Positions 1-64,000 of a stretch of 64,000 nt of DNA are shown here, in pieces. Both the position numbers and the translations under genes were made by a program. The notes beneath the pieces were generated by a model. The model saw only the letters and a program-made list of their open reading frames with translations, was not told the DNA's origin and did no database searches. How positions within the stretch are numbered: the stretch's first letter is position 1; every line of letters starts with the position of its first letter. The stretch spans positions 1-64,000 of the IMG/VR virus record IMGVR_UViG_3300041986_000079; one strand, 5' to 3'. This DNA comes from a virus. Its lineage: Duplodnaviria; Caudoviricetes.

Positions 1-171
1 GTAGGTTTAGATGCTGATGGTAATCAACTACCTGACCGTGTTGAGACTATTACAGTTTCAGTACCAGATTTATCTTCTGCAGAAGGTGTTGATATCTTTG
101 CATTTGGTTACTCACACTTAAAAACTAAGTTAGTTGGTTTATTTGGAGCGGAGAACGTAGTTGACTGCTAA
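1..171 (+). CDS. 3' end of a small virion/tail-associated protein (partial)
   Basis: Open frame from base 1 (VGLDADGNQLPDRVETITVSVPDL...GAENVVDC) ending TAA at 169-171; codon style matches the neighbours. Not in the ORF track because it has no start. Confidence 0.6.
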   Translation, partial: VGLDADGNQLPDRVETITVSVPDLSSAEGVDIFAFGYSHLKTKLVGLFGAENVVDC

Positions 172-205
172 TAAATAAGTATCTTATAGTATACCCTAGT
201 TGATA

Positions 206-1948
206 ATGAATAAGCCGTTAAACCTAAAAGACTTTATAAAGAAAGATTGCAATGGTGATGTAGTATTACCAGGTAACCTTACTGTTACAAAGTTTATAAA
301 AGCCCATACTCCATCTGTACTTGATGACTCAAATACTGTTCCTACAACAGCTTGGGTTAGAGATGTATTGTCAACATACAATGTTGGTACAGGAAGTAAG
401 TGGTATACAGGTACAGCGGCTCCACTTGACTCATTTGGTTTAAACAACGACATGTACCTTATTACTACGTCAGGTACTTTCTATAGAAAAGAAAGTGATT
501 CATGGGTGGTAAAGGGTACAATTGTCGGTGGTCAAGGTCCTGCAGGTAATACTGGTCCAGCTGGTCCGCAAGGATTAAAAGGCGATACAGGTTTAACTGG
601 TTCTCAAGGTCCTATTGGATTAACGGGTCCCACTGGTCCAAAAGGTGATACTGGTGCAGCTAGTACAGTTGCGGGTCCTATTGGTCCTCTAGGTCCACAA
701 GGACTTAAAGGAGACAAAGGAGACCGTGGTAACACAGGTGCAACTGGTGCTACTGGTCCACAAGGATTACAAGGTATTCCTGGATGTTCCGGTGCAGAAG
801 GTGCTGTGGGATCACAAGGTCCTATCGGGCCTGTTGGACCACAAGGAACTACTGGTTTGCAAGGACCAAAAGGCGACAAGGGCGATAAAGGAGAAACAGG
901 TATACAAGGTCTTACTGGACCAAGGGGTCCTCAAGGAGATAAAGGTAATACTGGAGCTCAAGGTGTTCAAGGTATACAAGGTTCAATTGGCCCAGCTGGC
1001 ACCGGATTAACATTACTTGGTACTGTTGCAAATGTTGCCGCTTTACCATCATCTGGTAATACACAAGGTGATGCTTATATTGTAACAAGTCCTAATGGTG
1101 ACTTATATGTATGGAGCGCATCTGCTGGTGCATGGGAAAACGTGGGTAACATTGTTGGACCGCAAGGACCACAAGGTATTCAAGGACCCCAAGGTATACA
1201 GGGTATTCAAGGTATTCAAGGTGTTAAAGGAGATGCTGGTACACCTGGCGCAAAAGGAGATACTGGTAACAACGGTGCTGCTGCAACTATTGCTCTTGGT
1301 ACCGTAACAACTGGAGCTGCTGGAACAAATGTTGCTATTACAAATTCTGGTACATCAGCTGCTGCTATATTTAACTTTACAATACCAAGAGGAACTAAAG
1401 GTGATATTGGTACTGCAGCAACAATAGCTTTAGGTACTGTTACCACAGGTGCAGCTGGAAGTGCTGCAGCAATAACAAACAGTGGTACAAACTTAGATGC
1501 TATCTTTAACTTTACTATACCACAAGGTATACAAGGGATTAAAGGGGATAAAGGTGACACAGGTACTGCTGGTACTGGTTTTGATGCTATTTTTCCAGCA
1601 ACTAATAACGCTCTTGTTATATCAAACGGTACAGAAACAGCTGCGTTTACAAACCCTAATATCTATGTTAGTGGTAACAACTTATATGCAGGAGCATTCT
1701 ACCAAACATCATCAAGAACAAAGAAGACAGATATCAGTGACTTTACATCTTCTGCTTTAGATATTATTAACAAGACTAAGATTGTAAACTTTGTGTATAA
1801 AGCTGATCCTACAGTAAAACATATAGGATTTATAGCAGAAGATACTCCAGCAGAACTGGCAACAGTTAATCACGACACGATGGATATTCCATCAACTATT
1901 GCAATACTTTTAAAAGCAGTTCAGGAACTACAAGAAAAGCTTAAGTAA
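206..1948 (+). CDS. Collagen-like tail fibre with C-terminal peptidase S74-type intramolecular chaperone
   Basis: Long Gly-X-Y tracts; fibre motifs [15 protein letters not shown] and GDAYIV..GDLYVW; C-terminal [13 protein letters not shown]...IGFIAED...coiled coil typical of S74 chaperones. ATG at 206 is preferred over TTG at 200. Confidence 0.9.
530..1580 (+). repeat. Collagen Gly-X-Y tracts plus two copies of an [22 protein letters not shown]...AIFNFTIP repeat
   Basis: Read directly from the translation of 206..1948. Confidence 0.95.
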
Positions 1949-1951
1949 TAC

Positions 1952-4249
1952 ATGAAGGTTAATGACGCTCTTGTAACATTTGAAGAACTCAGCACAATGG
2001 GTTTTCCTGTAAAAGCAGGTACTAATCCTCCTATAAACAACAAGTGTGTTACAAAAGGAGAGGTTAATACTTACTATACAGTTGATACAACAGTTAGTCC
2101 TTTCTCTACTTATACAGATAATAGATGTCCTAGATTTCAAGATCTAGTTGCAGTTGCTTGTGTACCATTTGTTCCTACAATGACACAGACTATTGTGTCC
2201 CCTATTGATGGTACAGAGATTACACCTGATTGTACAGATGACTTTGTTTACAAGTTTCAGATTAGTGCTGGGGCTGGAACATGGAAACCTGGAGGAGTAC
2301 CAAGATTTATTAACTATATACCTGCTGGTATTGAGATTACATCTTTTAGATATGTCTACTATGATGGTAAAGCTATTGGTCCTGGGGCTAATGATTGGCC
2401 CTTACCAACGTCTGATTATTATGATGTAGTTACACTTACTAGTTCACATATTGATATTGGATTATTCAAACCTATTGGTGATGGTCATACCTATACTATA
2501 GCTTTCAATGCTAGAGTAACAGGTGGTGGAGCAACTTATACAAATACAGCTAGTTTTTTTGCATTAGGTTGTGATGGTTTAGTTACTATTGAAGCAGCAA
2601 AAACATTTACTATAAGTCCAACAACTCTTGGTATTAGTATTACAACTGACCAAGAAGCAATCTCAGGTTGTATAACTGTAAGACGATATGCAGTTAATGT
2701 AGTAAATAGCGGTTGTAAGATTATTGGTGGTACTCTTACTGTTGATTTACCAACTGGATTATATCTAGATGCCTTTGAAAAGATTCTTTATAATGACCAA
2801 TTATGCCCAGTACCAACTAGTGACTACTATACTTTAGATACATATCAACAAAATCAAAGTGGTGGTAATATTAGTGTTACATTAAAGAAACCTATTACTT
2901 CTGATTTTAACTATACGTTATTCTTTTACGCTACTTCTGGTACAGCTAGTCATACTGTATCTGCATCCATTACCAGTGGTACGTTTACAGCAAGTACAAC
3001 AAACACAAGTTCTTATACTACAATACCATCAGTAACGTATTATCAGTTAAATGGTTGCAGTTCTTCTGACTATGCATTTACAACGATTGTACCTCTTGGT
3101 ATAAATAATCGATATGTGTTACCATCAAATGGTGCAGTATATACTTATGGTGGCGGTACATCAACTCAGTGTACAGTTCCTCCAGCTTATAACGGATCGA
3201 TCCAACGCACAAACTCTTATAACTGCTGTGATGATGTTCCTAACTGGCAGAATAATGGCACGTATAACTGTTATGGTACATGTGATAAGTATTATGTTCA
3301 AACAGATATAGCTGGTCCTTGTTCATCAACAAACGGACAAACAAGACAAGGTAGTGTTTATCAATATAACTCAGCAGATTGTGGTGGATGTTGCGGACAA
3401 TCAACTTCACAGATACAAGGAGGTCAGATAGGTACATATCATACATGCAGTAACGGTACAGTAAATCAAACTGCAGTATATCAAAACAGTAATGCTTGTT
3501 ATGGTGGACCATATATTTATTTATTAAACGGTACGTGGTTATCTTATAATCCGTCTAACTCATATCCATCAACAACATCTAACTGTCAAGATACAGGATC
3601 AGCTTATTGCCAAGGATCAAACTGGGTTATCAATCAGTATCAAGCAAATAGTTGCTCATCAGCATCTTGTGGTGTTCGTGTTATTGAGTATAACTCAGTT
3701 ACTCACGGTTGTTATGATCCATGTGCTGGTAATACATCACCAATATTTACTTATCAGAATTATACAAGCTGTTATGAATGCTATAACGCTCCTGTTTATA
3801 AAGACACAAATAGTTGCTCATCAACAAATGGTCAGTACTATGTTGAGAATCAAGCAGGGAATAAAGTTTATGTAGGAGGTCAACCAACAGGAGTTTCTTG
3901 TAACTATACATCAAACTGCCAGGATAGTGGTTCTGCATACTGTCAAGGTCCTAACTGGGTGATTAATCAAGCTCAACAAAATCCTTGTTCTTCAACAAGT
4001 TGTGGTGTTAGAGTTATTGAATACAACTCAGTAAGCAATGGTTGCTATACTCCTCCGTCTTCTTGTACAGCATGGAGAATGGAAAACTATAACGGGTATG
4101 GTCAAACAGATTATGTTGAGTGGACTGACTGTAACAACTACTTACACTCTGAATGGTTATCTGATGGGTCATTCTTAGACATCTGTTTCAAAGACGGTAC
4201 AAGTGTTACTTACTCTTACTCAACACCTACTAATATGGGAACTTGCTAG
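1952..4249 (+). CDS. Cys/Thr/Tyr-rich virion fibre or adhesin-like protein
   Basis: 765 aa directly after the S74 fibre; beta-rich N-half and Cys-rich C-half with an internal duplication. Confidence 0.65.
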   Translation: MKVNDALVTFEELSTMGFPVKAGTNPPINNKCVTKGEVNTYYTVDTTVSPFSTYTDNRCPRFQDLVAVACVPFVPTMTQTIVSPIDGTEITPDCTDDFVYKFQISAGAGTWKPGGVPRFINYIPAGIEITSFRYVYYDGKAIGPGANDWPLPTSDYYDVVTLTSSHIDIGLFKPIGDGHTYTIAFNARVTGGGATYTNTASFFALGCDGLVTIEAAKTFTISPTTLGISITTDQEAISGCITVRRYAVNVVNSGCKIIGGTLTVDLPTGLYLDAFEKILYNDQLCPVPTSDYYTLDTYQQNQSGGNISVTLKKPITSDFNYTLFFYATSGTASHTVSASITSGTFTASTTNTSSYTTIPSVTYYQLNGCSSSDYAFTTIVPLGINNRYVLPSNGAVYTYGGGTSTQCTVPPAYNGSIQRTNSYNCCDDVPNWQNNGTYNCYGTCDKYYVQTDIAGPCSSTNGQTRQGSVYQYNSADCGGCCGQSTSQIQGGQIGTYHTCSNGTVNQTAVYQNSNACYGGPYIYLLNGTWLSYNPSNSYPSTTSNCQDTGSAYCQGSNWVINQYQANSCSSASCGVRVIEYNSVTHGCYDPCAGNTSPIFTYQNYTSCYECYNAPVYKDTNSCSSTNGQYYVENQAGNKVYVGGQPTGVSCNYTSNCQDSGSAYCQGPNWVINQAQQNPCSSTSCGVRVIEYNSVSNGCYTPPSSCTAWRMENYNGYGQTDYVEWTDCNNYLHSEWLSDGSFLDICFKDGTSVTYSYSTPTNMGTC
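3575..4048 (+). repeat. Two copies of a 47-codon Cys-rich unit (3575-3715 and 3908-4048, 333 nt apart)
   Basis: TSNCQDTGSAYCQGSNWVINQ...CGVRVIEYNSVTHGCY versus TSNCQDSGSAYCQGPNWVINQ...CGVRVIEYNSVSNGCY. Confidence 0.95.
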
Positions 4250-4255
4250 TCTCCC

Positions 4256-4280
4256 ATATTATAGGTATATTATAATGTAG
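4256..4280 (+). promoter_or_regulatory. Phage promoter-like motif (ATATT-N-GTATATTAT-N3-GTAG)
   Basis: GTATATTATAATGTAG at 4265-4280; related motifs recur in front of other + strand genes. Confidence 0.6.
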
Positions 4281-4309
4281 TATATATTTACAAACCAAAT
4301 ACAACCATC

Positions 4310-4825
4310 ATGTCAAAAAACAATCTAGTTACTACCCTAAGTATTGGGGAGATTTACTTACTTGAGTCAGAGATCAACGGACAAGTTGATCAGCAGACTG
4401 GTGAGAAAGTTACAAAAGGAGTTCTTGGTCATCCTTTATCAATGGTTCACCGTTACTGGTTAACTGATTTATCAGACACCATCGCTGCTTATAAAAAGAC
4501 AGTTGATAAGTTACGTGAAGAGTTAATCACAAAGCTTGGTGAAGCTGATGAAAAAGGTGGATACAACTTACCAATGACTATTCCAGTTCTTGACGAAGAA
4601 GGTCAACCAAAGTTAGGAGAAGACGGTAAAGAGTTAAAGCAGTTCAACCCTAAGTTTGTTGAGTTCAATGAAGAGATGAATAAGTTATTCAGTGAAACAA
4701 AAGATGTTTCTCACTATCCATTTACGATTGCCGCGTTTGATTTTAAAACAGACGAGTCCTACCCCGTGCTCTTCAAACTCTTGAAGACAAAAAAAGAGGA
4801 AAAGCCAACTGCATCAGTTGAGTAA
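4310..4825 (+). CDS. Conserved phage protein, possibly DUF1617-like or a fibre assembly chaperone
   Basis: 171 aa, charged and helical (VDKLREELITKLGE..D), flanked by its own promoter-like motif and terminator. Confidence 0.5.
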   Translation: MSKNNLVTTLSIGEIYLLESEINGQVDQQTGEKVTKGVLGHPLSMVHRYWLTDLSDTIAAYKKTVDKLREELITKLGEADEKGGYNLPMTIPVLDEEGQPKLGEDGKELKQFNPKFVEFNEEMNKLFSETKDVSHYPFTIAAFDFKTDESYPVLFKLLKTKKEEKPTASVE

Positions 4826-4859
4826 TTCTAACCCTTATTATTCCTCATATAGTATAAGT

Positions 4860-4898
4860 AAGCCATGAGTATATTATTCATGGCTTCTTTGTTTTTAT
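4860..4898 (+). terminator. Rho-independent terminator
   Basis: AAGCCATGA-GTATATTAT-TCATGGCTT stem-loop followed by CTTTGTTTTTATTT. Confidence 0.8.
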
Positions 4899-4911
4899 TT
4901 GTAAAGTACCT

Positions 4912-4936
4912 CAGTTTTAAGTATATTATAGTGTAG
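4912..4936 (+). promoter_or_regulatory. Phage promoter-like motif
   Basis: TTTTAA-GTATATTATAGTGTAG (core 4921-4936), just after the terminator and 33 nt before the ATG at 4970. Confidence 0.6.
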
Positions 4937-4969
4937 ACTGAAGTAATCCAGACACTAATATTAAGCCCT

Positions 4970-6475
4970 ATGCTACCCACACGTTCTAATACAGCAGATC
5001 AAGGGTGCTCTCCAGTATCATCAAACTGCGTTATTTGGCAAGGTCCTGCCTTACCATGTTTAAGTTTATGTACAGGAGACACTGTATCATCTGTTATATA
5101 CAAGCTTGCAGATTTTATCTGTAACTCAGGTAATCAAAACTTAGACGTTGACTTGTCTTGTTTAACAAGCGTTAACGTTACAGATAAATCAATCGAGAAC
5201 ATCTTAACTCTTTTGATTACAAAGACGTGTACCTTAGAAGATCTTATTAATACAATTGGTGCTGGTCCAACTGTTGAAGATCCTCTTATTACTATTGCAC
5301 AATGTTTCAGAACAACAGATAGTAATGGAGATCCAATAACAACAAAACAGCATACAGAATATACACGTCTTATTGGGCTTAAGGTTTGTACTATTGATGG
5401 TACTGTTAGTGCACATACTTCAACTCTTAGTTCTTATGGTAATCGTATTACTGTATTAGAACAAGCAGTATTAGGAAACTCAGCTACAGAAGGTCAAGTT
5501 ACTTTAACTTGTGGTGGTACAACTACTACACAATCTATCAGTGATGCTTTATTAAATCTACAAGCTCAGGTTTGTGGTATTCGTACAGCATTAGGTACTA
5601 ACTCAGCATTAACAAGTGCTGCTGGATTACAACCAAGTTCATTAAGTACTTCCCCAGCTTTATCTGTTACAGGTACTATGTCTGCTTTAACTGGTTGGAA
5701 ACCAACAGTTAGCACAGTTGCAGATACTATCTCTAACTTATGGGTTACTCTTATTGACTTACGTACAGCATTCAATAACATAAAAGACTTAATCAAGCCA
5801 GATTGTGCAAACGTTATTGTTGACTTTGCTCCTGCAATGATTAACAATGGTACTGCAGTTAACTTGTTCTTTAGTGGTTACAGCTCTGTACCTACTGGAT
5901 GGACTAACACAGATTCAAAAGGATCTAAGTTAACCATCACGGATGCTCTTGGTAACTCACACCCAATCTACGTTGACGTTATTGGTGTTGTTAACTCTGC
6001 TAACCCACTTGTGATTCAGTTATCTGGAACACCATTGAACTTAGCTACTAAGTTAACATTTACACTTGCTTCATCATTGACAAACTCTGGTGTTCAGTGT
6101 AACAAGACAATTACAAAAGGATCAGATAGTGCTACAAACTCTTGCCCTACATTAACTGTAGTTCCTGGTGCAACAACAATGGCATTCTCGTTTGCTCCTC
6201 CTATTAACGACAACGCAGTATACAAGATTGAATTATTATCAAGTGGCGATGTGGTTCTTGCAACAAAGACCTTTACTAATCCACAAGCGATCGTATCTGA
6301 CGTATTCACTAACTTGTTACAAGGAACTGCATACAAAGTTAGAGCAACAACAACTATTGGTAGCCTAGCTCCTGTGGTTTGTCCATCTGCTCCATATACT
6401 ACTTTAAACACTGACACTGGTTCTACAACTTGCGGATTACCTCCAACGATTGCAGGAACACCAACAGTATCTTAA
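4970..6475 (+). CDS. Virion structural protein: Cys-rich N-terminus, coiled coil, C-terminal FN3-like domain
   Basis: CSPVSSNCVIWQGPALPCL N-terminus; heptad segment SYGNRITVLEQ; FTNLLQGTAYKVR FN3 signature. Confidence 0.65.
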   Translation: MLPTRSNTADQGCSPVSSNCVIWQGPALPCLSLCTGDTVSSVIYKLADFICNSGNQNLDVDLSCLTSVNVTDKSIENILTLLITKTCTLEDLINTIGAGPTVEDPLITIAQCFRTTDSNGDPITTKQHTEYTRLIGLKVCTIDGTVSAHTSTLSSYGNRITVLEQAVLGNSATEGQVTLTCGGTTTTQSISDALLNLQAQVCGIRTALGTNSALTSAAGLQPSSLSTSPALSVTGTMSALTGWKPTVSTVADTISNLWVTLIDLRTAFNNIKDLIKPDCANVIVDFAPAMINNGTAVNLFFSGYSSVPTGWTNTDSKGSKLTITDALGNSHPIYVDVIGVVNSANPLVIQLSGTPLNLATKLTFTLASSLTNSGVQCNKTITKGSDSATNSCPTLTVVPGATTMAFSFAPPINDNAVYKIELLSSGDVVLATKTFTNPQAIVSDVFTNLLQGTAYKVRATTTIGSLAPVVCPSAPYTTLNTDTGSTTCGLPPTIAGTPTVS

Positions 6476-6487
6476 TACCACTAAACT

Positions 6488-7006
6488 ATGAGCTGCAGCG
6501 ATTCATCTTTGCCTTTATCTAATTGCAACCCATGTGCAGGTTGTCCTCCAGTACCAGCAATAACAACTGCTTGTGTTGATGGAGAACCATGCGAAGAGTT
6601 AGCATTACTTGGTTGTGTTAAATACTCAGGAGATAATATCTTAGAAGCAAAGATTACAAACGGAGAACGTTTAGATGAGATCTTGCAAAAGCTTATTGTT
6701 GGTATTACTGCTCCTGAGTGTATTAGTCCAACATTAAAGTGTGTAACTAAGTTACGCTCAACTGCAATTACAGCTAGTGCAATCACTGTTGCTTGGAATA
6801 CAGCTGCTGATACTACTAGCTTAACGCTACAATATAAAACATCATCAGCTTCTACATGGACTGATGTAGTTGTTACTGGAGTATCAACAAAACAGATTAC
6901 TGGATTAACTGCAGCTACAACTTATTACTTTAAGATAGCAAGTGTTAGTGCTGGTGCTACTAACTGTTCTTCAGTAACTATTAGTGTAACAACAAAAGCT
7001 GCTTAA
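6488..7006 (+). CDS. Cys-rich protein with an FN3 domain
   Basis: ITVAW...LQYK..SASTWT...ITGLTAATTYYFKIASV is a textbook FN3 pattern. Confidence 0.8.
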   Translation: MSCSDSSLPLSNCNPCAGCPPVPAITTACVDGEPCEELALLGCVKYSGDNILEAKITNGERLDEILQKLIVGITAPECISPTLKCVTKLRSTAITASAITVAWNTAADTTSLTLQYKTSSASTWTDVVVTGVSTKQITGLTAATTYYFKIASVSAGATNCSSVTISVTTKAA

Positions 7007-7008
7007 TA

Positions 7009-7272
7009 ATGGCTAACGGATTCTTGACTATATCATTAACTACATCACCTTCTAACTTTTCAGGAGGGTTGCGTATACGATATAGAAAAGAAGGAACAAC
7101 TTCTTATACAGAATATATCCATACTGGTGCAGGAAACGTTATTACAATCCCTATAAACGATAATACAGTTTTATACGAGGGTACCGTTGAAGGCATATGT
7201 GTTACGAATGGTGTAACAACTTACACAAACCCAACTCCTTTTAGTTCAATCTCAGCTGGCAATACTTACTAA
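7009..7272 (+). CDS. Small single FN3/Ig-like domain protein
   Basis: GLRIRYRKEGTTSY...YEGTVEGIC; resembles the N-termini of the next two genes. Confidence 0.65.
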   Translation: MANGFLTISLTTSPSNFSGGLRIRYRKEGTTSYTEYIHTGAGNVITIPINDNTVLYEGTVEGICVTNGVTTYTNPTPFSSISAGNTY

Positions 7273-8264
7273 TGGCAACATTAACAGTCAACTTTATTAT
7301 TAACGGTGCTGTACCAGTACTAGGATATAAGGTAGCTTATAAGAAGACTACAGATTCTTCTTATAGTTTCTTACCTACAAATATCTTTGCTAGTCCAGCT
7401 GTTATTACTGGTGTTGACCCTACTGCTCAGTATGTTGGATATATACAAGTTGATTGTGTAGGTACAACAGGAGCAAAGACTAACTTTACAACAGGTAGTC
7501 AAGTAACGCCACCAACACCAGGTGCACCAGGATATACTTTAAGTATTACTAATGGTAATGGTTATCCTATTACTACTGCAAACGAAGGTTCTATTATATT
7601 AGTAAAGTTAGCAACAGAAAATGTTACATATGGTACACAAGTACCTTATACCGTAACTGGGTTGCAACTTGCTGATTTAGGTCCGGGATCTGCTCCATTA
7701 GCAGGTAACTTTGTTATTGAGAACACAGGACATAGTGATACAAAGTCTTTTGCTATTGCAGCTGACTTAACAACAGAAGGAACAGAAACTTTTACACTAT
7801 CTCTTGATGGTTTAAGTGCAAGTGTTTCTTGTACTATTGTTGATACATCTATCTCAGGTGGTACTCAACCAACTCCTGTACCTACATGTATTCTTGTTGA
7901 AGATGGATGGTTAAACGATAGCCAACAAGAATGTACTGGAACTAATCCATCAACATCTTATAATAGAATCACAAATAGAATACGTGTTACTATAAAAGAT
8001 CAAAACGGATTAAACACAACTAGACCATCTTCTACAAATGTTGTACTTAGATTTACTTATAACCAATGTTGGGGTGGTGTTGATCCAGTATATACTCAAA
8101 CGATTACTATTCCAGCTGGACAAGCAACCGCATACTTAGATTATACTAAATATGATGTTGTTGACTGCGGTCAAGCAAACTGTGTTCCAGAAGATATTAC
8201 CTTTAACTGTGCAGTTAGTAATACTGCAGGTTTAGTATTCTGCCCTACAACTCCTACTTGTTAA
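7272..8264 (+). CDS. Virion protein with FN3-like and Calx-beta-like domains
   Basis: GYKVAYKKTTDSSY N-domain; NEGS...DLTTEGTETFTLSL Calx-beta-like pattern; TAATG overlap with the previous gene. Confidence 0.65.
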   Translation: MATLTVNFIINGAVPVLGYKVAYKKTTDSSYSFLPTNIFASPAVITGVDPTAQYVGYIQVDCVGTTGAKTNFTTGSQVTPPTPGAPGYTLSITNGNGYPITTANEGSIILVKLATENVTYGTQVPYTVTGLQLADLGPGSAPLAGNFVIENTGHSDTKSFAIAADLTTEGTETFTLSLDGLSASVSCTIVDTSISGGTQPTPVPTCILVEDGWLNDSQQECTGTNPSTSYNRITNRIRVTIKDQNGLNTTRPSSTNVVLRFTYNQCWGGVDPVYTQTITIPAGQATAYLDYTKYDVVDCGQANCVPEDITFNCAVSNTAGLVFCPTTPTC

Positions 8265-8266
8265 TT

Positions 8267-9229
8267 ATGGCTTGCCCTGTTACTAGAACTATAACGATTA
8301 ACTTTAATCCATCTACTCCTGCTCCTGCAAACGGATACAGAGTACGTTGGAGAAACGTTGGTAGTGCAAACTATATTATTGCTGGTAACTTTACTAGTTC
8401 ACCTGTAGTATTGCCAAACATCCCAATGTGTGTTGCAGTTGAAGGTACTATAGAGAACAGTTGTGGTAATAATGATTATAGTTCTTCAACGTTATGGTCA
8501 GTGCCTGCACTAGTATCAACAAAATGTGCAAACATTCTTGTTAGAAGTAAGTTATCTCCTAGCTCTTATATCTACCCAAAAGAACTTATTGATGTTGACA
8601 ACTCATCATCAACAACGATATCTTTAAACTACATAGCAAACGATACTCCAAACAAGTTTATTGTTTATAACTCTGATAGTGTTGAGGTAGCTAACTCAAA
8701 CTGGGTTGGTGTTGCAAATTACGCTGGTCCTTGGGGATCTTCTTTGAATACAAATATCTCAGGAGCGTTAACGTTTCCAAAAGCATCAGGAGATGGACGC
8801 TTCTTTTATCTTGTTGTTGAGCATGCTGGACATGCAACAATAACAGATAGCTGGCAAGTAACATTAGGATGCGCAGTTGGTGGGGGTACACTAACTCCAA
8901 CATATGATCTTAAAGCTTATATCTACGGTACACAAACAAACGTAGGAGCTGAAGGTCAAACAATTACAGTTGTATTAACAACAACAAACGTATCTAACGG
9001 AACAAACATTAACTATGAGGTGACTGGTATTCAGTCTGCTGACTTATCAGTTGGTTCTGCAGGATTAACAGGAACATTTACAGTTAATAATGGTACAGCT
9101 TCAAAGGTCTTTACATTCGTAAACGATGTAACAACAGAAGGAGTCGAAAACTTTTTATTGACATTAACATCACCAGGGATAACAAAGAGTATTACTCTTC
9201 CTATATCGGATACATCACCTGGTTTATAA
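8267..9229 (+). CDS. Virion protein with FN3-like and Calx-beta-like domains
   Basis: GYRVRWRNVGSANY N-domain; AEGQ...DVTTEGVENFLLTL. ATG at 8267 is preferred over TTG at 8258. Confidence 0.65.
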   Translation: MACPVTRTITINFNPSTPAPANGYRVRWRNVGSANYIIAGNFTSSPVVLPNIPMCVAVEGTIENSCGNNDYSSSTLWSVPALVSTKCANILVRSKLSPSSYIYPKELIDVDNSSSTTISLNYIANDTPNKFIVYNSDSVEVANSNWVGVANYAGPWGSSLNTNISGALTFPKASGDGRFFYLVVEHAGHATITDSWQVTLGCAVGGGTLTPTYDLKAYIYGTQTNVGAEGQTITVVLTTTNVSNGTNINYEVTGIQSADLSVGSAGLTGTFTVNNGTASKVFTFVNDVTTEGVENFLLTLTSPGITKSITLPISDTSPGL

Positions 9230-9270
9230 GACATTGTCTGAAGTTTTGTTGGTTTTCTTCTGACAAACGG

Positions 9271-9306
9271 GACCCCTTGCTAGAAATGGCGGGGGTCTTT
9301 ATTTTG
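9271..9306 (+). terminator. Rho-independent terminator with a GAAA tetraloop
   Basis: GACCCCTTGCTA-GAAA-TGGCGGGGGTC followed by TTTATTTTG. Confidence 0.85.
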
Positions 9307-9393
9307 TATTAAACTAACAAAAGCTTGGAAGTATGGAATATTTTTATCAGTTTTATCTTCCATAAGTGTAACTAACAACAAAAAGAGTAACTT

Positions 9394-10674
9394 ATGAGTA
9401 CTAAATCAATCCATGAATTAGTAGCACATAGCATTAACTGGAAGAAAAGTAATGTGTATTGTGCCGACAAGTTAGGGCTTTCGCTTCTACAATACAAGAA
9501 GATCAAACGACAAGTCTTATTAAACCAAAAGTTTAACGCTGATGCACCTGATCTTATAGAAGATACGATCATATCAATAGAGGAAAACCTCAAAGATGGT
9601 ACAGCAAAGATTACTGGTATCTCGATGTCAGAACCTCAGTCAGCTGAAGAGATCATTAGAATCCTAAAGATTGACTTATCAAAGTGGGAGTTAAATCGAT
9701 ATTGGAACAAACAACAACATAAGGGCTGGTTAGTATCAGCATTAGTTGCAAAGAAGAAAGAAGGCGACATTACAATCGAAGACGCTGAAGCCATTATCCA
9801 GAAGGTATTCCAAGACAAAGAGTTTAAACCTGTCACCTTCTATCCTACCATCTCCAATCAAAAAGCTTTATTTGTTTACTTATCAGACAGACATATTGCT
9901 GCTCATGTTTGTGGTATTGCTATGTACGAGAATCAGTATGATAAGACAACTTATGAGAAACGTTTAGCAGAAGTACTACATGAGATTTACTATCAAAAAG
10001 ATATTTTCGGTAAGTTTGAGGACGTATTCATTATCGATTTGGGAGATAAGATGGATGGTCTTGATGGTTACACTACCAGAGGTGGTCATAAGTTACCTCA
10101 GAACATGAGTAATAGAGAAGCATTTGAAGTAGCTGTTGGAGCAGAGAAGAACTTCATAGACTCGCTAATGGAGTCAGATACTGCAAACAACTATCATGTT
10201 TATCAGAATGCTAACTCAAACCATGGTGGTGACTTCGACTATATGGTTAATCGTGCTATTGAAATCTATACAAATACAAAGTATCCACAAGTACAGACAC
10301 GTATCTTTGAGAAGTTCATTGAGCATCTAACATATGGTAATCACTTGTTTATGTTTACACATGGTAAGGATGATGCTGATATGAAGCATGGTTTACCGCT
10401 ACATCTAAATGATAAGGTTGAGAACTACATCAATAAGTATATGATGTATAATAACCTTTATGGACAAGAGCAACGTATATCTTTAATAAAGGGTGACTTA
10501 CACTTATCTGCTTGTGAAGAATCATATGGTTTTAGATACCGTAACGTATTATCTTTATTTGGAGGTAGTAAGTGGATAGGAACAAACTTTGGGCCTAACA
10601 AACCTGGTTGTAGTTATGAGGTAGTTGAGAAGCATACTGATCGTATCTTTGAAGGCAAGCTCATGTTTTCATAG
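9394..10674 (+). CDS. Calcineurin-like metallophosphoesterase/nuclease with a putative N-terminal HTH
   Basis: Motifs SDRH, LGDKMDG, SNHG, THG and GDLH in the calcineurin-like order. Confidence 0.8.
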   Translation: MSTKSIHELVAHSINWKKSNVYCADKLGLSLLQYKKIKRQVLLNQKFNADAPDLIEDTIISIEENLKDGTAKITGISMSEPQSAEEIIRILKIDLSKWELNRYWNKQQHKGWLVSALVAKKKEGDITIEDAEAIIQKVFQDKEFKPVTFYPTISNQKALFVYLSDRHIAAHVCGIAMYENQYDKTTYEKRLAEVLHEIYYQKDIFGKFEDVFIIDLGDKMDGLDGYTTRGGHKLPQNMSNREAFEVAVGAEKNFIDSLMESDTANNYHVYQNANSNHGGDFDYMVNRAIEIYTNTKYPQVQTRIFEKFIEHLTYGNHLFMFTHGKDDADMKHGLPLHLNDKVENYINKYMMYNNLYGQEQRISLIKGDLHLSACEESYGFRYRNVLSLFGGSKWIGTNFGPNKPGCSYEVVEKHTDRIFEGKLMFS

Positions 10675-10679
10675 GAAAC

Positions 10680-10708
10680 TTGCCATATTTTTTGTAAATT
10701 ATTAGTAG
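10680..10708 (+). promoter_or_regulatory. Phage promoter-like motif
   Basis: TTGCCATATTTTTTGTAAATTATTAGTAG, 12 nt before the ATG at 10721. Confidence 0.65.
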
Positions 10709-10720
10709 AAGAGCCTCTAT

Positions 10721-11305
10721 ATGAAGGTATATAAAGAACCAGATTTAAACGCTCCTCGGTATCGTCCAAAGAAACTAAACATACTTAGTCAAGATACTTA
10801 CAGAAACTTCTTACAGAAGAATCCAAAGTATCGTTCTTTAACGTATCAAGAGTATAAAGAGATCGTCATTGCAATAAACGGCAAACTCTGGGAAACAGTT
10901 ATAGATAATAGAGATGGGGTAGAACTACCAGAACATCTTGGTTATTTATTCATAGGTACATGTAAGCGAAAGATTACAGATAACACAGACTATCAGAAGT
11001 CTGCGATCTATGGTGTCAAAGTACAAAGACAAAACTGGGAGTCAGATCAGTTTGTAGCAAAGATCTTCTATACGAACTTTGAAGTCAAGTACAGATTTAA
11101 GTTTCATCATATGTGGGGCTTTACTGGCGTTAGAGACTTTAAACGTACTGTTGCAAAGACTTATCCGATTGAGTGGAAGAAATATCCCGTGATCGATAAC
11201 TTTCAGCAGGTCTCTAGAATGTTTCGGATATCAAATCGAAAGGATCTACAAGATAAGAAAACAGCTGAAGACCTCATTAACTATGATGAGTTCGACTTAG
11301 ATTAA
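10721..11305 (+). CDS. HU/IHF-like DNA-binding protein (crAss-type)
   Basis: Basic protein with YKEIVIAINGKLWETVIDNRDGVELPEHLGYLFI (HU-like helix then V.L..LG.L.I strand); sits before the tail-ring genes as in crAss-like phages. Confidence 0.6.
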   Translation: MKVYKEPDLNAPRYRPKKLNILSQDTYRNFLQKNPKYRSLTYQEYKEIVIAINGKLWETVIDNRDGVELPEHLGYLFIGTCKRKITDNTDYQKSAIYGVKVQRQNWESDQFVAKIFYTNFEVKYRFKFHHMWGFTGVRDFKRTVAKTYPIEWKKYPVIDNFQQVSRMFRISNRKDLQDKKTAEDLINYDEFDLD

Positions 11306-11312
11306 TACAATC

Positions 11313-11990
11313 ATGGCAAGAACCACTATTGGAGAAGTTATCTCACGAGTACGTAATCAGTTAAAGGCTGTCAAATCAGACGCCTTTTTAACTGATCGTT
11401 TTATTTATAGTCTTATACTAAAACACGCTAAGTGGTTAATGAAGCGTGAAGACGGTAAGAATAAACTGATGTCGTTCTCTTCTATTTTTCAAACGCTTGA
11501 CTATGTTGAGCTTATTGAGATTGATCGTGTCGAGGCACAGTGTACTGGTATTAAGTCTGGTCTTACATTTAGACGTACAAAAGCAAAGATACCTGCATTT
11601 ATGCAAGGATACTGGGGACCATTAATCCGTTCAATAACTTCTATTGATGGTAGTGAGGCATTACAACCAACAACTCCAGCAACGTTTTTGAATATTGCTA
11701 ATCAAAAGAACTATAAGTATAATAATACAAAGTACTTTTGGTTCTTGAATGATCACTTATACTTTCCTGATCTTGATTGGGATGCTGTAAAAGTAGAAGC
11801 AGTTTTTGAAGATAGTATTGGATGTTGGAACTGTGATCCTTCTGACGACTGTAACTTTAGACAACTAGAACCGTTTAATGTTCCTGACTTCTTGCATGGT
11901 GAGATTGAGTCAAACGTAATGAAAGACTTCGGTGTAACTTTACAGATACCATCTGATGTATCTGCTGATAAACAAAGCAACTTTAGATAA
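11313..11990 (+). CDS. Tail ring / tubular protein (crAss-type)
   Basis: MARTTIGEVISRVRNQL...LTDRFIYSLI N-terminus typical of podovirus ring/adaptor proteins; position upstream of the muzzle gene. Confidence 0.65.
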   Translation: MARTTIGEVISRVRNQLKAVKSDAFLTDRFIYSLILKHAKWLMKREDGKNKLMSFSSIFQTLDYVELIEIDRVEAQCTGIKSGLTFRRTKAKIPAFMQGYWGPLIRSITSIDGSEALQPTTPATFLNIANQKNYKYNNTKYFWFLNDHLYFPDLDWDAVKVEAVFEDSIGCWNCDPSDDCNFRQLEPFNVPDFLHGEIESNVMKDFGVTLQIPSDVSADKQSNFR

Positions 11991-12901
11991 TGAATGTAGA
12001 TCTTCAATACCGCACCTTTGACGAGTTGATGGCATCCGTGTCATCTGACTTTCGTATGTATAATCTTGAGGGAATGATTGAGCCAGCTGATCTTATCAAA
12101 GTTGCTCAACGTGTTTCTTATGATCTCGGTCTTCGTATCAATAAGACAAAAGAGACAGTGCTTGAGATCACAAAAGGAAAAGCTCGTTTACCTCTTGACT
12201 TCTATGTACTTAACAATGCAATGTTGTTAGGTCAGTATAAAGTAAAGACCCCTGTAATGGCTGGTCGTCAAACAGAAGAGTTAACACTTGTTGTTGATCC
12301 TGGTGTTTGTAGATCATGTGGCTCTGAAGCTACTGTTTGTGGATGTACTGATACGTATACTACATCAACTCAGCAGCATGGTGACAACTATGGAGAGGTA
12401 ATACTTGTTGAGAAGATCAGAAACGAGGTTAGAATCTACGATCACTTCGAAAGAGTACATATGAACCCAAGTAAGTTTTTATCTCGTTACGCTCAAAGTA
12501 TGGGGCTTGCAGGTAATAGTACTGCTTGGCATGCAGAGATTAAGAATGGTTTTATACATACTAACTTGACAGAAGGTAAGGTTTATATAAACTACGAGGG
12601 AGCTTTGGAAGATGAAGATGGTAACTTATTAGTTCTTGATCATCCAATGATTAACGAATACTATGAGTATGCTTTAAAAAAACGTATTCTTGAGAACTTA
12701 TTTATGAACGGAGAGAATACAGTTACTAACCAGATTCAACTTATTGAACCATTGTATAGAGCTGCAAGAAACAATGCTTTATCAATAGTTAATACTCCTA
12801 ACTTCCAGGAGATGCATGATCTATGGGCTAAGAATAGAAAAGCCCAATACAATAGATATTATGCAATGTTTAGTTCAGCTTCAAATACTACCTTTAAGTA
12901 A
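11990..12901 (+). CDS. Tail ring / tubular protein (crAss-type)
   Basis: GFIHTNLTEGKVYINYEG...DEDGNLLVLDHP..YYEYALK pattern; TAATG coupling to both neighbours. Confidence 0.65.
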   Translation: MNVDLQYRTFDELMASVSSDFRMYNLEGMIEPADLIKVAQRVSYDLGLRINKTKETVLEITKGKARLPLDFYVLNNAMLLGQYKVKTPVMAGRQTEELTLVVDPGVCRSCGSEATVCGCTDTYTTSTQQHGDNYGEVILVEKIRNEVRIYDHFERVHMNPSKFLSRYAQSMGLAGNSTAWHAEIKNGFIHTNLTEGKVYINYEGALEDEDGNLLVLDHPMINEYYEYALKKRILENLFMNGENTVTNQIQLIEPLYRAARNNALSIVNTPNFQEMHDLWAKNRKAQYNRYYAMFSSASNTTFK

Positions 12902-15900
12902 TGGCAACATCACCAAAAGATAACGCTAGTGTAATCAATACCTTCTCAAAGGGTATGATGAAAGACCTTAACGAAACCTTCGTTGGTGAAGGCGTATGGT
13001 TGCATGCACGAAACGCTGTCAATAACTCACATGATGGGCAAGTTGGTGTTCTTGGTAATGAGCCTGCTAACTTACACACAGTTGATTTACCCTACTCGTT
13101 AATCGGTTCTATACCTATTACAGATGGTACATGGGCTTTATTTACAACAGATAATATTGACTCTGAGATAGGTATCTTTGATGCTAACCTTGGAACATAC
13201 AAGACTGTTGTTAATGATCGTGGGTTAAACTTTCATAAGAATAATCTGATTACGGGAGCATCTCGTAAAGGATTTGATTGTGGATATAAAGTATACTTTG
13301 ATGATGCTCGTCGTAATCCATCTCGCGTATTAGATCTTGACAACGTACCTTACGTTACAAAGAAGGTAAAGCAAGGTGAATGTTATATTGAACAATCAAC
13401 AGGAGTACTTAATGTTGAGCAGATGCGTCTTGCTCAAATCTTAACAATACCTTGTATAAACATAGAGAAAGGTAAAGCTGCAGGTACATTACGTAATGGT
13501 TCTTATCAAGTTGCTATTGCCTATACAATTAATGGTATTCGTGTTACTGACTATCTTGTTGTATCTGAAGTACAGGGGTTATTTGAACATGATGGAGAAG
13601 GAGGTAGTTTAACCGTTGATATCTCTAATACAGACCAAGATTTTGATGAGTTTGAGTTAGTACTCATCTCAGTAGTAAATAATCAAACTACAGCCAAAAG
13701 ATTAGGTATATACTCTGTTAATCAGAACCGTGTATACATTGATTCTGTTGAACCAGATCTTATCACAGTACCACTTGAGCTTATACCATTGGTGACTCCA
13801 GCAATTGAGTCATCTGATGCAACATTTAGATTAAACAACTATCTTGTTAGAGTTGGTATACAAAGTAAGTTTGACTTTAACTACCAACCATTAGCTAATA
13901 AGATTAAGACTAAATGGGCAAGTGTTGAGTATCCTGCAAACTACTACTTAAAAGGTGGTAATAATACAGGATATATGCGAGATGAACAGTATGCTTTCTT
14001 TATCAGATGGATATATAATACAGGTGATAAGTCAGCATCATATCATATTCCTGGTAGACCTCCTCGTACAGATGAGCGTAACTACTTATTTTCTGCAGAT
14101 GCAAGTGCTATTGAAGGAGATGAGTCACCAGAAGTATGGAAAGTAAAGAATACAGCTGAGGTTTTATCTGTTCCTAATACACAACGTGCAGACGGTGGTG
14201 TACTTATTGCAGAAGGAGAGATGGGCTTTTGGGAGTCTACTGAGATTTATCCAGATAACAAACCAGAAATCTGGGGTAACTTATGTGGAGAAAAGATTAG
14301 ACATCACAAGTTTCCTGATAACTCATTAGCTGAACAAGTATATCATCAGTCACAAGGTGGTGATAAGATACGTGTTCTTGGAGTTAAGTTTGAGAATATA
14401 TCTGTACCAGTAGACAATGCAGGTAATCCGTTAACTGATGTTATTGGATATGAGATTCTTAGAGGATCAAGAGAAGGTAATAAGACTGTTGTTGCAAAGG
14501 GTTTACTAAACAATATGCGTCAACATGATATGCCTGATCAACCTGGAGTAAAAGGTTTGTATCAAAACTATCCATACAATGACCTAAGAGAAGATCTTTT
14601 CTTAACATCAAATAAGAGTTTTATTGATGGTGGTGCAAGAAACAATCGTTTACAAGATGGTCTTAAAGAGTATAGAAAAGACATGTTTTCTTTTCATAGT
14701 CCTGATACATCATTCTCTAAACCATATCTTTCAGCATCTGAACTTAAAGTATACAGTGAAGTATACGGTACGGCAGAAGGATCGTTCAAGTATGTATACA
14801 AGCATCCACAGTTTAAGATTCTAAGTGAGGCTGCAAAAGGAACCATTGATGCATTACTTAGTACTCTTATTGCAACTAATCTCCTTACAAATGCGGCAAA
14901 AACTATTAAGTTTGGTGGCACAGAAGGACAACCGTTTGAGTTCTCGTTAGGTGGTGCTGTATCAACACCATCAACACCTGCTGCTGCTGGTACATTTGGT
15001 GGTGAAGTTGCGGCTGCTATTTCTGTTGCTGCTTATGTTGCTAACCTTGCGATTTATACAGCAAACATCGTGGCTTTAGTTTATGCTGCTAAGTTATTAA
15101 AAGATCAGTATAGTGAAAAGGTAATAAATGTTGTTGCAAGCATGATACCAAAGCGTCAGTTTGCAACACAATATGACTCACATGGATTCTATAGCAACTA
15201 CAGTATTAATACAGGTGTTGATAATGCTCGTAGAAAAGTAGCTGATGCTTTCTATATTGGAGATAACTTACAGTCTTACAATGAGTATAGAATTAATAAC
15301 TTACACAGAGGTAAGTATGTATTAGTTAATACTACCCGTGAGTTTGATGCTCCAAAAATAGTTGATACTAGTAGAAACACAAAGACTCAGTTACAAACTA
15401 ATCTTAACACAACTGTTACTTCTGCTATATCAGGATACTATGGTGCCATTAAATCAGCATTTCCATCTCAGTATGGTCAGTTAGAATCTATCAAGCAAGT
15501 TCCTGTATATACATGTGTGTATCAAACTCAACCAGATAAAACAAAGGTTTATTCAACTGATGTATTATTTGGAGGAGATATTTATATTGGTCGTTACACA
15601 GAAAAGAATCCGTTCTTATTTTTCCATGATTGGTTATACGATCAACAAGATGAGTTGTTATATGACTATCGTGCAAGAATGTCTGTGGCTTATCCAAGAT
15701 ATTGGTTAGAGAATACAGATGCAAAACGTTTAGTAATAGATGGTACAACAGCGTTTTCACACTTAGACGATAGACATGAAGTTGATGCTTATGTCGATAA
15801 AGGACACTTCTATTTATTCTGTAATGGGGTTAGAGACTTCTTTGTTGAATCAGAAGTAAACTTAGCATATCGTGATTGGGATGAGACTCCTGATAAGCGT

Positions 15901-17490
15901 CACTACGATCCAGATAAGTATACTGATCTTACATCAATGTTTAGATCAGATATTATGAAGAAGGGTAACTACTACAAGTATGATTACTCTCTTAGTGTAT
16001 CTAAGTTGTATAATAACTATGTTAGTTGGGGTTCAATGCAGCCTCGTAGCTACGATCCAAAAGTAGCTGAACAATGTTATAGTTACTCACCAAACAGAAT
16101 CATGTATTCTCTTCCACAAGAGCAAGAGCAAATGCAAGATAACTGGGTGCGTTTCTTACCTAACAACTACATCGATATGAGTGGTAGAGTAACAGCATTA
16201 AAGTCTGTTGGTCATACAGGGGCTCTTATTATGTTAGAGAATGAATCACCAATAATGATTCAAGGTGTTGACTCACTACAAACAGATGCAGGTATTAAGA
16301 TTACCGTTGGAGATGGAGGTTTATTTAACCAACCAATGAGAAACATTATGAATACTGATGATGAGTACCAATACGGTTCATGTCAGAGTAAGTATGCTAT
16401 TGTTGGTATACCAGCTGGTGTATTCTGGGTATCTCAAGAACAAGGTAAAATATTCCAGTATGCAGGACAGTATAAAGAAATCTCAAGAAATGGTAACAAG
16501 TGGTGGTTTGCTAAGTATCTTCCTTCTCAGTTGCTTAAGTCTTTTCCAAACTTTGCTCACTACGATAATCCTCTTATTGGTGTTGGCTGTAACATGTCCT
16601 ATGATAATACTAATGAGATCTTATACATTACTAAAAAAGATTACAAGCCGATAAACAAGAATCTTAAGTATGATACCGTTAATGGATTTTATACATTAGG
16701 TCAAGAGTTTATTGATAATGGTGTTGTTAAACAAACAAAGACTGCTGTAACCCTTGGAGATCCATTGCATTTTGAGAATGCTTCTTGGACAATGAGCTAT
16801 GATATTAAGAACGAACAGTTTTTATCTGTTCATGACTGGCATCCTAACTTTATTATTCCAGCAAGAAGTTCATTCTTAACTGTACAAGATAAAGGTGTGT
16901 GGAGACATAATAGTAGAACAGACTTATACTGTAACTTCTATGGTGTTGATTATCCATTTGAAGTAGAGTATGTAGCATCAACAGGTGTTAATGTAGCTAC
17001 TGTAAAGAACGTTGAGTACATTCTTGAATGCTTTAAGTATCTAAACGATGGTAATGATAAGTTCCATCTTCTTGATGATAACTTTGATAGAGCTTTAGTA
17101 TACAACTCAGAACAAGTATCAGGTTACTTAGACCTTAACTTAAAGAAAAAGAACGATCCTATAAGTTTGTTACTATATCCAATGGTTCAATCTGATAGTA
17201 TAAAGATCAACTACTCAAAAGAAGAGAACAAGTATCGTTTTAATCAGTTCTGGGACATTACAAAGAATAGAGGTGAGTTTGTTAATAACGAAGTCCCTAT
17301 GTTTAATGTATCATCTAACGGATACACAAGAGCTCTTAATCCAAAGTATGTTGACTATAAGAAGTCAGAGATTGAGCGTAAGAAGTTTAGACACTATGCA
17401 AACCGTGTATTCTTGCGTAAGATAAAGAGTGGTTCAACCAAAATGTTATTTAAGCTAATAAGCACTAAGCTACAAATCAGTCAACGATGA
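12901..17490 (+). CDS. Muzzle / tail stabilisation (nozzle) protein
   Basis: 1529 aa; NTFSKGMMKDL...ARNAVN N-terminus, beta-rich body, GGNNTGYMRDEQYAFFIRW motif; lies between the ring genes and the cargo genes. Confidence 0.75.
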   Translation: MATSPKDNASVINTFSKGMMKDLNETFVGEGVWLHARNAVNNSHDGQVGVLGNEPANLHTVDLPYSLIGSIPITDGTWALFTTDNIDSEIGIFDANLGTYKTVVNDRGLNFHKNNLITGASRKGFDCGYKVYFDDARRNPSRVLDLDNVPYVTKKVKQGECYIEQSTGVLNVEQMRLAQILTIPCINIEKGKAAGTLRNGSYQVAIAYTINGIRVTDYLVVSEVQGLFEHDGEGGSLTVDISNTDQDFDEFELVLISVVNNQTTAKRLGIYSVNQNRVYIDSVEPDLITVPLELIPLVTPAIESSDATFRLNNYLVRVGIQSKFDFNYQPLANKIKTKWASVEYPANYYLKGGNNTGYMRDEQYAFFIRWIYNTGDKSASYHIPGRPPRTDERNYLFSADASAIEGDESPEVWKVKNTAEVLSVPNTQRADGGVLIAEGEMGFWESTEIYPDNKPEIWGNLCGEKIRHHKFPDNSLAEQVYHQSQGGDKIRVLGVKFENISVPVDNAGNPLTDVIGYEILRGSREGNKTVVAKGLLNNMRQHDMPDQPGVKGLYQNYPYNDLREDLFLTSNKSFIDGGARNNRLQDGLKEYRKDMFSFHSPDTSFSKPYLSASELKVYSEVYGTAEGSFKYVYKHPQFKILSEAAKGTIDALLSTLIATNLLTNAAKTIKFGGTEGQPFEFSLGGAVSTPSTPAAAGTFGGEVAAAISVAAYVANLAIYTANIVALVYAAKLLKDQYSEKVINVVASMIPKRQFATQYDSHGFYSNYSINTGVDNARRKVADAFYIGDNLQSYNEYRINNLHRGKYVLVNTTREFDAPKIVDTSRNTKTQLQTNLNTTVTSAISGYYGAIKSAFPSQYGQLESIKQVPVYTCVYQTQPDKTKVYSTDVLFGGDIYIGRYTEKNPFLFFHDWLYDQQDELLYDYRARMSVAYPRYWLENTDAKRLVIDGTTAFSHLDDRHEVDAYVDKGHFYLFCNGVRDFFVESEVNLAYRDWDETPDKRHYDPDKYTDLTSMFRSDIMKKGNYYKYDYSLSVSKLYNNYVSWGSMQPRSYDPKVAEQCYSYSPNRIMYSLPQEQEQMQDNWVRFLPNNYIDMSGRVTALKSVGHTGALIMLENESPIMIQGVDSLQTDAGIKITVGDGGLFNQPMRNIMNTDDEYQYGSCQSKYAIVGIPAGVFWVSQEQGKIFQYAGQYKEISRNGNKWWFAKYLPSQLLKSFPNFAHYDNPLIGVGCNMSYDNTNEILYITKKDYKPINKNLKYDTVNGFYTLGQEFIDNGVVKQTKTAVTLGDPLHFENASWTMSYDIKNEQFLSVHDWHPNFIIPARSSFLTVQDKGVWRHNSRTDLYCNFYGVDYPFEVEYVASTGVNVATVKNVEYILECFKYLNDGNDKFHLLDDNFDRALVYNSEQVSGYLDLNLKKKNDPISLLLYPMVQSDSIKINYSKEENKYRFNQFWDITKNRGEFVNNEVPMFNVSSNGYTRALNPKYVDYKKSEIERKKFRHYANRVFLRKIKSGSTKMLFKLISTKLQISQR

Positions 17491-20400
17491 GTTTTAACAG
17501 ATCATTATTATCACAGATTACAAAAGATCTAAACAAGAAACCAAGTAAACCAAAGGTTCCAAAGAATCAATGGCAACATCCTGGTGAGATAACTACTATA
17601 TCATCTAATAACATTACGATGGATGCTGTTAGTTATCCTGTGCTAGGTGTTCCTAACTTTGGACAACCTCAAATGATGTATCCAGATCAACAATATCATT
17701 TTCCTGAAGCAGATAATGTTACTGAGTATCCAATGATGGCTAAAGGAGGGTATACTGTAACAAGAAGTCATGATCGTAAAGGTAAGACTCATAAAGTAAC
17801 AGGTCCTGATGGTACTGTTAAATACTTTGGTGATTCAAAGTTAGGACAACATCCAAAAGATTCACAACGCAAAGCAGCTTTTTATGCACGTCATAAAAAG
17901 AACTTAGATGCTAATCCTTACTTCAGAGCTTTTGCTAGAGCTACATGGCAAACTGGTGGAGAGTCTGAAGATCCAATGCAGTATGCATTATCTCGTATGA
18001 AGATGACTCCATCAAGTCCAACAATGGATCAGATTGAAACTGTTGCTGGTTTTATACCAGGTATAGAATCAGCTATTGATCTTAAGGATATGGTAATGGG
18101 AGCTGTTACTGGTAATTATGCTCAAATGCAAAGAGGTAAGATAGGAGCTGTTGCTCCTTTATCTGGTAAAGCATTAATGGGAAGTTTAGATATTATGTCA
18201 CCTGGATCAAGTAATAAGATTAATGACATAGTTAATATGAGTAAAGCAGATCAAGCTAAACTATTCAAAAAATATGGATATGGTGGTTATGATCAATGGA
18301 TAAAAGCGGGCAAACCAAAACTTGAACAAGGTGGTGAAATGATACGTAGAGCTGATGGTTCTTATTCAAGACGTGGTCTTTGGGATAACATTCGTGCTAA
18401 TAAAGGATCAGGTAAAAAACCTACAAAAGAGATGCTAGATCAAGAGCGTAAGATTAAATCAAAGATGCAACTAGGTGGTCTTTGGGATACAAACAGAACA
18501 GCTTGGGTTGATAGTGTTAATAATGCAAACATGGATAAAAACTTTGTTCAACGTATGTATAATCCTAACGCACCTCAAATGTTTTTACCTGGAAATAAAA
18601 AACCAAGTACTCACTTCATGGAATCTGGAGACTCTCGTGTTTATCCTACTGTAGTACAACGTCCTGGTAATAAGTTTCTTGAGTGGTTAAATCAAAATAA
18701 CCCTGATGGTGCTATAAACTATGCTTTAGACTCAGGGCAGTACATACAGTTTCCAAATGATGAACAAGCTCAATGGTATGGTCAAAACGGATATAAATCT
18801 GGCACTGGTGTAGTTACAGGTAAGAAGAAGAAGTATGGTGGTTTAGCACAATATCAAAAAGCTGGACAAGTTAAGGTACCAAAAGGTTATGTTAATATAG
18901 AGCAACAGTACGGTTTACAAGAAGGTACGAAAGAGTACTATGATAAAGCTCTTGAATTATATGGTGAAGATCCTGCATTAAGATTTATGTGTAAAGGAGA
19001 TGGTTGTGCAAAGATTGCAGTTGACGCAGCAAATGCATATACTCCATGGTACAGTACTAACTACAATAGAGGAGATGCTTGGCAGATTGGTAATAAAAAC
19101 AGTGTTGATTATCAAAACCCTACGTATGCTAATTTGATCCAAGCAAAAAATAATAAACCTCTTCCTAATCCTACATCATATAATGTAGCACCAGAGTTTT
19201 TAGAAGCTCAAGGATCTTTGATTGGACTTAACCGTAACAATAATAAAGCATCTATCAAATATGCTAAACCAGAAGATAGTCGTCTTTATGAACACATTGG
19301 TTATCAAATACGTAATGGATTGTTATTACACGGCACTAAAGGTAATGATGAACATCCTAATTACTTCATACTTGATGATATGACTAATGGTGTTAAGCTA
19401 AATGGTATAGGTCAATATGAACCAACTGAAGTAATTAATAGACCTAGTATTATGCAAAGATTACAAAATCATCAAAAAGGTGGTAGTATTTATGACTACA
19501 TGACTACTCATGGAATGAATGGTAGTTTTGCAAGTCGTAAAAAGTTGTTCAACCAGTATTTTGGTACAGGTTATACAGGAACAGCTGATCAAAACATGCA
19601 GATGTTGCAAATGATGCAACAGGGTAAGTTTAAGGCTCCAGCACAACCCATGATGGCAACGCCTTATACACCACAACCTGCATTCCCTGGAGCTACTACA
19701 GGTCTAAGTTTCCTCAACCAAACAAAGGTACCTTATACTAAAAAGCAACCTATATACAAACCTGCTCAAAAACCTAGTTTGATTGAACAACAAGTTGATT
19801 CAAGTATTCCTGATGTAATTCGCAAAGGTCTTGGTTATATTGGTATCCCCACTAACGTTTCGCAACTAGCTTTACATAAAGCTGGAATGGATAGTCGTAT
19901 GAGTAATGAGTCATTATCAGATGATGAAAAAATCATTCTATACCAAACTATTCTTAACGCACAAAAAAGAACAGGGAATCCTACAAAAGGCGGTACTGCG
20001 TATATTGATTATGGTAATCAAGGATATGGATCACCAGAAGATTATCGTAGATGGATTGTTAATGGAGATATTCAAGTAAATCCAGAAACAGTAAAGAACC
20101 AGTTTACAAATCCTGGTTTTAGAATGGCAACAACAGTTGGTCGTGGTAGTTATCAAGTTGATCCAAAAGATCCTAATGTCATTCATTATACAGACTCATA
20201 CGATTTTGTTAAGCATGATAAAGACGAGTTGTTTAAGACAAAAGATAAGAACTCATATCAATCATTCAGAACAGGTTTATCTGAGCAAGAAGATCCTAAC
20301 GCTGAGTCAGATCCAATGCGTCAAGCACACTTTACCTTTAATAAAAAGGATATGGATGCTTTAATAGCTAATAAAAGAAAAGCTGTAGCATCAATGCGTA

Positions 20401-21833
20401 ATGGAGGATATTTAGCAAAAGCTGTTGTTGGTATGGAAAATCCATTTTTTCCAAAGCTTAACCCAGAACAAGAAGCAGTTGATGCTCAGAATCAAATGCC
20501 AGATGATACAAATCCATTTGGTGTATATGATGCAGTATCACATGAAGGTGCAGGTATAGCTGGTCAGATGAAAACTAAGATTGAAAAGCAAGCAGCAGCA
20601 GGTTCTTATAATAATAGTAATCAGAAAAAAGAAAATATACCTAATCCTATGCTTAATCCTTTTATGGCAATTAATACTTTTGCTCAAGGAGTTGGTTTAC
20701 ACAATAAGCAACAACAAGAAGAAGCTAATCGTCAGATGTTACGTTCTCAGAATGCTACATGGAATCAACAATATGATTCAATGATCAATCGTGGTAACTT
20801 CTCTCAAGGACCTAGCTCATACGGTATGTTTAGACCTAATGCTACATTTGCACAGCAAGGAATGGAGGTACCATTATCTATGGATGCAGCTTCTAAGTAT
20901 ACAGTTGATTCAATAGATTCACAGGTTGGAGTTAATACAATCGGAGTAGGTTTACCTGATGTAGAGTTTACACAACCAATAGCACAAGCTGAGGATCCAG
21001 CATTACAAGCTCCAGAACAAGTTACACCAACAAATACAGCTGCGCCTGCATCAGAAGGCGACTTAAAAGAAATCATTGCTCAGAGAGAAAGTGGTGGTAA
21101 CTATAAAGCATTACCTTATACTAAGAAAGGAACACTTGCTAGTTCCGCAGCAGGTAAGTATCAGTTCTTATGGGATACACATGCTGATACTATTCGTACA
21201 GTTACTGGAATAAAGAGTAAGTCGCAGTTTTTAAATAATCCAGATGCTCAAGAAGCATATTTTGATTACTGGGATAAGAATGTACTTACACCTAATGCAC
21301 AAAAGATACAGCAACAGTATAAGCCTAATCTTAATACAAATGAGATTAAGATGCTTATTCACTTCCAAGGCCCTCAAGGTGCAGATAGATATTTTAGAAC
21401 AGGTAAGTATACAACAGATGCGTTTGGTTCAAATCCTATAAACTATCTAGGTAGAAATATAAATACTAAGAAAGGTGTTAACATGGATAACTTACATCCT
21501 AACTTAGCATCTTTTGCTTCTACAATGTCACAATACTTTCCAGGGTTAAAGATATCTTCAGCTAACGATAGTAAGCATATGAAGGGTTCTAAGCACTATG
21601 CAAACAAAGCAATTGATATTGGTGCAAACTCATCAGATCCTGTTGCATATAATAGATTAAAAAACTTCTTAGGTCAGTCTGCATCTGTTAAACGTCAGTA
21701 TGGTATTGAAGATATTATAAACGAAGGAGATCACTTACATGTAGAGTTAATGCAAAAAGGTGGTGAGTATGAACTTACTGCAGATCAAATTATGCAGATC
21801 AAAGCCATGGGTGGTGATGTTGAGTTCATCTAA
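17487..21833 (+). CDS. Modular ejection/cargo protein with CHAP/NlpC-like, DUF3597-like, lysozyme-like and peptidase M15-like domains
   Basis: RESGGNY...SSAAGKYQF (lysozyme fold, Glu at 21087); SKHYANKAID...DHLHV (M15 HX6D...HXH); GCAK...GDAW...HIG (CHAP-like, weaker); SIYDYM...SFASRKKL...YTGTADQN (DUF3597-like). Confidence 0.75.
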   Translation: MSFNRSLLSQITKDLNKKPSKPKVPKNQWQHPGEITTISSNNITMDAVSYPVLGVPNFGQPQMMYPDQQYHFPEADNVTEYPMMAKGGYTVTRSHDRKGKTHKVTGPDGTVKYFGDSKLGQHPKDSQRKAAFYARHKKNLDANPYFRAFARATWQTGGESEDPMQYALSRMKMTPSSPTMDQIETVAGFIPGIESAIDLKDMVMGAVTGNYAQMQRGKIGAVAPLSGKALMGSLDIMSPGSSNKINDIVNMSKADQAKLFKKYGYGGYDQWIKAGKPKLEQGGEMIRRADGSYSRRGLWDNIRANKGSGKKPTKEMLDQERKIKSKMQLGGLWDTNRTAWVDSVNNANMDKNFVQRMYNPNAPQMFLPGNKKPSTHFMESGDSRVYPTVVQRPGNKFLEWLNQNNPDGAINYALDSGQYIQFPNDEQAQWYGQNGYKSGTGVVTGKKKKYGGLAQYQKAGQVKVPKGYVNIEQQYGLQEGTKEYYDKALELYGEDPALRFMCKGDGCAKIAVDAANAYTPWYSTNYNRGDAWQIGNKNSVDYQNPTYANLIQAKNNKPLPNPTSYNVAPEFLEAQGSLIGLNRNNNKASIKYAKPEDSRLYEHIGYQIRNGLLLHGTKGNDEHPNYFILDDMTNGVKLNGIGQYEPTEVINRPSIMQRLQNHQKGGSIYDYMTTHGMNGSFASRKKLFNQYFGTGYTGTADQNMQMLQMMQQGKFKAPAQPMMATPYTPQPAFPGATTGLSFLNQTKVPYTKKQPIYKPAQKPSLIEQQVDSSIPDVIRKGLGYIGIPTNVSQLALHKAGMDSRMSNESLSDDEKIILYQTILNAQKRTGNPTKGGTAYIDYGNQGYGSPEDYRRWIVNGDIQVNPETVKNQFTNPGFRMATTVGRGSYQVDPKDPNVIHYTDSYDFVKHDKDELFKTKDKNSYQSFRTGLSEQEDPNAESDPMRQAHFTFNKKDMDALIANKRKAVASMRNGGYLAKAVVGMENPFFPKLNPEQEAVDAQNQMPDDTNPFGVYDAVSHEGAGIAGQMKTKIEKQAAAGSYNNSNQKKENIPNPMLNPFMAINTFAQGVGLHNKQQQEEANRQMLRSQNATWNQQYDSMINRGNFSQGPSSYGMFRPNATFAQQGMEVPLSMDAASKYTVDSIDSQVGVNTIGVGLPDVEFTQPIAQAEDPALQAPEQVTPTNTAAPASEGDLKEIIAQRESGGNYKALPYTKKGTLASSAAGKYQFLWDTHADTIRTVTGIKSKSQFLNNPDAQEAYFDYWDKNVLTPNAQKIQQQYKPNLNTNEIKMLIHFQGPQGADRYFRTGKYTTDAFGSNPINYLGRNINTKKGVNMDNLHPNLASFASTMSQYFPGLKISSANDSKHMKGSKHYANKAIDIGANSSDPVAYNRLKNFLGQSASVKRQYGIEDIINEGDHLHVELMQKGGEYELTADQIMQIKAMGGDVEFI

Positions 21834-21855
21834 ACCCTTGAAGTTTAGCTTGTTA

Positions 21856-21887
21856 AACTAGCAATATTTTAGTAAATTATAGAGTAG
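21856..21887 (+). promoter_or_regulatory. Phage promoter-like motif
   Basis: AAACTAGCAATATTTTAGTAAATTATAGAGTAG, preceded by AAGTTTAG..TTAAAC, which is shared with the copy near 25480. Confidence 0.65.
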
Positions 21888-21900
21888 ATACTATATTATT

Positions 21901-24900
21901 ATGAAGAAGTATAAAGTAAGAGTTACAACCAAACCTAATGGTTATTACCAAACTGGTGGTCAGCAAATGTTCACACAAGAAGGTTTGCAAGCTGAAGCAG
22001 CAGGGATTGGTTCTGCCTATAATAATCCATCAGTGTATGATTATTTAGCTACACATGGGCAAGCTCAGAATGCTGACTATAACTCTCGTAAAGCAATAGC
22101 ACAAAACTTAGGTATTAAAAACTATAAGGGTACAGCAGAGCAGAATTTGCAGATGCTTGAGATGTTAAAAAAGACTCAGGACTTAGCAAGTTTAGCACAA
22201 GCTCCTGAAGGTCCAGTAGTAACTCCTATTCGTAATACTAAATCTACACCAAATACATTACCAAAAGCACAAGCTCCACAAACACCACAAGCGTCTACAT
22301 GGCAACAGTATATACCATTAGGTGTTACTGCTGCTGGTCTTACTGGTGCTGGTATATTTGGGCATTTCTATAATAATGCTAATCAAGATGCAGCTACAAC
22401 TGTAGCAAAGAACGTTAAACAAGCTGGTACAAATGTAAAAGTTGATCCTTTTAAAAGAGCTGAACAGATTGCTGAGAGTATTCGTACTAGAGGTACATAT
22501 ACTGCAGGTGAGATGGCTGAGTTACAGAAACTACATGCTGAAGCAGATCTTGGTAAAATGATCGAGAATGTCAAAGCTGGATTTAAAAGAGTTACTCCAG
22601 TAGCTACTCAAAACAGAATGGCTGCTACTTCTGCATATGAACAAGCATATCAAGAAGCTAAAGGTTTATGGCCTGCTATCAGCGATGCTTATTCAGCAGC
22701 AAAAGCAACTCCATTATTTCAGTTCTTAAGACGTAGACAAGAAGGTGGTCAGAATCAGGACTCTATGTTAGAAGATATAGCAGAAGTATTTGACCCAACA
22801 GGCATTACAGCATGGGATGATGCATATCGTGCATACAATGATTCTAATATGCCAGGATGGGAAAAAGGTTTAGTAATGGCATCTGCATTACCATTAGTAG
22901 GTAAAGTAGGTAAAGGTGCAAAAGCAGCCGTTAACTTAGGCAAGTTTGCAAAAGCTAAAAACATTGTCGGTAAAATCATTACGCCAATAGCACAATCAGA
23001 TAAATACATTAATCCTGCAAGTCAGTTTGTACAACACATGACTGGAGCAGCAATGAGTCATGCTCCTGAGTTTTTACAGAAGTATTTGCCAGGAGTAGCT
23101 AATACTGGTAATCAAGTACGTAGATTTGATACAGCATATGATCTTTTAACAAAGCAGTATGGTGGCGATTATGATCTTGATGCAATGGCTTATGGTGGAC
23201 AATATGGTCATAGTTTAGATCTCGGCTCTCGTGTTATTGATAACGAGATGGGTCAAACAGATCCACATGAAGTAAGAGATACCTTACAAGCTGTACCAAG
23301 AGATATGGCCAACTTAGAAGCTGAAGCAGGAGAAACTGCTTATGGTGATCTAGATGGTGATGGAGAGATGGAACACTCAAAGATTGGTGGTAAGCGTCAC
23401 TCTCAAGGTGGCACACCTCTTAATCTTAAACCAGGTACATTCATATATTCAGATACAAAAAGTATGAAGTTAAAAGGTCAAGCATTAGCTCAGTTTGGTA
23501 AATCTGCGTCAACAAAGAAAGGATATACACCAGCTGAATTAGCTAAACAGTATGAACTTAACAAATATAAAGCTATCTTAGCAGATCCAAATGCAGATCA
23601 ATATCAAAAACGCACTGCTGAGATGATGATGAATAACAACAAGTTTAAACTTGCACAGTTAGCATTAGCACAAGAAGCAAAGAAAGGATTCCCTCAAGGT
23701 ATTCCTCAAGCTGCTATGATGGCATTGCCTCCAGAAATGGCTGAGCAACTACAAGGTATGCAAGAACCGCAAGGTATGGAACAATCACCAGAAGCTATGG
23801 AATACCAAAAGCGTGGCGGTTCAACATTCTCTGGTAACGCATGGTATCAACAAGGTGGTATTCATTTAGATCCTGCAAACAAAGGTACATTTAAAGCTCA
23901 GGCTACTCGTATGGGAATGAGTACACAAGAAGCTGCTGCACATATCTTAGCAAACAAAGATGAGTATTCACCAGAGATGGTTAAGAAAGCTAATTTTGCT
24001 AGAAACTTTGCAAAAGAAGATGGTGGTTTAATAGAGTTCCAGAAACGTGGTGAAGTAAGATATCCTGTATATCCAAAACAAGAGCGTACAATGCTAGGTA
24101 AACTAGATCCTAATCAGTTTGCTATTAGAATACCATCAACTGCTCAATCATTAAACTCTACGCTTCCTTCTATGCAGCCATCTGTTTTAGGAGCACCAGG
24201 TGTTTATGGGGAACAAAACTATTGGGATCCTAATCACCAAGCTGAGTTTGCAAGAAATCAAAGTTGGTATATGGACAATGCACCAGGATGGAATCCATCT
24301 ATTCCAGGTGCTACTATGGCATTCCAAACAGCTTACGATCAAAAACGTGATGAGTTAAATATGCCTTCATATTTTACTGGAGCAATAAAACACCAAGCTA
24401 AAGATGATAAGTTTGGTAAGTATACATATAGTGCTCCTTCTTTGACACCTTACTTAGGAATGCAATCAAAGCAGATTCAACCTTTACCTGTTAACATACC
24501 AGCTCCAACTATTAAGAAAGGGGATGATTATGAATATTGGAGAGATCAATATGAAAAATCTCAAGTAACTCCTGAAGAAAAAGCTCCTAATGCCCCAACA
24601 CCAGGTACTCCAAATAAAGAATACAGACCAGATAGAACTCGTATGATGCTTCCAGATAAAGCTGCTATGTTGCAATCTTTATTTACAAGAGCTGGTATTC
24701 CTACATTATCTCCATTTGTTCAAGCACCAGATTACGTTTTACCAGAAACAGTATTTGCTGATCCTACAAGACAATACGCTGCGGTTGCTGAACAAGCAAA
24801 CATGCAGAACCAAGGATTACGTTCTTTTGGTAGACCTCAGTCTTATCTAGCTGGTTCAAGTCAAGTAGCTGGTAAACAGTTAGAAGCTATTGCTAATATC

Positions 24901-25467
24901 GATGCTGCAACAAATGCACAAAATGTTGGTATTGCAAATCAAGCTAATGCTGTTAATGCGGCAACTATTAATCAGAACTTAGTACAACGTGCACAAGCTG
25001 CTAATCAATTAGCTGAGATGAGTAATAAGTACAACTTAGAAAACTTCTCAATGAAAGATGCTGCAGATAAACAAACATTAGCTGCATATCAAAATGCGTT
25101 TGCAAATAGATCAAGATTAGATGCAATAAATAAAACAGATCCATATTTTACTATAGATCCTAATACAGGAATGGCTGTACAAAAGCAAGGTTCTGTCGAT
25201 CTAACAAGTAATAAAGGTACTGATGCAACTGCGGATCCATTTAAGCAATACATGTCTTTAAAACAACAAGCATTAGCTGCTGGTATGACAGAAGATGAAG
25301 CAAAGGATTACATTAAGCAAATGATGGGTACTGGTAATAAAACAACTACTTCTTATAATCAAGCAGGTACACAAACTAAAGCATCAAAAGTACAAAGTAA
25401 TATGTTAGCAGCTTTAGCATCGTTATACGGTGGAGCAGGAGCATATCCTTTCTCACAACAGGACTAA
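21901..25467 (+). CDS. Ejection/cargo protein (crAss-type) with a DUF3597-like module
   Basis: LEAEAGE...GKRHSQGGTP crAss-type cargo motif; IHLDPANKGTF...KKANFARNF module; Q/A/N-rich C-terminus; repeated xxGG motifs. Confidence 0.65.
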   Translation: MKKYKVRVTTKPNGYYQTGGQQMFTQEGLQAEAAGIGSAYNNPSVYDYLATHGQAQNADYNSRKAIAQNLGIKNYKGTAEQNLQMLEMLKKTQDLASLAQAPEGPVVTPIRNTKSTPNTLPKAQAPQTPQASTWQQYIPLGVTAAGLTGAGIFGHFYNNANQDAATTVAKNVKQAGTNVKVDPFKRAEQIAESIRTRGTYTAGEMAELQKLHAEADLGKMIENVKAGFKRVTPVATQNRMAATSAYEQAYQEAKGLWPAISDAYSAAKATPLFQFLRRRQEGGQNQDSMLEDIAEVFDPTGITAWDDAYRAYNDSNMPGWEKGLVMASALPLVGKVGKGAKAAVNLGKFAKAKNIVGKIITPIAQSDKYINPASQFVQHMTGAAMSHAPEFLQKYLPGVANTGNQVRRFDTAYDLLTKQYGGDYDLDAMAYGGQYGHSLDLGSRVIDNEMGQTDPHEVRDTLQAVPRDMANLEAEAGETAYGDLDGDGEMEHSKIGGKRHSQGGTPLNLKPGTFIYSDTKSMKLKGQALAQFGKSASTKKGYTPAELAKQYELNKYKAILADPNADQYQKRTAEMMMNNNKFKLAQLALAQEAKKGFPQGIPQAAMMALPPEMAEQLQGMQEPQGMEQSPEAMEYQKRGGSTFSGNAWYQQGGIHLDPANKGTFKAQATRMGMSTQEAAAHILANKDEYSPEMVKKANFARNFAKEDGGLIEFQKRGEVRYPVYPKQERTMLGKLDPNQFAIRIPSTAQSLNSTLPSMQPSVLGAPGVYGEQNYWDPNHQAEFARNQSWYMDNAPGWNPSIPGATMAFQTAYDQKRDELNMPSYFTGAIKHQAKDDKFGKYTYSAPSLTPYLGMQSKQIQPLPVNIPAPTIKKGDDYEYWRDQYEKSQVTPEEKAPNAPTPGTPNKEYRPDRTRMMLPDKAAMLQSLFTRAGIPTLSPFVQAPDYVLPETVFADPTRQYAAVAEQANMQNQGLRSFGRPQSYLAGSSQVAGKQLEAIANIDAATNAQNVGIANQANAVNAATINQNLVQRAQAANQLAEMSNKYNLENFSMKDAADKQTLAAYQNAFANRSRLDAINKTDPYFTIDPNTGMAVQKQGSVDLTSNKGTDATADPFKQYMSLKQQALAAGMTEDEAKDYIKQMMGTGNKTTTSYNQAGTQTKASKVQSNMLAALASLYGGAGAYPFSQQD

Positions 25468-25494
25468 ATAAACTATAAAAGTTTAGTTTTAAAC

Positions 25495-25524
25495 CTGACA
25501 TATTTTTCGTATATTATTATTGTA
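25495..25524 (+). promoter_or_regulatory. Phage promoter-like motif
   Basis: CTGACATATTTTTCGTATATTATTATTGTA, 2 nt before the ATG at 25527. Confidence 0.6.
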
Positions 25525-25526
25525 TT

Positions 25527-28376
25527 ATGGCATCAATAACACCATATTCTTCAGGAAACAATGCAATAGCGGCACTACCGTTATATACTCCTGATTTTTC
25601 TACAATGGCAGCGGAGCTTCAGAAAAGAAGTTCTTTGTTTGAACAAGGATTAGGTCAAATCCGTAGCTCCTACAATAATATCTTGTCAGCACCTTTATTA
25701 GCTAAAGGTAATGCAGAAGTGCGTGATGAGTATCTTAAACAAGCACAAACTAAGTTAAAAGATATATCATCATACGACTTTTCACAACAGCAAAACGTTC
25801 AGTCAGCACAACAAATCTTTTCTCCTTTTTGGCAAGATCAAGACTTACTACAAGATTATAGTAAGAGCAGTCAAATCATGTCTAATCAAAAGAAAGCAAA
25901 CATGCTTGCTGAATCAACTGATCCTAAGCTTCGTGAACAGTTTTGGCAAAAAGGTTTAGATTATGTTAATATTTCTGCTATGGATATGCAGAATGCACAG
26001 CGTGGTGACGGTTCTATTGGTCAAGTAAGAGTTAATAAGTATGTTCCATACTTTGATGCAATGAAAGAGTTAGATGAACGTGCAAAAAACTCAGGATTTA
26101 AGATTGAAACAGAAGAAGCTGATCCAACAGGAAGATATAAAATCAAAACGGTTAACGGTGATAAGTCTATTCCTTTGCATAGAGAATGGGTAGCACGTCA
26201 GTTAGAGTCAATGCCACAAGCTCAAGAAATGTTTAGAGTTGAAGGAGCTGTTGAGTATCGTAATAGATTAAATCAAAAGCTTTCTCAAGGATACGATCTT
26301 GCAACAGCAAAGGCAGAAACAGCAGCATCATTTATTGATGGCGAGTACAAAGCTAATCTATCACGTCAAGAAGAGATAGATGCTAGAGTAAAAGAATTAA
26401 AAGGTGAGCTTGACGCAAAGAAAGCAGCATATGAATCTAATCCATCAGCAGTAACTCCTGCAGATTTGAAGGATATGAAACAAAAAGCTGATGAGTATCA
26501 AGGATTAACTAAATCATTATCTGCATACACAAAACGTGTTCAAGAGTTAGGTGATAAAAACTCAAAAGCTTATACTGATATGTATTCTCATATTAGTACT
26601 GGTGGTGAAGGATTCTTTTCTGAGTCAGCAAAGAGTAACTTTATTAATAACTTTGCTCGAGCTAAAGCAGCGGGCATTCAAACATCTTATGATGTTGAGC
26701 CAATATATAAGATGACTTATGAGTTAGAGAAAGAACGTATCAAACTACAAGGTGATCTACAAAAGATTCAGTTAAAAGAAGGTCTTGATGGAAGTGGTGG
26801 TTCTGGATCTAAAAGCGGATCATCTTCTTCTAGTGAGGACGCTTCTCCAAGTGATATTAATACACCAATGCCTGTTGGTCTTAACATAAAAGGCAATGAC
26901 AACACTCAGGCATATGCTCGATTACAAGAAGTTAAGTTAAATAAGCTTAACAAAATGGTTGATGTATCATCAAGTATTATAACTACAGCAAGTGCTTATG
27001 ATACTAATCCAAATGCGGTTAAGCCTACAGCTAATTATATCAATGCTCTTAACTCGGTATTAAAAACAGGTAGTATTGTAAAAGGGGATGAGTATGTACA
27101 AGAACATAAGCGTTTGCAAGATGCTGGTATCATACCAAAGAATATTGCATATGGTCAATCTCCTTCTTTAGTAGCTGGTGCTTTATATAAACGTGCTGAA
27201 ACTTTCTTATTAGAAAAAGCAAAAGTAGGATCTCTGTCTGTTAATGATTTTAGTAAGATCATTAATCATCATCTTGCTGCATCTGATTATCAAAAGATTA
27301 ATGAGATAGAGAAAGATGTTGCATCTAACATTCTTAAAGATCCATCATTCGGTGGTGACTTTGTTAAAGATGGTAGATTATTATCTAAAGCACAGTATTT
27401 AAAGAGTAAGTTTGGTTATTCAGATCCAGATAAGTTTGCTGCAGAGTATACAAAAAATACAACTTATATTTATTCTGGTCCAAATAGTTCACGTGCTGAT
27501 GCATATGCTATTGCAAAAGATCGTATGGCAAAAGCCGGTAAAGAATATGATGAGTTTCAAACAAAAGTAAACTCACGCATGGGTACATACATGCAGCGTT
27601 ATCTTAATGATGAAGGAGCTTTTATTGGTCCTATGCTTATGTATAGAACAGACCGTGCTAAAGAACGTGACGTTGCTCAAGAGATTGCTTTGCAAACTAT
27701 GACTGATGACAATCTTCGTGAGACAAACTTTTTACCAGCAAACGTTCAAGAACTTGTATCAAAAGGTGCTGATGCTGATAAGCTTAAAGAGATCTTACAA
27801 GTTACGAAAAACGCTACTATTGAAGGCGTGATTAATGGTGTTGGTTTAACAAAGATTGGAACAAGCGGTAAACCAGCAGTTAAGATTATGTATGATAGAG
27901 CAGAGCTAGTTAAACTACTTGGTGGAGAAAAAGCTGCTGCTGAATATAAAGATACTCTTAATGCTATGAATGATGGTGTTGAAGTAACTGTTAAACCAGG
28001 GTCCGTAGCTAACTTTAATACTGAGTGGCAATCTTCTGGTATAGATCTTATTAGTTTAGATAAATATGGTCAGATAAAATCACCAGATATATTAAAACAA
28101 CTTGGATTCCAGTGGAACATTACTAAAGATACTGCAGGTAATCAGATGTTAGCTTCTATTTCTTATGAGCAAGTATCACAAGATGGTAAACGTACAATGA
28201 AACACGATCAGTTTTCTTTACCTATGGGTACTAGTATGGAACGTGTATCAAGTAAATTAAACCAAACTGCACTTAGCTTATATACTGCAAAACAAAATAA
28301 TTTAGCTAAATTAGGACTTGGTTCTCCAAACGCGTCTTGGGAAGAGATTGCAAAGCTGAACGGCATTAACTATTAA
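25527..28376 (+). CDS. Alpha-helical ejection/cargo protein
   Basis: 949 aa; YTPDF...LQKRSSLFEQGLGQI N-terminus, coiled coils and a G/S linker; lies immediately before the virion RNAP as in crAss-like phages. Confidence 0.6.
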   Translation: MASITPYSSGNNAIAALPLYTPDFSTMAAELQKRSSLFEQGLGQIRSSYNNILSAPLLAKGNAEVRDEYLKQAQTKLKDISSYDFSQQQNVQSAQQIFSPFWQDQDLLQDYSKSSQIMSNQKKANMLAESTDPKLREQFWQKGLDYVNISAMDMQNAQRGDGSIGQVRVNKYVPYFDAMKELDERAKNSGFKIETEEADPTGRYKIKTVNGDKSIPLHREWVARQLESMPQAQEMFRVEGAVEYRNRLNQKLSQGYDLATAKAETAASFIDGEYKANLSRQEEIDARVKELKGELDAKKAAYESNPSAVTPADLKDMKQKADEYQGLTKSLSAYTKRVQELGDKNSKAYTDMYSHISTGGEGFFSESAKSNFINNFARAKAAGIQTSYDVEPIYKMTYELEKERIKLQGDLQKIQLKEGLDGSGGSGSKSGSSSSSEDASPSDINTPMPVGLNIKGNDNTQAYARLQEVKLNKLNKMVDVSSSIITTASAYDTNPNAVKPTANYINALNSVLKTGSIVKGDEYVQEHKRLQDAGIIPKNIAYGQSPSLVAGALYKRAETFLLEKAKVGSLSVNDFSKIINHHLAASDYQKINEIEKDVASNILKDPSFGGDFVKDGRLLSKAQYLKSKFGYSDPDKFAAEYTKNTTYIYSGPNSSRADAYAIAKDRMAKAGKEYDEFQTKVNSRMGTYMQRYLNDEGAFIGPMLMYRTDRAKERDVAQEIALQTMTDDNLRETNFLPANVQELVSKGADADKLKEILQVTKNATIEGVINGVGLTKIGTSGKPAVKIMYDRAELVKLLGGEKAAAEYKDTLNAMNDGVEVTVKPGSVANFNTEWQSSGIDLISLDKYGQIKSPDILKQLGFQWNITKDTAGNQMLASISYEQVSQDGKRTMKHDQFSLPMGTSMERVSSKLNQTALSLYTAKQNNLAKLGLGSPNASWEEIAKLNGINY

Positions 28377-28407
28377 CAGTTTTTTTAACTAAGTAACACC
28401 TCTTATA

Positions 28408-31400
28408 ATGGCAGAAGAAAGTCAACCATTACTTACTACGCAACCTAATATCCAAGAAGTAGATTTAGCATCTTATCAACCAATTGCAACTACAGATCCG
28501 TTAGCTAATGCTGAACTGGAAAGTACGTTCATGGCATCTGATGCTTTAGTTAAAAGCTCTATTGCGGATTTGAAACAAAGCTTATCAGCACCAACTGCTG
28601 ACGAAATGCTTCGTCCTATTGGTTATGATCCTATTGCTACAAACAAAGATCGTTATACTAACTCAGAATATTTTGGGCAGTTAGGTTTTAATCCGTTCAG
28701 TAACAACGAAGAGATTTACGGTAACGCACAAGGCAATCTTAACAAGTTAAAGAATGCTTTTGTTGGTATGGGACAACTAGCTTGGGATCAAGCGGTTGAT
28801 CAGTTTAAAAGCTGGGGGGATACATTTGATGTATTAGGTTCACAAGATATTAGTGAAGCATTTAAACAAGCAGAGATGGAAGAGATATCTCGCCGTCAAA
28901 ACGCTATGTTTAATGCTAATCCTATCTTTGAAACACAAGCTGATAGAGAAAGTGTATTTAACTTTAATACTATTGCAACGACGTTACAACAATCAGGTTA
29001 TGCTGTTGGTGCAATGGCAGAGATTGCTGCAGAAGAAGTTGCTTTATCGTATTTAACAGCTGCTACTTTTGGTGGAGCTGCAGAATTACAAGCAGCACGT
29101 TCAATGAAACTTGCTAGTAACATTGCAAAAGCTGCTCGTAGAACAACTGAATTAGCTGAAAGTATTCACACTACTTCAAACATGCGTAAAGTATTTAACG
29201 CAGTAAATAAAGTAACTAAACTAGTTAATCCAGTTGATAATGTAATGGACTTTGCTTCTAGCTTTAAAGCTTTAAGTAGGGCTGATGAATTAGCACAAGG
29301 AGTTGGTACAGCTGCAAGATTACGTACTGCAGCTCGTGGGTTTGGTGCTTTATATAGAGATGTTAGAGAGTTTAACTTAGCAGTATCTGAAGCAAAAGCT
29401 GAAGCTGCAGGTACTTATTCAGAATTATCACAATCAATGTCAGATAACTTTGAAACAAACTATGGTAGAAAACCAACTGACCTTGAGTTAAAAGATATCA
29501 ATGAGCAAGCGTTAAAAGGAGCTCAAGCTAATGGTGCGGCAAACACTGCGATCATTATGATGTCTAATAAGCTTTCTTTTGGTAATATCCTTAAAGGGTT
29601 TAAGCCACTACGTTACATGATGGATGAAGATATCATGAAAGGTTTGGCTGTAGTAACAGATAAAGATGCTTTAAAGCTAGGTAAGAAAGTAATCGAAGCT
29701 AGTGATAACAGATGGTTATACTATAAGAATGCTATTATAAGCAACCCACTAAAGTATGTTGGTGCTAACTTATCTGAAGCATTACAAGAGAATGCACAAA
29801 GTATTTCAAACGATGCAGTTAAGTCATGGTATATGGCTAAGTATAACGGTCAAGAGTTAGACTCAAAGTTTGACGGTATTAGACAAGCAGCTGCTAATCA
29901 GTTTACCGTTGAAGGAGCAAAGACATTTATATCTGGTTTCTTTACAGGTTCTTTATTAGGAGCAGGTGCTAAAGTATTTGAACAAGCTGGTTCTATTCAG
30001 CAATATCTTTCAGATAAACAAGGATATACTGATCGTCAAACAAAAGAAGGTACTGCACGTACATCAATAAAAGATACAATCAATGCTATCTATGCTAATC
30101 CTTTAGCTTATAGCTACTCAAAAGATAATGCAGCAGTTCAATCTAACTTTGCATCTTTATTAAAAGAAGCAGCAATAAACAAAGACAAGAAAGCATTCAA
30201 TGATATTCAAGATGATGCTACTCGTCAGTTTGTATTAACTGGTATTAATACTGGTATGTTAGATCTTTTGAATGATCGTTTAGTTGACTATACAAAGAAT
30301 CTAACAGAAGAAGAGTTTACTCAAGCATTTGGTGTTGAGTATACAAAAGAAAATCATGCTGACATGGTTAAGCAAGCTCAAGCATTTACGCAAAGAGCTG
30401 AGCAGATCAAAGATATCCATACTAAGTTATCAAGCGAGTATGCTAATCCGTTTAATCCAGGTAACTATAAATACGGAACAGAAGAGTACATAAAAGAAGG
30501 TATGAGTTATGTTGCTTATAAAGAAGCAATGAACCAGCTTACTTTTATGCAAGATACTTATCAGCAAGCTATTACAAGACAACAACAAGTTCTTGATAGC
30601 ATCAAGCGTAAACCTGGGTTTGAAAACGTATCCTTTACAGATATTTATAGTTTAACATCTCAACCAAAACTTGCGGAAGAGATCAGTCTTTTACAAAAAG
30701 AAGCGGATGCAACTGAAGATGCAAAACTAAAAGGTGAGAAGGAAGCTAAGATTAAAAGCTTAGAGAAGTATAACGAACAACTAGGTAAGTACTTAGATGA
30801 AGTTAATACTATCAACTCAAGTAAAAAGACGCCAGAGCAAAAAGCAACTGCTTTAAATAAAGCTCTTGATAAGTTTACATCAAAAGGGTTACCTGTATTT
30901 ACTACATTCATTAATGATCAGTTAGCAAAAGCTGGTAAGTTACCTATACAAGATAATAATGCTCGTTCAGCATTTGAAAATCTAACAGATTACTTCCACT
31001 TACAAAACGATCATGAAGCTTTATTAGAGAACATAAACTATATCATTGATCCTATTAACTTCTCAAAGTATCTTGATCGTCACAACGAAGAGATTGTTAA
31101 GCTCTTTGCTAAACGTATGGAGGAGAAGATTGAAGAGGAAGAAGAGACTCGTAAAGCAAACGCAAAGAAAGTTGCTGTAGATCCAGTAATGGATGATCTT
31201 GAAGGTGAGGGTGAAGGCATTGTTGATAACGAACAAGATACTTTTTATTCTCGTACAGGTCAAGATGGTAACAAGCCTTCATATGCAAGAGCAGGTTTAT
31301 TAAAAACAACGGGTAGTCATTTCCTTGATGATGATAAGACTGTAAACACAGAGAACAATAATCATAACTTCTTTAAGTTTACTGAGAGTGTTGCTATCCT

Positions 31401-34400
31401 TAACAATGATTATTACTTAGTTGCTATAACAGCTGATAATGATGACTTTGGTATTCGTCGTGAAGATAAGTTCAAAGAAGATATCAAGCTTATTGTTGTA
31501 AAGAAAGTAGAAGATGATTATTTCCCAGTTGGTACTGATGGTAACATCTTAGAAAATCCAACAAAGGATACTATTGTCTATACCTCAATGATGGGTAATA
31601 AGACATTGATGGCTGATATGTCTGATAAGAAGAACGCTGAAGCGGCTCTTAAGTATATCAAATCGATTTACAATGTTGAGGAACAATATGATGACGCAAC
31701 TATTATTGAAGAAGTAACATTACTTCAACAGTTTAGACAAGCAATACAGTCTGAAACAAAAGCAGGTAGACCTACAGTTCTTGATATTACTAGTGTAAGT
31801 AAAGGTGTTAAACGCTTTGCTGAATTAGATACTAATGGTAGACCAGTAGAGCAAGACTTACAAGGTATTGTTATTGATATGGATACTACTGACTTTAGAG
31901 ATCTTCGTCATCCAAGCGGAGAATCTTTGATGTTAAAGGTAGTTACTATAAAAGATGATCCTGAAGCTGAAAACGTAAGACCTGGTTCTATTGTCCTTAT
32001 TGGTAAAGAAACAAATCGTATACATAGAGTATATAATAGACAGTTATCAGAAGCTGAGATTGCTAATATTACTGGAGTATTGTCTTACTTTACTCAGTTA
32101 ATTGGTAATAAGAATCGTACTGCTCAACAGGATAGTGAGTTTATTGCTATAAAGAAATACTTATCTGGTGTTTTACATTGGGCTAGTCCATTAGAAGGAG
32201 AAGCAACTCCTTCAACAATGATGTACATTAGTGATGGAGCAATCTACCGCGGTGATCAAGGTATTAAGTTTGATTCTAAAACTATTGAGAAAAAGATGCC
32301 AGGTATGCTTCGTGGTACTTATCATTCTGTTAATAGTTCATTAGCAAGAAAAACTGATAAGTTTACTGAAGTGACTATGGTAGATGGTGTACCTCAGATT
32401 ACAGAGTACGCTAACTACAATGAATACTTATTAAGTAATGCTGATGGTAGAGTTCCTGTGTTATTCACAAATGAAAGACCGTATGACTCAAACCCAGCAT
32501 CATCTGAAGGTGTCCAGTTAGCAGGCCGTTATTTAGTTTATGCTCCTACAGAAGAAGTAGCTAGTGAAAAGAATACAGTAGCGAAAAATAAATCTCCTGA
32601 AACTGTAAAGAAAGATAAGCAAGAAGCTAACGAAGCATCTGTAAACGATAAAGGAGACCTTAAAGGGACATCGACTACTAATCCAAAAAGAAAGTGGAAA
32701 AGTAAAGCAACCACAGCACAAGACAACGTTGATTCAACAGCAGACGCTACACCAGTTGCAGATAAACCAGTTGAAGTATCTTCAGCTATTACTAGTATCT
32801 TAGATGCCGCTGATATTGAAAATATTAATCAAGCTGGTGCTGATGCAGTTGGTGAAGATATGTATCGTTTACAGCTGGGTCCTGTACGTCAAACAGAAGA
32901 CTTCTTTAAGTTAGCTGTATTCATGAAACGTGCTTTACCACAAGTACCTATCCATAAGATGGCAGATCTTATTGATAATAAAGCTTGGGGTGCTTTCAAG
33001 AATGGTGCAATCTATATCTATGAGAATGCTGAGATTGGTACTGGTTTCCATGAAGCTTTTGAGTCTGTATGGAATAGTTATTTAACTAAACAACAACAAG
33101 ACGAATTAGCAAAAGAGTTTATCAATCAATCTGGTACATTCACGAATCCATTTACTGGAGAAACAAAATCATACGCTGAAGCTAGTATGTATGATGTTCG
33201 TGAGATGTTAGCAGAATCGTTTAGAGATTATATGTTAACGGGTAATCTACCTATTAGCATGCCAGCAAAGCAAAAGACGTTCTTCCAAGAGTTGATTAAC
33301 TTTATTAGAGGGATCTTTGGTTTAAAAGAGCTTGAGTTTAATGAGTTTGAAAGTAAGATCAATAAAGTATTTACTGGTATCAACGAAGGTGAGTTTGCAA
33401 ATGCTGTACCTGTTCGTGATCTTAACAAGTTACAAACAGTATATCGTGCAATTCCTGGTACAAGCCAAGAGTTTACAAAGTACTTCTTAGATGGTGTAAC
33501 ATCTTTCTTCTTTAGAAACTTGTACATGAACAAGAAGAATATTGATGCTTTACTTGATGATAGTGCAGATACAAACGCTTTACTAGTTTCTTTATTCAAA
33601 CAATCTCTTGCTGATGCTGAAACATACACTAGAGGAGATAAGAATGAGTTCTTAGCTGAAGCTGTTGGAAGAGCAGAGACTAAGTTAAACCGTAAGTTGA
33701 CAGCACCTGAAAAGCGTGAGCTGTTCAACGCTTTACTTAATAATAAAAACACATTATTAAGCAGACATAAGAAGTTATATGATCAGTTAGATTCTGCTTT
33801 TGCAAACACAGAGCAGATATACGATCTATTCAAGACTCGTGTTAGTAAGTATGGTTTAATCTTTAAGCAATCAGACAATGACTTTAGCAGTGCAGATGCT
33901 GGTACAGATGAATTAAAAGTAACTGATAACTTAGGTATTAAAGATAGCATCACGATTGATCCACGTAAGTTTGGAGCAACAAACTTCAAGTTATTACTTG
34001 CTGGATTAACAGATGACTACTTTAATGCAAAGAAAGGTGAGATCTACTTCAAACGTAATCCGTTACAGTTACCAAAGTCTTTAAGCTACGATAGAACATA
34101 TGCTATCTTGTTAAATGAGTTAAACGGATCTGTTCAACACTTTAGAGATGGTAATATAGTTAATGCTATTGACCAGATGTTTGAACGTCTTGATGCTAAG
34201 TTTAAGATCAAGCCTGTTTCACCAAAGTCAAAAACAAAAACATATAAAGAAGGCTACGAGTGGGTTCAACGTCTAAAGGTTCGTCTTAAATATGAAGATG
34301 CTTTTGGTAAACGTGTATCAAGTGAGAACTTATCAGCTGATGATATTGAACTATTAGTTGGTTTTGAGCAGAGTTTATTAAAGATACAGAACAATCCTAT

Positions 34401-37400
34401 TCGTACAGTGTATGCAGAAGACGGTTCTATTATATCTGATGATTCTATCTTAACATCAACAACAAACGGTTTACGTGATATCTGGGCAGCAACTGCTTCT
34501 ACAGCTGCAAAACCATTAGCATTAAAAGGAAGTGATGAGCTTCTTGGTATTGATGATTCTGGTAATGTTGTGTTTGATACTCTAAGTAATCCGTATAAAT
34601 ACTTTATGTCACGTTTGACATCTGGTGGAACTATTGAAGATAAAGGAGAGGAAGCACTTGAGCGTTTAGGAATGATTGGTATTAGCTTTACTAATACTTA
34701 CTTTAATGCTGATCAATACAGAACTATCGTTAATGCTTATGCTGGTATTAAAGCTGGTATAACAAAAGGAGATATCTATAGCATCCAAACTTTGTTTAGT
34801 AAGACTGGAGCTAACGCTAGTATTACAGCATTACTTAATCTTCAGATTAATTCAACTTCTGAAGAGAATGTATTATCTCATATTACAGCTGATGGTGAAA
34901 CACAATATACAATTAGTAATCCATCAACAGCTGGGTACATTGTTAGTGCTATCAATACAGCAGCAACTCTAAAAGATTTAGTATTAGGTAACCCACAGTT
35001 TGGAACTGTAAACGAAGAGACTGGTCAAGTAACTTTACACCCATATCAACAACGCAGCTTACTACTTAAAGCAGGTGGTTTAGTGTTTGATGAGGACGGT
35101 AATAAGCGAATGATTGAAGTAGAGTCTTCATTAGAGCAAGGTACTAAAGTACCATTCACTATTGATTACAACTTAATCAGTGGTGTAATGACTGCTGGTG
35201 TTGAAGGTAAGACTACTGCTGACTTAACTGAACCAGATCGTTTAATGCAAGAGATTTATCACTTGACAAAGAACGTTTATTATACGGTTATTAACTCTGA
35301 TAAATCATCTGAGTTTGCATTATCATTACCAAAAGCATTCTTTGATATTGCAGATCTTACTGGACCAGACGGATTAAACAAAGTAAAATCAATCTATCAA
35401 GATCAGTTAGAAGATGAAGTTGATGCAGCTCTTGCTGAGTATGAGAGCAGTGCTAATATTCAGTATTATTCTCAAAAAGAAAAGAATGGTATAAACGATG
35501 TTAAAAAGTTAGGTCACTACAGAGATATCTTAGGTAAAGACTTAGTAAGCAAAGTTGCTGATATTGCTTCTGGTAAGCTTAACAAGAAAGTATTTGTTAC
35601 AAGTAATAATGTAACTCGTGCGTTAAACGAACACATTGCAAAAGGAGCTAAGGATACTATTGCAGAGTTGGTTAAGCATGATATAATCATAAAGAAAAGC
35701 AACGGTACATATGCATCATTAAGTTTAGATGCAGCATTCTTAGAGAAGTATCTTGGTGTATCTGATCCATACAAGATAACAGAAACACAAATCACTAACT
35801 TAGCTACGTTCTTATTTGTTAATAAAGAGATTGCTATTACTGAGCAGCATAAGTTATTGTATGGTCACCCAGCATTATACAAAGACTTACCAAAGCGTTC
35901 AAATGGTATCAACTCTACAAAAGACGGTATCACTGATAATAAAACTGTTCGAGCTTGGATGGATAAAAACATGCCACGTCTTGACGGTAAAGTAAGATCT
36001 AGTGAGAGTGTAGCAACAATGAAGAACCGTACTTTTGATGATATCACAGTATCTGCTTTAAGAGCTAAAGAATATGCTGAAGTTATTTATCAAGGTATGA
36101 TTGCTAATGGTGTTAAACCAGAAGCTGCATCAAAGAAACTAGGTGTTACTTTTACAAAAGAAGGACAGTTCAGTAAGTTTATTCTTGATGAGAAAAACGG
36201 TTTTACAGGTGAGATAGCTAAGTACTTAGAAATCAACGAAGCAGATGGTCAAGCATGGATTATGCCTGATATGTATCGTGACTTATTATTCTTAAGTAAG
36301 AAGTTAACACGTCAGCAAAAAGCTCAGATTGAATATGAGATGGCTTATGAGATTGTTACTAGAAGTAATAAACCAGAGGGTCATCCTGCAAAAGCAACTT
36401 ATGATGCTGCTGTATTAGCAAAAGCAAATGAGACATTAGCAAAAGGCAATCCTGGTGCTATCTTAAACGTAATCAAACCACAGTACTTTGGTTATGCTAT
36501 TGACAACAAGTTAATGCATACCGTTTTCTTAAAGAACTCAGCTCAACCTAAGTTCTATAGATTTGTTGAAGGTACTGCGTTTGAAGAGTTTTATGTTGCT
36601 GCTCAAGATGCTCAAGATGATATTATCAACTTAACGTCTGGTCAAAAGGTAGGTGCTACTTTAAATAGTCAAGGTGGATTTAGTTCTATCTACGATGATA
36701 AAGGTAATGTTAACCTTAATAGAGATTCAAAAACAGGTAAGTTATCATTCAAAGATGCTCCATCACAAACGTTAATCATGCGTTACTTTGGTATTCAGCA
36801 AGAAGTACCTTCAGTATTTAAGCATGCAGTAGTTCGTGGTACTCAAGTATCTAAGTTGATCATGTCTAACTTTAGAGTTAGAGGTAAGTATACATCAAAA
36901 GAATCTGAAGCGTTAGTAAAAGAATACAACGATATCATGATTGAGATGGTAAAGATAGGTAAGAAGTCTTTACTACAAGAGTTAGGTTTAACAGAACAAG
37001 CTAACGGTAATTACAAAGCAACAGATCTTTCAAAGATTGTTACTGTATTGCGTAATGAGTTAAAGCAGCGTGAGCTACCTGATAACGTTGTTGATGCTAT
37101 TAATACAATCATAAACGAAGAAGGTTATACTGAACTAGAGTATACACTTGATTCATCAACTGCACGTGAGAAGATAGATAATATCTTAAACGCTATTGTT
37201 GACTCAAGGGTTATCTCTGAGAAGATGCCAGGTAAACCTTTGGTACAGGTAGCTAATACGATGTTTGAAACAAAAGGTCGTTCATTTGTATACCTAAAAG
37301 ATAATGTCTACACAACTATCGAAGCTTCAAAGCTAGATACATTATCAGAAGCAGAGAAAGCAACTGTAAGAATGGTATCAAGCGATTTATCTTTCTACAA

Positions 37401-40400
37401 AAAAGGTACTGGTAAGAAAGCAAAGACTTCATCAATGGAGGTTTACTTACCATGGTTTATGGAAGATCTTGTACCGTCGTCAGAGTTAAAGTTAGTTAAC
37501 GGTATCTTAGAGGTAGGTAAGTATGAAATCGATCCTGCTTTATTAAAAGCTATTGGTTTCCGTATCCCAACACAGGGTATGAACTCTATTGATAGTATTA
37601 CAGTCAAAGGATTCTTACCAAAAGAGATGGGTGATATGATTGTGTTACCATCTGAGATCACTGGTAAATCAGGTTCTGACTTTGATATTGATAAGATGCA
37701 AGTATACCTTGCTAACCATTATAAAAATGGTAACAAGATTATTGCATACAAGTGGCAAGGTAATGCTGAAAAGACTAAAGCGTACTACGAAGAGTTGTAT
37801 GACAAGGGACAATTATTATCACCGTCTGACTTAGAAAAGATTGAGAAGTTCAAAGCAAAAGAAGCATCAACACCAGAAGGACGTATGATTCTTGCTATGG
37901 TAAGTAGCATGCTTGGCGAAGATAGTATTGCGGTTAGCTGGTTAGAAGGATTAAAGAATGCTGACGAGCGTAGAGCTAAGATTGTTGAAGCTTCTGTTAA
38001 AAAGGCTATACAAAACCGTTACATTGAAGTAATGAATGACTTAGTTACTCTACCAGAGAACTTTGCTCAGTTAATTACTCCTAATACGACAGCAACGCTT
38101 AAAGGATTAGCAAATACCATTAACAAGTTAAAAGGTAAAGAAGACGATGAGAGTTTAGGTTATGCAAACTTAAGAAGTATTGTTGCCAGCTCACGTATCC
38201 GTCATAGATTCGTTAGTGGTAAAAAGCTTGTTGGTATTGCAGCTTTGCAAATTACATCTCATATTATGTCTCAGATTGCTGGAACAAAGCTTTCTGGTTT
38301 ATATAATCCTGAGCGTATCTATTATCTAGTAGGTAAAGGTATTAAAGAAAAGACTATCAACATCCGTTTGAATAATAGCTCTAACAAAGAACTATCATTG
38401 TCATTAACGGTTACTCAGAATGGGTCATTGATCTCTGACTTATTTAACGAAGCCTTATCAGGATTTGTTGATGCAGCAAAAGATCCATTTACTTTTGACC
38501 TTAACTTAACTATGGATACTGCGTCAACGTGGTTCTATATGCAAAGATTAGGTATTGACGTTGAGGATATTGCATACTTCTTTAATCAACCAGTATTAGA
38601 TAAGTACTTTAAAGGTGTTGCTTCAAACAAGTCTTACTTCAAAAAGATTAAAGACTTCAAGGTATACAACAAAATGCTTGCGTTAGAATCTGCTGATGAA
38701 TATCTACAGTACATTCAAACTACACCTGAGTACTTAGAGATTGCTCGTGAGTTCGGTTTAGGTAAGCTAAAAGGAAGTATCCTTAATATCTATAGAGACG
38801 CTGAAGAATCAGGTGAGTACAAGTTAATGAAAGCACTTGACTTAATGCTTCAGAAGATTTATACTACTGCTCAAGATCGTAGTAAAGTAATATCAACTGA
38901 TGAGTTAGTTTCTAATATAAAAGAAGGAGCAACTATTCAAGGGCAGTTAATGGCGGTTGGTTTAGCAGAAGAGGGAAGTGAAGAAGAAACAAGTATGTTA
39001 TCAGGACTTTCTGAGTACGGATGGTCTCAGATTGGTGTATTAGCAGATTACTTAGAATACTCTGTTCAAGGTAATCAGTTAAACGATTATATCAGAGCTC
39101 AAGGTTACGATAACAAGAAATCAAAGAACATTAGAACAAACAAGATTCACCAGTCACGTTGGAACAAGATTGTTAAGGATGGCTTTATTGCTAATCCAGA
39201 AGATCTATTAAACAATACGTTTATTGGTGCAATGAAAGAACAAAAGGAATCAATCATCAAGATGTTTGAACCTTTCTTTACATTGCTTGATCGTCGTTTA
39301 GATAAAGTGTTTGATCCATTAATGCGTCAACTTGAGTCAGATGTATTTATGACTGGTGCTGATATGGATGACTTAGTTGAGAAGTATCAAAACTTTGTGT
39401 TTAACTACATTATCCAGAACACAGTATATAAGAATGCATCAGGTAAAGATGTTCGTGTTAATCGCTTCAAGAAGATGTTCTTTGGAAAAGAATCTTGGGC
39501 TATGAAGCTTCGTGATTTTAGAGAGAGTGAGGATGCAATGGTCAGAAATAACTTGTTTATCAAGAACCTTGTACCTATCATCTCATCTAATGAAGAGATG
39601 CCAGATAATATCAAGAACTTAAGAAGTACAGAAGACATAAATGATATCGTCGATTCAGCAAAAGAATTATTACAATATGCTGAGAACACAGGTAATCAGG
39701 AGTTAGCAGATTTCTTGAAGCAGATGGCTATTTTTGGTATCTTACAAACAGGTTTCCAAAAGAACTATAACAACTTCACGCCATTCTTACCAGTTGAGAT
39801 CTATTCTGAATTGTTAAAGAATATCTTGACACGTTTTAATACAACAGTTGATGTTGACTTTAATCCTGATGTTATTTGGGAACAGTTCCATCAGAATATG
39901 TATTATGATAATAGCGTAGTTCCTACTCCACGTTTCTATAAGTATCAAAAAGGTACAGACAATATTCTTATCTCTGCTGATTCAACAGATGTTAATCTTG
40001 ACTATGTTAAGCGTAATGTTGTTGTAGTAAAAGATAAACGTGAACAAGCTCAACTTATTCGTAATGGTAGACGTGATGAGATCTTTAACACTATCTTGTA
40101 TAAGAAAGGTGGCTTAACTGCAGAAGGTGAGTATATATACGAGCCTATTAATAAAGCAGGTCTTAAGTATAGATTAACAGAAGTATCGATAGATCCTTTT
40201 GCTCAATCAGTTATCAAAACTAATAGTGCAAATAGTACTGGAGCATCTTCATTAAAGAAGACTAGTAACAATGTTATTGAGGCATTATTAGAAGAAGATG
40301 AAGATATTTCAGCAGAGAAGACAGGTGCTCGTCCAGTAGGATTAGATCTTAACACTACACAAAATGCTTCTAAGCTTATTCTATCTGGTGAGAAGACACG

Positions 40401-43008
40401 TATCCACGCTTACACTAACTCAGACTTAATGCGTCTTAATGAACGTGGTATTGCAACTCTTGAGGGTAAGCAGTTCTATGTTACATACAAAGGATTACAA
40501 AGTCTTGAAGAAGCTGGTGGTAAAGAAGCTGTATTAAAAGCTGAAGGAGTTACTGAAGATCAAGTAAAAGGACGTTTAGTTATTTGGATGAAAGAGAATG
40601 TAAACAACATGAAGTTACATGTTTATGATATCTCTCCAGTTGAGTCAGGTACTACACCAACTCCTCCAACTAAACCAACAGCAAAAGAACCAGTTAAAGC
40701 ATCAATTGAAAAACTACGTATCCCTATTGATACAGTAATAACTGACTTTAGTATAGTAGAAGCACAAAGCTTATTTAATTCTGCTAATCCAACTATCGAT
40801 CAATATCAAGAAGTAGTAGATTTATACGAGTTTGAATTATCTGCTGATTTACCAACAGAAGAGTTAAGAGCAAAGCTAGAGTCACAACTTGCGGATATTA
40901 AAAAGAGTTTTAAGATATCAAATGAAGAAGCTCCAACTGAAACTTCAGTAACAGTTGTACCAACAAAAGTAGAGAATGGTATTGTTATTCCTGAGTATAG
41001 AATAGATAAGACTATCACAAACAAAGATGGTAGTAAGAGACTAGCTCATACAGATGGCACAGTAATAACTATTAATCCTGTAAAAACTGTTGACGAGTTC
41101 TTTGACTACTTTACTGGTAAAACTGGAGGAGTATCTTCAAAACAAAAAGAAGAAGTCTTAAAGCAGATGGAAGAGATTAATCCTGTATACTCTTTAGATG
41201 TATTAAAGCAGATATTAAATACTCCTAAGCTTGTCAATCTATTCTTGATATTACATGAGCAAAGTCATATAGATAATAATGACCAAGCAGTGTACTGGAG
41301 AAACGGTAAAAACTTAATGACTCAAGATAAGATTGATATTGAGATTCGTGCTACTATCGAAGCTTTAGAAAAAGTACTTCGTTACATGGAAGCAGGTCAA
41401 TCACAAGAGCCTAGCATTAATTCTTCTGAAGTAGGTACATTACAAGGTAACTTACAACCTGAAACTGAATATACACCTGGTGAAAAGTATGAACTATTCC
41501 CTGGGGTATATGCTAATGAAGGACAACGTAAAGCTATTGATGCAATGACTGCATTCTTAGAAGATCCATTTGCTAATGATTTCTTATTATCTGGTGCAGC
41601 TGGTACTGGTAAAACAACTATTGTTAAAAAAGTACTTGAAGCTTACCCTAAGAGTACTGTTGTCGGTGGAGCTATATCAGCAGATGCAAAGAACGTACTT
41701 GCAGTTAATCTTGATGGAGCGGAAGCAAAAACTCTTGCGTCATTACTTGCACTTAAACATGAATATGGTAAGGGCGGCGAATCATCGTTTAGAGAGCTTA
41801 CACCTCAAGAAAGAGCTATGAAACCTGCTAACTGGGTTGAGCCGATCAAAAAGTATAAGATTATTATTGTTGATGAAGCATCAATGGTTAGCGAAGACTA
41901 CGTAGATATGATTAATAAGCTACGTGCAAAAGGTTCAAAGATAATTTATCTTGGAGATAAAGCTCAGATTCCAGCTATTGAAGATGAAAATAATACAGTA
42001 GTTGGTGTTGCTGGTGTAAGAGCTGGTAAAACAACTCGAGATATAATGAAAGAAGCACAAGGTATTATCTTTAATAAACTTGAAGGAACAGAATCTCATG
42101 CGTATTTAACTGAGAGAATGCGTCAAGGTGCAGATAGTCCTATCTTGACACTTACAGATAAGTATCGTGATAATATCATGAACATGTTTGAAGGTAAAGA
42201 AGGTGTTGCGGATCCAGTAACAACTCGTACAACTGTCCTTGAAAACAATGAAGGAGTTAAATACTTTGATCGTACTGAGGAAAAAGAGATGATTACTGAT
42301 TATGTTAACGAACTAATCACTAATCCAGAAGATCCAAAAGCAGCAATTCTTATCGCATCAAGAAATGCAACAGTAAATGCTTACAATGAATCGGTAAGAA
42401 AGCAGTATCTTAATACTGAGGAGGTTTTTGTACCAGGCGATAGAGTTCGTGTTAATGAAACTCATGAGATGTTCGATAACGGTATCAAAGGTATCGTAAA
42501 AGAAGTTAGCTCAAATGGTATAGATGCACAACTAGGTATTGAAACATATCAGTTAATGGTTAAGATTGAATCTATAAACACAAAAGGTGAGCCTGTAACG
42601 GTTGTAGTTCCAATGGATACGATTGCTCCATCTGATATGCCTGCATTTAAAGCAGTGATTAGTAAGTTGTTTGCAACAAAAAACAGAGACGATAGAGATA
42701 AAGCAATCAGATTACGTGAAAAGTATGTTAAGTTAGCTTACAATTATGCGGTAACTGTACATAAAGTACAAGGTAGTACATACAATGCAGCATATGTTAT
42801 TGAGAATGATGTAATGACATTCAGTAGAAATAAGTTACAAAACAATCGAATGATGTACACTGCTACTAGTAGACCTCGCAAAAAGTTAGTAATTTTAACT
42901 GGACAGTCTGCTGAATCTGCAGCAAGAGCATCCCTAGGTGCAAGATTCTTAGCCAAGCGTCAAGCAGCAGCTGTAATAAAAGATAAAGATAAAGGTTGCC
43001 AATCATAA
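28408..43008 (+). CDS. Giant virion-packaged DNA-dependent RNA polymerase (crAss-type, two DPBB) fused to zincin-like, possible ASCH-like and SF1B helicase domains
   Basis: GFRIPTQG (37555-37578) and SGSDFDIDK with D-x-D-x-D at 37678-37692; EADGQ (36238-36252) and KPQYFG; HEAFE (33049); HEQSH (41254); Walker A GAAGTGKT (41593), DEASM, GD..Q, HKVQGSTY, YTATSR. Confidence 0.9.
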   Translation: MAEESQPLLTTQPNIQEVDLASYQPIATTDPLANAELESTFMASDALVKSSIADLKQSLSAPTADEMLRPIGYDPIATNKDRYTNSEYFGQLGFNPFSNNEEIYGNAQGNLNKLKNAFVGMGQLAWDQAVDQFKSWGDTFDVLGSQDISEAFKQAEMEEISRRQNAMFNANPIFETQADRESVFNFNTIATTLQQSGYAVGAMAEIAAEEVALSYLTAATFGGAAELQAARSMKLASNIAKAARRTTELAESIHTTSNMRKVFNAVNKVTKLVNPVDNVMDFASSFKALSRADELAQGVGTAARLRTAARGFGALYRDVREFNLAVSEAKAEAAGTYSELSQSMSDNFETNYGRKPTDLELKDINEQALKGAQANGAANTAIIMMSNKLSFGNILKGFKPLRYMMDEDIMKGLAVVTDKDALKLGKKVIEASDNRWLYYKNAIISNPLKYVGANLSEALQENAQSISNDAVKSWYMAKYNGQELDSKFDGIRQAAANQFTVEGAKTFISGFFTGSLLGAGAKVFEQAGSIQQYLSDKQGYTDRQTKEGTARTSIKDTINAIYANPLAYSYSKDNAAVQSNFASLLKEAAINKDKKAFNDIQDDATRQFVLTGINTGMLDLLNDRLVDYTKNLTEEEFTQAFGVEYTKENHADMVKQAQAFTQRAEQIKDIHTKLSSEYANPFNPGNYKYGTEEYIKEGMSYVAYKEAMNQLTFMQDTYQQAITRQQQVLDSIKRKPGFENVSFTDIYSLTSQPKLAEEISLLQKEADATEDAKLKGEKEAKIKSLEKYNEQLGKYLDEVNTINSSKKTPEQKATALNKALDKFTSKGLPVFTTFINDQLAKAGKLPIQDNNARSAFENLTDYFHLQNDHEALLENINYIIDPINFSKYLDRHNEEIVKLFAKRMEEKIEEEEETRKANAKKVAVDPVMDDLEGEGEGIVDNEQDTFYSRTGQDGNKPSYARAGLLKTTGSHFLDDDKTVNTENNNHNFFKFTESVAILNNDYYLVAITADNDDFGIRREDKFKEDIKLIVVKKVEDDYFPVGTDGNILENPTKDTIVYTSMMGNKTLMADMSDKKNAEAALKYIKSIYNVEEQYDDATIIEEVTLLQQFRQAIQSETKAGRPTVLDITSVSKGVKRFAELDTNGRPVEQDLQGIVIDMDTTDFRDLRHPSGESLMLKVVTIKDDPEAENVRPGSIVLIGKETNRIHRVYNRQLSEAEIANITGVLSYFTQLIGNKNRTAQQDSEFIAIKKYLSGVLHWASPLEGEATPSTMMYISDGAIYRGDQGIKFDSKTIEKKMPGMLRGTYHSVNSSLARKTDKFTEVTMVDGVPQITEYANYNEYLLSNADGRVPVLFTNERPYDSNPASSEGVQLAGRYLVYAPTEEVASEKNTVAKNKSPETVKKDKQEANEASVNDKGDLKGTSTTNPKRKWKSKATTAQDNVDSTADATPVADKPVEVSSAITSILDAADIENINQAGADAVGEDMYRLQLGPVRQTEDFFKLAVFMKRALPQVPIHKMADLIDNKAWGAFKNGAIYIYENAEIGTGFHEAFESVWNSYLTKQQQDELAKEFINQSGTFTNPFTGETKSYAEASMYDVREMLAESFRDYMLTGNLPISMPAKQKTFFQELINFIRGIFGLKELEFNEFESKINKVFTGINEGEFANAVPVRDLNKLQTVYRAIPGTSQEFTKYFLDGVTSFFFRNLYMNKKNIDALLDDSADTNALLVSLFKQSLADAETYTRGDKNEFLAEAVGRAETKLNRKLTAPEKRELFNALLNNKNTLLSRHKKLYDQLDSAFANTEQIYDLFKTRVSKYGLIFKQSDNDFSSADAGTDELKVTDNLGIKDSITIDPRKFGATNFKLLLAGLTDDYFNAKKGEIYFKRNPLQLPKSLSYDRTYAILLNELNGSVQHFRDGNIVNAIDQMFERLDAKFKIKPVSPKSKTKTYKEGYEWVQRLKVRLKYEDAFGKRVSSENLSADDIELLVGFEQSLLKIQNNPIRTVYAEDGSIISDDSILTSTTNGLRDIWAATASTAAKPLALKGSDELLGIDDSGNVVFDTLSNPYKYFMSRLTSGGTIEDKGEEALERLGMIGISFTNTYFNADQYRTIVNAYAGIKAGITKGDIYSIQTLFSKTGANASITALLNLQINSTSEENVLSHITADGETQYTISNPSTAGYIVSAINTAATLKDLVLGNPQFGTVNEETGQVTLHPYQQRSLLLKAGGLVFDEDGNKRMIEVESSLEQGTKVPFTIDYNLISGVMTAGVEGKTTADLTEPDRLMQEIYHLTKNVYYTVINSDKSSEFALSLPKAFFDIADLTGPDGLNKVKSIYQDQLEDEVDAALAEYESSANIQYYSQKEKNGINDVKKLGHYRDILGKDLVSKVADIASGKLNKKVFVTSNNVTRALNEHIAKGAKDTIAELVKHDIIIKKSNGTYASLSLDAAFLEKYLGVSDPYKITETQITNLATFLFVNKEIAITEQHKLLYGHPALYKDLPKRSNGINSTKDGITDNKTVRAWMDKNMPRLDGKVRSSESVATMKNRTFDDITVSALRAKEYAEVIYQGMIANGVKPEAASKKLGVTFTKEGQFSKFILDEKNGFTGEIAKYLEINEADGQAWIMPDMYRDLLFLSKKLTRQQKAQIEYEMAYEIVTRSNKPEGHPAKATYDAAVLAKANETLAKGNPGAILNVIKPQYFGYAIDNKLMHTVFLKNSAQPKFYRFVEGTAFEEFYVAAQDAQDDIINLTSGQKVGATLNSQGGFSSIYDDKGNVNLNRDSKTGKLSFKDAPSQTLIMRYFGIQQEVPSVFKHAVVRGTQVSKLIMSNFRVRGKYTSKESEALVKEYNDIMIEMVKIGKKSLLQELGLTEQANGNYKATDLSKIVTVLRNELKQRELPDNVVDAINTIINEEGYTELEYTLDSSTAREKIDNILNAIVDSRVISEKMPGKPLVQVANTMFETKGRSFVYLKDNVYTTIEASKLDTLSEAEKATVRMVSSDLSFYKKGTGKKAKTSSMEVYLPWFMEDLVPSSELKLVNGILEVGKYEIDPALLKAIGFRIPTQGMNSIDSITVKGFLPKEMGDMIVLPSEITGKSGSDFDIDKMQVYLANHYKNGNKIIAYKWQGNAEKTKAYYEELYDKGQLLSPSDLEKIEKFKAKEASTPEGRMILAMVSSMLGEDSIAVSWLEGLKNADERRAKIVEASVKKAIQNRYIEVMNDLVTLPENFAQLITPNTTATLKGLANTINKLKGKEDDESLGYANLRSIVASSRIRHRFVSGKKLVGIAALQITSHIMSQIAGTKLSGLYNPERIYYLVGKGIKEKTINIRLNNSSNKELSLSLTVTQNGSLISDLFNEALSGFVDAAKDPFTFDLNLTMDTASTWFYMQRLGIDVEDIAYFFNQPVLDKYFKGVASNKSYFKKIKDFKVYNKMLALESADEYLQYIQTTPEYLEIAREFGLGKLKGSILNIYRDAEESGEYKLMKALDLMLQKIYTTAQDRSKVISTDELVSNIKEGATIQGQLMAVGLAEEGSEEETSMLSGLSEYGWSQIGVLADYLEYSVQGNQLNDYIRAQGYDNKKSKNIRTNKIHQSRWNKIVKDGFIANPEDLLNNTFIGAMKEQKESIIKMFEPFFTLLDRRLDKVFDPLMRQLESDVFMTGADMDDLVEKYQNFVFNYIIQNTVYKNASGKDVRVNRFKKMFFGKESWAMKLRDFRESEDAMVRNNLFIKNLVPIISSNEEMPDNIKNLRSTEDINDIVDSAKELLQYAENTGNQELADFLKQMAIFGILQTGFQKNYNNFTPFLPVEIYSELLKNILTRFNTTVDVDFNPDVIWEQFHQNMYYDNSVVPTPRFYKYQKGTDNILISADSTDVNLDYVKRNVVVVKDKREQAQLIRNGRRDEIFNTILYKKGGLTAEGEYIYEPINKAGLKYRLTEVSIDPFAQSVIKTNSANSTGASSLKKTSNNVIEALLEEDEDISAEKTGARPVGLDLNTTQNASKLILSGEKTRIHAYTNSDLMRLNERGIATLEGKQFYVTYKGLQSLEEAGGKEAVLKAEGVTEDQVKGRLVIWMKENVNNMKLHVYDISPVESGTTPTPPTKPTAKEPVKASIEKLRIPIDTVITDFSIVEAQSLFNSANPTIDQYQEVVDLYEFELSADLPTEELRAKLESQLADIKKSFKISNEEAPTETSVTVVPTKVENGIVIPEYRIDKTITNKDGSKRLAHTDGTVITINPVKTVDEFFDYFTGKTGGVSSKQKEEVLKQMEEINPVYSLDVLKQILNTPKLVNLFLILHEQSHIDNNDQAVYWRNGKNLMTQDKIDIEIRATIEALEKVLRYMEAGQSQEPSINSSEVGTLQGNLQPETEYTPGEKYELFPGVYANEGQRKAIDAMTAFLEDPFANDFLLSGAAGTGKTTIVKKVLEAYPKSTVVGGAISADAKNVLAVNLDGAEAKTLASLLALKHEYGKGGESSFRELTPQERAMKPANWVEPIKKYKIIIVDEASMVSEDYVDMINKLRAKGSKIIYLGDKAQIPAIEDENNTVVGVAGVRAGKTTRDIMKEAQGIIFNKLEGTESHAYLTERMRQGADSPILTLTDKYRDNIMNMFEGKEGVADPVTTRTTVLENNEGVKYFDRTEEKEMITDYVNELITNPEDPKAAILIASRNATVNAYNESVRKQYLNTEEVFVPGDRVRVNETHEMFDNGIKGIVKEVSSNGIDAQLGIETYQLMVKIESINTKGEPVTVVVPMDTIAPSDMPAFKAVISKLFATKNRDDRDKAIRLREKYVKLAYNYAVTVHKVQGSTYNAAYVIENDVMTFSRNKLQNNRMMYTATSRPRKKLVILTGQSAESAARASLGARFLAKRQAAAVIKDKDKGCQS

Positions 43009-43018
43009 AATAAGAACT

Positions 43019-46000
43019 ATGTCTTGTAGTATAATTAGAAACAAAGAAGGTGAAGTAAGTAAGGTGTTGGCTCCTAATGGTAAGGAGTCAATACTTTATG
43101 ATGGTATAGTTGAACAAACAGGTAATCCAGAAGAGTCTGTTGGTATATGGGCTTTAGCTTATACAGATGCGTTCAAAGAAAACTTTGGTGATTGGGAAAC
43201 TCCAAATAATCCAGATGTTATTACACAACTAGATACTAATGGTGAGCCATCCGTTCATGATGTGCTTTCATATAGTTTACTTCCTGAAGAAGAGATAGAT
43301 GAACAAGAAGAAGTTGATCAAGTAGAAGCAGAAGAAGAAACACAATCTCCTGATAAGCAACTAAATGAGAAGATCTTAAAGTTTTTATCAAAGATTGGTG
43401 TATCCTATAATGCAGTTAATCGAATCACAGATGCTTCCGGACAATCAATATCAGCAATTGCAAAAGCAGATATGCTTAATAAGATCATTGAGGTTGTTGA
43501 AAACAGAGCAGATGCTACAACTCTTCCTGAAGAAGCAGCTCACTTCTTTGTTGAGATGTTAGGTGAGAATCATCCTTTATATAAAGAGATGTTTAATCAG
43601 ATCACATCATACAGATTATACTCTGAAGTAGTTGAGCAATACAAAAATAATCCTGAGTATCGAACAGCTGAAGGAAGAATCAACTTTGATAAGCTAAAGA
43701 AAGAAGCTATTGGTAAACTTATTGCACAGCACATTATATCTGACAGTATAAGTAAGCCGACAACAACTGAAGAGCTTGATAAGAACTTAGGGTTTTTATA
43801 TAAGTGGTGGAGTAAAGTCCTTGCTTTTGTTCAGTCTGTCTTTAATAAAGCAGAAGGACAAAATCCTTTTGCTACTGTTGCAACACAGATTAAAGAAGCA
43901 GATGTATCTGAACTTGATCAAAATAAACAACTTGAAGGAGTTTATTACCAACAAGGTGAAGGATATGATCTTTTACTTCAACATCAAAATGATATTACTC
44001 TTGATGCTAGTATTAATGAAACGACAGGTCAAAAACGTCACGATTATTACATAGCTGGTAAGCGTATTGCACGAACAGTAACTACAACTAAGGTAGATGC
44101 TTATTATAAGAAGTTATTCAAGCATGATAATAGAAGCTCTGCTCAGAAAGAAATAGATTTATTAAAAGCTGAGTATGGTGATATTATCCATGAGGTTATC
44201 GATGAAATAGTTAAGAGCTATGTTGATCCAATAACTCATGAGATTAGAGAAGAGCGTACACCAGTAAAACATCCTATTGTTGAGATTGAAGAGTACCAAG
44301 AAATACTTAGCAAGCTTGAAGATTTTATTAAGCCGTTATTAGGAAGCTATCCTACTGGTACAAAGATTCTAACAGAGGTACGTATCTATGATGCAAAACA
44401 AGATATGGCAGGTAGTATTGACTTTTTAGCAATACGTCCTGACGGTACTGCAGATATCTATGATTGGAAGAGTCAAGAGATTTCAAAGAACCAAGAAGAT
44501 CTTAAACCTTGGAAAGCAGAAGCATATCGTATACAATTAGGTGAGTACAAGCGTATCCTAAAAGAGCAATATGGTATTAGAAAGTTTGATAAAGTAAGAG
44601 CTATTCCTATCAGAACAGATTTTTACTGGACTAAAACAAAAGACGGTGAGTATAGTATTGACGCATTAAAAGATGTTGAGATAGGTAACTACAACTCAAC
44701 TCTTATCAGTGAAGATCAGTCTTATTTATTACCAGTGTTACTAGACGAAGAGACAGGTTTTAAGAATATTGATGAGTTAATTAAAAAGTTACAAGGTATT
44801 CACGATCGTATTGAGAAGAAACGTGTTAGAGGATCTGAGGTATACATTAAGAATGAAGAGTTAAAAGCTTACAAGCTTGCAATCCGTGACTTACAATTAC
44901 GTCAGTCATTAGGTAGATTTATTGATCTAGGTTTCTTAGAGATTGATCGTTACAACTACTTAGTAAAAGAAGGTCGTTTAAAGTCTAAAGACATTATAAA
45001 AGCAAAAGAAGTTCTTGAAGTATTTGCATCAACATCAGGTATACTAAAAACTACTTTTGATGAGATGCTTAATGAGATGAAAGAACAAGGTGATGAAGAA
45101 GGATTAGCTTTAGCATTAGAGCTAGAACAGTCTTATAACAACATGACTGTTGCTGCTAATAGTACTTTGAAAGATATTGAGGAAGAGATGAAACAAATCG
45201 CTACTCAATTAGCAGAGCGTAATGGTATCAACAATCTATTAACTGCAGAAAAGAAAGTAGGCTTCTTTGCTGGTATGTTTAACTCAATGAGTACTCAACC
45301 AACAAAGGCAGTAAAAACTTTCTATAAGTTGATCAGAGAGGCACAAAGTAACAGAGACGTTAAGTTTGACCTTATGAGCACAAAGATGATTGCTCTAAGA
45401 GAAGGCATGATGAAGTGGGGAGCCTCAAAAGGTTTAACAGGTGAGAAGTTGTTTAACATTATGTTAGGTTTTGATGATAAGGGTAAATGGAATGGTAAGT
45501 TTCTTGCTCGCTATGAGTCAAAATATTATACAGATAAAGAACAAGCAACTCGTAATAGAGATAAGAAGTGGTTTGAAGAGAATACAATCTTTGATCAAAC
45601 AGCTTATGAAGAAGAAAAAGCACGTAAGAAAAAATACTATGATGAGTTAGTTGTTGATTCAGATCCTGAAGTTAATGCAGAGAAGACAAAGGCTATGTAT
45701 GAGCGTTGGATTACTAATCATAGTGCAAAGTTTGAAGGATATTTTAATCTTAAGAGCAAGTTTGTAAAGCCAAAAGAAAAGTGGGAGACCACAAGATGGA
45801 AAGAACTAACTGCCGTTGGTAATGAGCCAGCATATGAAACCTATAAGTTCTTTAGAAGCTTAGTATCAAAAGCAGAAGACATTGGTATGCTAGATGAGTT
45901 TAGCCCTAACTTTATACCAAATATGTATAAAGGCAAGCTAGATCAGATTACTTTTGGTAACTTCAAAAACATCTTTTCAAATGCTGGTTTCTTTGAGAAT

Positions 46001-47839
46001 CTAGCAGTTGATAGTGGTTCAGAGTATTTTCCTGATACAGATCCTGTGTCTGGTGAAGTACTTAACCGTGTACCAGTATTCTATACAGGAGACATTGGTA
46101 AGATAAACGAAGATGGATCAAAAGATTATACAAACAAATCAGTAGACTTATTTAAAGTCTTTGGTATCTGGGGAGCTCATATGTATTCTTATGAAGCAAT
46201 GCAGTCAATCGAAGATGACGCATTAGTATTGGCTGTTGTTGAGCGTACTAAAGATAGTTTACTAACAAACATGTTCAACGAGGTTAAGCGTCAAGCAAAC
46301 GGTCAGATTACTACAATAAAAGGTAATGAGCGTAATGCCGATATCTTAGATGACTTCATGAACTACTATCTATACAATAAGCGTACAGGTGAGCAGTATG
46401 ATGTTAAGATAAAACTTTTTGGTAAAACTATATCTTTAACAAAGACTCTTGAGTTCATTTTAGGTTTCTTTAGCTTAAAGACATTAGCATTAAACCCTTT
46501 ATCAGCATCAGCTCAGTTTGTTGGTGGTACAGGTAACGCATTCTTACTAGCATCAAAGAAAGTACTATTTAATACTACTGACTGGACTTCTGCTATGTAT
46601 AGTCTATCAAAGATGGATAAGAAGTCATATGCTTTACTAGATCACTTTAACTTATTACTTGAAGATACAAAGCGTAATAAGCTTGATAAGTTATCTGTAT
46701 CTAAAGTAATGGCTAATGTTACAGTTGATAAAATGTATTTCATGCAGCGTATTGCAGATAAAGGTGTTCAGCATCCTATCGGTATTGTAATGATGAAAAA
46801 CTACATGCTTGATGAAACAGGTAAGCTTGTTAATATCATGCAGTATGTGAAGAGTCAATACGACTATGCAAACTTCTATACAACATATGCAACTGAAGCA
46901 GAGCGTAAAGCAGTTGAGAAAGAGATCGATGAAAAAGTAGGTAAGTTAAAAGAAACAAAAAGTATTTATGCTACTGCTGAAATCAAAGATGATACTTTGG
47001 TAACACCAGGATTAGAGCCAGGAACAAAAGCTGCTGAAGAGTTTAGAGCTGCTGTAAAGAAAGCAACTAAGATTATTCTTGGTAACAGTACATCAGATGA
47101 TATTAACTTGATTAGAACTACTTCCTTAGGAATGGCTCTAATGCAGTTCCGTTCATGGATTCCTCAGATGTTTAAAGAACGCTTTGGTGAATTATATAAA
47201 GACGATGATTTAGATATCTACCAACAAGGTAAAGTATCTCTTCTTATCACTGAGTTGTTTTCAAAACGTATTGGTCAGCTTGTTAAAGGATTTATTCCTT
47301 TTGCTGGTAACCAAAGTATGATTGATGCTGCAAGAGTAAGATATCAAGAAGAGAGAGCACAAGCTTTTGAACTAGGTCAAGAGTTTGATATTACTGAAGG
47401 TGAGTATGTTGATATGTATCTTGGTAATGTTAGAAGCGCAATGAGAGAGATCATGATTGTTCTAGCATTTATGGCTTTATTGTATGCAGTAAAACCTGGT
47501 GATGATGATGATGAAGAATATAAAGGTATGCGTAAGTATTTAGCAAGAGCAATGTCTAAGTACTATAACGAGTTTGCATTCTATTATAACCCGCTTGAGT
47601 TTACAAACTTGATCAATGCACCATTCCCAGTAGTAAACCTTGGTATTGATGTTATGAACTTATTCAAGCATACATTAGAGCAAGCTTATGGTGGAGCAAC
47701 TGGTAATGTTGAGTATCAAGATGATGCAAAGCCGTTAAAGTACTTAGGTAAGATTATGCCTATCACAAAAGAACTCTTAATGATGGGTGCCATCTTTGAT
47801 GATGACTTCAGAAAAGAGTGGGATATCAGAATACAGTAA
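43019..47839 (+). CDS. Large polyvalent cargo protein with an EExxH zincin-like motif and a PD-(D/E)xK nuclease
   Basis: APNGKESIL...AFKENFGDW N-terminus; LPEEAAH (43523-43543); E...AGSIDFL...IYDWKS...YRIQL nuclease motifs (44375-44540); MQFRSWIP near the C-terminus. Confidence 0.75.
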   Translation: MSCSIIRNKEGEVSKVLAPNGKESILYDGIVEQTGNPEESVGIWALAYTDAFKENFGDWETPNNPDVITQLDTNGEPSVHDVLSYSLLPEEEIDEQEEVDQVEAEEETQSPDKQLNEKILKFLSKIGVSYNAVNRITDASGQSISAIAKADMLNKIIEVVENRADATTLPEEAAHFFVEMLGENHPLYKEMFNQITSYRLYSEVVEQYKNNPEYRTAEGRINFDKLKKEAIGKLIAQHIISDSISKPTTTEELDKNLGFLYKWWSKVLAFVQSVFNKAEGQNPFATVATQIKEADVSELDQNKQLEGVYYQQGEGYDLLLQHQNDITLDASINETTGQKRHDYYIAGKRIARTVTTTKVDAYYKKLFKHDNRSSAQKEIDLLKAEYGDIIHEVIDEIVKSYVDPITHEIREERTPVKHPIVEIEEYQEILSKLEDFIKPLLGSYPTGTKILTEVRIYDAKQDMAGSIDFLAIRPDGTADIYDWKSQEISKNQEDLKPWKAEAYRIQLGEYKRILKEQYGIRKFDKVRAIPIRTDFYWTKTKDGEYSIDALKDVEIGNYNSTLISEDQSYLLPVLLDEETGFKNIDELIKKLQGIHDRIEKKRVRGSEVYIKNEELKAYKLAIRDLQLRQSLGRFIDLGFLEIDRYNYLVKEGRLKSKDIIKAKEVLEVFASTSGILKTTFDEMLNEMKEQGDEEGLALALELEQSYNNMTVAANSTLKDIEEEMKQIATQLAERNGINNLLTAEKKVGFFAGMFNSMSTQPTKAVKTFYKLIREAQSNRDVKFDLMSTKMIALREGMMKWGASKGLTGEKLFNIMLGFDDKGKWNGKFLARYESKYYTDKEQATRNRDKKWFEENTIFDQTAYEEEKARKKKYYDELVVDSDPEVNAEKTKAMYERWITNHSAKFEGYFNLKSKFVKPKEKWETTRWKELTAVGNEPAYETYKFFRSLVSKAEDIGMLDEFSPNFIPNMYKGKLDQITFGNFKNIFSNAGFFENLAVDSGSEYFPDTDPVSGEVLNRVPVFYTGDIGKINEDGSKDYTNKSVDLFKVFGIWGAHMYSYEAMQSIEDDALVLAVVERTKDSLLTNMFNEVKRQANGQITTIKGNERNADILDDFMNYYLYNKRTGEQYDVKIKLFGKTISLTKTLEFILGFFSLKTLALNPLSASAQFVGGTGNAFLLASKKVLFNTTDWTSAMYSLSKMDKKSYALLDHFNLLLEDTKRNKLDKLSVSKVMANVTVDKMYFMQRIADKGVQHPIGIVMMKNYMLDETGKLVNIMQYVKSQYDYANFYTTYATEAERKAVEKEIDEKVGKLKETKSIYATAEIKDDTLVTPGLEPGTKAAEEFRAAVKKATKIILGNSTSDDINLIRTTSLGMALMQFRSWIPQMFKERFGELYKDDDLDIYQQGKVSLLITELFSKRIGQLVKGFIPFAGNQSMIDAARVRYQEERAQAFELGQEFDITEGEYVDMYLGNVRSAMREIMIVLAFMALLYAVKPGDDDDEEYKGMRKYLARAMSKYYNEFAFYYNPLEFTNLINAPFPVVNLGIDVMNLFKHTLEQAYGGATGNVEYQDDAKPLKYLGKIMPITKELLMMGAIFDDDFRKEWDIRIQ

Positions 47840-47875
47840 AAGAAAAAGGGGGATTAAATGTCCCCCTCTTCTTTT
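47838..47875. terminator. Bidirectional terminator between the convergent transcription units
   Basis: AAAAGAAAAA-GGGGGA-TTAAATG-TCCCCC-TCTTCTTTT: a stem flanked by A-rich and T-rich tracts. Confidence 0.85.
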
Positions 47876-48069
47876 GGTATTGGTTTTGAGTAATGTGTTA
47901 GTACTAAGTGTATAAGACCAAGTCCTATTACTACTTCTGTCATATTTCTTGTATCCGTTGGACCTGTAACAGATGCGTCACCACTAACAGTTTCAACACG
48001 AACAACTCTATGCATTATACCTAGTACAGATCTATACTGAGGTAGTACTTCAAAACTTATTTCAAACAT
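47854..48069 (-). CDS. Small hypothetical protein
   Basis: 71 aa with an ATG and an A-rich leader; last gene of the minus-strand unit. Confidence 0.55.
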   Translation of the reverse strand: MFEISFEVLPQYRSVLGIMHRVVRVETVSGDASVTGPTDTRNMTEVVIGLGLIHLVLTHYSKPIPKEEGDI

Positions 48070-48087
48070 GGCTTGTTAGTTTAAGTG

Positions 48088-48128
48088 AAAAAAAATGCTG
48101 CCTTTCTCCGTTTGGAAGGTAGGCAGCA
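48088..48128 (-). terminator. Rho-independent terminator
   Basis: TGCTGCCT...AGGCAGCA stem with an A8 tract on its left, which is a U-tract on the minus strand. Confidence 0.8.
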
Positions 48129-48171
48129 ACCGAACTACACAATAACATACAAGTGATACAAAGATAACTAA

Positions 48172-48888
48172 TTATAGTATATCTCCTAGCTGCATCTTAA
48201 CTTTTTCTATTAGATCTTCTATAGATCCGTTGTTCTCTATAACAACATCAAAGTCCCAGTCATCAAGAGCAGTCTCGCTAGGGTGAGTACCTTTCTGTTC
48301 CTCTGGTCTAGTTACTTTAACTATTATCCCCCCTTTGCTTTTTATAGCTTGTGCTTCATTAGGGAAACGAGTATCAGTAATAAGCCATTGAGAGCAATCA
48401 AATCCGCTTGGAGAATGATCAGAGTGAGTACACTCATAGTCAGCAAACAAGGCGTTTACCCATACATTCTCATGTAAACAATCTCTCATACACTCAGTAC
48501 CTACTTTTTGCAAGAGTTCTCTTACTGTTAAAGGTACTTCATAAGTTTCATTGCCTGTCATCCACGGAGCATTACTATTATAAAGTCTTGTCTGATTCCA
48601 CTCAGGACCTAACTCAGTTTTCTTAAACTCCTGGTCTTCAAAGTCATGTACACTAATACCGGTAAGTAAACTAGCTACTTCCTTTAGTTTACCAGCAAAC
48701 TTCTTTATCTCCCAAGGAGAGTAATAGTAAAAGCCAAAGACATCTGGATTACTATGTCCTCTAAGAAACTCTTCATATGTTCTGCTTCTTCCATGGTAAG
48801 CTTCAGATGTTAGATACTGAATAATACTACCAACTGTATCTTTTCCTGATCCGATCTTACCTGAGATGCCAATTAGATTATGTCTCAT
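48172..48888 (-). CDS. Deoxynucleoside monophosphate kinase
   Basis: ISGKIGSGKDT P-loop, RELLQKVGTE, ITDTRFPNE: the T4 gp1/T5 dNMP kinase pattern. Confidence 0.9.
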   Translation of the reverse strand: MRHNLIGISGKIGSGKDTVGSIIQYLTSEAYHGRSRTYEEFLRGHSNPDVFGFYYYSPWEIKKFAGKLKEVASLLTGISVHDFEDQEFKKTELGPEWNQTRLYNSNAPWMTGNETYEVPLTVRELLQKVGTECMRDCLHENVWVNALFADYECTHSDHSPSGFDCSQWLITDTRFPNEAQAIKSKGGIIVKVTRPEEQKGTHPSETALDDWDFDVVIENNGSIEDLIEKVKMQLGDIL

Positions 48889-49328
48889 TCTTCAGTTACT
48901 TTAAAAGGTACTCTTCCAAGATAACAGTCTTGAGTAAGCCCAAGATGTTTCTTAAAACTATTAATACAGCTCTGAATATTATTAGACCCTACAGGATTAT
49001 GACTATGAACAGCACACGTCTTTGGTACTACATTATTATCCATGCAGTATTCTGTTAACCACATAGCACAGTGTAGACCAGTCTTTTCTTTATACTCATC
49101 GTACTTAGGATCTTGGAAACCCTGAGCTAATACTTGAGCAAAGTAATCGTTTGTATGTTCTTTACCTAAGTCATGATCAAACGATATAAAGTCTGGTATA
49201 CCATGTTCAGTAATGTACTCAACAAACTGATCATAGTTTCTTACAACTATCCATGGATGGTATCCAGGTATATTTTCTGTTGGAGTACGTACATCATCAA
49301 GATATAAGCATGTCTTTAACTGTATCAT
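48885..49328 (-). CDS. Cyclic-phosphate-processing receiver domain protein
   Basis: LYLDDVRTP...VVRNYDQF...ISFDHDLG...KTG...VHSHNPVG. Confidence 0.8.
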   Translation of the reverse strand: MIQLKTCLYLDDVRTPTENIPGYHPWIVVRNYDQFVEYITEHGIPDFISFDHDLGKEHTNDYFAQVLAQGFQDPKYDEYKEKTGLHCAMWLTEYCMDNNVVPKTCAVHSHNPVGSNNIQSCINSFKKHLGLTQDCYLGRVPFKVTEE

Positions 49329-49825
49329 TGTCCTGTTGAACCGTGTCCGCCAGTTCCGCGTTCAGTTTCTGATAACTCATCAACAATCATATACTCAACT
49401 AATGGTACAGGCATGATAATCAACTGAGCAATACGATCACCTACATTGTATATATCATAAGCATATGTTTTCTTAGTATGGAATGGTGTCCATTTTTCAG
49501 TATCAGCCATGTCAGTTAATACTGAACGAGTATCTTTATCTGATTTATAGTTAAATGTAACCATGATTTCACCACGATAACCACTATCAATTACACCAAC
49601 AGAATTACTCATAACTAAATCATAGTCACGAACAGAGGAACGTGGAAAAATAAGTCCTACCATTCCTTCTGGTATTTCAACAGCAATACCAGTACCATAT
49701 ACTACTTGATCAAGATCTCTATCTACATCTATTGACGTAGCTACAAGATCTGCACCTGCATCACCAGGCTTTCCAAACTTAGGGGCTACTGCATCAGAAT
49801 GCAGCTTTTTTACTTTTACTTTCAT
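49325..49825 (-). CDS. dut: Trimeric dUTPase
   Basis: AGADL, PRSS, GVIDSGYRGEI, RIAQL, RGTGGHGSTG. ATG at 49825 overlaps the upstream TGA. Confidence 0.95.
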   Translation of the reverse strand: MKVKVKKLHSDAVAPKFGKPGDAGADLVATSIDVDRDLDQVVYGTGIAVEIPEGMVGLIFPRSSVRDYDLVMSNSVGVIDSGYRGEIMVTFNYKSDKDTRSVLTDMADTEKWTPFHTKKTYAYDIYNVGDRIAQLIIMPVPLVEYMIVDELSETERGTGGHGSTGQ

Positions 49826-50214
49826 AACGACTGGATTATATGTAAACATTTGCTTTTAAAATCATCACTATTAACTTGTATCATTCTTACTCCACACTTA
49901 TTATAAAGAGCCCTACGAATCTCGTGGTCATTATCGTCCAAGTGCCAGACAAACTCAGTGTCACATAGATAGGTGTACTTCCATTCCATGTTGGTAAATC
50001 TTACCTTCCATCTTGGGATACCTAGTCTTTCAACTACTTCCCATAAATCATCTAACGTTGGTGGATAATCCATTGCGTACTTATGCAAGTGATTCTCATC
50101 ATAACGTGTTGTTACTACCCATACATCAATACCAGCATCCAGGAGCTCTTTTGCAAACTCCTGGACTTGTGGTTGACTGAGTGTACCATCAAAATCGATA
50201 CTTACTTTTGTCAT
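49822..50214 (-). CDS. HAD-superfamily phosphatase/nucleotidase
   Basis: SIDFDGTL motif I, VVTTR motif II, K, HLDD motif IV. Start placed at MTKV (50214). Confidence 0.8.
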   Translation of the reverse strand: MTKVSIDFDGTLSQPQVQEFAKELLDAGIDVWVVTTRYDENHLHKYAMDYPPTLDDLWEVVERLGIPRWKVRFTNMEWKYTYLCDTEFVWHLDDNDHEIRRALYNKCGVRMIQVNSDDFKSKCLHIIQSL

Positions 50215-50224
50215 AACTATATTA

Positions 50225-52171
50225 TTAAAAACCGAATAGTTCAAGCTGTCCTGTGTTAGACTGCTTTATGTTTGAGATATTCTCTATCTCTTTGTTAATA
50301 CTATCAATATAAAACTGATAGTTGATGTCATCTGGTGTTTCAGTGTCATCGTTAATAAGATTCATTTCAGTTAGTAACCATCGATCTGCAAGAACTTGGA
50401 TAGCTCTACCAGATGCTGGCTCTTTCTTTACAATCTTAGATCCTTTTGTACTAACATAGTATCTGATGATCTTCTGAAGTCTTTCAAACTTCTCAACACC
50501 ATCAACAATACTATACTTTTCAAAGAACCACTTACCTTTTGCTTTTGCTCCACCACAGAAGTCTAAGAAGTTTGTATGATTACGAACATAGTCTTCAGGT
50601 TTAACTCCATTAACAAAGTACTCATAGATGCCTTTTGGTATTACAAGAAAGCTTTTGTTCTTGTGCAACGTTGATGCACTCTTTGAACTTAATGCTTCCC
50701 ACTCAAAACGACCTTTGCACTTTGGTATCTTACCTTCTTTCTTATAGATAGCAATGTAGTTGTTTACATCACCAATAATCATCTTCTTATACTCATCATG
50801 CTCTAGCCCAAGATTAGTTATCTTTTCCCATTCTGCACACACATCCATGTAGGTTTGAACATCCTTTTCAGGAATCATCATCTCAAGACCATCTGTGTTT
50901 TGCATTAATGGTTGACAATCAGGTATAGCTTCAGCTAACATCTCATACAACATTGATAGTTGTAGCTGACCGTTTACAGTAATCTGCATGGTCATCTGTG
51001 GATCATACAAGAAACTATTTTCATCATTACTCAAACCATAAGTAGAGTTCAGGATAATCTTGTATACATAGTTCTTTGGATCTGACTTTGGTATCTTCTT
51101 TCTTTCTTCAAAGAACCACTCATATAACTCTAAGAAGTCTTTCTTTGGTAGATGTGCTGGTGCAAAACCGTTTCTAATAGCAAGATTAGGATAGAAAGAT
51201 GTTACGTCACTTGACATAATAGTCCATCCTGGTTTTGCTTCATAGATACCTGCTTTTGCAGCACCATGAATACCGCCAAGACCATAGTAACTATTAACTC
51301 CTTTATATGTAACCTTATAGTCTAAAGCCCCTTTTGTTTCCACTACAACCTTGCTTTTAAAGAAGTTAAGTAGATTGTTAAACTCAGGTGTTTTAAAGCT
51401 AATATAAGGCAGTATACAGTCTTCTAGTATGATCTGTTTTCTTGGTGTACGCAACTGTTTTAGTTCTTTCTTATCTATACCTAACTTATTTGTTAAGAAA
51501 TAGGCAAACAGTTCTTTTGATATGCGTGGCTCAGATGCAGATAATAAATCAATCTTGTATTCTTTGCTTAAGCTAAGACGTAGATTAATCTGTTCTTTAC
51601 TTATCTCCATGATATTACGCGTACTCTCAACATCATTGACGCAATAGTCTAATACCATTCGTTGAGTTTCCTCTGATGTTATAGGATCATTATGATGATG
51701 TGGCATCTCAAGTACACTGAACCAATCCATGCTATACTGAATCCACTTAAGACTACTCATCTTTGCAGGGTTATCCCAGTGGTTAAGCTTGAATACATCG
51801 ATCTGCTTGATAGACAACTTGTATGGTGCATAGTCAAGCATCTCTTTTAACTCTTGCTTATTGATTACTGTCTGAGCATAGCCGTAGATTATACGAGCAA
51901 TAACTAAAGGTGAGAGACCTTTCCACTCTTGATGATTCTCAAGAACGTATTGAGTGATCTGACTATCAAAGCCAAGACCATTATATGATATATGATACTC
52001 TTGATTTTTAACGTTTTCTTTAAGAAAGTCAACGTAAGCATCAAAGTCATCTCTGAACTCTGATACTACAAAGTACTTACGCACCTTATCATTCTTGTAA
52101 TGGATGAATACTGAGATAAAGCAATTACAAATAGTCTCATAATCCATTACCCAGTGTGCTTTAGTTTTCAT
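50225..52171 (-). CDS. polB: Family B DNA polymerase
   Basis: Exonuclease motifs DYET and YNGLGFD; polymerase motifs DVTSFYPN, KIILNSTYG, QNTDG. Confidence 0.92.
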   Translation of the reverse strand: MKTKAHWVMDYETICNCFISVFIHYKNDKVRKYFVVSEFRDDFDAYVDFLKENVKNQEYHISYNGLGFDSQITQYVLENHQEWKGLSPLVIARIIYGYAQTVINKQELKEMLDYAPYKLSIKQIDVFKLNHWDNPAKMSSLKWIQYSMDWFSVLEMPHHHNDPITSEETQRMVLDYCVNDVESTRNIMEISKEQINLRLSLSKEYKIDLLSASEPRISKELFAYFLTNKLGIDKKELKQLRTPRKQIILEDCILPYISFKTPEFNNLLNFFKSKVVVETKGALDYKVTYKGVNSYYGLGGIHGAAKAGIYEAKPGWTIMSSDVTSFYPNLAIRNGFAPAHLPKKDFLELYEWFFEERKKIPKSDPKNYVYKIILNSTYGLSNDENSFLYDPQMTMQITVNGQLQLSMLYEMLAEAIPDCQPLMQNTDGLEMMIPEKDVQTYMDVCAEWEKITNLGLEHDEYKKMIIGDVNNYIAIYKKEGKIPKCKGRFEWEALSSKSASTLHKNKSFLVIPKGIYEYFVNGVKPEDYVRNHTNFLDFCGGAKAKGKWFFEKYSIVDGVEKFERLQKIIRYYVSTKGSKIVKKEPASGRAIQVLADRWLLTEMNLINDDTETPDDINYQFYIDSINKEIENISNIKQSNTGQLELFGF

Positions 52172-52214
52172 TATGCAGTTGTTCAGTTAAGCTGTTCCCC
52201 CGTGTATAGTGCAT

Positions 52215-52243
52215 AAAAAATGGGAGAAGCAGAACCTCTCCCA
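52215..52243 (-). terminator. Rho-independent terminator
   Basis: TGGGAGA-N9-TCTCCCA stem with A6 on its left. Confidence 0.75.
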
Positions 52244-52264
52244 TTAGTACATTTTGGACTTAAA

Positions 52265-52645
52265 CTATTTCTTTACGATCAAATCTGCATAATTAACAGT
52301 TACTGGTTGATCTTTGCTACGCATTAAATCAACAAAGTCTAATATCTCATCTGCATTATCAATATAATACTCATAAGATGATTCCATCAAACGTCTTTCT
52401 TCAGCAAAAGGAGTAAACTCTTCTGGATCACCAGCTTTTCTTTTTACTGGTATAACTTTACCACGATCATCTAACTTAGGTAAGAAGTGATACTTTTGTC
52501 TTTTCTCTTTCGAGATAATAGCTAAGATACCTTGAGAAGCATCATAAATGCATTCTGCATAAGGACACTCAATGTTGATAGGAATCATGCGAAAACTATC
52601 AAGTTCTCCCCACTTAGAAGAGATAATAAACATACTATGGATCAT
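52265..52645 (-). CDS. Conserved hypothetical protein
   Basis: 126-aa ORF in the operon, with an AC-rich leader (AAAAACCAACCAAC). Confidence 0.7.
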   Translation of the reverse strand: MIHSMFIISSKWGELDSFRMIPINIECPYAECIYDASQGILAIISKEKRQKYHFLPKLDDRGKVIPVKRKAGDPEEFTPFAEERRLMESSYEYYIDNADEILDFVDLMRSKDQPVTVNYADLIVKK

Positions 52646-52667
52646 AATGTTGGTTGGTTTTTACAAA

Positions 52668-53243
52668 TTAAACAGCTTTTTCTAAGATCTCCAAATCTGC
52701 AGTAACTAATGTTAATGTTTCTTTGTCTTGATCGTATTTATCACATAACTCACCTATCTCGATAAGTACTCTAACATCAACATCAAGTAAACTTGCGTAG
52801 TGATCAAAGTGGTACTCAGGATATAAGTATGAGTTAATGTATGTGCACTCTTTTGGTTCTTTTCTAAAGAAGTAAAGGATATCTAGTTTAGCATCCTCAT
52901 CAAGCATAGAGTACTTACCATCAATAAAACACTTCCAGTCTCTTCTCTTCTTTGTAAAGTTAAAGATAAAGATGATCTTATCGCTGTACTCTTCTCTTGA
53001 TTCAAATAAAGGGGAAGCTGTTAGTGCAGCCTCCGCCTTCTTGAACGCAACGGATTTATTCCCTGCTTTATAAACAACAATCAAACGCTTATCTTTTACA
53101 GTATATCTATCTTTCCAGGCAATGTATACATTCTCAGGTTGAGTCATTGACTTACGATCTGTAAGAACAAACGGTAATAAAAACGTCTTTGACTTCTGGA
53201 AGTATCTGCTATATAACGATGGTACTTTATGTGCGTCTATCAT
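52668..53243 (-). CDS. Conserved hypothetical protein
   Basis: 191-aa ORF preceded by a sigma-A-like promoter. Confidence 0.7.
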   Translation of the reverse strand: MIDAHKVPSLYSRYFQKSKTFLLPFVLTDRKSMTQPENVYIAWKDRYTVKDKRLIVVYKAGNKSVAFKKAEAALTASPLFESREEYSDKIIFIFNFTKKRRDWKCFIDGKYSMLDEDAKLDILYFFRKEPKECTYINSYLYPEYHFDHYASLLDVDVRVLIEIGELCDKYDQDKETLTLVTADLEILEKAV

Positions 53244-53260
53244 TGTATGTTAGTTTTGTA

Positions 53261-54259
53261 CTACAAATATACTTTTTTACTAGCAAGTTCAAACGGAAGA
53301 TAGTAGTTTCTTTCTTCGTAATGCCACTTAGCTTTGTCTAAAGTATCCATTAATCGCTCAGTCCATGCAATAATACTTTCTGCTGATACACCAAAGGCAT
53401 ATGTGCAGTAGTTCTTATCAACAGCGACAAAGTTAAACTCAATTGTATATCCAATAAGATGTGCATAGTTTGCATTAATTAACTGAACATAGATAGCTGC
53501 TTGCATCCAATAATCATAATGCTCAATAGATCCATCAAAGTTAATAAGGTCTTTTGATGTAGTCTTTAAGTCATTGATATAGATGATCTTTTTATCATGA
53601 TCGATAACTAAGTTGTCAATGATGCCTTTAAGACCAAATGGGTAGTCTTTAAACTTATCGATATAGAACATCTTCTCGTTTACTGTCTCAATATTACCAG
53701 ACATGCTATCTAGGTGAAGACCAAGTAACTCGCAGATATCTGCATGACTTTTGATAGTATTAACTGCTTCTGTACAGAATGTTAAAGTATCTTGATCGAT
53801 TAGATCTTTACCCTTTTTCATCTTTAAGAAAGACCAGTATACTTGATGGTCAAGTGTTATTATCTTATCAAGACGCTGAGCATCAGTCTTTAAGTTCTGA
53901 AAGTAGTTCATGTCAGCCATAATATCTAAGATAGCATTACCAAACTGATCAAGTTCTTCTCTTGAGTCATCTTGTAGTTGTTGCTTGTGTGCAAACACTC
54001 TATCGATAACCATCTTTGCTTTTGCAGCAGGTAACTCAGTTGGCATTACAATATAATTCTTTGTAATACTATCTGGCTCTAAGATCAGATTATGTATAAG
54101 CTTACCCTTGATAAGGTGATCAGCAACAATCTCTTCTCTTATACCATTAATATATACGTCTTTAAAAGACTTTGGACTCCATAGTAATCTACTAAGACTA
54201 CTGTAACTAAACTGAAAAGGCTTCTCGTAAAAGCTATTCATTAATATTTGCTCCTCCAT
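53261..54259 (-). CDS. PD-(D/E)xK exonuclease (RecB/Cas4-like)
   Basis: FSYSSL N-motif; LKGIIDNL...INDLKTT...YWMQAAIY. Start moved to MEEQ (54259) because an upstream small ORF occupies 54261-54440. Confidence 0.85.
   Translation of the reverse strand: MEEQILMNSFYEKPFQFSYSSLSRLLWSPKSFKDVYINGIREEIVADHLIKGKLIHNLILEPDSITKNYIVMPTELPAAKAKMVIDRVFAHKQQLQDDSREELDQFGNAILDIMADMNYFQNLKTDAQRLDKIITLDHQVYWSFLKMKKGKDLIDQDTLTFCTEAVNTIKSHADICELLGLHLDSMSGNIETVNEKMFYIDKFKDYPFGLKGIIDNLVIDHDKKIIYINDLKTTSKDLINFDGSIEHYDYWMQAAIYVQLINANYAHLIGYTIEFNFVAVDKNYCTYAFGVSAESIIAWTERLMDTLDKAKWHYEERNYYLPFELASKKVYL
53264..53293 (-). promoter_or_regulatory. Bacteroidota sigma-A-type promoter (internal)
   Basis: Minus strand reads TTTG-N18-TATATTTG, close to the TTTG-N19-21-TAnnTTTG consensus. 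Confidence 0.6.
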
Positions 54260-54260
54260 A

Positions 54261-54440
54261 TTATATGCCAGTTGATTCATTATTGTGATTATGCACTTCT
54301 TCTTTTGACCAGTATCCTTGTTGATACATGTAATTACGAATCTCACTAGCCGTAATCTTGTCAGTTGTTGTTGACTCTATTCTTTCAAGAAAGCCTATCA
54401 AATCAACACAAGCTTGTTCAATATGTTTATTGTCCGCCAT
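54261..54440 (-). CDS. Small hypothetical protein (59 aa, below the ORF-track cutoff)
   Basis: MADNKHIEQACVDLIGFLERIESTTTDKITASEIRNYMYQQGYW...; its stop lies 1 nt before the next ATG. Confidence 0.6.
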   Translation of the reverse strand: MADNKHIEQACVDLIGFLERIESTTTDKITASEIRNYMYQQGYWSKEEVHNHNNESTGI

Positions 54441-54600
54441 GTTTTTGTTGTTTAAGTTGTTCTGCCACCTCTTCTGGTAGATAGCCTAATAAGTTTTTCT
54501 TTGGAAGGAACTCTAGTAACTCATAGATAGCTGTTACATCCTGCATCGCAAAGTCTTCCTTCATCTGTTCTATAACAGCTTCAATAATCGGGTCTTCCAT
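54427..54600 (-). CDS. Small acidic hypothetical protein (57 aa, below the cutoff)
   Basis: MEDPIIEAVIEQMKEDFAMQDVTAIYELLEFLPKKNLLGYLPEE...; packed between its neighbours. Confidence 0.6.
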   Translation of the reverse strand: MEDPIIEAVIEQMKEDFAMQDVTAIYELLEFLPKKNLLGYLPEEVAEQLKQQKHGGQ

Positions 54601-54601
54601 A

Positions 54602-54946
54602 TTAACTATACTTTTCTTCCATCATTATAAGAGCATCTCTTTTTGTTTGTGCTTTTACTGATGTACCAACTTTCTTTGAACCTACACTAGTTTCTAATAC
54701 ACCTCTCCATATTTTTGAGTTGAATCTATCTTGTTCTAGTGTCCATAAATCTCCGCAGAGAGTTACTCTGTATATACCTGGTTTTACAAGAACAATGCTC
54801 CTATTGTCACTAGGTCTTAGTTTTTTTGTCTGCATCACAACATAACTTTCTAATAAGTCTGCAATGCGTTTTAACTCATGATGGATACCTGGGATATTTG
54901 TTGATATCAGCTTTTGACCCATCAGTGTCTCATGTAATTCAGCCAT
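54602..54946 (-). CDS. Hypothetical protein
   Basis: 114-aa ORF tightly packed in the operon. Confidence 0.65.
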   Translation of the reverse strand: MAELHETLMGQKLISTNIPGIHHELKRIADLLESYVVMQTKKLRPSDNRSIVLVKPGIYRVTLCGDLWTLEQDRFNSKIWRGVLETSVGSKKVGTSVKAQTKRDALIMMEEKYS

Positions 54947-54957
54947 AATCTTTTTGT

Positions 54958-55401
54958 TTATTCCATATCACGACCATACCATTTACCTAGTATGTTTCCG
55001 TTATAGGAGTTAGTTCTTAATACATCTAACTTAACTTGCCAAGCAAACTCAGCATATGTTAAGTACTTCTTTGTTTTGCATAACTCTAAGATCTCTCTTG
55101 AAAACTGCTCTACTCCGAGTAACTTAACATCTGCTGATAGTTCTTTGCTTGATCCATAATACTTTAACCAGTCTGACTCTTTCTTTATATACTCGAATGT
55201 CTTTCTTGTTTTTGTTTCTGCTTTACTACGAGCTGAGATTCTTTTCTTCTTTGTGTGATACAAAGACTTCTTACCTATGTAGATCTGACCTGTTGTTAGG
55301 TTAGTGATCTTATAGACGAATCCTTCTAGTTCATGGTAATTAGGAAGCTTATCAAGAGAAGTGATAGCTTTACGCTTGTGCATCCAAGTTGTCTGACTCA
55401 T
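54958..55401 (-). CDS. GIY-YIG (Seg-like) endonuclease
   Basis: GFVYKITNLTTGQIYIGKK...YYGSS...FSREILE. Confidence 0.8.
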   Translation of the reverse strand: MSQTTWMHKRKAITSLDKLPNYHELEGFVYKITNLTTGQIYIGKKSLYHTKKKRISARSKAETKTRKTFEYIKKESDWLKYYGSSKELSADVKLLGVEQFSREILELCKTKKYLTYAEFAWQVKLDVLRTNSYNGNILGKWYGRDME

Positions 55402-56380
55402 TATCTATTACGTGTTTTGTTATTAAAGGGACTAGATTAATCATTACTTCTCTAGGTCCAAAGTCTCTAATAGCATCAGCTAAATCTTTGCTCATCTTTA
55501 AATGAACATAAGGTATATCATAATGCTCTTGGTACTTTTTCATTGCTCGAAGTCCTGCTTCATCGTTGTCAAAGATAGTAATAATCTTCTTATATTGATT
55601 CTTATACTTATCAATGACTTCCTGCTTTATCATTGTGTTCTCAGAGTCTGGTGCAATCACATCAACACTGAGCTTTAATGATTTTAATGCCATCAAGTCT
55701 TTAAGACTAGAGGTAATAACTAAGTAATCATGTCCTTTTAGTTGCTCTGAACCTTGTATATAGTTCGCAACCTTAATAAACTTCTTATCCTTTACAGTGG
55801 GTTGGTATATCTTATATACCTGACCATCAGTTGTAAAGTAGCCATACAAATGCTTGCCTAATATCTCAAGCTCTTTGTTTTGACCGTCTTCTTCTTTAGC
55901 CATAATGTAGGATTGTAAGGGTCTAACATTATGCTCATCAAGTAATCTACTGCCTATGTTAAACTTAGTCCAGTAGTATTGATCTGCTGTTGTCCAGGGC
56001 CGTGTAGTTGTATCTTTAACACGGTATTTACTATAGCTTTTAAACTCTTGAACATCAAAGCCTCCATTATTATGTAAGATAAACTCATTGTAATCCTCAA
56101 TAATAGTTCCGCTTGCCTGTCCAAAGCTACACTGGTACAAATGCTTTACTAAATCAATAGCTCCTCCGCCTGTATCTGTTGAGAAGTCCTTAAACTTATA
56201 GATACTTTTCTTCTGATCAAAGTAGATACACATACTTGGTGTACGTTCCTTTGGGTTGAAAAGACTCTTTACTTTAAGATCTTGACCAACAAGCTTGTCA
56301 GGGAGCTTGCAATAGTGCTCGAATATCCATGTTGATGGTACGAGCTTAACATCTGAGATTAAGTTTTTTGTACTTAGCAT
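55370..56380 (-). CDS. dnaG: DNA primase (DnaG-like TOPRIM, crAss-type)
   Basis: ITSSLKD...APDSEN...IFDNDEAG...KDLAD; degenerate Zn-ribbon region SLFNPKERTPSM. Confidence 0.8.
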   Translation of the reverse strand: MLSTKNLISDVKLVPSTWIFEHYCKLPDKLVGQDLKVKSLFNPKERTPSMCIYFDQKKSIYKFKDFSTDTGGGAIDLVKHLYQCSFGQASGTIIEDYNEFILHNNGGFDVQEFKSYSKYRVKDTTTRPWTTADQYYWTKFNIGSRLLDEHNVRPLQSYIMAKEEDGQNKELEILGKHLYGYFTTDGQVYKIYQPTVKDKKFIKVANYIQGSEQLKGHDYLVITSSLKDLMALKSLKLSVDVIAPDSENTMIKQEVIDKYKNQYKKIITIFDNDEAGLRAMKKYQEHYDIPYVHLKMSKDLADAIRDFGPREVMINLVPLITKHVIDNESDNLDAQA

Positions 56381-56401
56381 AACCTGTTGTAATTAAAGGA
56401 G

Positions 56402-56439
56402 AAAAAAGAAGGGCAGAGATAAAATCCCCACCCTTTCTT
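56402..56439 (-). terminator. Probable rho-independent terminator
   Basis: Minus strand reads AAGAAAGGG-tgGGGATtttATCTCtg-CCCTTC-TTTTTT. Confidence 0.6.
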
Positions 56440-56459
56440 ACATCACCTAACCACTAATA

Positions 56460-57152
56460 CTATAAGCTGAAATCGTTGTTTGGTTCGAAACCTGCAACCT
56501 GCTTATCTTCTTTTGGTTCACTAACATGTAGTGACTTATCAAAAGCAATAAGATCAGCTTCATTACCCTTTAACACATAAGCTTTCTTTCCTGTCTTATC
56601 ATATGGTAAGAACAAATCATATGCAGTATAACCTTTTGCATTCTTGTATCCGCTTGCTGCAATAGTGAATACCATTGAACGGTTAGCAAAGATCTTTGAT
56701 ACTGCATCAACGTGATCAAAGATAGTAGATGCTGCAATGTTATCAACAGCTTCTCTAATAGGAGCACCTAAAGTGTTTGCTAAGTTGATAACTGCTTGTA
56801 AATACTCATTGTCACGTTTATTATTGATAGTCTTTGTAGTACCATCTGGCATATTACGAGTAACAGTGCTATCCTTCATTGGATAAGCCTTATACTTGAT
56901 ACGACCAATCTGACCCAAGTGACGAGGGCTTGAAGGATCGTTAGGGTTAATAAAGAAACCTTGGAAGTTTGGATCTGTTACTGCTGGAGTTTCAATGTTT
57001 AACACTAAAGCAACTGAACCATCAGTATCAAAACTACGGTTCTTTGTTAACTGAACATTAAGGATACGTGCTTCTGTTGTTCCTGGTCCTACTATTGGGC
57101 TAGTCTTTGTTCCTTTTTCTTCTACTGCTGCGAAATCTTTTGTACTAATCAT
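56460..57152 (-). CDS. Putative single-stranded DNA-binding protein
   Basis: Lies between the Sak4-like ATPase and primase; beta-rich, acidic tail ending ...NNDFSL. Context-based call. Confidence 0.5.
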   Translation of the reverse strand: MISTKDFAAVEEKGTKTSPIVGPGTTEARILNVQLTKNRSFDTDGSVALVLNIETPAVTDPNFQGFFINPNDPSSPRHLGQIGRIKYKAYPMKDSTVTRNMPDGTTKTINNKRDNEYLQAVINLANTLGAPIREAVDNIAASTIFDHVDAVSKIFANRSMVFTIAASGYKNAKGYTAYDLFLPYDKTGKKAYVLKGNEADLIAFDKSLHVSEPKEDKQVAGFEPNNDFSL

Positions 57153-57182
57153 GATTGTTTTTGTTTATTATTGTTGTTTACA

Positions 57183-57923
57183 TTAAATGAATACTTGGTC
57201 CCAATACGTTACCAGACCGGTTGGTGTCATCTCTGATACCATAAACTCCTCATCTCTTAAGTGAGTTGGTCTAGCCCCACATGAGATTTCATCTGTTGTT
57301 TTAAAGCTTAGGAAGTTTTGCTTTCCCTTGCGATACAGATAACCAATAGCATCTGAATTAGATGTGGTGATACGTTTAAGCTTACCTGTTAGATCTAAGT
57401 CAAGAACATTTACTTCTGCTCCATTCTTTTCTAACATCGTATCTTTAACGTGTCCAACTAAAATAATGTGAGGAGCAAGAGTCTTGATATAATCAATAAC
57501 CTTTGTGAATGCCTCACGTAACCACGGATATCCAGCTCCGTTTGGTAAGTTTAATAAGCTTGTATACTTAGGCTTACCTTCTGTTAACCAGTTCTTTCCC
57601 ATTGAAGTCTTTCCATATAACTCCTCTGCAAAAGGTAAACAGATGTCTTCAAGTGCAGTGATTGTATCTACTGCGATGTACTTATACGGTTTATTTGCTT
57701 TTAAGATCTGCTCACCGATGGCTTTTATGTCTCTAACAGATGTTGCCTTGATCTTTAATGCATCAACATAGTCAGTACCACTCTCAAGGTCTAAGATTAG
57801 ACAATCAGGTAGTCCTGCTAGTAACTCAGTCTTGCCAACTTTTGGCTTTGCGAATATAACAAGATTCTTTGGATTCTTTACTTCGGCTTTAACTTTATCT
57901 ATAGGTAATGTGAACTCTTCCAT
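57183..57923 (-). CDS. AAA_24 / Sak4-like ATPase (recombination)
   Basis: IFAKPKVGKT Walker A, ILDLESG, IAVDTIT, IILVGH. Confidence 0.85.
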   Translation of the reverse strand: MEEFTLPIDKVKAEVKNPKNLVIFAKPKVGKTELLAGLPDCLILDLESGTDYVDALKIKATSVRDIKAIGEQILKANKPYKYIAVDTITALEDICLPFAEELYGKTSMGKNWLTEGKPKYTSLLNLPNGAGYPWLREAFTKVIDYIKTLAPHIILVGHVKDTMLEKNGAEVNVLDLDLTGKLKRITTSNSDAIGYLYRKGKQNFLSFKTTDEISCGARPTHLRDEEFMVSEMTPTGLVTYWDQVFI

Positions 57924-58672
57924 TATTTGCTTCTTTGTTTATTTACTTTATTTATTGCTTGATTAAGATAATCCTTTGAGCTTATCGGCTCACACTGAAT
58001 GATTGCAAGCAAGTCAAGTACACTAAGGTTACTATAGTGTTGATCTTCCGCTTTGAAATCATTTGATGATAACTGCTCTAACTCAAAATCAAGGGATGCT
58101 TGTTTTGGTAGCTCAGGTTCATCTTGTAATGGTGCATATGCATGCTCTACTCGCGTTGCACGAGATTGTTGTGCTGTAGATATAGGATATCTTTTTACAT
58201 TAACTGGTATAAGATCTGATAAAGGAACACTATACAGTCTATTTTCTACTGCATCTGGTAAGTTATTAGCATTAACATTTGCTAATGGATACTGTTCCCA
58301 GTAAGCACAATCTGTATCTACTGTAAATAAAATACGTTCATCCATTGCTACATAACCTTTCTTATCATCTGAAGACTTCAAGATCTCAAAGAAGAAGTTA
58401 CGTCTAAACTGATTACCATAGATGTTTACTGAATCTAGGTCTGTTGTGGCATCATGCCAGATAGTTTTAAACTCAACTTTTGCGTTTGGAAAACCATAGT
58501 CAGCTAAAGCATCTTTATGAAACTGTGTTAGCTTACTATACAACTGTTTCTTTTCGTCGATAGTCATGTTTGTTTTACCAAGTACATTCGGGCCTAAGTC
58601 AGGCACTGCTTTTGGGACTGAGTTCAGTATACTAAACTGTCCCTTTAATTGATTTATCATATTTATTAACAT
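57923..58672 (-). CDS. Conserved hypothetical replication-module protein
   Basis: 249-aa ORF coupled by TAATG to the next gene; the start could be MTIDEKK further in. Confidence 0.65.
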   Translation of the reverse strand: MLINMINQLKGQFSILNSVPKAVPDLGPNVLGKTNMTIDEKKQLYSKLTQFHKDALADYGFPNAKVEFKTIWHDATTDLDSVNIYGNQFRRNFFFEILKSSDDKKGYVAMDERILFTVDTDCAYWEQYPLANVNANNLPDAVENRLYSVPLSDLIPVNVKRYPISTAQQSRATRVEHAYAPLQDEPELPKQASLDFELEQLSSNDFKAEDQHYSNLSVLDLLAIIQCEPISSKDYLNQAINKVNKQRSK

Positions 58673-58674
58673 TA

Positions 58675-59682
58675 TTAAGGATTTACTACTCTTCTTCTAG
58701 TACTGATAGCATCAACATCTCTATCAGGTTCGGGACATTCAATAAACTTGTTTGCTGCAAAGTCACCTCTAAAGAATAACACAGCATCTGATTTACCATC
58801 TCTAGCTTTTAGCACGTGGATGGCAACATGGTCTTGTTCTACCTTGTACTTATTAGGACCATAAATCATTAAGTTCTTTTCAAAAGGTCTGTCAAGTGCA
58901 AGCATTAAGTCAGCATGGTTATACAAAGCATCACCACCGTAGATATCTGATGTATTAGGATAGTTACCAGCCTTACCTGGTTGACGTCTCTCATTACTCT
59001 CGATATCTCTGTTCATCTGATTAAGAACGATAAACAAGCAAGGTATAGCTTTCTTTAACTCAGTCATCATAGTACCAAGATTATGAAGCATTGCAAGTTC
59101 ACTCTTCTCAGTACCCATCATTACAAGATAACTATGGTCAATAGTAATAATCATTGGCTTACGATGCTTTGTCCACATGGCAAGTATATATGCTCTAATA
59201 TTAGATACAGTACATCTTTTTGTAATGACAAAGATCTTATCAGCACCACCTGATTTTTCTTTCTTGTAGTCTACATAACCTTTAAGAAAGCTGACAACAC
59301 TGTCATCAAGTTTCTTCTTTGCACTAGCAAGTTCTTTTACGGACAAGCCTGTCTTCTGACTATACTCTCTTAAGGCAATCTTCTCGTCTGTCATCTCAAA
59401 CTGAAAGTCAAGTACAATAAAATCCTGTGTTGGGTTCAAGTCATGAACACTTCTTGTTAACTCAAGCATGAAGGTAGTCTTACCACCTCCTGATCTGGCT
59501 GCAACAACAGAGATAGTTCCCCACTCAAAGCCACCCATAGTCACATCGTTGATGGTGTTCCAAGGTGTTTTGACTGATTTGATCTGTCCTGTTTTGCGTT
59601 TCTCAATGTAGTCTAAGCCCTTTTGGTTTATAACCGATAAGGGTACTACGTCGTCTAAAATGTCTGTTAGTTGTGAGCTCAT
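58675..59682 (-). CDS. dnaB: DnaB-like replicative helicase (SF4), with no N-terminal domain
   Basis: AARSGGGKTT, FQFEM, ITIDH, LNQMNR, DLMLAL, HVLKARDG. Confidence 0.9.
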   Translation of the reverse strand: MSSQLTDILDDVVPLSVINQKGLDYIEKRKTGQIKSVKTPWNTINDVTMGGFEWGTISVVAARSGGGKTTFMLELTRSVHDLNPTQDFIVLDFQFEMTDEKIALREYSQKTGLSVKELASAKKKLDDSVVSFLKGYVDYKKEKSGGADKIFVITKRCTVSNIRAYILAMWTKHRKPMIITIDHSYLVMMGTEKSELAMLHNLGTMMTELKKAIPCLFIVLNQMNRDIESNERRQPGKAGNYPNTSDIYGGDALYNHADLMLALDRPFEKNLMIYGPNKYKVEQDHVAIHVLKARDGKSDAVLFFRGDFAANKFIECPEPDRDVDAISTRRRVVNP

Positions 59683-59720
59683 AGGAAGATAAAAATACGA
59701 AAAAGTTACGGCATTTACAA

Positions 59721-60305
59721 CTAGTCATGAACATATCCTGATGACAAAACTTGACCATCTGTGTCACGAAGACTCTCGATAGTTGAAGCTAGTTCGGATA
59801 CTCCATCCTTCATTATAAAGTAGGTTGAGTTTTTCATATAAGTATGTCCATTTGCACTACTCTTAAATGTATTTGCATACATCTCAGTAGCATCAAGCAC
59901 TTCTTCCCAGGTATAATCAGGATACTTTTTAAAGAAGTCATTAAAACGTTTCTTTAAATCAGTTGGACTAGTACGTAGCACTCTTCCTGATACTGCACCT
60001 TTTGGGAAATAGTCTCGATAATCAAGTAACAGGTCATCTACCTGCGGGTGTTTCATCTGACTTGTTATAACGACTTTTTTCTTTGGCTCAATTTGAGCAT
60101 AGAACTCATCTATTATTTTTATACCAGACGGGGTAATGGCTCCTTTATCTGTCATGAAGCCTTTTAGTATTAACGCTTTGTCAATATTAGGGCTGTCAAT
60201 AAGATCAGGGGGAGGTATAATACCCTTGTGTCTAAAATCTAAGTAGACAAACTGATTCAGTGTTAGACGGTTAAGAATCAGTGGTGTCCAGAGGTTTATA
60301 ATCAT
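59721..60305 (-). CDS. Putative replication initiator / helicase loader
   Basis: First gene of the unit and upstream of DnaB; HTH-like N-part and a DYFPK...F..F..KY C-part reminiscent of phage replisome organisers. Confidence 0.45.
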   Translation of the reverse strand: MIINLWTPLILNRLTLNQFVYLDFRHKGIIPPPDLIDSPNIDKALILKGFMTDKGAITPSGIKIIDEFYAQIEPKKKVVITSQMKHPQVDDLLLDYRDYFPKGAVSGRVLRTSPTDLKKRFNDFFKKYPDYTWEEVLDATEMYANTFKSSANGHTYMKNSTYFIMKDGVSELASTIESLRDTDGQVLSSGYVHD

Positions 60306-60328
60306 AGGCTACTTTTGTTTAGGTTATT

Positions 60329-60357
60329 TGTACAATATTTAATATATTATTATGTAG
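60329..60357 (+). promoter_or_regulatory. Phage promoter-like motif heading the right-hand structural unit
   Basis: TGTACAATATTTAATATATTATTATGTAG matches the ATATTT-N-(G/A)TATATTAT-N3-GTAG family. Confidence 0.5.
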
Positions 60358-60374
60358 AGATTCTCTAAAGGGGA

Positions 60375-60407
60375 TGCAAAGATAATGCTTTGATTCATAT
60401 CTCCAAA
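60375..60407 (-). promoter_or_regulatory. Canonical Bacteroidota sigma-A promoter driving the replication unit
   Basis: Minus strand reads TTTG (60407-60404), N19, TATCTTTGCA (60384-60375). Confidence 0.85.
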
Positions 60408-60441
60408 CTACTGCTTAACGCTATTAAAAACTTTATATAAT

Positions 60442-60759
60442 ATGGCAACATTAAAATACTATGCTCAGAAAGATGCTTTAGGGTTTCCAATCCCTGGTAC
60501 TATGATGGGTACTACTGGTAAAGTTCCAGCTAATACTCTAGAAATATCTAGTGCAACGGTTTTACCAACTCATCCTGATGGTTTAAAGTACGTTGTTCGT
60601 ACGGATAAAAAAGGTGCTATTATACCTAATTCATTAGTAGCTGTACTTACAGTACCAAAAGGTAATATATTAGACGTTACAGCAGCAGGAGCGGAGTCTT
60701 TACTAACAGAAGATAACTTTAGTCTAGTTGCAGAAAACGAAGACTTAATCATACTATAA
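60442..60759 (+). CDS. Small structural/hypothetical protein
   Basis: 105 aa; C-terminal LLTEDNFSLVAENEDLIIL motif of the type seen in fibre-associated proteins. Confidence 0.6.
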   Translation: MATLKYYAQKDALGFPIPGTMMGTTGKVPANTLEISSATVLPTHPDGLKYVVRTDKKGAIIPNSLVAVLTVPKGNILDVTAAGAESLLTEDNFSLVAENEDLIIL

Positions 60760-60778
60760 CATTTAACATATATTAAAC

Positions 60779-61897
60779 ATGGCAAATAAAAAGATTAGTC
60801 AATTAGCTTCAGCATCTGCACTTGCAGGTACAGAAGTATTACCAATAGTACAAGGTGGTACTACAAAGAAAGTAACAGCTCAAGCTATTGCTGATTTAGC
60901 ATCAGGCGGAGGTTCAGCTCCATCATTTGGAGTAACTGCGAATGGTATATTAGGAAGTGATATTACTGCAACTTATGTACAAAAAGCTTCTGTACCTAAG
61001 ACTGTTAACGGTGTTTATAGTACAGAAGTTGGCAACTATGCATCATTTAGTTTTAATGCTGCTGGTTCAAATGGCTACGGTGGATATGGTGGTAGTAGCG
61101 TTAGTACTACAGCAACAAATATAGCTTTTCATACACGTTATATTGGTGATCTTAACATTACTGGATCAACTGTGGTTACTACTTTTTCTTTTCCTGATAC
61201 TATTGCTCAAGATAGTCCAATGAGTGGTCTGTCTTTTTCAGGTGCAGCATTAACAACTGTTAACTTTCCATTACTACAAACATGTAAAGGTATTTCGATA
61301 AATAGCAATAGTCCTGCATTAACAACTTTAAACTTTTCATCATTAACGGATCTTTCTTCTTATGCTCAGATACAAATTAATGCTGTAACAGCTATAGCTG
61401 AGATTGGGCCATCAAACTTTCCGCTATTAAAACAAGCTGCTTTTTCTATTTACGAGCCTGGTTTTTTACAAGTAATTAATCTACCATCAGCTATTGTTTG
61501 GAAATCAGTGTATCATGTAAATAGTGGAATGGGTTCTGGAGCATCGGTATTAAATACGTTACGTGTCCCAGCTATAATTAATTATGAGAGTGCTTATGTA
61601 TCTTATAATGGACATTCTCAGCTAGCTAATGTGGTTTTAGGTACTATTGGTACACTAAAAACATTAGGTCTTTCTTGGGGTCCTGCAAATATTAACTTCG
61701 AAGGATGTGCTTTAACACAAGCTTCAGTTGATGGTATATTAACTTTACTAGCTAGTTTAGATGGTACAAATGGTACTGATCCATCTAACAATGGTACAAT
61801 TAATTTAACAGGTGGTACAAATGCAGCTCCTTCATCTACTGGTTTAGCAGCAAAAGCTATACTATTAGGTAGAGGGTTTACAATTAGCCATAACTAG
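60779..61897 (+). CDS. Fibre/receptor-binding-like protein with LRR/L-domain-like repeats
   Basis: MANKKISQL...LPIVQGGTTKKVT fibre N-terminal motif; LTTVNFPLL / LTTLNFSSL repeats; LTQASVDGIL...GRGFTI C-cap. Confidence 0.6.
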   Translation: MANKKISQLASASALAGTEVLPIVQGGTTKKVTAQAIADLASGGGSAPSFGVTANGILGSDITATYVQKASVPKTVNGVYSTEVGNYASFSFNAAGSNGYGGYGGSSVSTTATNIAFHTRYIGDLNITGSTVVTTFSFPDTIAQDSPMSGLSFSGAALTTVNFPLLQTCKGISINSNSPALTTLNFSSLTDLSSYAQIQINAVTAIAEIGPSNFPLLKQAAFSIYEPGFLQVINLPSAIVWKSVYHVNSGMGSGASVLNTLRVPAIINYESAYVSYNGHSQLANVVLGTIGTLKTLGLSWGPANINFEGCALTQASVDGILTLLASLDGTNGTDPSNNGTINLTGGTNAAPSSTGLAAKAILLGRGFTISHN

Positions 61898-61925
61898 TTT
61901 TAACTAACATATAAAAGATATAACA

Positions 61926-62162
61926 ATGTATATTCAAGCAGATAATAATGGAATCAAAACTGTACCGGCTACTCAAAGCTGGAGATTGATTCATAATAGT
62001 GGTAAGGTTATTGATTTAATCGAAGCAGCTTACCAAAGTGAAACAGGTGGTTCAACAGAAGTATTTGTTGCTGCTACAAAAGCTGAATGTGAATCTGAGA
62101 TTACTCGTTTAGATTTAGAGTTACCAAAGCATTTACAGCCTTCAGAAGAAGCACAAGCTTAA
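61926..62162 (+). CDS. Small hypothetical protein (possible fibre chaperone)
   Basis: 78 aa directly after the fibre-like gene; TAATG-coupled to the next gene. Confidence 0.6.
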   Translation: MYIQADNNGIKTVPATQSWRLIHNSGKVIDLIEAAYQSETGGSTEVFVAATKAECESEITRLDLELPKHLQPSEEAQA

Positions 62163-62812
62163 TGAATTATAACAGGTCTCGTTGTTACGGTAGTATTAGA
62201 AGTATACCTTTAGTTTTTGAGGATTTAACTACTTCTGATACAATAAAAATCGTAACAACGGAACTTGAATCTGACTGTTATGGCTTAGAGCAAATAAAGC
62301 TTTTACCAACAGATACTGTAATAGATATAGGAGGCAACATAGGTATGTTTTCTATATATGTTAAAAAGAAGTTTGGATGCAAAGTTATAGCTTTTGAACC
62401 AGTACAAATAAACTATGAGCAGTTTAAGCAGAACATTCTCTTAAACGGTTTATCATTATCAGATATAGAGCTGCATAATGTAGCAATTACTGATAAAGAA
62501 GGGGATAAGATACAGATCAGTACTCCAGTATTTAATACAGGTGCATCTTCAGAGTATACAAAAGGAGGTGTTATATCATATTGTATAACTGAAACCATTG
62601 ATAAGTATATTACTACTGACTGTAAGTATCTAAAAGTAGATTGTGAAGGAGCTGAGTATAAGATAATACCTAGTATAATAGATAAGATTAACCAGTTTAA
62701 GTATATCGGTATTGAATACCATAAACTAACTGATACTCAAGATCCAAAGTCTTTACATAAGTTGTTAATAAGTGAGTTTAAAGGACGTATCTTTCAGAAT
62801 ACTTCACCATGA
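62162..62812 (+). CDS. FkbM-family SAM-dependent methyltransferase
   Basis: VIDIGGNIG, IAFEP, LKVDCEGAE, IEYH. Confidence 0.9.
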   Translation: MNYNRSRCYGSIRSIPLVFEDLTTSDTIKIVTTELESDCYGLEQIKLLPTDTVIDIGGNIGMFSIYVKKKFGCKVIAFEPVQINYEQFKQNILLNGLSLSDIELHNVAITDKEGDKIQISTPVFNTGASSEYTKGGVISYCITETIDKYITTDCKYLKVDCEGAEYKIIPSIIDKINQFKYIGIEYHKLTDTQDPKSLHKLLISEFKGRIFQNTSP

Positions 62813-63345
62813 ATAACATAATACATCAGATTTGGGTAGGTCCTAATGTGATGCAAGTGAGGGAAAGAAGGTGTTGTAGATTAGTTAAAAGCATGAATCC
62901 AACATGGGAATACATGTTTTGGACAGATGATAATCTACCTGAGATGCCCAAAGAGATGCAAGAAGTATTTGATTACTTTGGACAAACTAAACACTACGCT
63001 TTTCAAGCAGATGTACTTAGAATGTTTTTGTTAAAAGAATACGGTGGTTTGTATATTGATGTTGATTTTGAACCAGTTAATTCATTTGATGCACTAAGAG
63101 AGTTAGACAACCTATTTTTAACTTGGGGACCAGAACAAAAACGTATAATGAATGGTGTAATAGGTGCTGATAAAGGTCATCCAGTTATAGAAGATCTTTG
63201 CAGTATGGTTAATATCAAGACAAAGTTTTATGGACCTGATTGGTTTGGAAGTAAGTTAGCTTCTCATGATATTAATACGATGATCTTTACTGACTTTTTA
63301 AAACAGTATGCTTTTCATCACCACCTTAATTCTTGGTCGTCATAA
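62809..63345 (+). CDS. GT32 (Gly_transf_sug/OCH1-like) glycosyltransferase
   Basis: IIHQIW, NPTWEYMFWTD, ADVLR..LLKEYGGLYIDVD (DxD), NGVIG. Confidence 0.9.
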   Translation: MNNIIHQIWVGPNVMQVRERRCCRLVKSMNPTWEYMFWTDDNLPEMPKEMQEVFDYFGQTKHYAFQADVLRMFLLKEYGGLYIDVDFEPVNSFDALRELDNLFLTWGPEQKRIMNGVIGADKGHPVIEDLCSMVNIKTKFYGPDWFGSKLASHDINTMIFTDFLKQYAFHHHLNSWSS

Positions 63346-63391
63346 TGATATAACGATTATAAAAGCAGGATTTGCTAAACTATTTTAAACA

Positions 63392-63706
63392 ATGACCAGA
63401 GAGAACCCAACCATCTCAGCATTCAAAGCGTGGATTTTCCCAAGTCTAGTATCTCTTTTAGGGATTATGATCTGGCAAGATGTCAACGAAGTTAAACAGG
63501 ATGTAAAACTATTAATGGCACAGAGCAACGTCGATAAGACTAGGATTGATAATCTGGAACGCGCTGTATATAGTAAACTGGCATTACAAACACCTACCCC
63601 ACCAAACAAGTTGCCTTCTCAAGTATTTTATCACGAGATGGTGGCTATTAAACCTGACCACGATGAAGAAGACAACAGAATCAACAAGCTTTTGGACGAT
63701 ATTTAA
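63392..63706 (+). CDS. Single-TM coiled-coil protein (XhlA/holin-like)
   Basis: AWIFPSLVSLLGIMIW transmembrane segment followed by the heptads VNEVKQDVKLL...RIDNLE. Confidence 0.55.
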   Translation: MTRENPTISAFKAWIFPSLVSLLGIMIWQDVNEVKQDVKLLMAQSNVDKTRIDNLERAVYSKLALQTPTPPNKLPSQVFYHEMVAIKPDHDEEDNRINKLLDDI

Positions 63707-63950
63707 AGACAACAACGACTGGAATGAGAAGTCTATTATAGGCTTTATGTCCTTTGCCGTAATGGTATTAATCGAAACAGTTGACGTTGTTACTGGATAC
63801 TTTGGCCAAGAGTTAGTTATAAACGATTACATCTTTAACGCTTTTGCTATTATTACATTAGGTTCTTTTGGTATCTCTGGTGCTGAAAACATCATGGGTA
63901 AGAAGACAAAAGACTCAAACAAAGAGGAAGATGTTCACATGGAAGGATAA
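63663..63950 (+). CDS. Putative holin (two TM helices)
   Basis: Start MKKTTE at 63663; TM1 IIGFMSFAVMVLI, TM2 IFNAFAIITLGSFGI, charged C-tail. Confidence 0.55.
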   Translation: MKKTTESTSFWTIFKDNNDWNEKSIIGFMSFAVMVLIETVDVVTGYFGQELVINDYIFNAFAIITLGSFGISGAENIMGKKTKDSNKEEDVHMEG

Positions 63951-64000
63951 TGAAAAATATAGTTATCGGCGTTATTATTACTATAGCGTTTTTTGTAGTT
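63950..64000 (+). CDS. 5' end of a membrane-anchored protein (possible spanin), partial
   Basis: TAATG overlap; MKNIVIGVIITIAFFVV hydrophobic N-terminus, cut by the window end. Confidence 0.5.
   Translation, partial: MKNIVIGVIITIAFFVV

Follow-up and report, generated by a model that had tools for sequence, protein, structure and literature searches.

The giant open reading frame and its surroundings

The window analysed here is a 64,000-nt stretch of an IMG/VR record that is 86.9 kb long and about 69% complete. Positions 28408-43008 of its plus strand are taken up by a single open reading frame (ORF) of 4866 codons, which has no internal stop when translated with table 11 and encodes a protein of about 0.54 MDa. 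The product is the giant virion RNA polymerase (RNAP) protein of a divergent, uncultured crAss-like phage. From the N to the C terminus it consists of a region with a variant zincin-like motif, an RNAP body of the gp66 type, a cassette of three modules and a Dda/RecD-like SF1 helicase. The zincin-like domain (aa ~1490-1640; 32875-33327) carries the variant motif HEAFE at aa 1548; local alignment with nine homologues showed HEAFH or HEAWH at this site in remoter relatives, followed by a conserved LAE.F. The region homologous to gp66 (aa 2152-3397; 34861-38598) matches this phi14:2 protein in a phmmer search of PDB (6VR4, 6vr4_A; E 6.5e-23) and in blastp (E 2e-33, 23% identity over ~1200 aa), which also gives a match to crAss001 gp50 (E 7e-23), and includes the catalytic DFDID at aa 3091-3095 (37678-37692). 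The conserved body continues through 38599-40227, as family-wide homology stops only at aa ~3940: the homologues P0003, P0008-P0010, P0012 and P0013 align by blastp from aa ~4-27 to 3927-3960 with 45-50% identity, and their alignment restarts past the linker, at aa ~4336-4360.

The neighbouring genes place the ORF in a virion block. Those upstream match virion structural PHROGs and peptidoglycan-hydrolase families, and the gene immediately downstream (43019-47839, plus strand; 1606 aa) is, by position and by weak blastp matches, the counterpart of the RNAP-associated virion proteins crAss001 gp49 (E 5e-9) and phi14:2 gp65 (E 5e-5). The gp65-like gene stands in the same place in the related loci L010, L011, L014 and L015 and in the phages cr118_1 and cr50_1. 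In phi14:2, the corresponding virion RNAP block is gp67-gp66-gp65 (Drobysheva et al., preprint 10.1101/2020.03.07.982082), whose annotation rests on virion MS/MS, and gp47, gp49 and gp50 have been detected in crAss001 virions. The window thus shares with phi14:2 a homologous RNAP core with its DFDID, the same virion/cargo gene block and the gp65-like gene downstream. In contrast, gp66 has only 2180 aa and no helicase, whereas the window's protein is about 1600 aa longer at its N terminus and continues, past the RNAP body, into three linker modules and a helicase.

An earlier note on this DNA had claimed that the 4866-aa ORF bearing the DFDID reads without a stop into an SF1 helicase, so that a virion RNAP and an SF1B helicase share one frame. 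Translation of the ORF and the family matches of both parts bear this out, and the helicase is intact. The chance that an assembly chimera or an overlooked stop, frameshift or intron has merged two genes is negligible. Close relatives with a split form do exist, in which the helicase gene lies 47 nt past the RNAP gene, in a different frame, and ahead of the gp65-like gene. Against an artefact, the same unbroken ORF is present in two independent assemblies, L015 (98% aa identity) and L014 (73% aa identity), one a contig from a JGI metagenome and the other from Logan, which derive from different samples, and fused forms occur in further protein clusters (see below). In addition, dN/dS is 0.025 for the RNAP body, 0.14 for the linker and 0.107 for the helicase (the last value against L015). 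The join between RNAP and helicase is therefore real and under purifying selection.

The linker modules and the helicase domain

The linker consists of three mobile add-on modules: ASCH-like, helical and HExxH-bearing. Module A (aa 3975-4090; 40330-40677) is a small domain with the motifs G.KT..R, EEAGG and YVYDI.P. An atlas feature score of 0.93 to ASCH clusters gives a lead towards an ASCH-like domain; Pfam and PDB sequence searches returned no match, and pLDDT is only ~50-59. Module B (aa 4083-4185; 40654-40962), which has its own hits in the linker search, is modelled by AF2 as a helical bundle (pLDDT 80-94), and its structural matches are generic helical bundles with Z under 6. Module C (aa 4186-4345; 40963-41442; pLDDT 85-98) carries the HExxH motif HEQSH at 41254-41268. 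A search with the whole linker retrieved 90 representatives at E<=1e-10, nearly all of them matching module C, as do all of the strongest hits (45-63% identity). The same module is found N- or C-terminally on dozens of proteins with a D[FY]DxD motif and is a frequent addition to giant RNAP proteins of the crAss type. Its fold weakly resembles PprI/IrrE (8sln_A, Z 5.2) and a YbeY-like protein (1oz9_A, Z 4.9), and these resemblances, together with sub-threshold Pfam matches of its small homologues to YgjP-like and Peptidase_M78, suggest that module C is possibly a small zincin-like metallohydrolase.

The helicase domain (aa 4360-4830; 41485-42897) matches the PHROG 325 family 'Dda-like helicase' (E 9.7e-71, aa 4361-4830) and the Pfam families AAA_30 (72 bits against a cut-off of 27, aa 4370-4526) and UvrD_C_2 (33.9 against 27.4, aa 4780-4829). 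Its Walker A motif GAAGTGKT begins at 41593, as the earlier note had reported, and spans aa 4396-4403 (41593-41616) with K4402 as the P-loop lysine. Motifs II to VI were likewise recovered as DEASM, GDKAQIP, TERMRQ, TVHKVQGSTY and YTATSRPRK. The comparison with Dda-type helicases that the note had called for supports its assignment: in addition to the PHROG 325 match, the motifs align with their equivalents in the solved Dda-family helicases 9kwf, 8jx6 and 3upu. In an alignment of 11 family members, DE (motif II), GD..Q (III), R (IV), H.QGS.Y (V) and Y.A..R (VI) are invariant. The description of TLASLL as divergent has to be corrected, because its T, S and last L are nearly invariant across the family and the segment corresponds in the alignment to TIHS(I/L)L in both Dda and 9kwf. 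A basic tail of 36 aa and the stop codon (42898-43008) complete the ORF; identity of the tail is 100% to L015 and 42% to L014. The domain is oddly diverged in comparison with P0014, to which it is 37% identical as against 82% for the body. T4 Dda, the Dda-like helicases of N4-like phages (e.g. G7C) and RecD/RecD2 share with it the SF1 motifs, PHROG 325, AAA_30 and UvrD_C_2, and identity to the N4-like group is 26% over 94% of the domain. However, Dda/RecD types are stand-alone replication and recombination proteins of ~440-500 aa, whereas that of the window is predicted to form the C-terminal part of a virion protein of 4866 aa.

Distribution and origins of the fusion

The helicase is shared by no fewer than 28 metagenomic clusters of giant proteins, nearly all of which also share the RNAP region and carry a D[FY]DxD motif. 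The fusion is likewise present in the GenBank Suoliviridae cr118_1 (QOR58373, 4946 aa) and cr50_1 (QOR58058, 4774 aa), where the product is annotated as 'DNA helicase' or 'exonuclease V'. The note's reservation that the fusion might be common and already described therefore holds for its first part; as to the second, no paper discussing an RNAP-helicase fusion was found in the literature. In IMG/VR, a helicase fused to RNAP is confined to the four nearest helicase relatives. The other 76 loci kept have more distant helicases, and those whose frames were checked are stand-alone with one exception, a giant ORF without an RNAP match. The position of the helicase also varies, being N-terminal in P0015 and immediately past the RNAP in P0019 and P0029, and the slot in front of it can hold AlkB-like, NADAR or ART-type modules in relatives.

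The giant proteins of cr118_1 and cr50_1 resemble that of the window in combining an RNAP region and a C-terminal SF1 helicase in one ORF, followed by a gene of 1400-1700 aa and then by a replication block on the opposite strand. In contrast, identity is only 23-25%, in the RNAP and helicase parts alike, and both phages come from the human gut whereas the window's phage comes from another environment. In the helicase tree, the window's clade is almost entirely RNAP-linked, while the fused helicases of Suoliviridae cluster with helicases that other crAss families encode as separate genes in their replication modules. A single clade uniting the window and Suoliviridae fused helicases was rejected by the AU test (p 9e-9). 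The link between helicase and RNAP thus appears to have arisen more than once, in at least two helicase lineages, and the fusion in cr118_1 and cr50_1 was probably a separate event from that in the window, because their helicases fall in a different clade.

Possible roles of a helicase carried with the polymerase

By analogy with related polymerases, and along the lines of the earlier note, it is tentatively proposed that the RNAP-tethered helicase is delivered in the virion, unwinds the entering genome and supplies a single-stranded template. The giant protein would be made late, alongside other cargo proteins, and packaged in the capsid; like its homologues gp66 and gp50, it would leave the particle before the DNA or together with it. 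The helicase would then work on the entering genome, most likely by loading at a nick or at the end that enters first and unwinding from there, and the resulting single strand would be the template that the polymerase favours in vitro. It could remain tethered to the polymerase, or act freed beside it if the HExxH module cuts the chain. This reading has indirect support: the link between helicase and RNAP recurs and arose independently more than once, and split relatives keep the helicase gene right behind that of the RNAP. In addition, single-stranded or denatured DNA is a good template for gp66 and double-stranded DNA a poor one, and the gp66 relative QDE-1 of Neurospora, also a two-barrel polymerase that transcribes single-stranded DNA, requires the helicase QDE-3 and the single-stranded DNA-binding protein RPA. 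The analogy is a functional one, because QDE-1, QDE-3 and RPA are separate proteins acting in eukaryotic RNA silencing and the helicase is an SF2 RecQ enzyme, not SF1B. Neither phi14:2 nor crAss001, the two experimentally studied crAss-like phages, encodes an AAA_30 SF1 helicase anywhere in its genome, so the polymerase family needs none in general.

Another possibility, nearly as likely, is that the giant RNAP protein serves chiefly as a vehicle (a polyvalent protein sensu Iyer et al., 2017; PMC5512222) for a general-purpose helicase with no part in transcription. Released perhaps by an embedded metalloprotease, such a helicase could serve replication initiation, recombination or genome repair, or it could clear host or defence proteins off the DNA, much as T4 Dda displaces bound proteins. 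Iyer et al. include N4 vRNAP with its zincin-like domain among the polyvalent proteins of phages and conjugative elements, and the likeness extends to unrelated enzyme modules, HExxH modules included, within one huge polypeptide of the virion block. The AlkB-like, NADAR and ART-PolyVal modules of relatives add to it. Helicases also occur in the polyvalent proteins described there, mainly SWI2/SNF2 and UvrD types in conjugative elements, and the RNAP is the T7-like one of N4; in 12 of 19 matching passages of that paper there is no fusion of a two-barrel crAss-type RNAP with a Dda-like helicase, and the word 'crAss' is absent from its text. The related helicase of Intestiviridae and Crevaviridae has a gene of its own (~480-500 aa) next to UDG and DNA polymerase, and the kinship of the Suoliviridae fused helicases with this replication-module group favours the carrier reading over a role in transcription. 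Moreover, neither the source record nor cr118_1 or cr50_1 has an SF1 helicase (for the source record, an AAA_30 helicase) besides the fused copy, so any replication role there would be its own. HExxH-type motifs at aa 1548 and aa 4283 would agree with the cleavage that the literature expects of such polyproteins, but the protease nature of module C is weakly supported and the motif at aa 1548 is a variant, HEAFE. It also counts against a mere carrier that the helicase is joined to, or lies directly behind, the RNAP-bearing protein specifically and not other cargo proteins, and that the window's helicase clade is almost all RNAP-linked.

DNA entry in T7 and N4 is driven by RNA polymerase transcription. 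By analogy, and in line with the second suggestion of the earlier note, a helicase anchored in the ejection complex might translocate on the DNA and draw the remaining genome into the cell, and the cargo proteins of crAss001 have been proposed to exit the virion before the DNA. This is quite improbable, since SF1B helicases move along single-stranded DNA whereas the entering DNA is duplex, the helicase sequence has no sign of a membrane or ejectosome anchor, and crAss-like phages without the helicase still inject their DNA.

In conclusion, the window's protein adds one more case of an architecture that recurs in many uncultured phages and in reference crAss-like genomes. The assortment of AlkB-like, NADAR and ART modules in front of the helicase in relatives looks more like a kit of delivered effectors than like a dedicated cofactor. 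Delivery of the helicase together with the polymerase is probable, with the incoming DNA as its substrate; exposure of a single-stranded template is the most likely outcome, a role in replication, repair or anti-defence being nearly as likely.

Reading frame, polymerase and helicase

The giant ORF occupies window positions 28408-43008 (+) and comprises 4866 codons in a single open frame without any stop (translation table 11), which bears out the uninterrupted RNAP-helicase frame reported in an earlier note on this DNA. The coordinates given in that note were exact, since the Walker A motif GAAGTGKT starts at nt 41593 (aa 4396; P-loop lysine K4402) and the DFDID motif lies at aa 3091, where a motif scan found it to be the sole D[FYWLIVM]DxD match in the 4866-aa protein. 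The RNAP part matched the sequence of the solved structure of phi14:2 gp66, a crAss-like virion RNAP (6vr4_A), with an E-value of 6.5e-23 over aa 3039-3399, and full-length gp66, a two-barrel polymerase, with an E-value of 2e-33 across aa 2152-3397 (blastp). The C-terminal 470 residues scored above the curated Pfam cut-offs for AAA_30 (72.3 vs 27 bits), AAA_19 (49.9 vs 25.1 bits) and UvrD_C_2 (33.9 vs 27.4 bits), and matched PHROG 325, 'Dda-like helicase', with an E-value of 9.7e-71. The SF1 assignment made in the earlier note was confirmed by motifs I, II, III, IV, V and VI, all of which are intact with their catalytic residues; those of motifs II-VI are invariant in the helicase family alignment. 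The proposed likeness to Dda and RecD held as well, with a residue-by-residue alignment of motifs I, II, III, V and VI to solved structures, the nearest being the Dda-family entries 9kwf and 8jx6, Dda itself (3upu) and also RecD.

Two further contigs have this ORF, equally free of interruption and with the same neighbours: L015, a Logan contig (4866 aa, 98% amino acid identity), and L014, from a JGI metagenome (4902 aa, 73% identity). Comparison with the Logan contig gave dN/dS values of 0.025 for the RNAP body, 0.14 for the linker and 0.11 for the helicase, and therefore indicates purifying selection on the whole chain, join included. Support for the join comes from these independent contigs and from dN/dS. 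A chimeric or false join is ruled out for practical purposes.

Modules upstream of the helicase

Upstream of the polymerase body lies a zincin-like domain (aa ~1490-1640, + strand) with the motif HEAFE at aa 1548 (nt 33049-33063). HEAFE is present at this site in the window and in P0014, P0003, P0008 and P0023, which are representatives of giant metagenomic protein clusters, and HEAFH, HEAWH or HEGFH is found in more distant giant proteins; in the lineage of the window, a glutamate replaces the second metal-binding histidine. The gp66-equivalent body follows (aa ~1630-3940, + strand), with family-wide homology at 45-50% identity. This homology breaks at aa ~3940 and restarts at aa ~4360, leaving a variable linker (aa 3940-4360) whose version in the window is common only to P0002 and P0014. 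A HMMER search with the linker retrieved 154 representatives and resolved it into three independent modules, designated A, B and C. At E<=1e-10 there were 90 representatives, nearly all matching on module C, and the strongest showed 45-63% identity. Pfam gave nothing usable in the linker, the N-terminal 3000 aa or the downstream ORF, and a Foldseek search of the PDB with an AlphaFold2 model of the linker returned no match at E<=0.001. In that model modules B and C are confident (pLDDT 80-98) and module A is low. Fold comparison by VIA-align wide gave Z values below 6 throughout, and such weak matches do not show new folds.

Module C (window 40963-41442, + strand) is a ~140-aa HExxH module, with HEQSH at aa 4283. 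Dozens of giant proteins with a D[FY]DxD motif, most of them without a helicase, have it at one end, N- or C-terminal, and it also occurs as small stand-alone proteins. Its weak fold matches are to PprI/IrrE (Z 5.2) and to a YbeY-like hydrolase (Z 4.9), and its small homologues gave sub-threshold Pfam matches to YgjP-like and Peptidase_M78. Weak fold matches describe module B as a generic helical bundle. Module A (window 40330-40677, + strand) is a small domain with the motifs G.KT..R, EEAGG and YVYDI.P, shared with stand-alone phage proteins of ~100-150 aa and with one NADAR-bearing protein (P0215). It had no Pfam match and no PDB sequence match, including in a profile search of PDB sequences; a likeness to ASCH came only from language-model features, with an atlas score of 0.93 to clusters of which 40% carry PF04266. 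These assignments for the three modules should be taken as leads rather than findings. In other relatives the position directly before the helicase is taken by an AlkB-like 2OG-Fe(II) oxygenase (PF13532, above cut-off; aa 4085-4301 in P0008 and aa 3497-3734 in P0004), and precomputed Pfam annotations place NADAR or ART-PolyVal families in still others. The site between RNAP body and helicase is a cassette slot. As in polyvalent virion proteins (Iyer et al. 2017), the chain of the window joins several unrelated domains, namely the RNAP, the helicase and the three linker modules, in a virion-gene context, and the linker search indicated that the modules are mobile among giant proteins.

Distribution and ancestry of the linkage

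The earlier note had proposed looking for the C-terminal helicase in homologues of the polymerase. Among proteins of 2676-8516 aa, to which the search was limited, at least 28 cluster representatives share the helicase at 25-97% identity, and nearly all of these giant clusters likewise carry a D[FY]DxD motif along with the RNAP region. Most often the helicase lies at the C-terminus; P0015 has it at the N-terminus, and in P0019 and P0029 it comes straight after the RNAP. Giant proteins of the same design are present in the GenBank Suoliviridae genomes cr118_1 (4946 aa) and cr50_1 (4774 aa), where they are annotated 'DNA helicase' or 'exonuclease V'. The best shorter helicase homologues measure 650-2500 aa. 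Split forms were seen on two contigs (L010:1-17732 and L011:1-17472), where a gene of ~4040-4200 aa is followed, after a gap of 47 nt, by a helicase gene in a different frame that encodes 919-1068 aa with an unrelated N-terminal extension; a gp65-like gene comes next. The upstream gene of L010, which the comparison covered, matches the RNAP region. In the Intestiviridae cr8_1 and cr11_1 and the Crevaviridae cr127_1 the homologue is a stand-alone protein of ~480-500 aa encoded beside UDG and DNA polymerase, and phi14:2 and crAss001 have no such helicase.

Querying IMG/VR with the single helicase sequence gave no match. An alignment query did find relatives, and 80 loci were kept, of which only the four nearest are RNAP-fused; the other 76 had no RNAP-core match. 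When the reading frames of nine of those 76 were checked, eight proved to be stand-alone genes. The ninth (L039:7487-19192) is a 3902-aa open frame with a related helicase near its N-terminus and no match to the RNAP-core profile; this is perhaps a polyvalent protein of another type that bears a helicase.

A quick maximum-likelihood tree of 53 helicase domains divides in two, with 98% SH-aLRT support for each side. One of them unites the window with 21 fused forms, three split forms and three others, namely two stand-alone helicases and the L039 giant ORF. On the other side, the fused helicases of the Suoliviridae and that of P0029 group with stand-alone crAss replication helicases in a 99% clade, alongside Dda-like helicases of other phages. 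The helicases of cr118_1 and cr50_1 lie opposite that of the window across a 98%-supported split and represent a different lineage. Forcing all RNAP-linked helicases into one clade cost 124 log-likelihood units and was rejected (p-AU 9e-9), on this quick tree and for a group named post hoc. It follows that the RNAP-helicase link was formed, or lost, on more than one occasion. Within the family of the window, helicase identity tracks body identity, except for the window and P0002. The helicase of this pair shares just 37% identity with that of P0014 (window 41485-42897 vs L014:19171-20571), compared with 82% between the bodies. A long stem leads to the pair, and the Walker A motif, GAAGTGKT in the window, reads GRGGTGKT in nearly all relatives. 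Vertical descent of the window helicase is not rejected by the AU test (p 0.14 and 0.44), so module swap and rapid divergence are equally open.

The giant crAss-like virion RNAP protein, at times fused with partners and add-on domains, is a known kind of protein (Drobysheva et al., preprint; Iyer et al. 2017, PMC5512222). The RNAP-helicase fusion was not found in the text of Drobysheva 2020, Yutin 2021 (main text and preprint), the Crassvirales review of 2023, the crAss001 atlas of 2023, Guerin 2018, the epsilon crAss-like phage paper or the P23-45 paper. Term searches of the Yutin 2021 supplements, which covered text only, returned nothing relevant, and Fig. 3 might depict the fusion. The earlier note had left open whether this exact fusion is already catalogued: the design exists in many metagenomic clusters and already in GenBank reference genomes, under the bare label 'DNA helicase', and is not a new kind of system. 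The window contributes a divergent environmental member, whose helicase belongs to another lineage than that of the gut Suoliviridae and whose linker cassette is new.

Genome context and possible roles of the helicase

The parent IMG/VR record measures 86.9 kb and is ~69% complete by CheckV estimate. Its layout is crAss-like: a tail-fibre gene is followed by large virion-structural and peptidoglycan-hydrolase-bearing genes, the giant ORF and a 1606-aa gene (43019-47839, + strand), after which the opposite strand encodes a replication block (PolA, exonuclease, primase and DnaB). Similarity of PolA was uninformative for placing the phage in a family, and TerL, portal and MCP are absent from the examined part of the record; the 5' half of the giant ORF had no blastn match in the GenBank phage collection. 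The 1606-aa gene weakly resembles crAss001 gp49 and phi14:2 gp65, which puts the giant ORF in the late virion/cargo block beside a gp65/gp49-like gene, a synteny kept in relatives. The L014 orthologue of this downstream gene (20725-25575) has a faint precomputed PDDEXK_1 match. Two large cargo-type genes (17487-21833 and 21901-25467) each contain an L-alanyl-D-glutamate peptidase-like segment (phrog_2307), as expected of ejected wall-degrading proteins. A promoter-like motif, GTAWATTAT, has six copies on the + strand (window 4265, 4869, 4921, 10694, 21872 and 25509), all in the first 26 kb, although six copies alone carry no significance (at least six in 12 of 100 shuffles). A check for a promoter within the ORF, ahead of the helicase, placed none of these copies in or after the giant ORF and gave no excess of sigma-70-like or terminator-like sites. 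The lack of the motif inside the giant ORF suggests that the helicase is probably co-transcribed with the cargo genes. The chain combines a virion-type polymerase with an apparently active helicase, is under selection and is encoded among cargo genes.

Virion MS/MS underlies the annotation of phi14:2 gp65-gp67, and crAss001 gp47, gp49 and gp50 (the last a homologue of gp66) have been detected in virions. By homology to these cargo proteins, the giant protein would be packed in the particle and then ejected. The helicase could open the entering DNA for the polymerase. Published work describes gp66 as good on single-stranded or denatured DNA templates and poor on double-stranded DNA (Drobysheva et al., preprint 10.1101/2020.03.07.982082), and its eukaryotic relative QDE-1 requires the helicase QDE-3 together with RPA. 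Because of this biochemistry and the recurrent independent linkage, opening of the entering DNA is tentatively put forward as the best single explanation, at a likelihood somewhat short of even. A more specific form is rather doubtful: here the Dda-like helicase would serve the polymerase as a dedicated partner in initiation, be co-ejected, unwind the entering genome end and make the single-stranded template, and for that purpose would have been joined to it at least twice independently.

The RNAP protein could also act as a carrier of delivered enzymes, the helicase serving replication, repair or counter-defence, a close rival that is only slightly less likely than the opening of the DNA. It is favoured by the kinship of the Suoliviridae helicases with replication-module helicases, by the presence of AlkB, NADAR and ART modules in the same slot, and by the model phages that manage without the helicase. 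The fused copy is also the sole SF1 helicase of these genomes, and in the record of the window it is the only AAA_30 helicase. The carrier role and the opening of the template are compatible with each other and do not exclude one another. It is unlikely that the helicase works as a motor that pulls the DNA into the cell, the other role that the earlier note had entertained.

The crAss-like phages are among the most abundant gut viruses and are common in the sea. How their virion RNAP, which in purified form is good only on single-stranded DNA, is supplied with template inside the cell is an open question, and the missing factor has its most obvious candidate in a helicase repeatedly and independently tied to the RNAP, fused or adjacent. 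The fusion makes the question of crAss-like early transcription clearly and cheaply testable. If the helicase were indeed a dedicated initiation partner, this would answer how crAss-like virion RNAPs find their template in vivo and would parallel the QDE-1/QDE-3 pair of eukaryotic RNA silencing. Further, the C-terminal end of the RNAP is a slot for swapped delivered enzymes, which include AlkB-like, ASCH-like, HExxH and NADAR modules, and this bears on what phages inject alongside their DNA.
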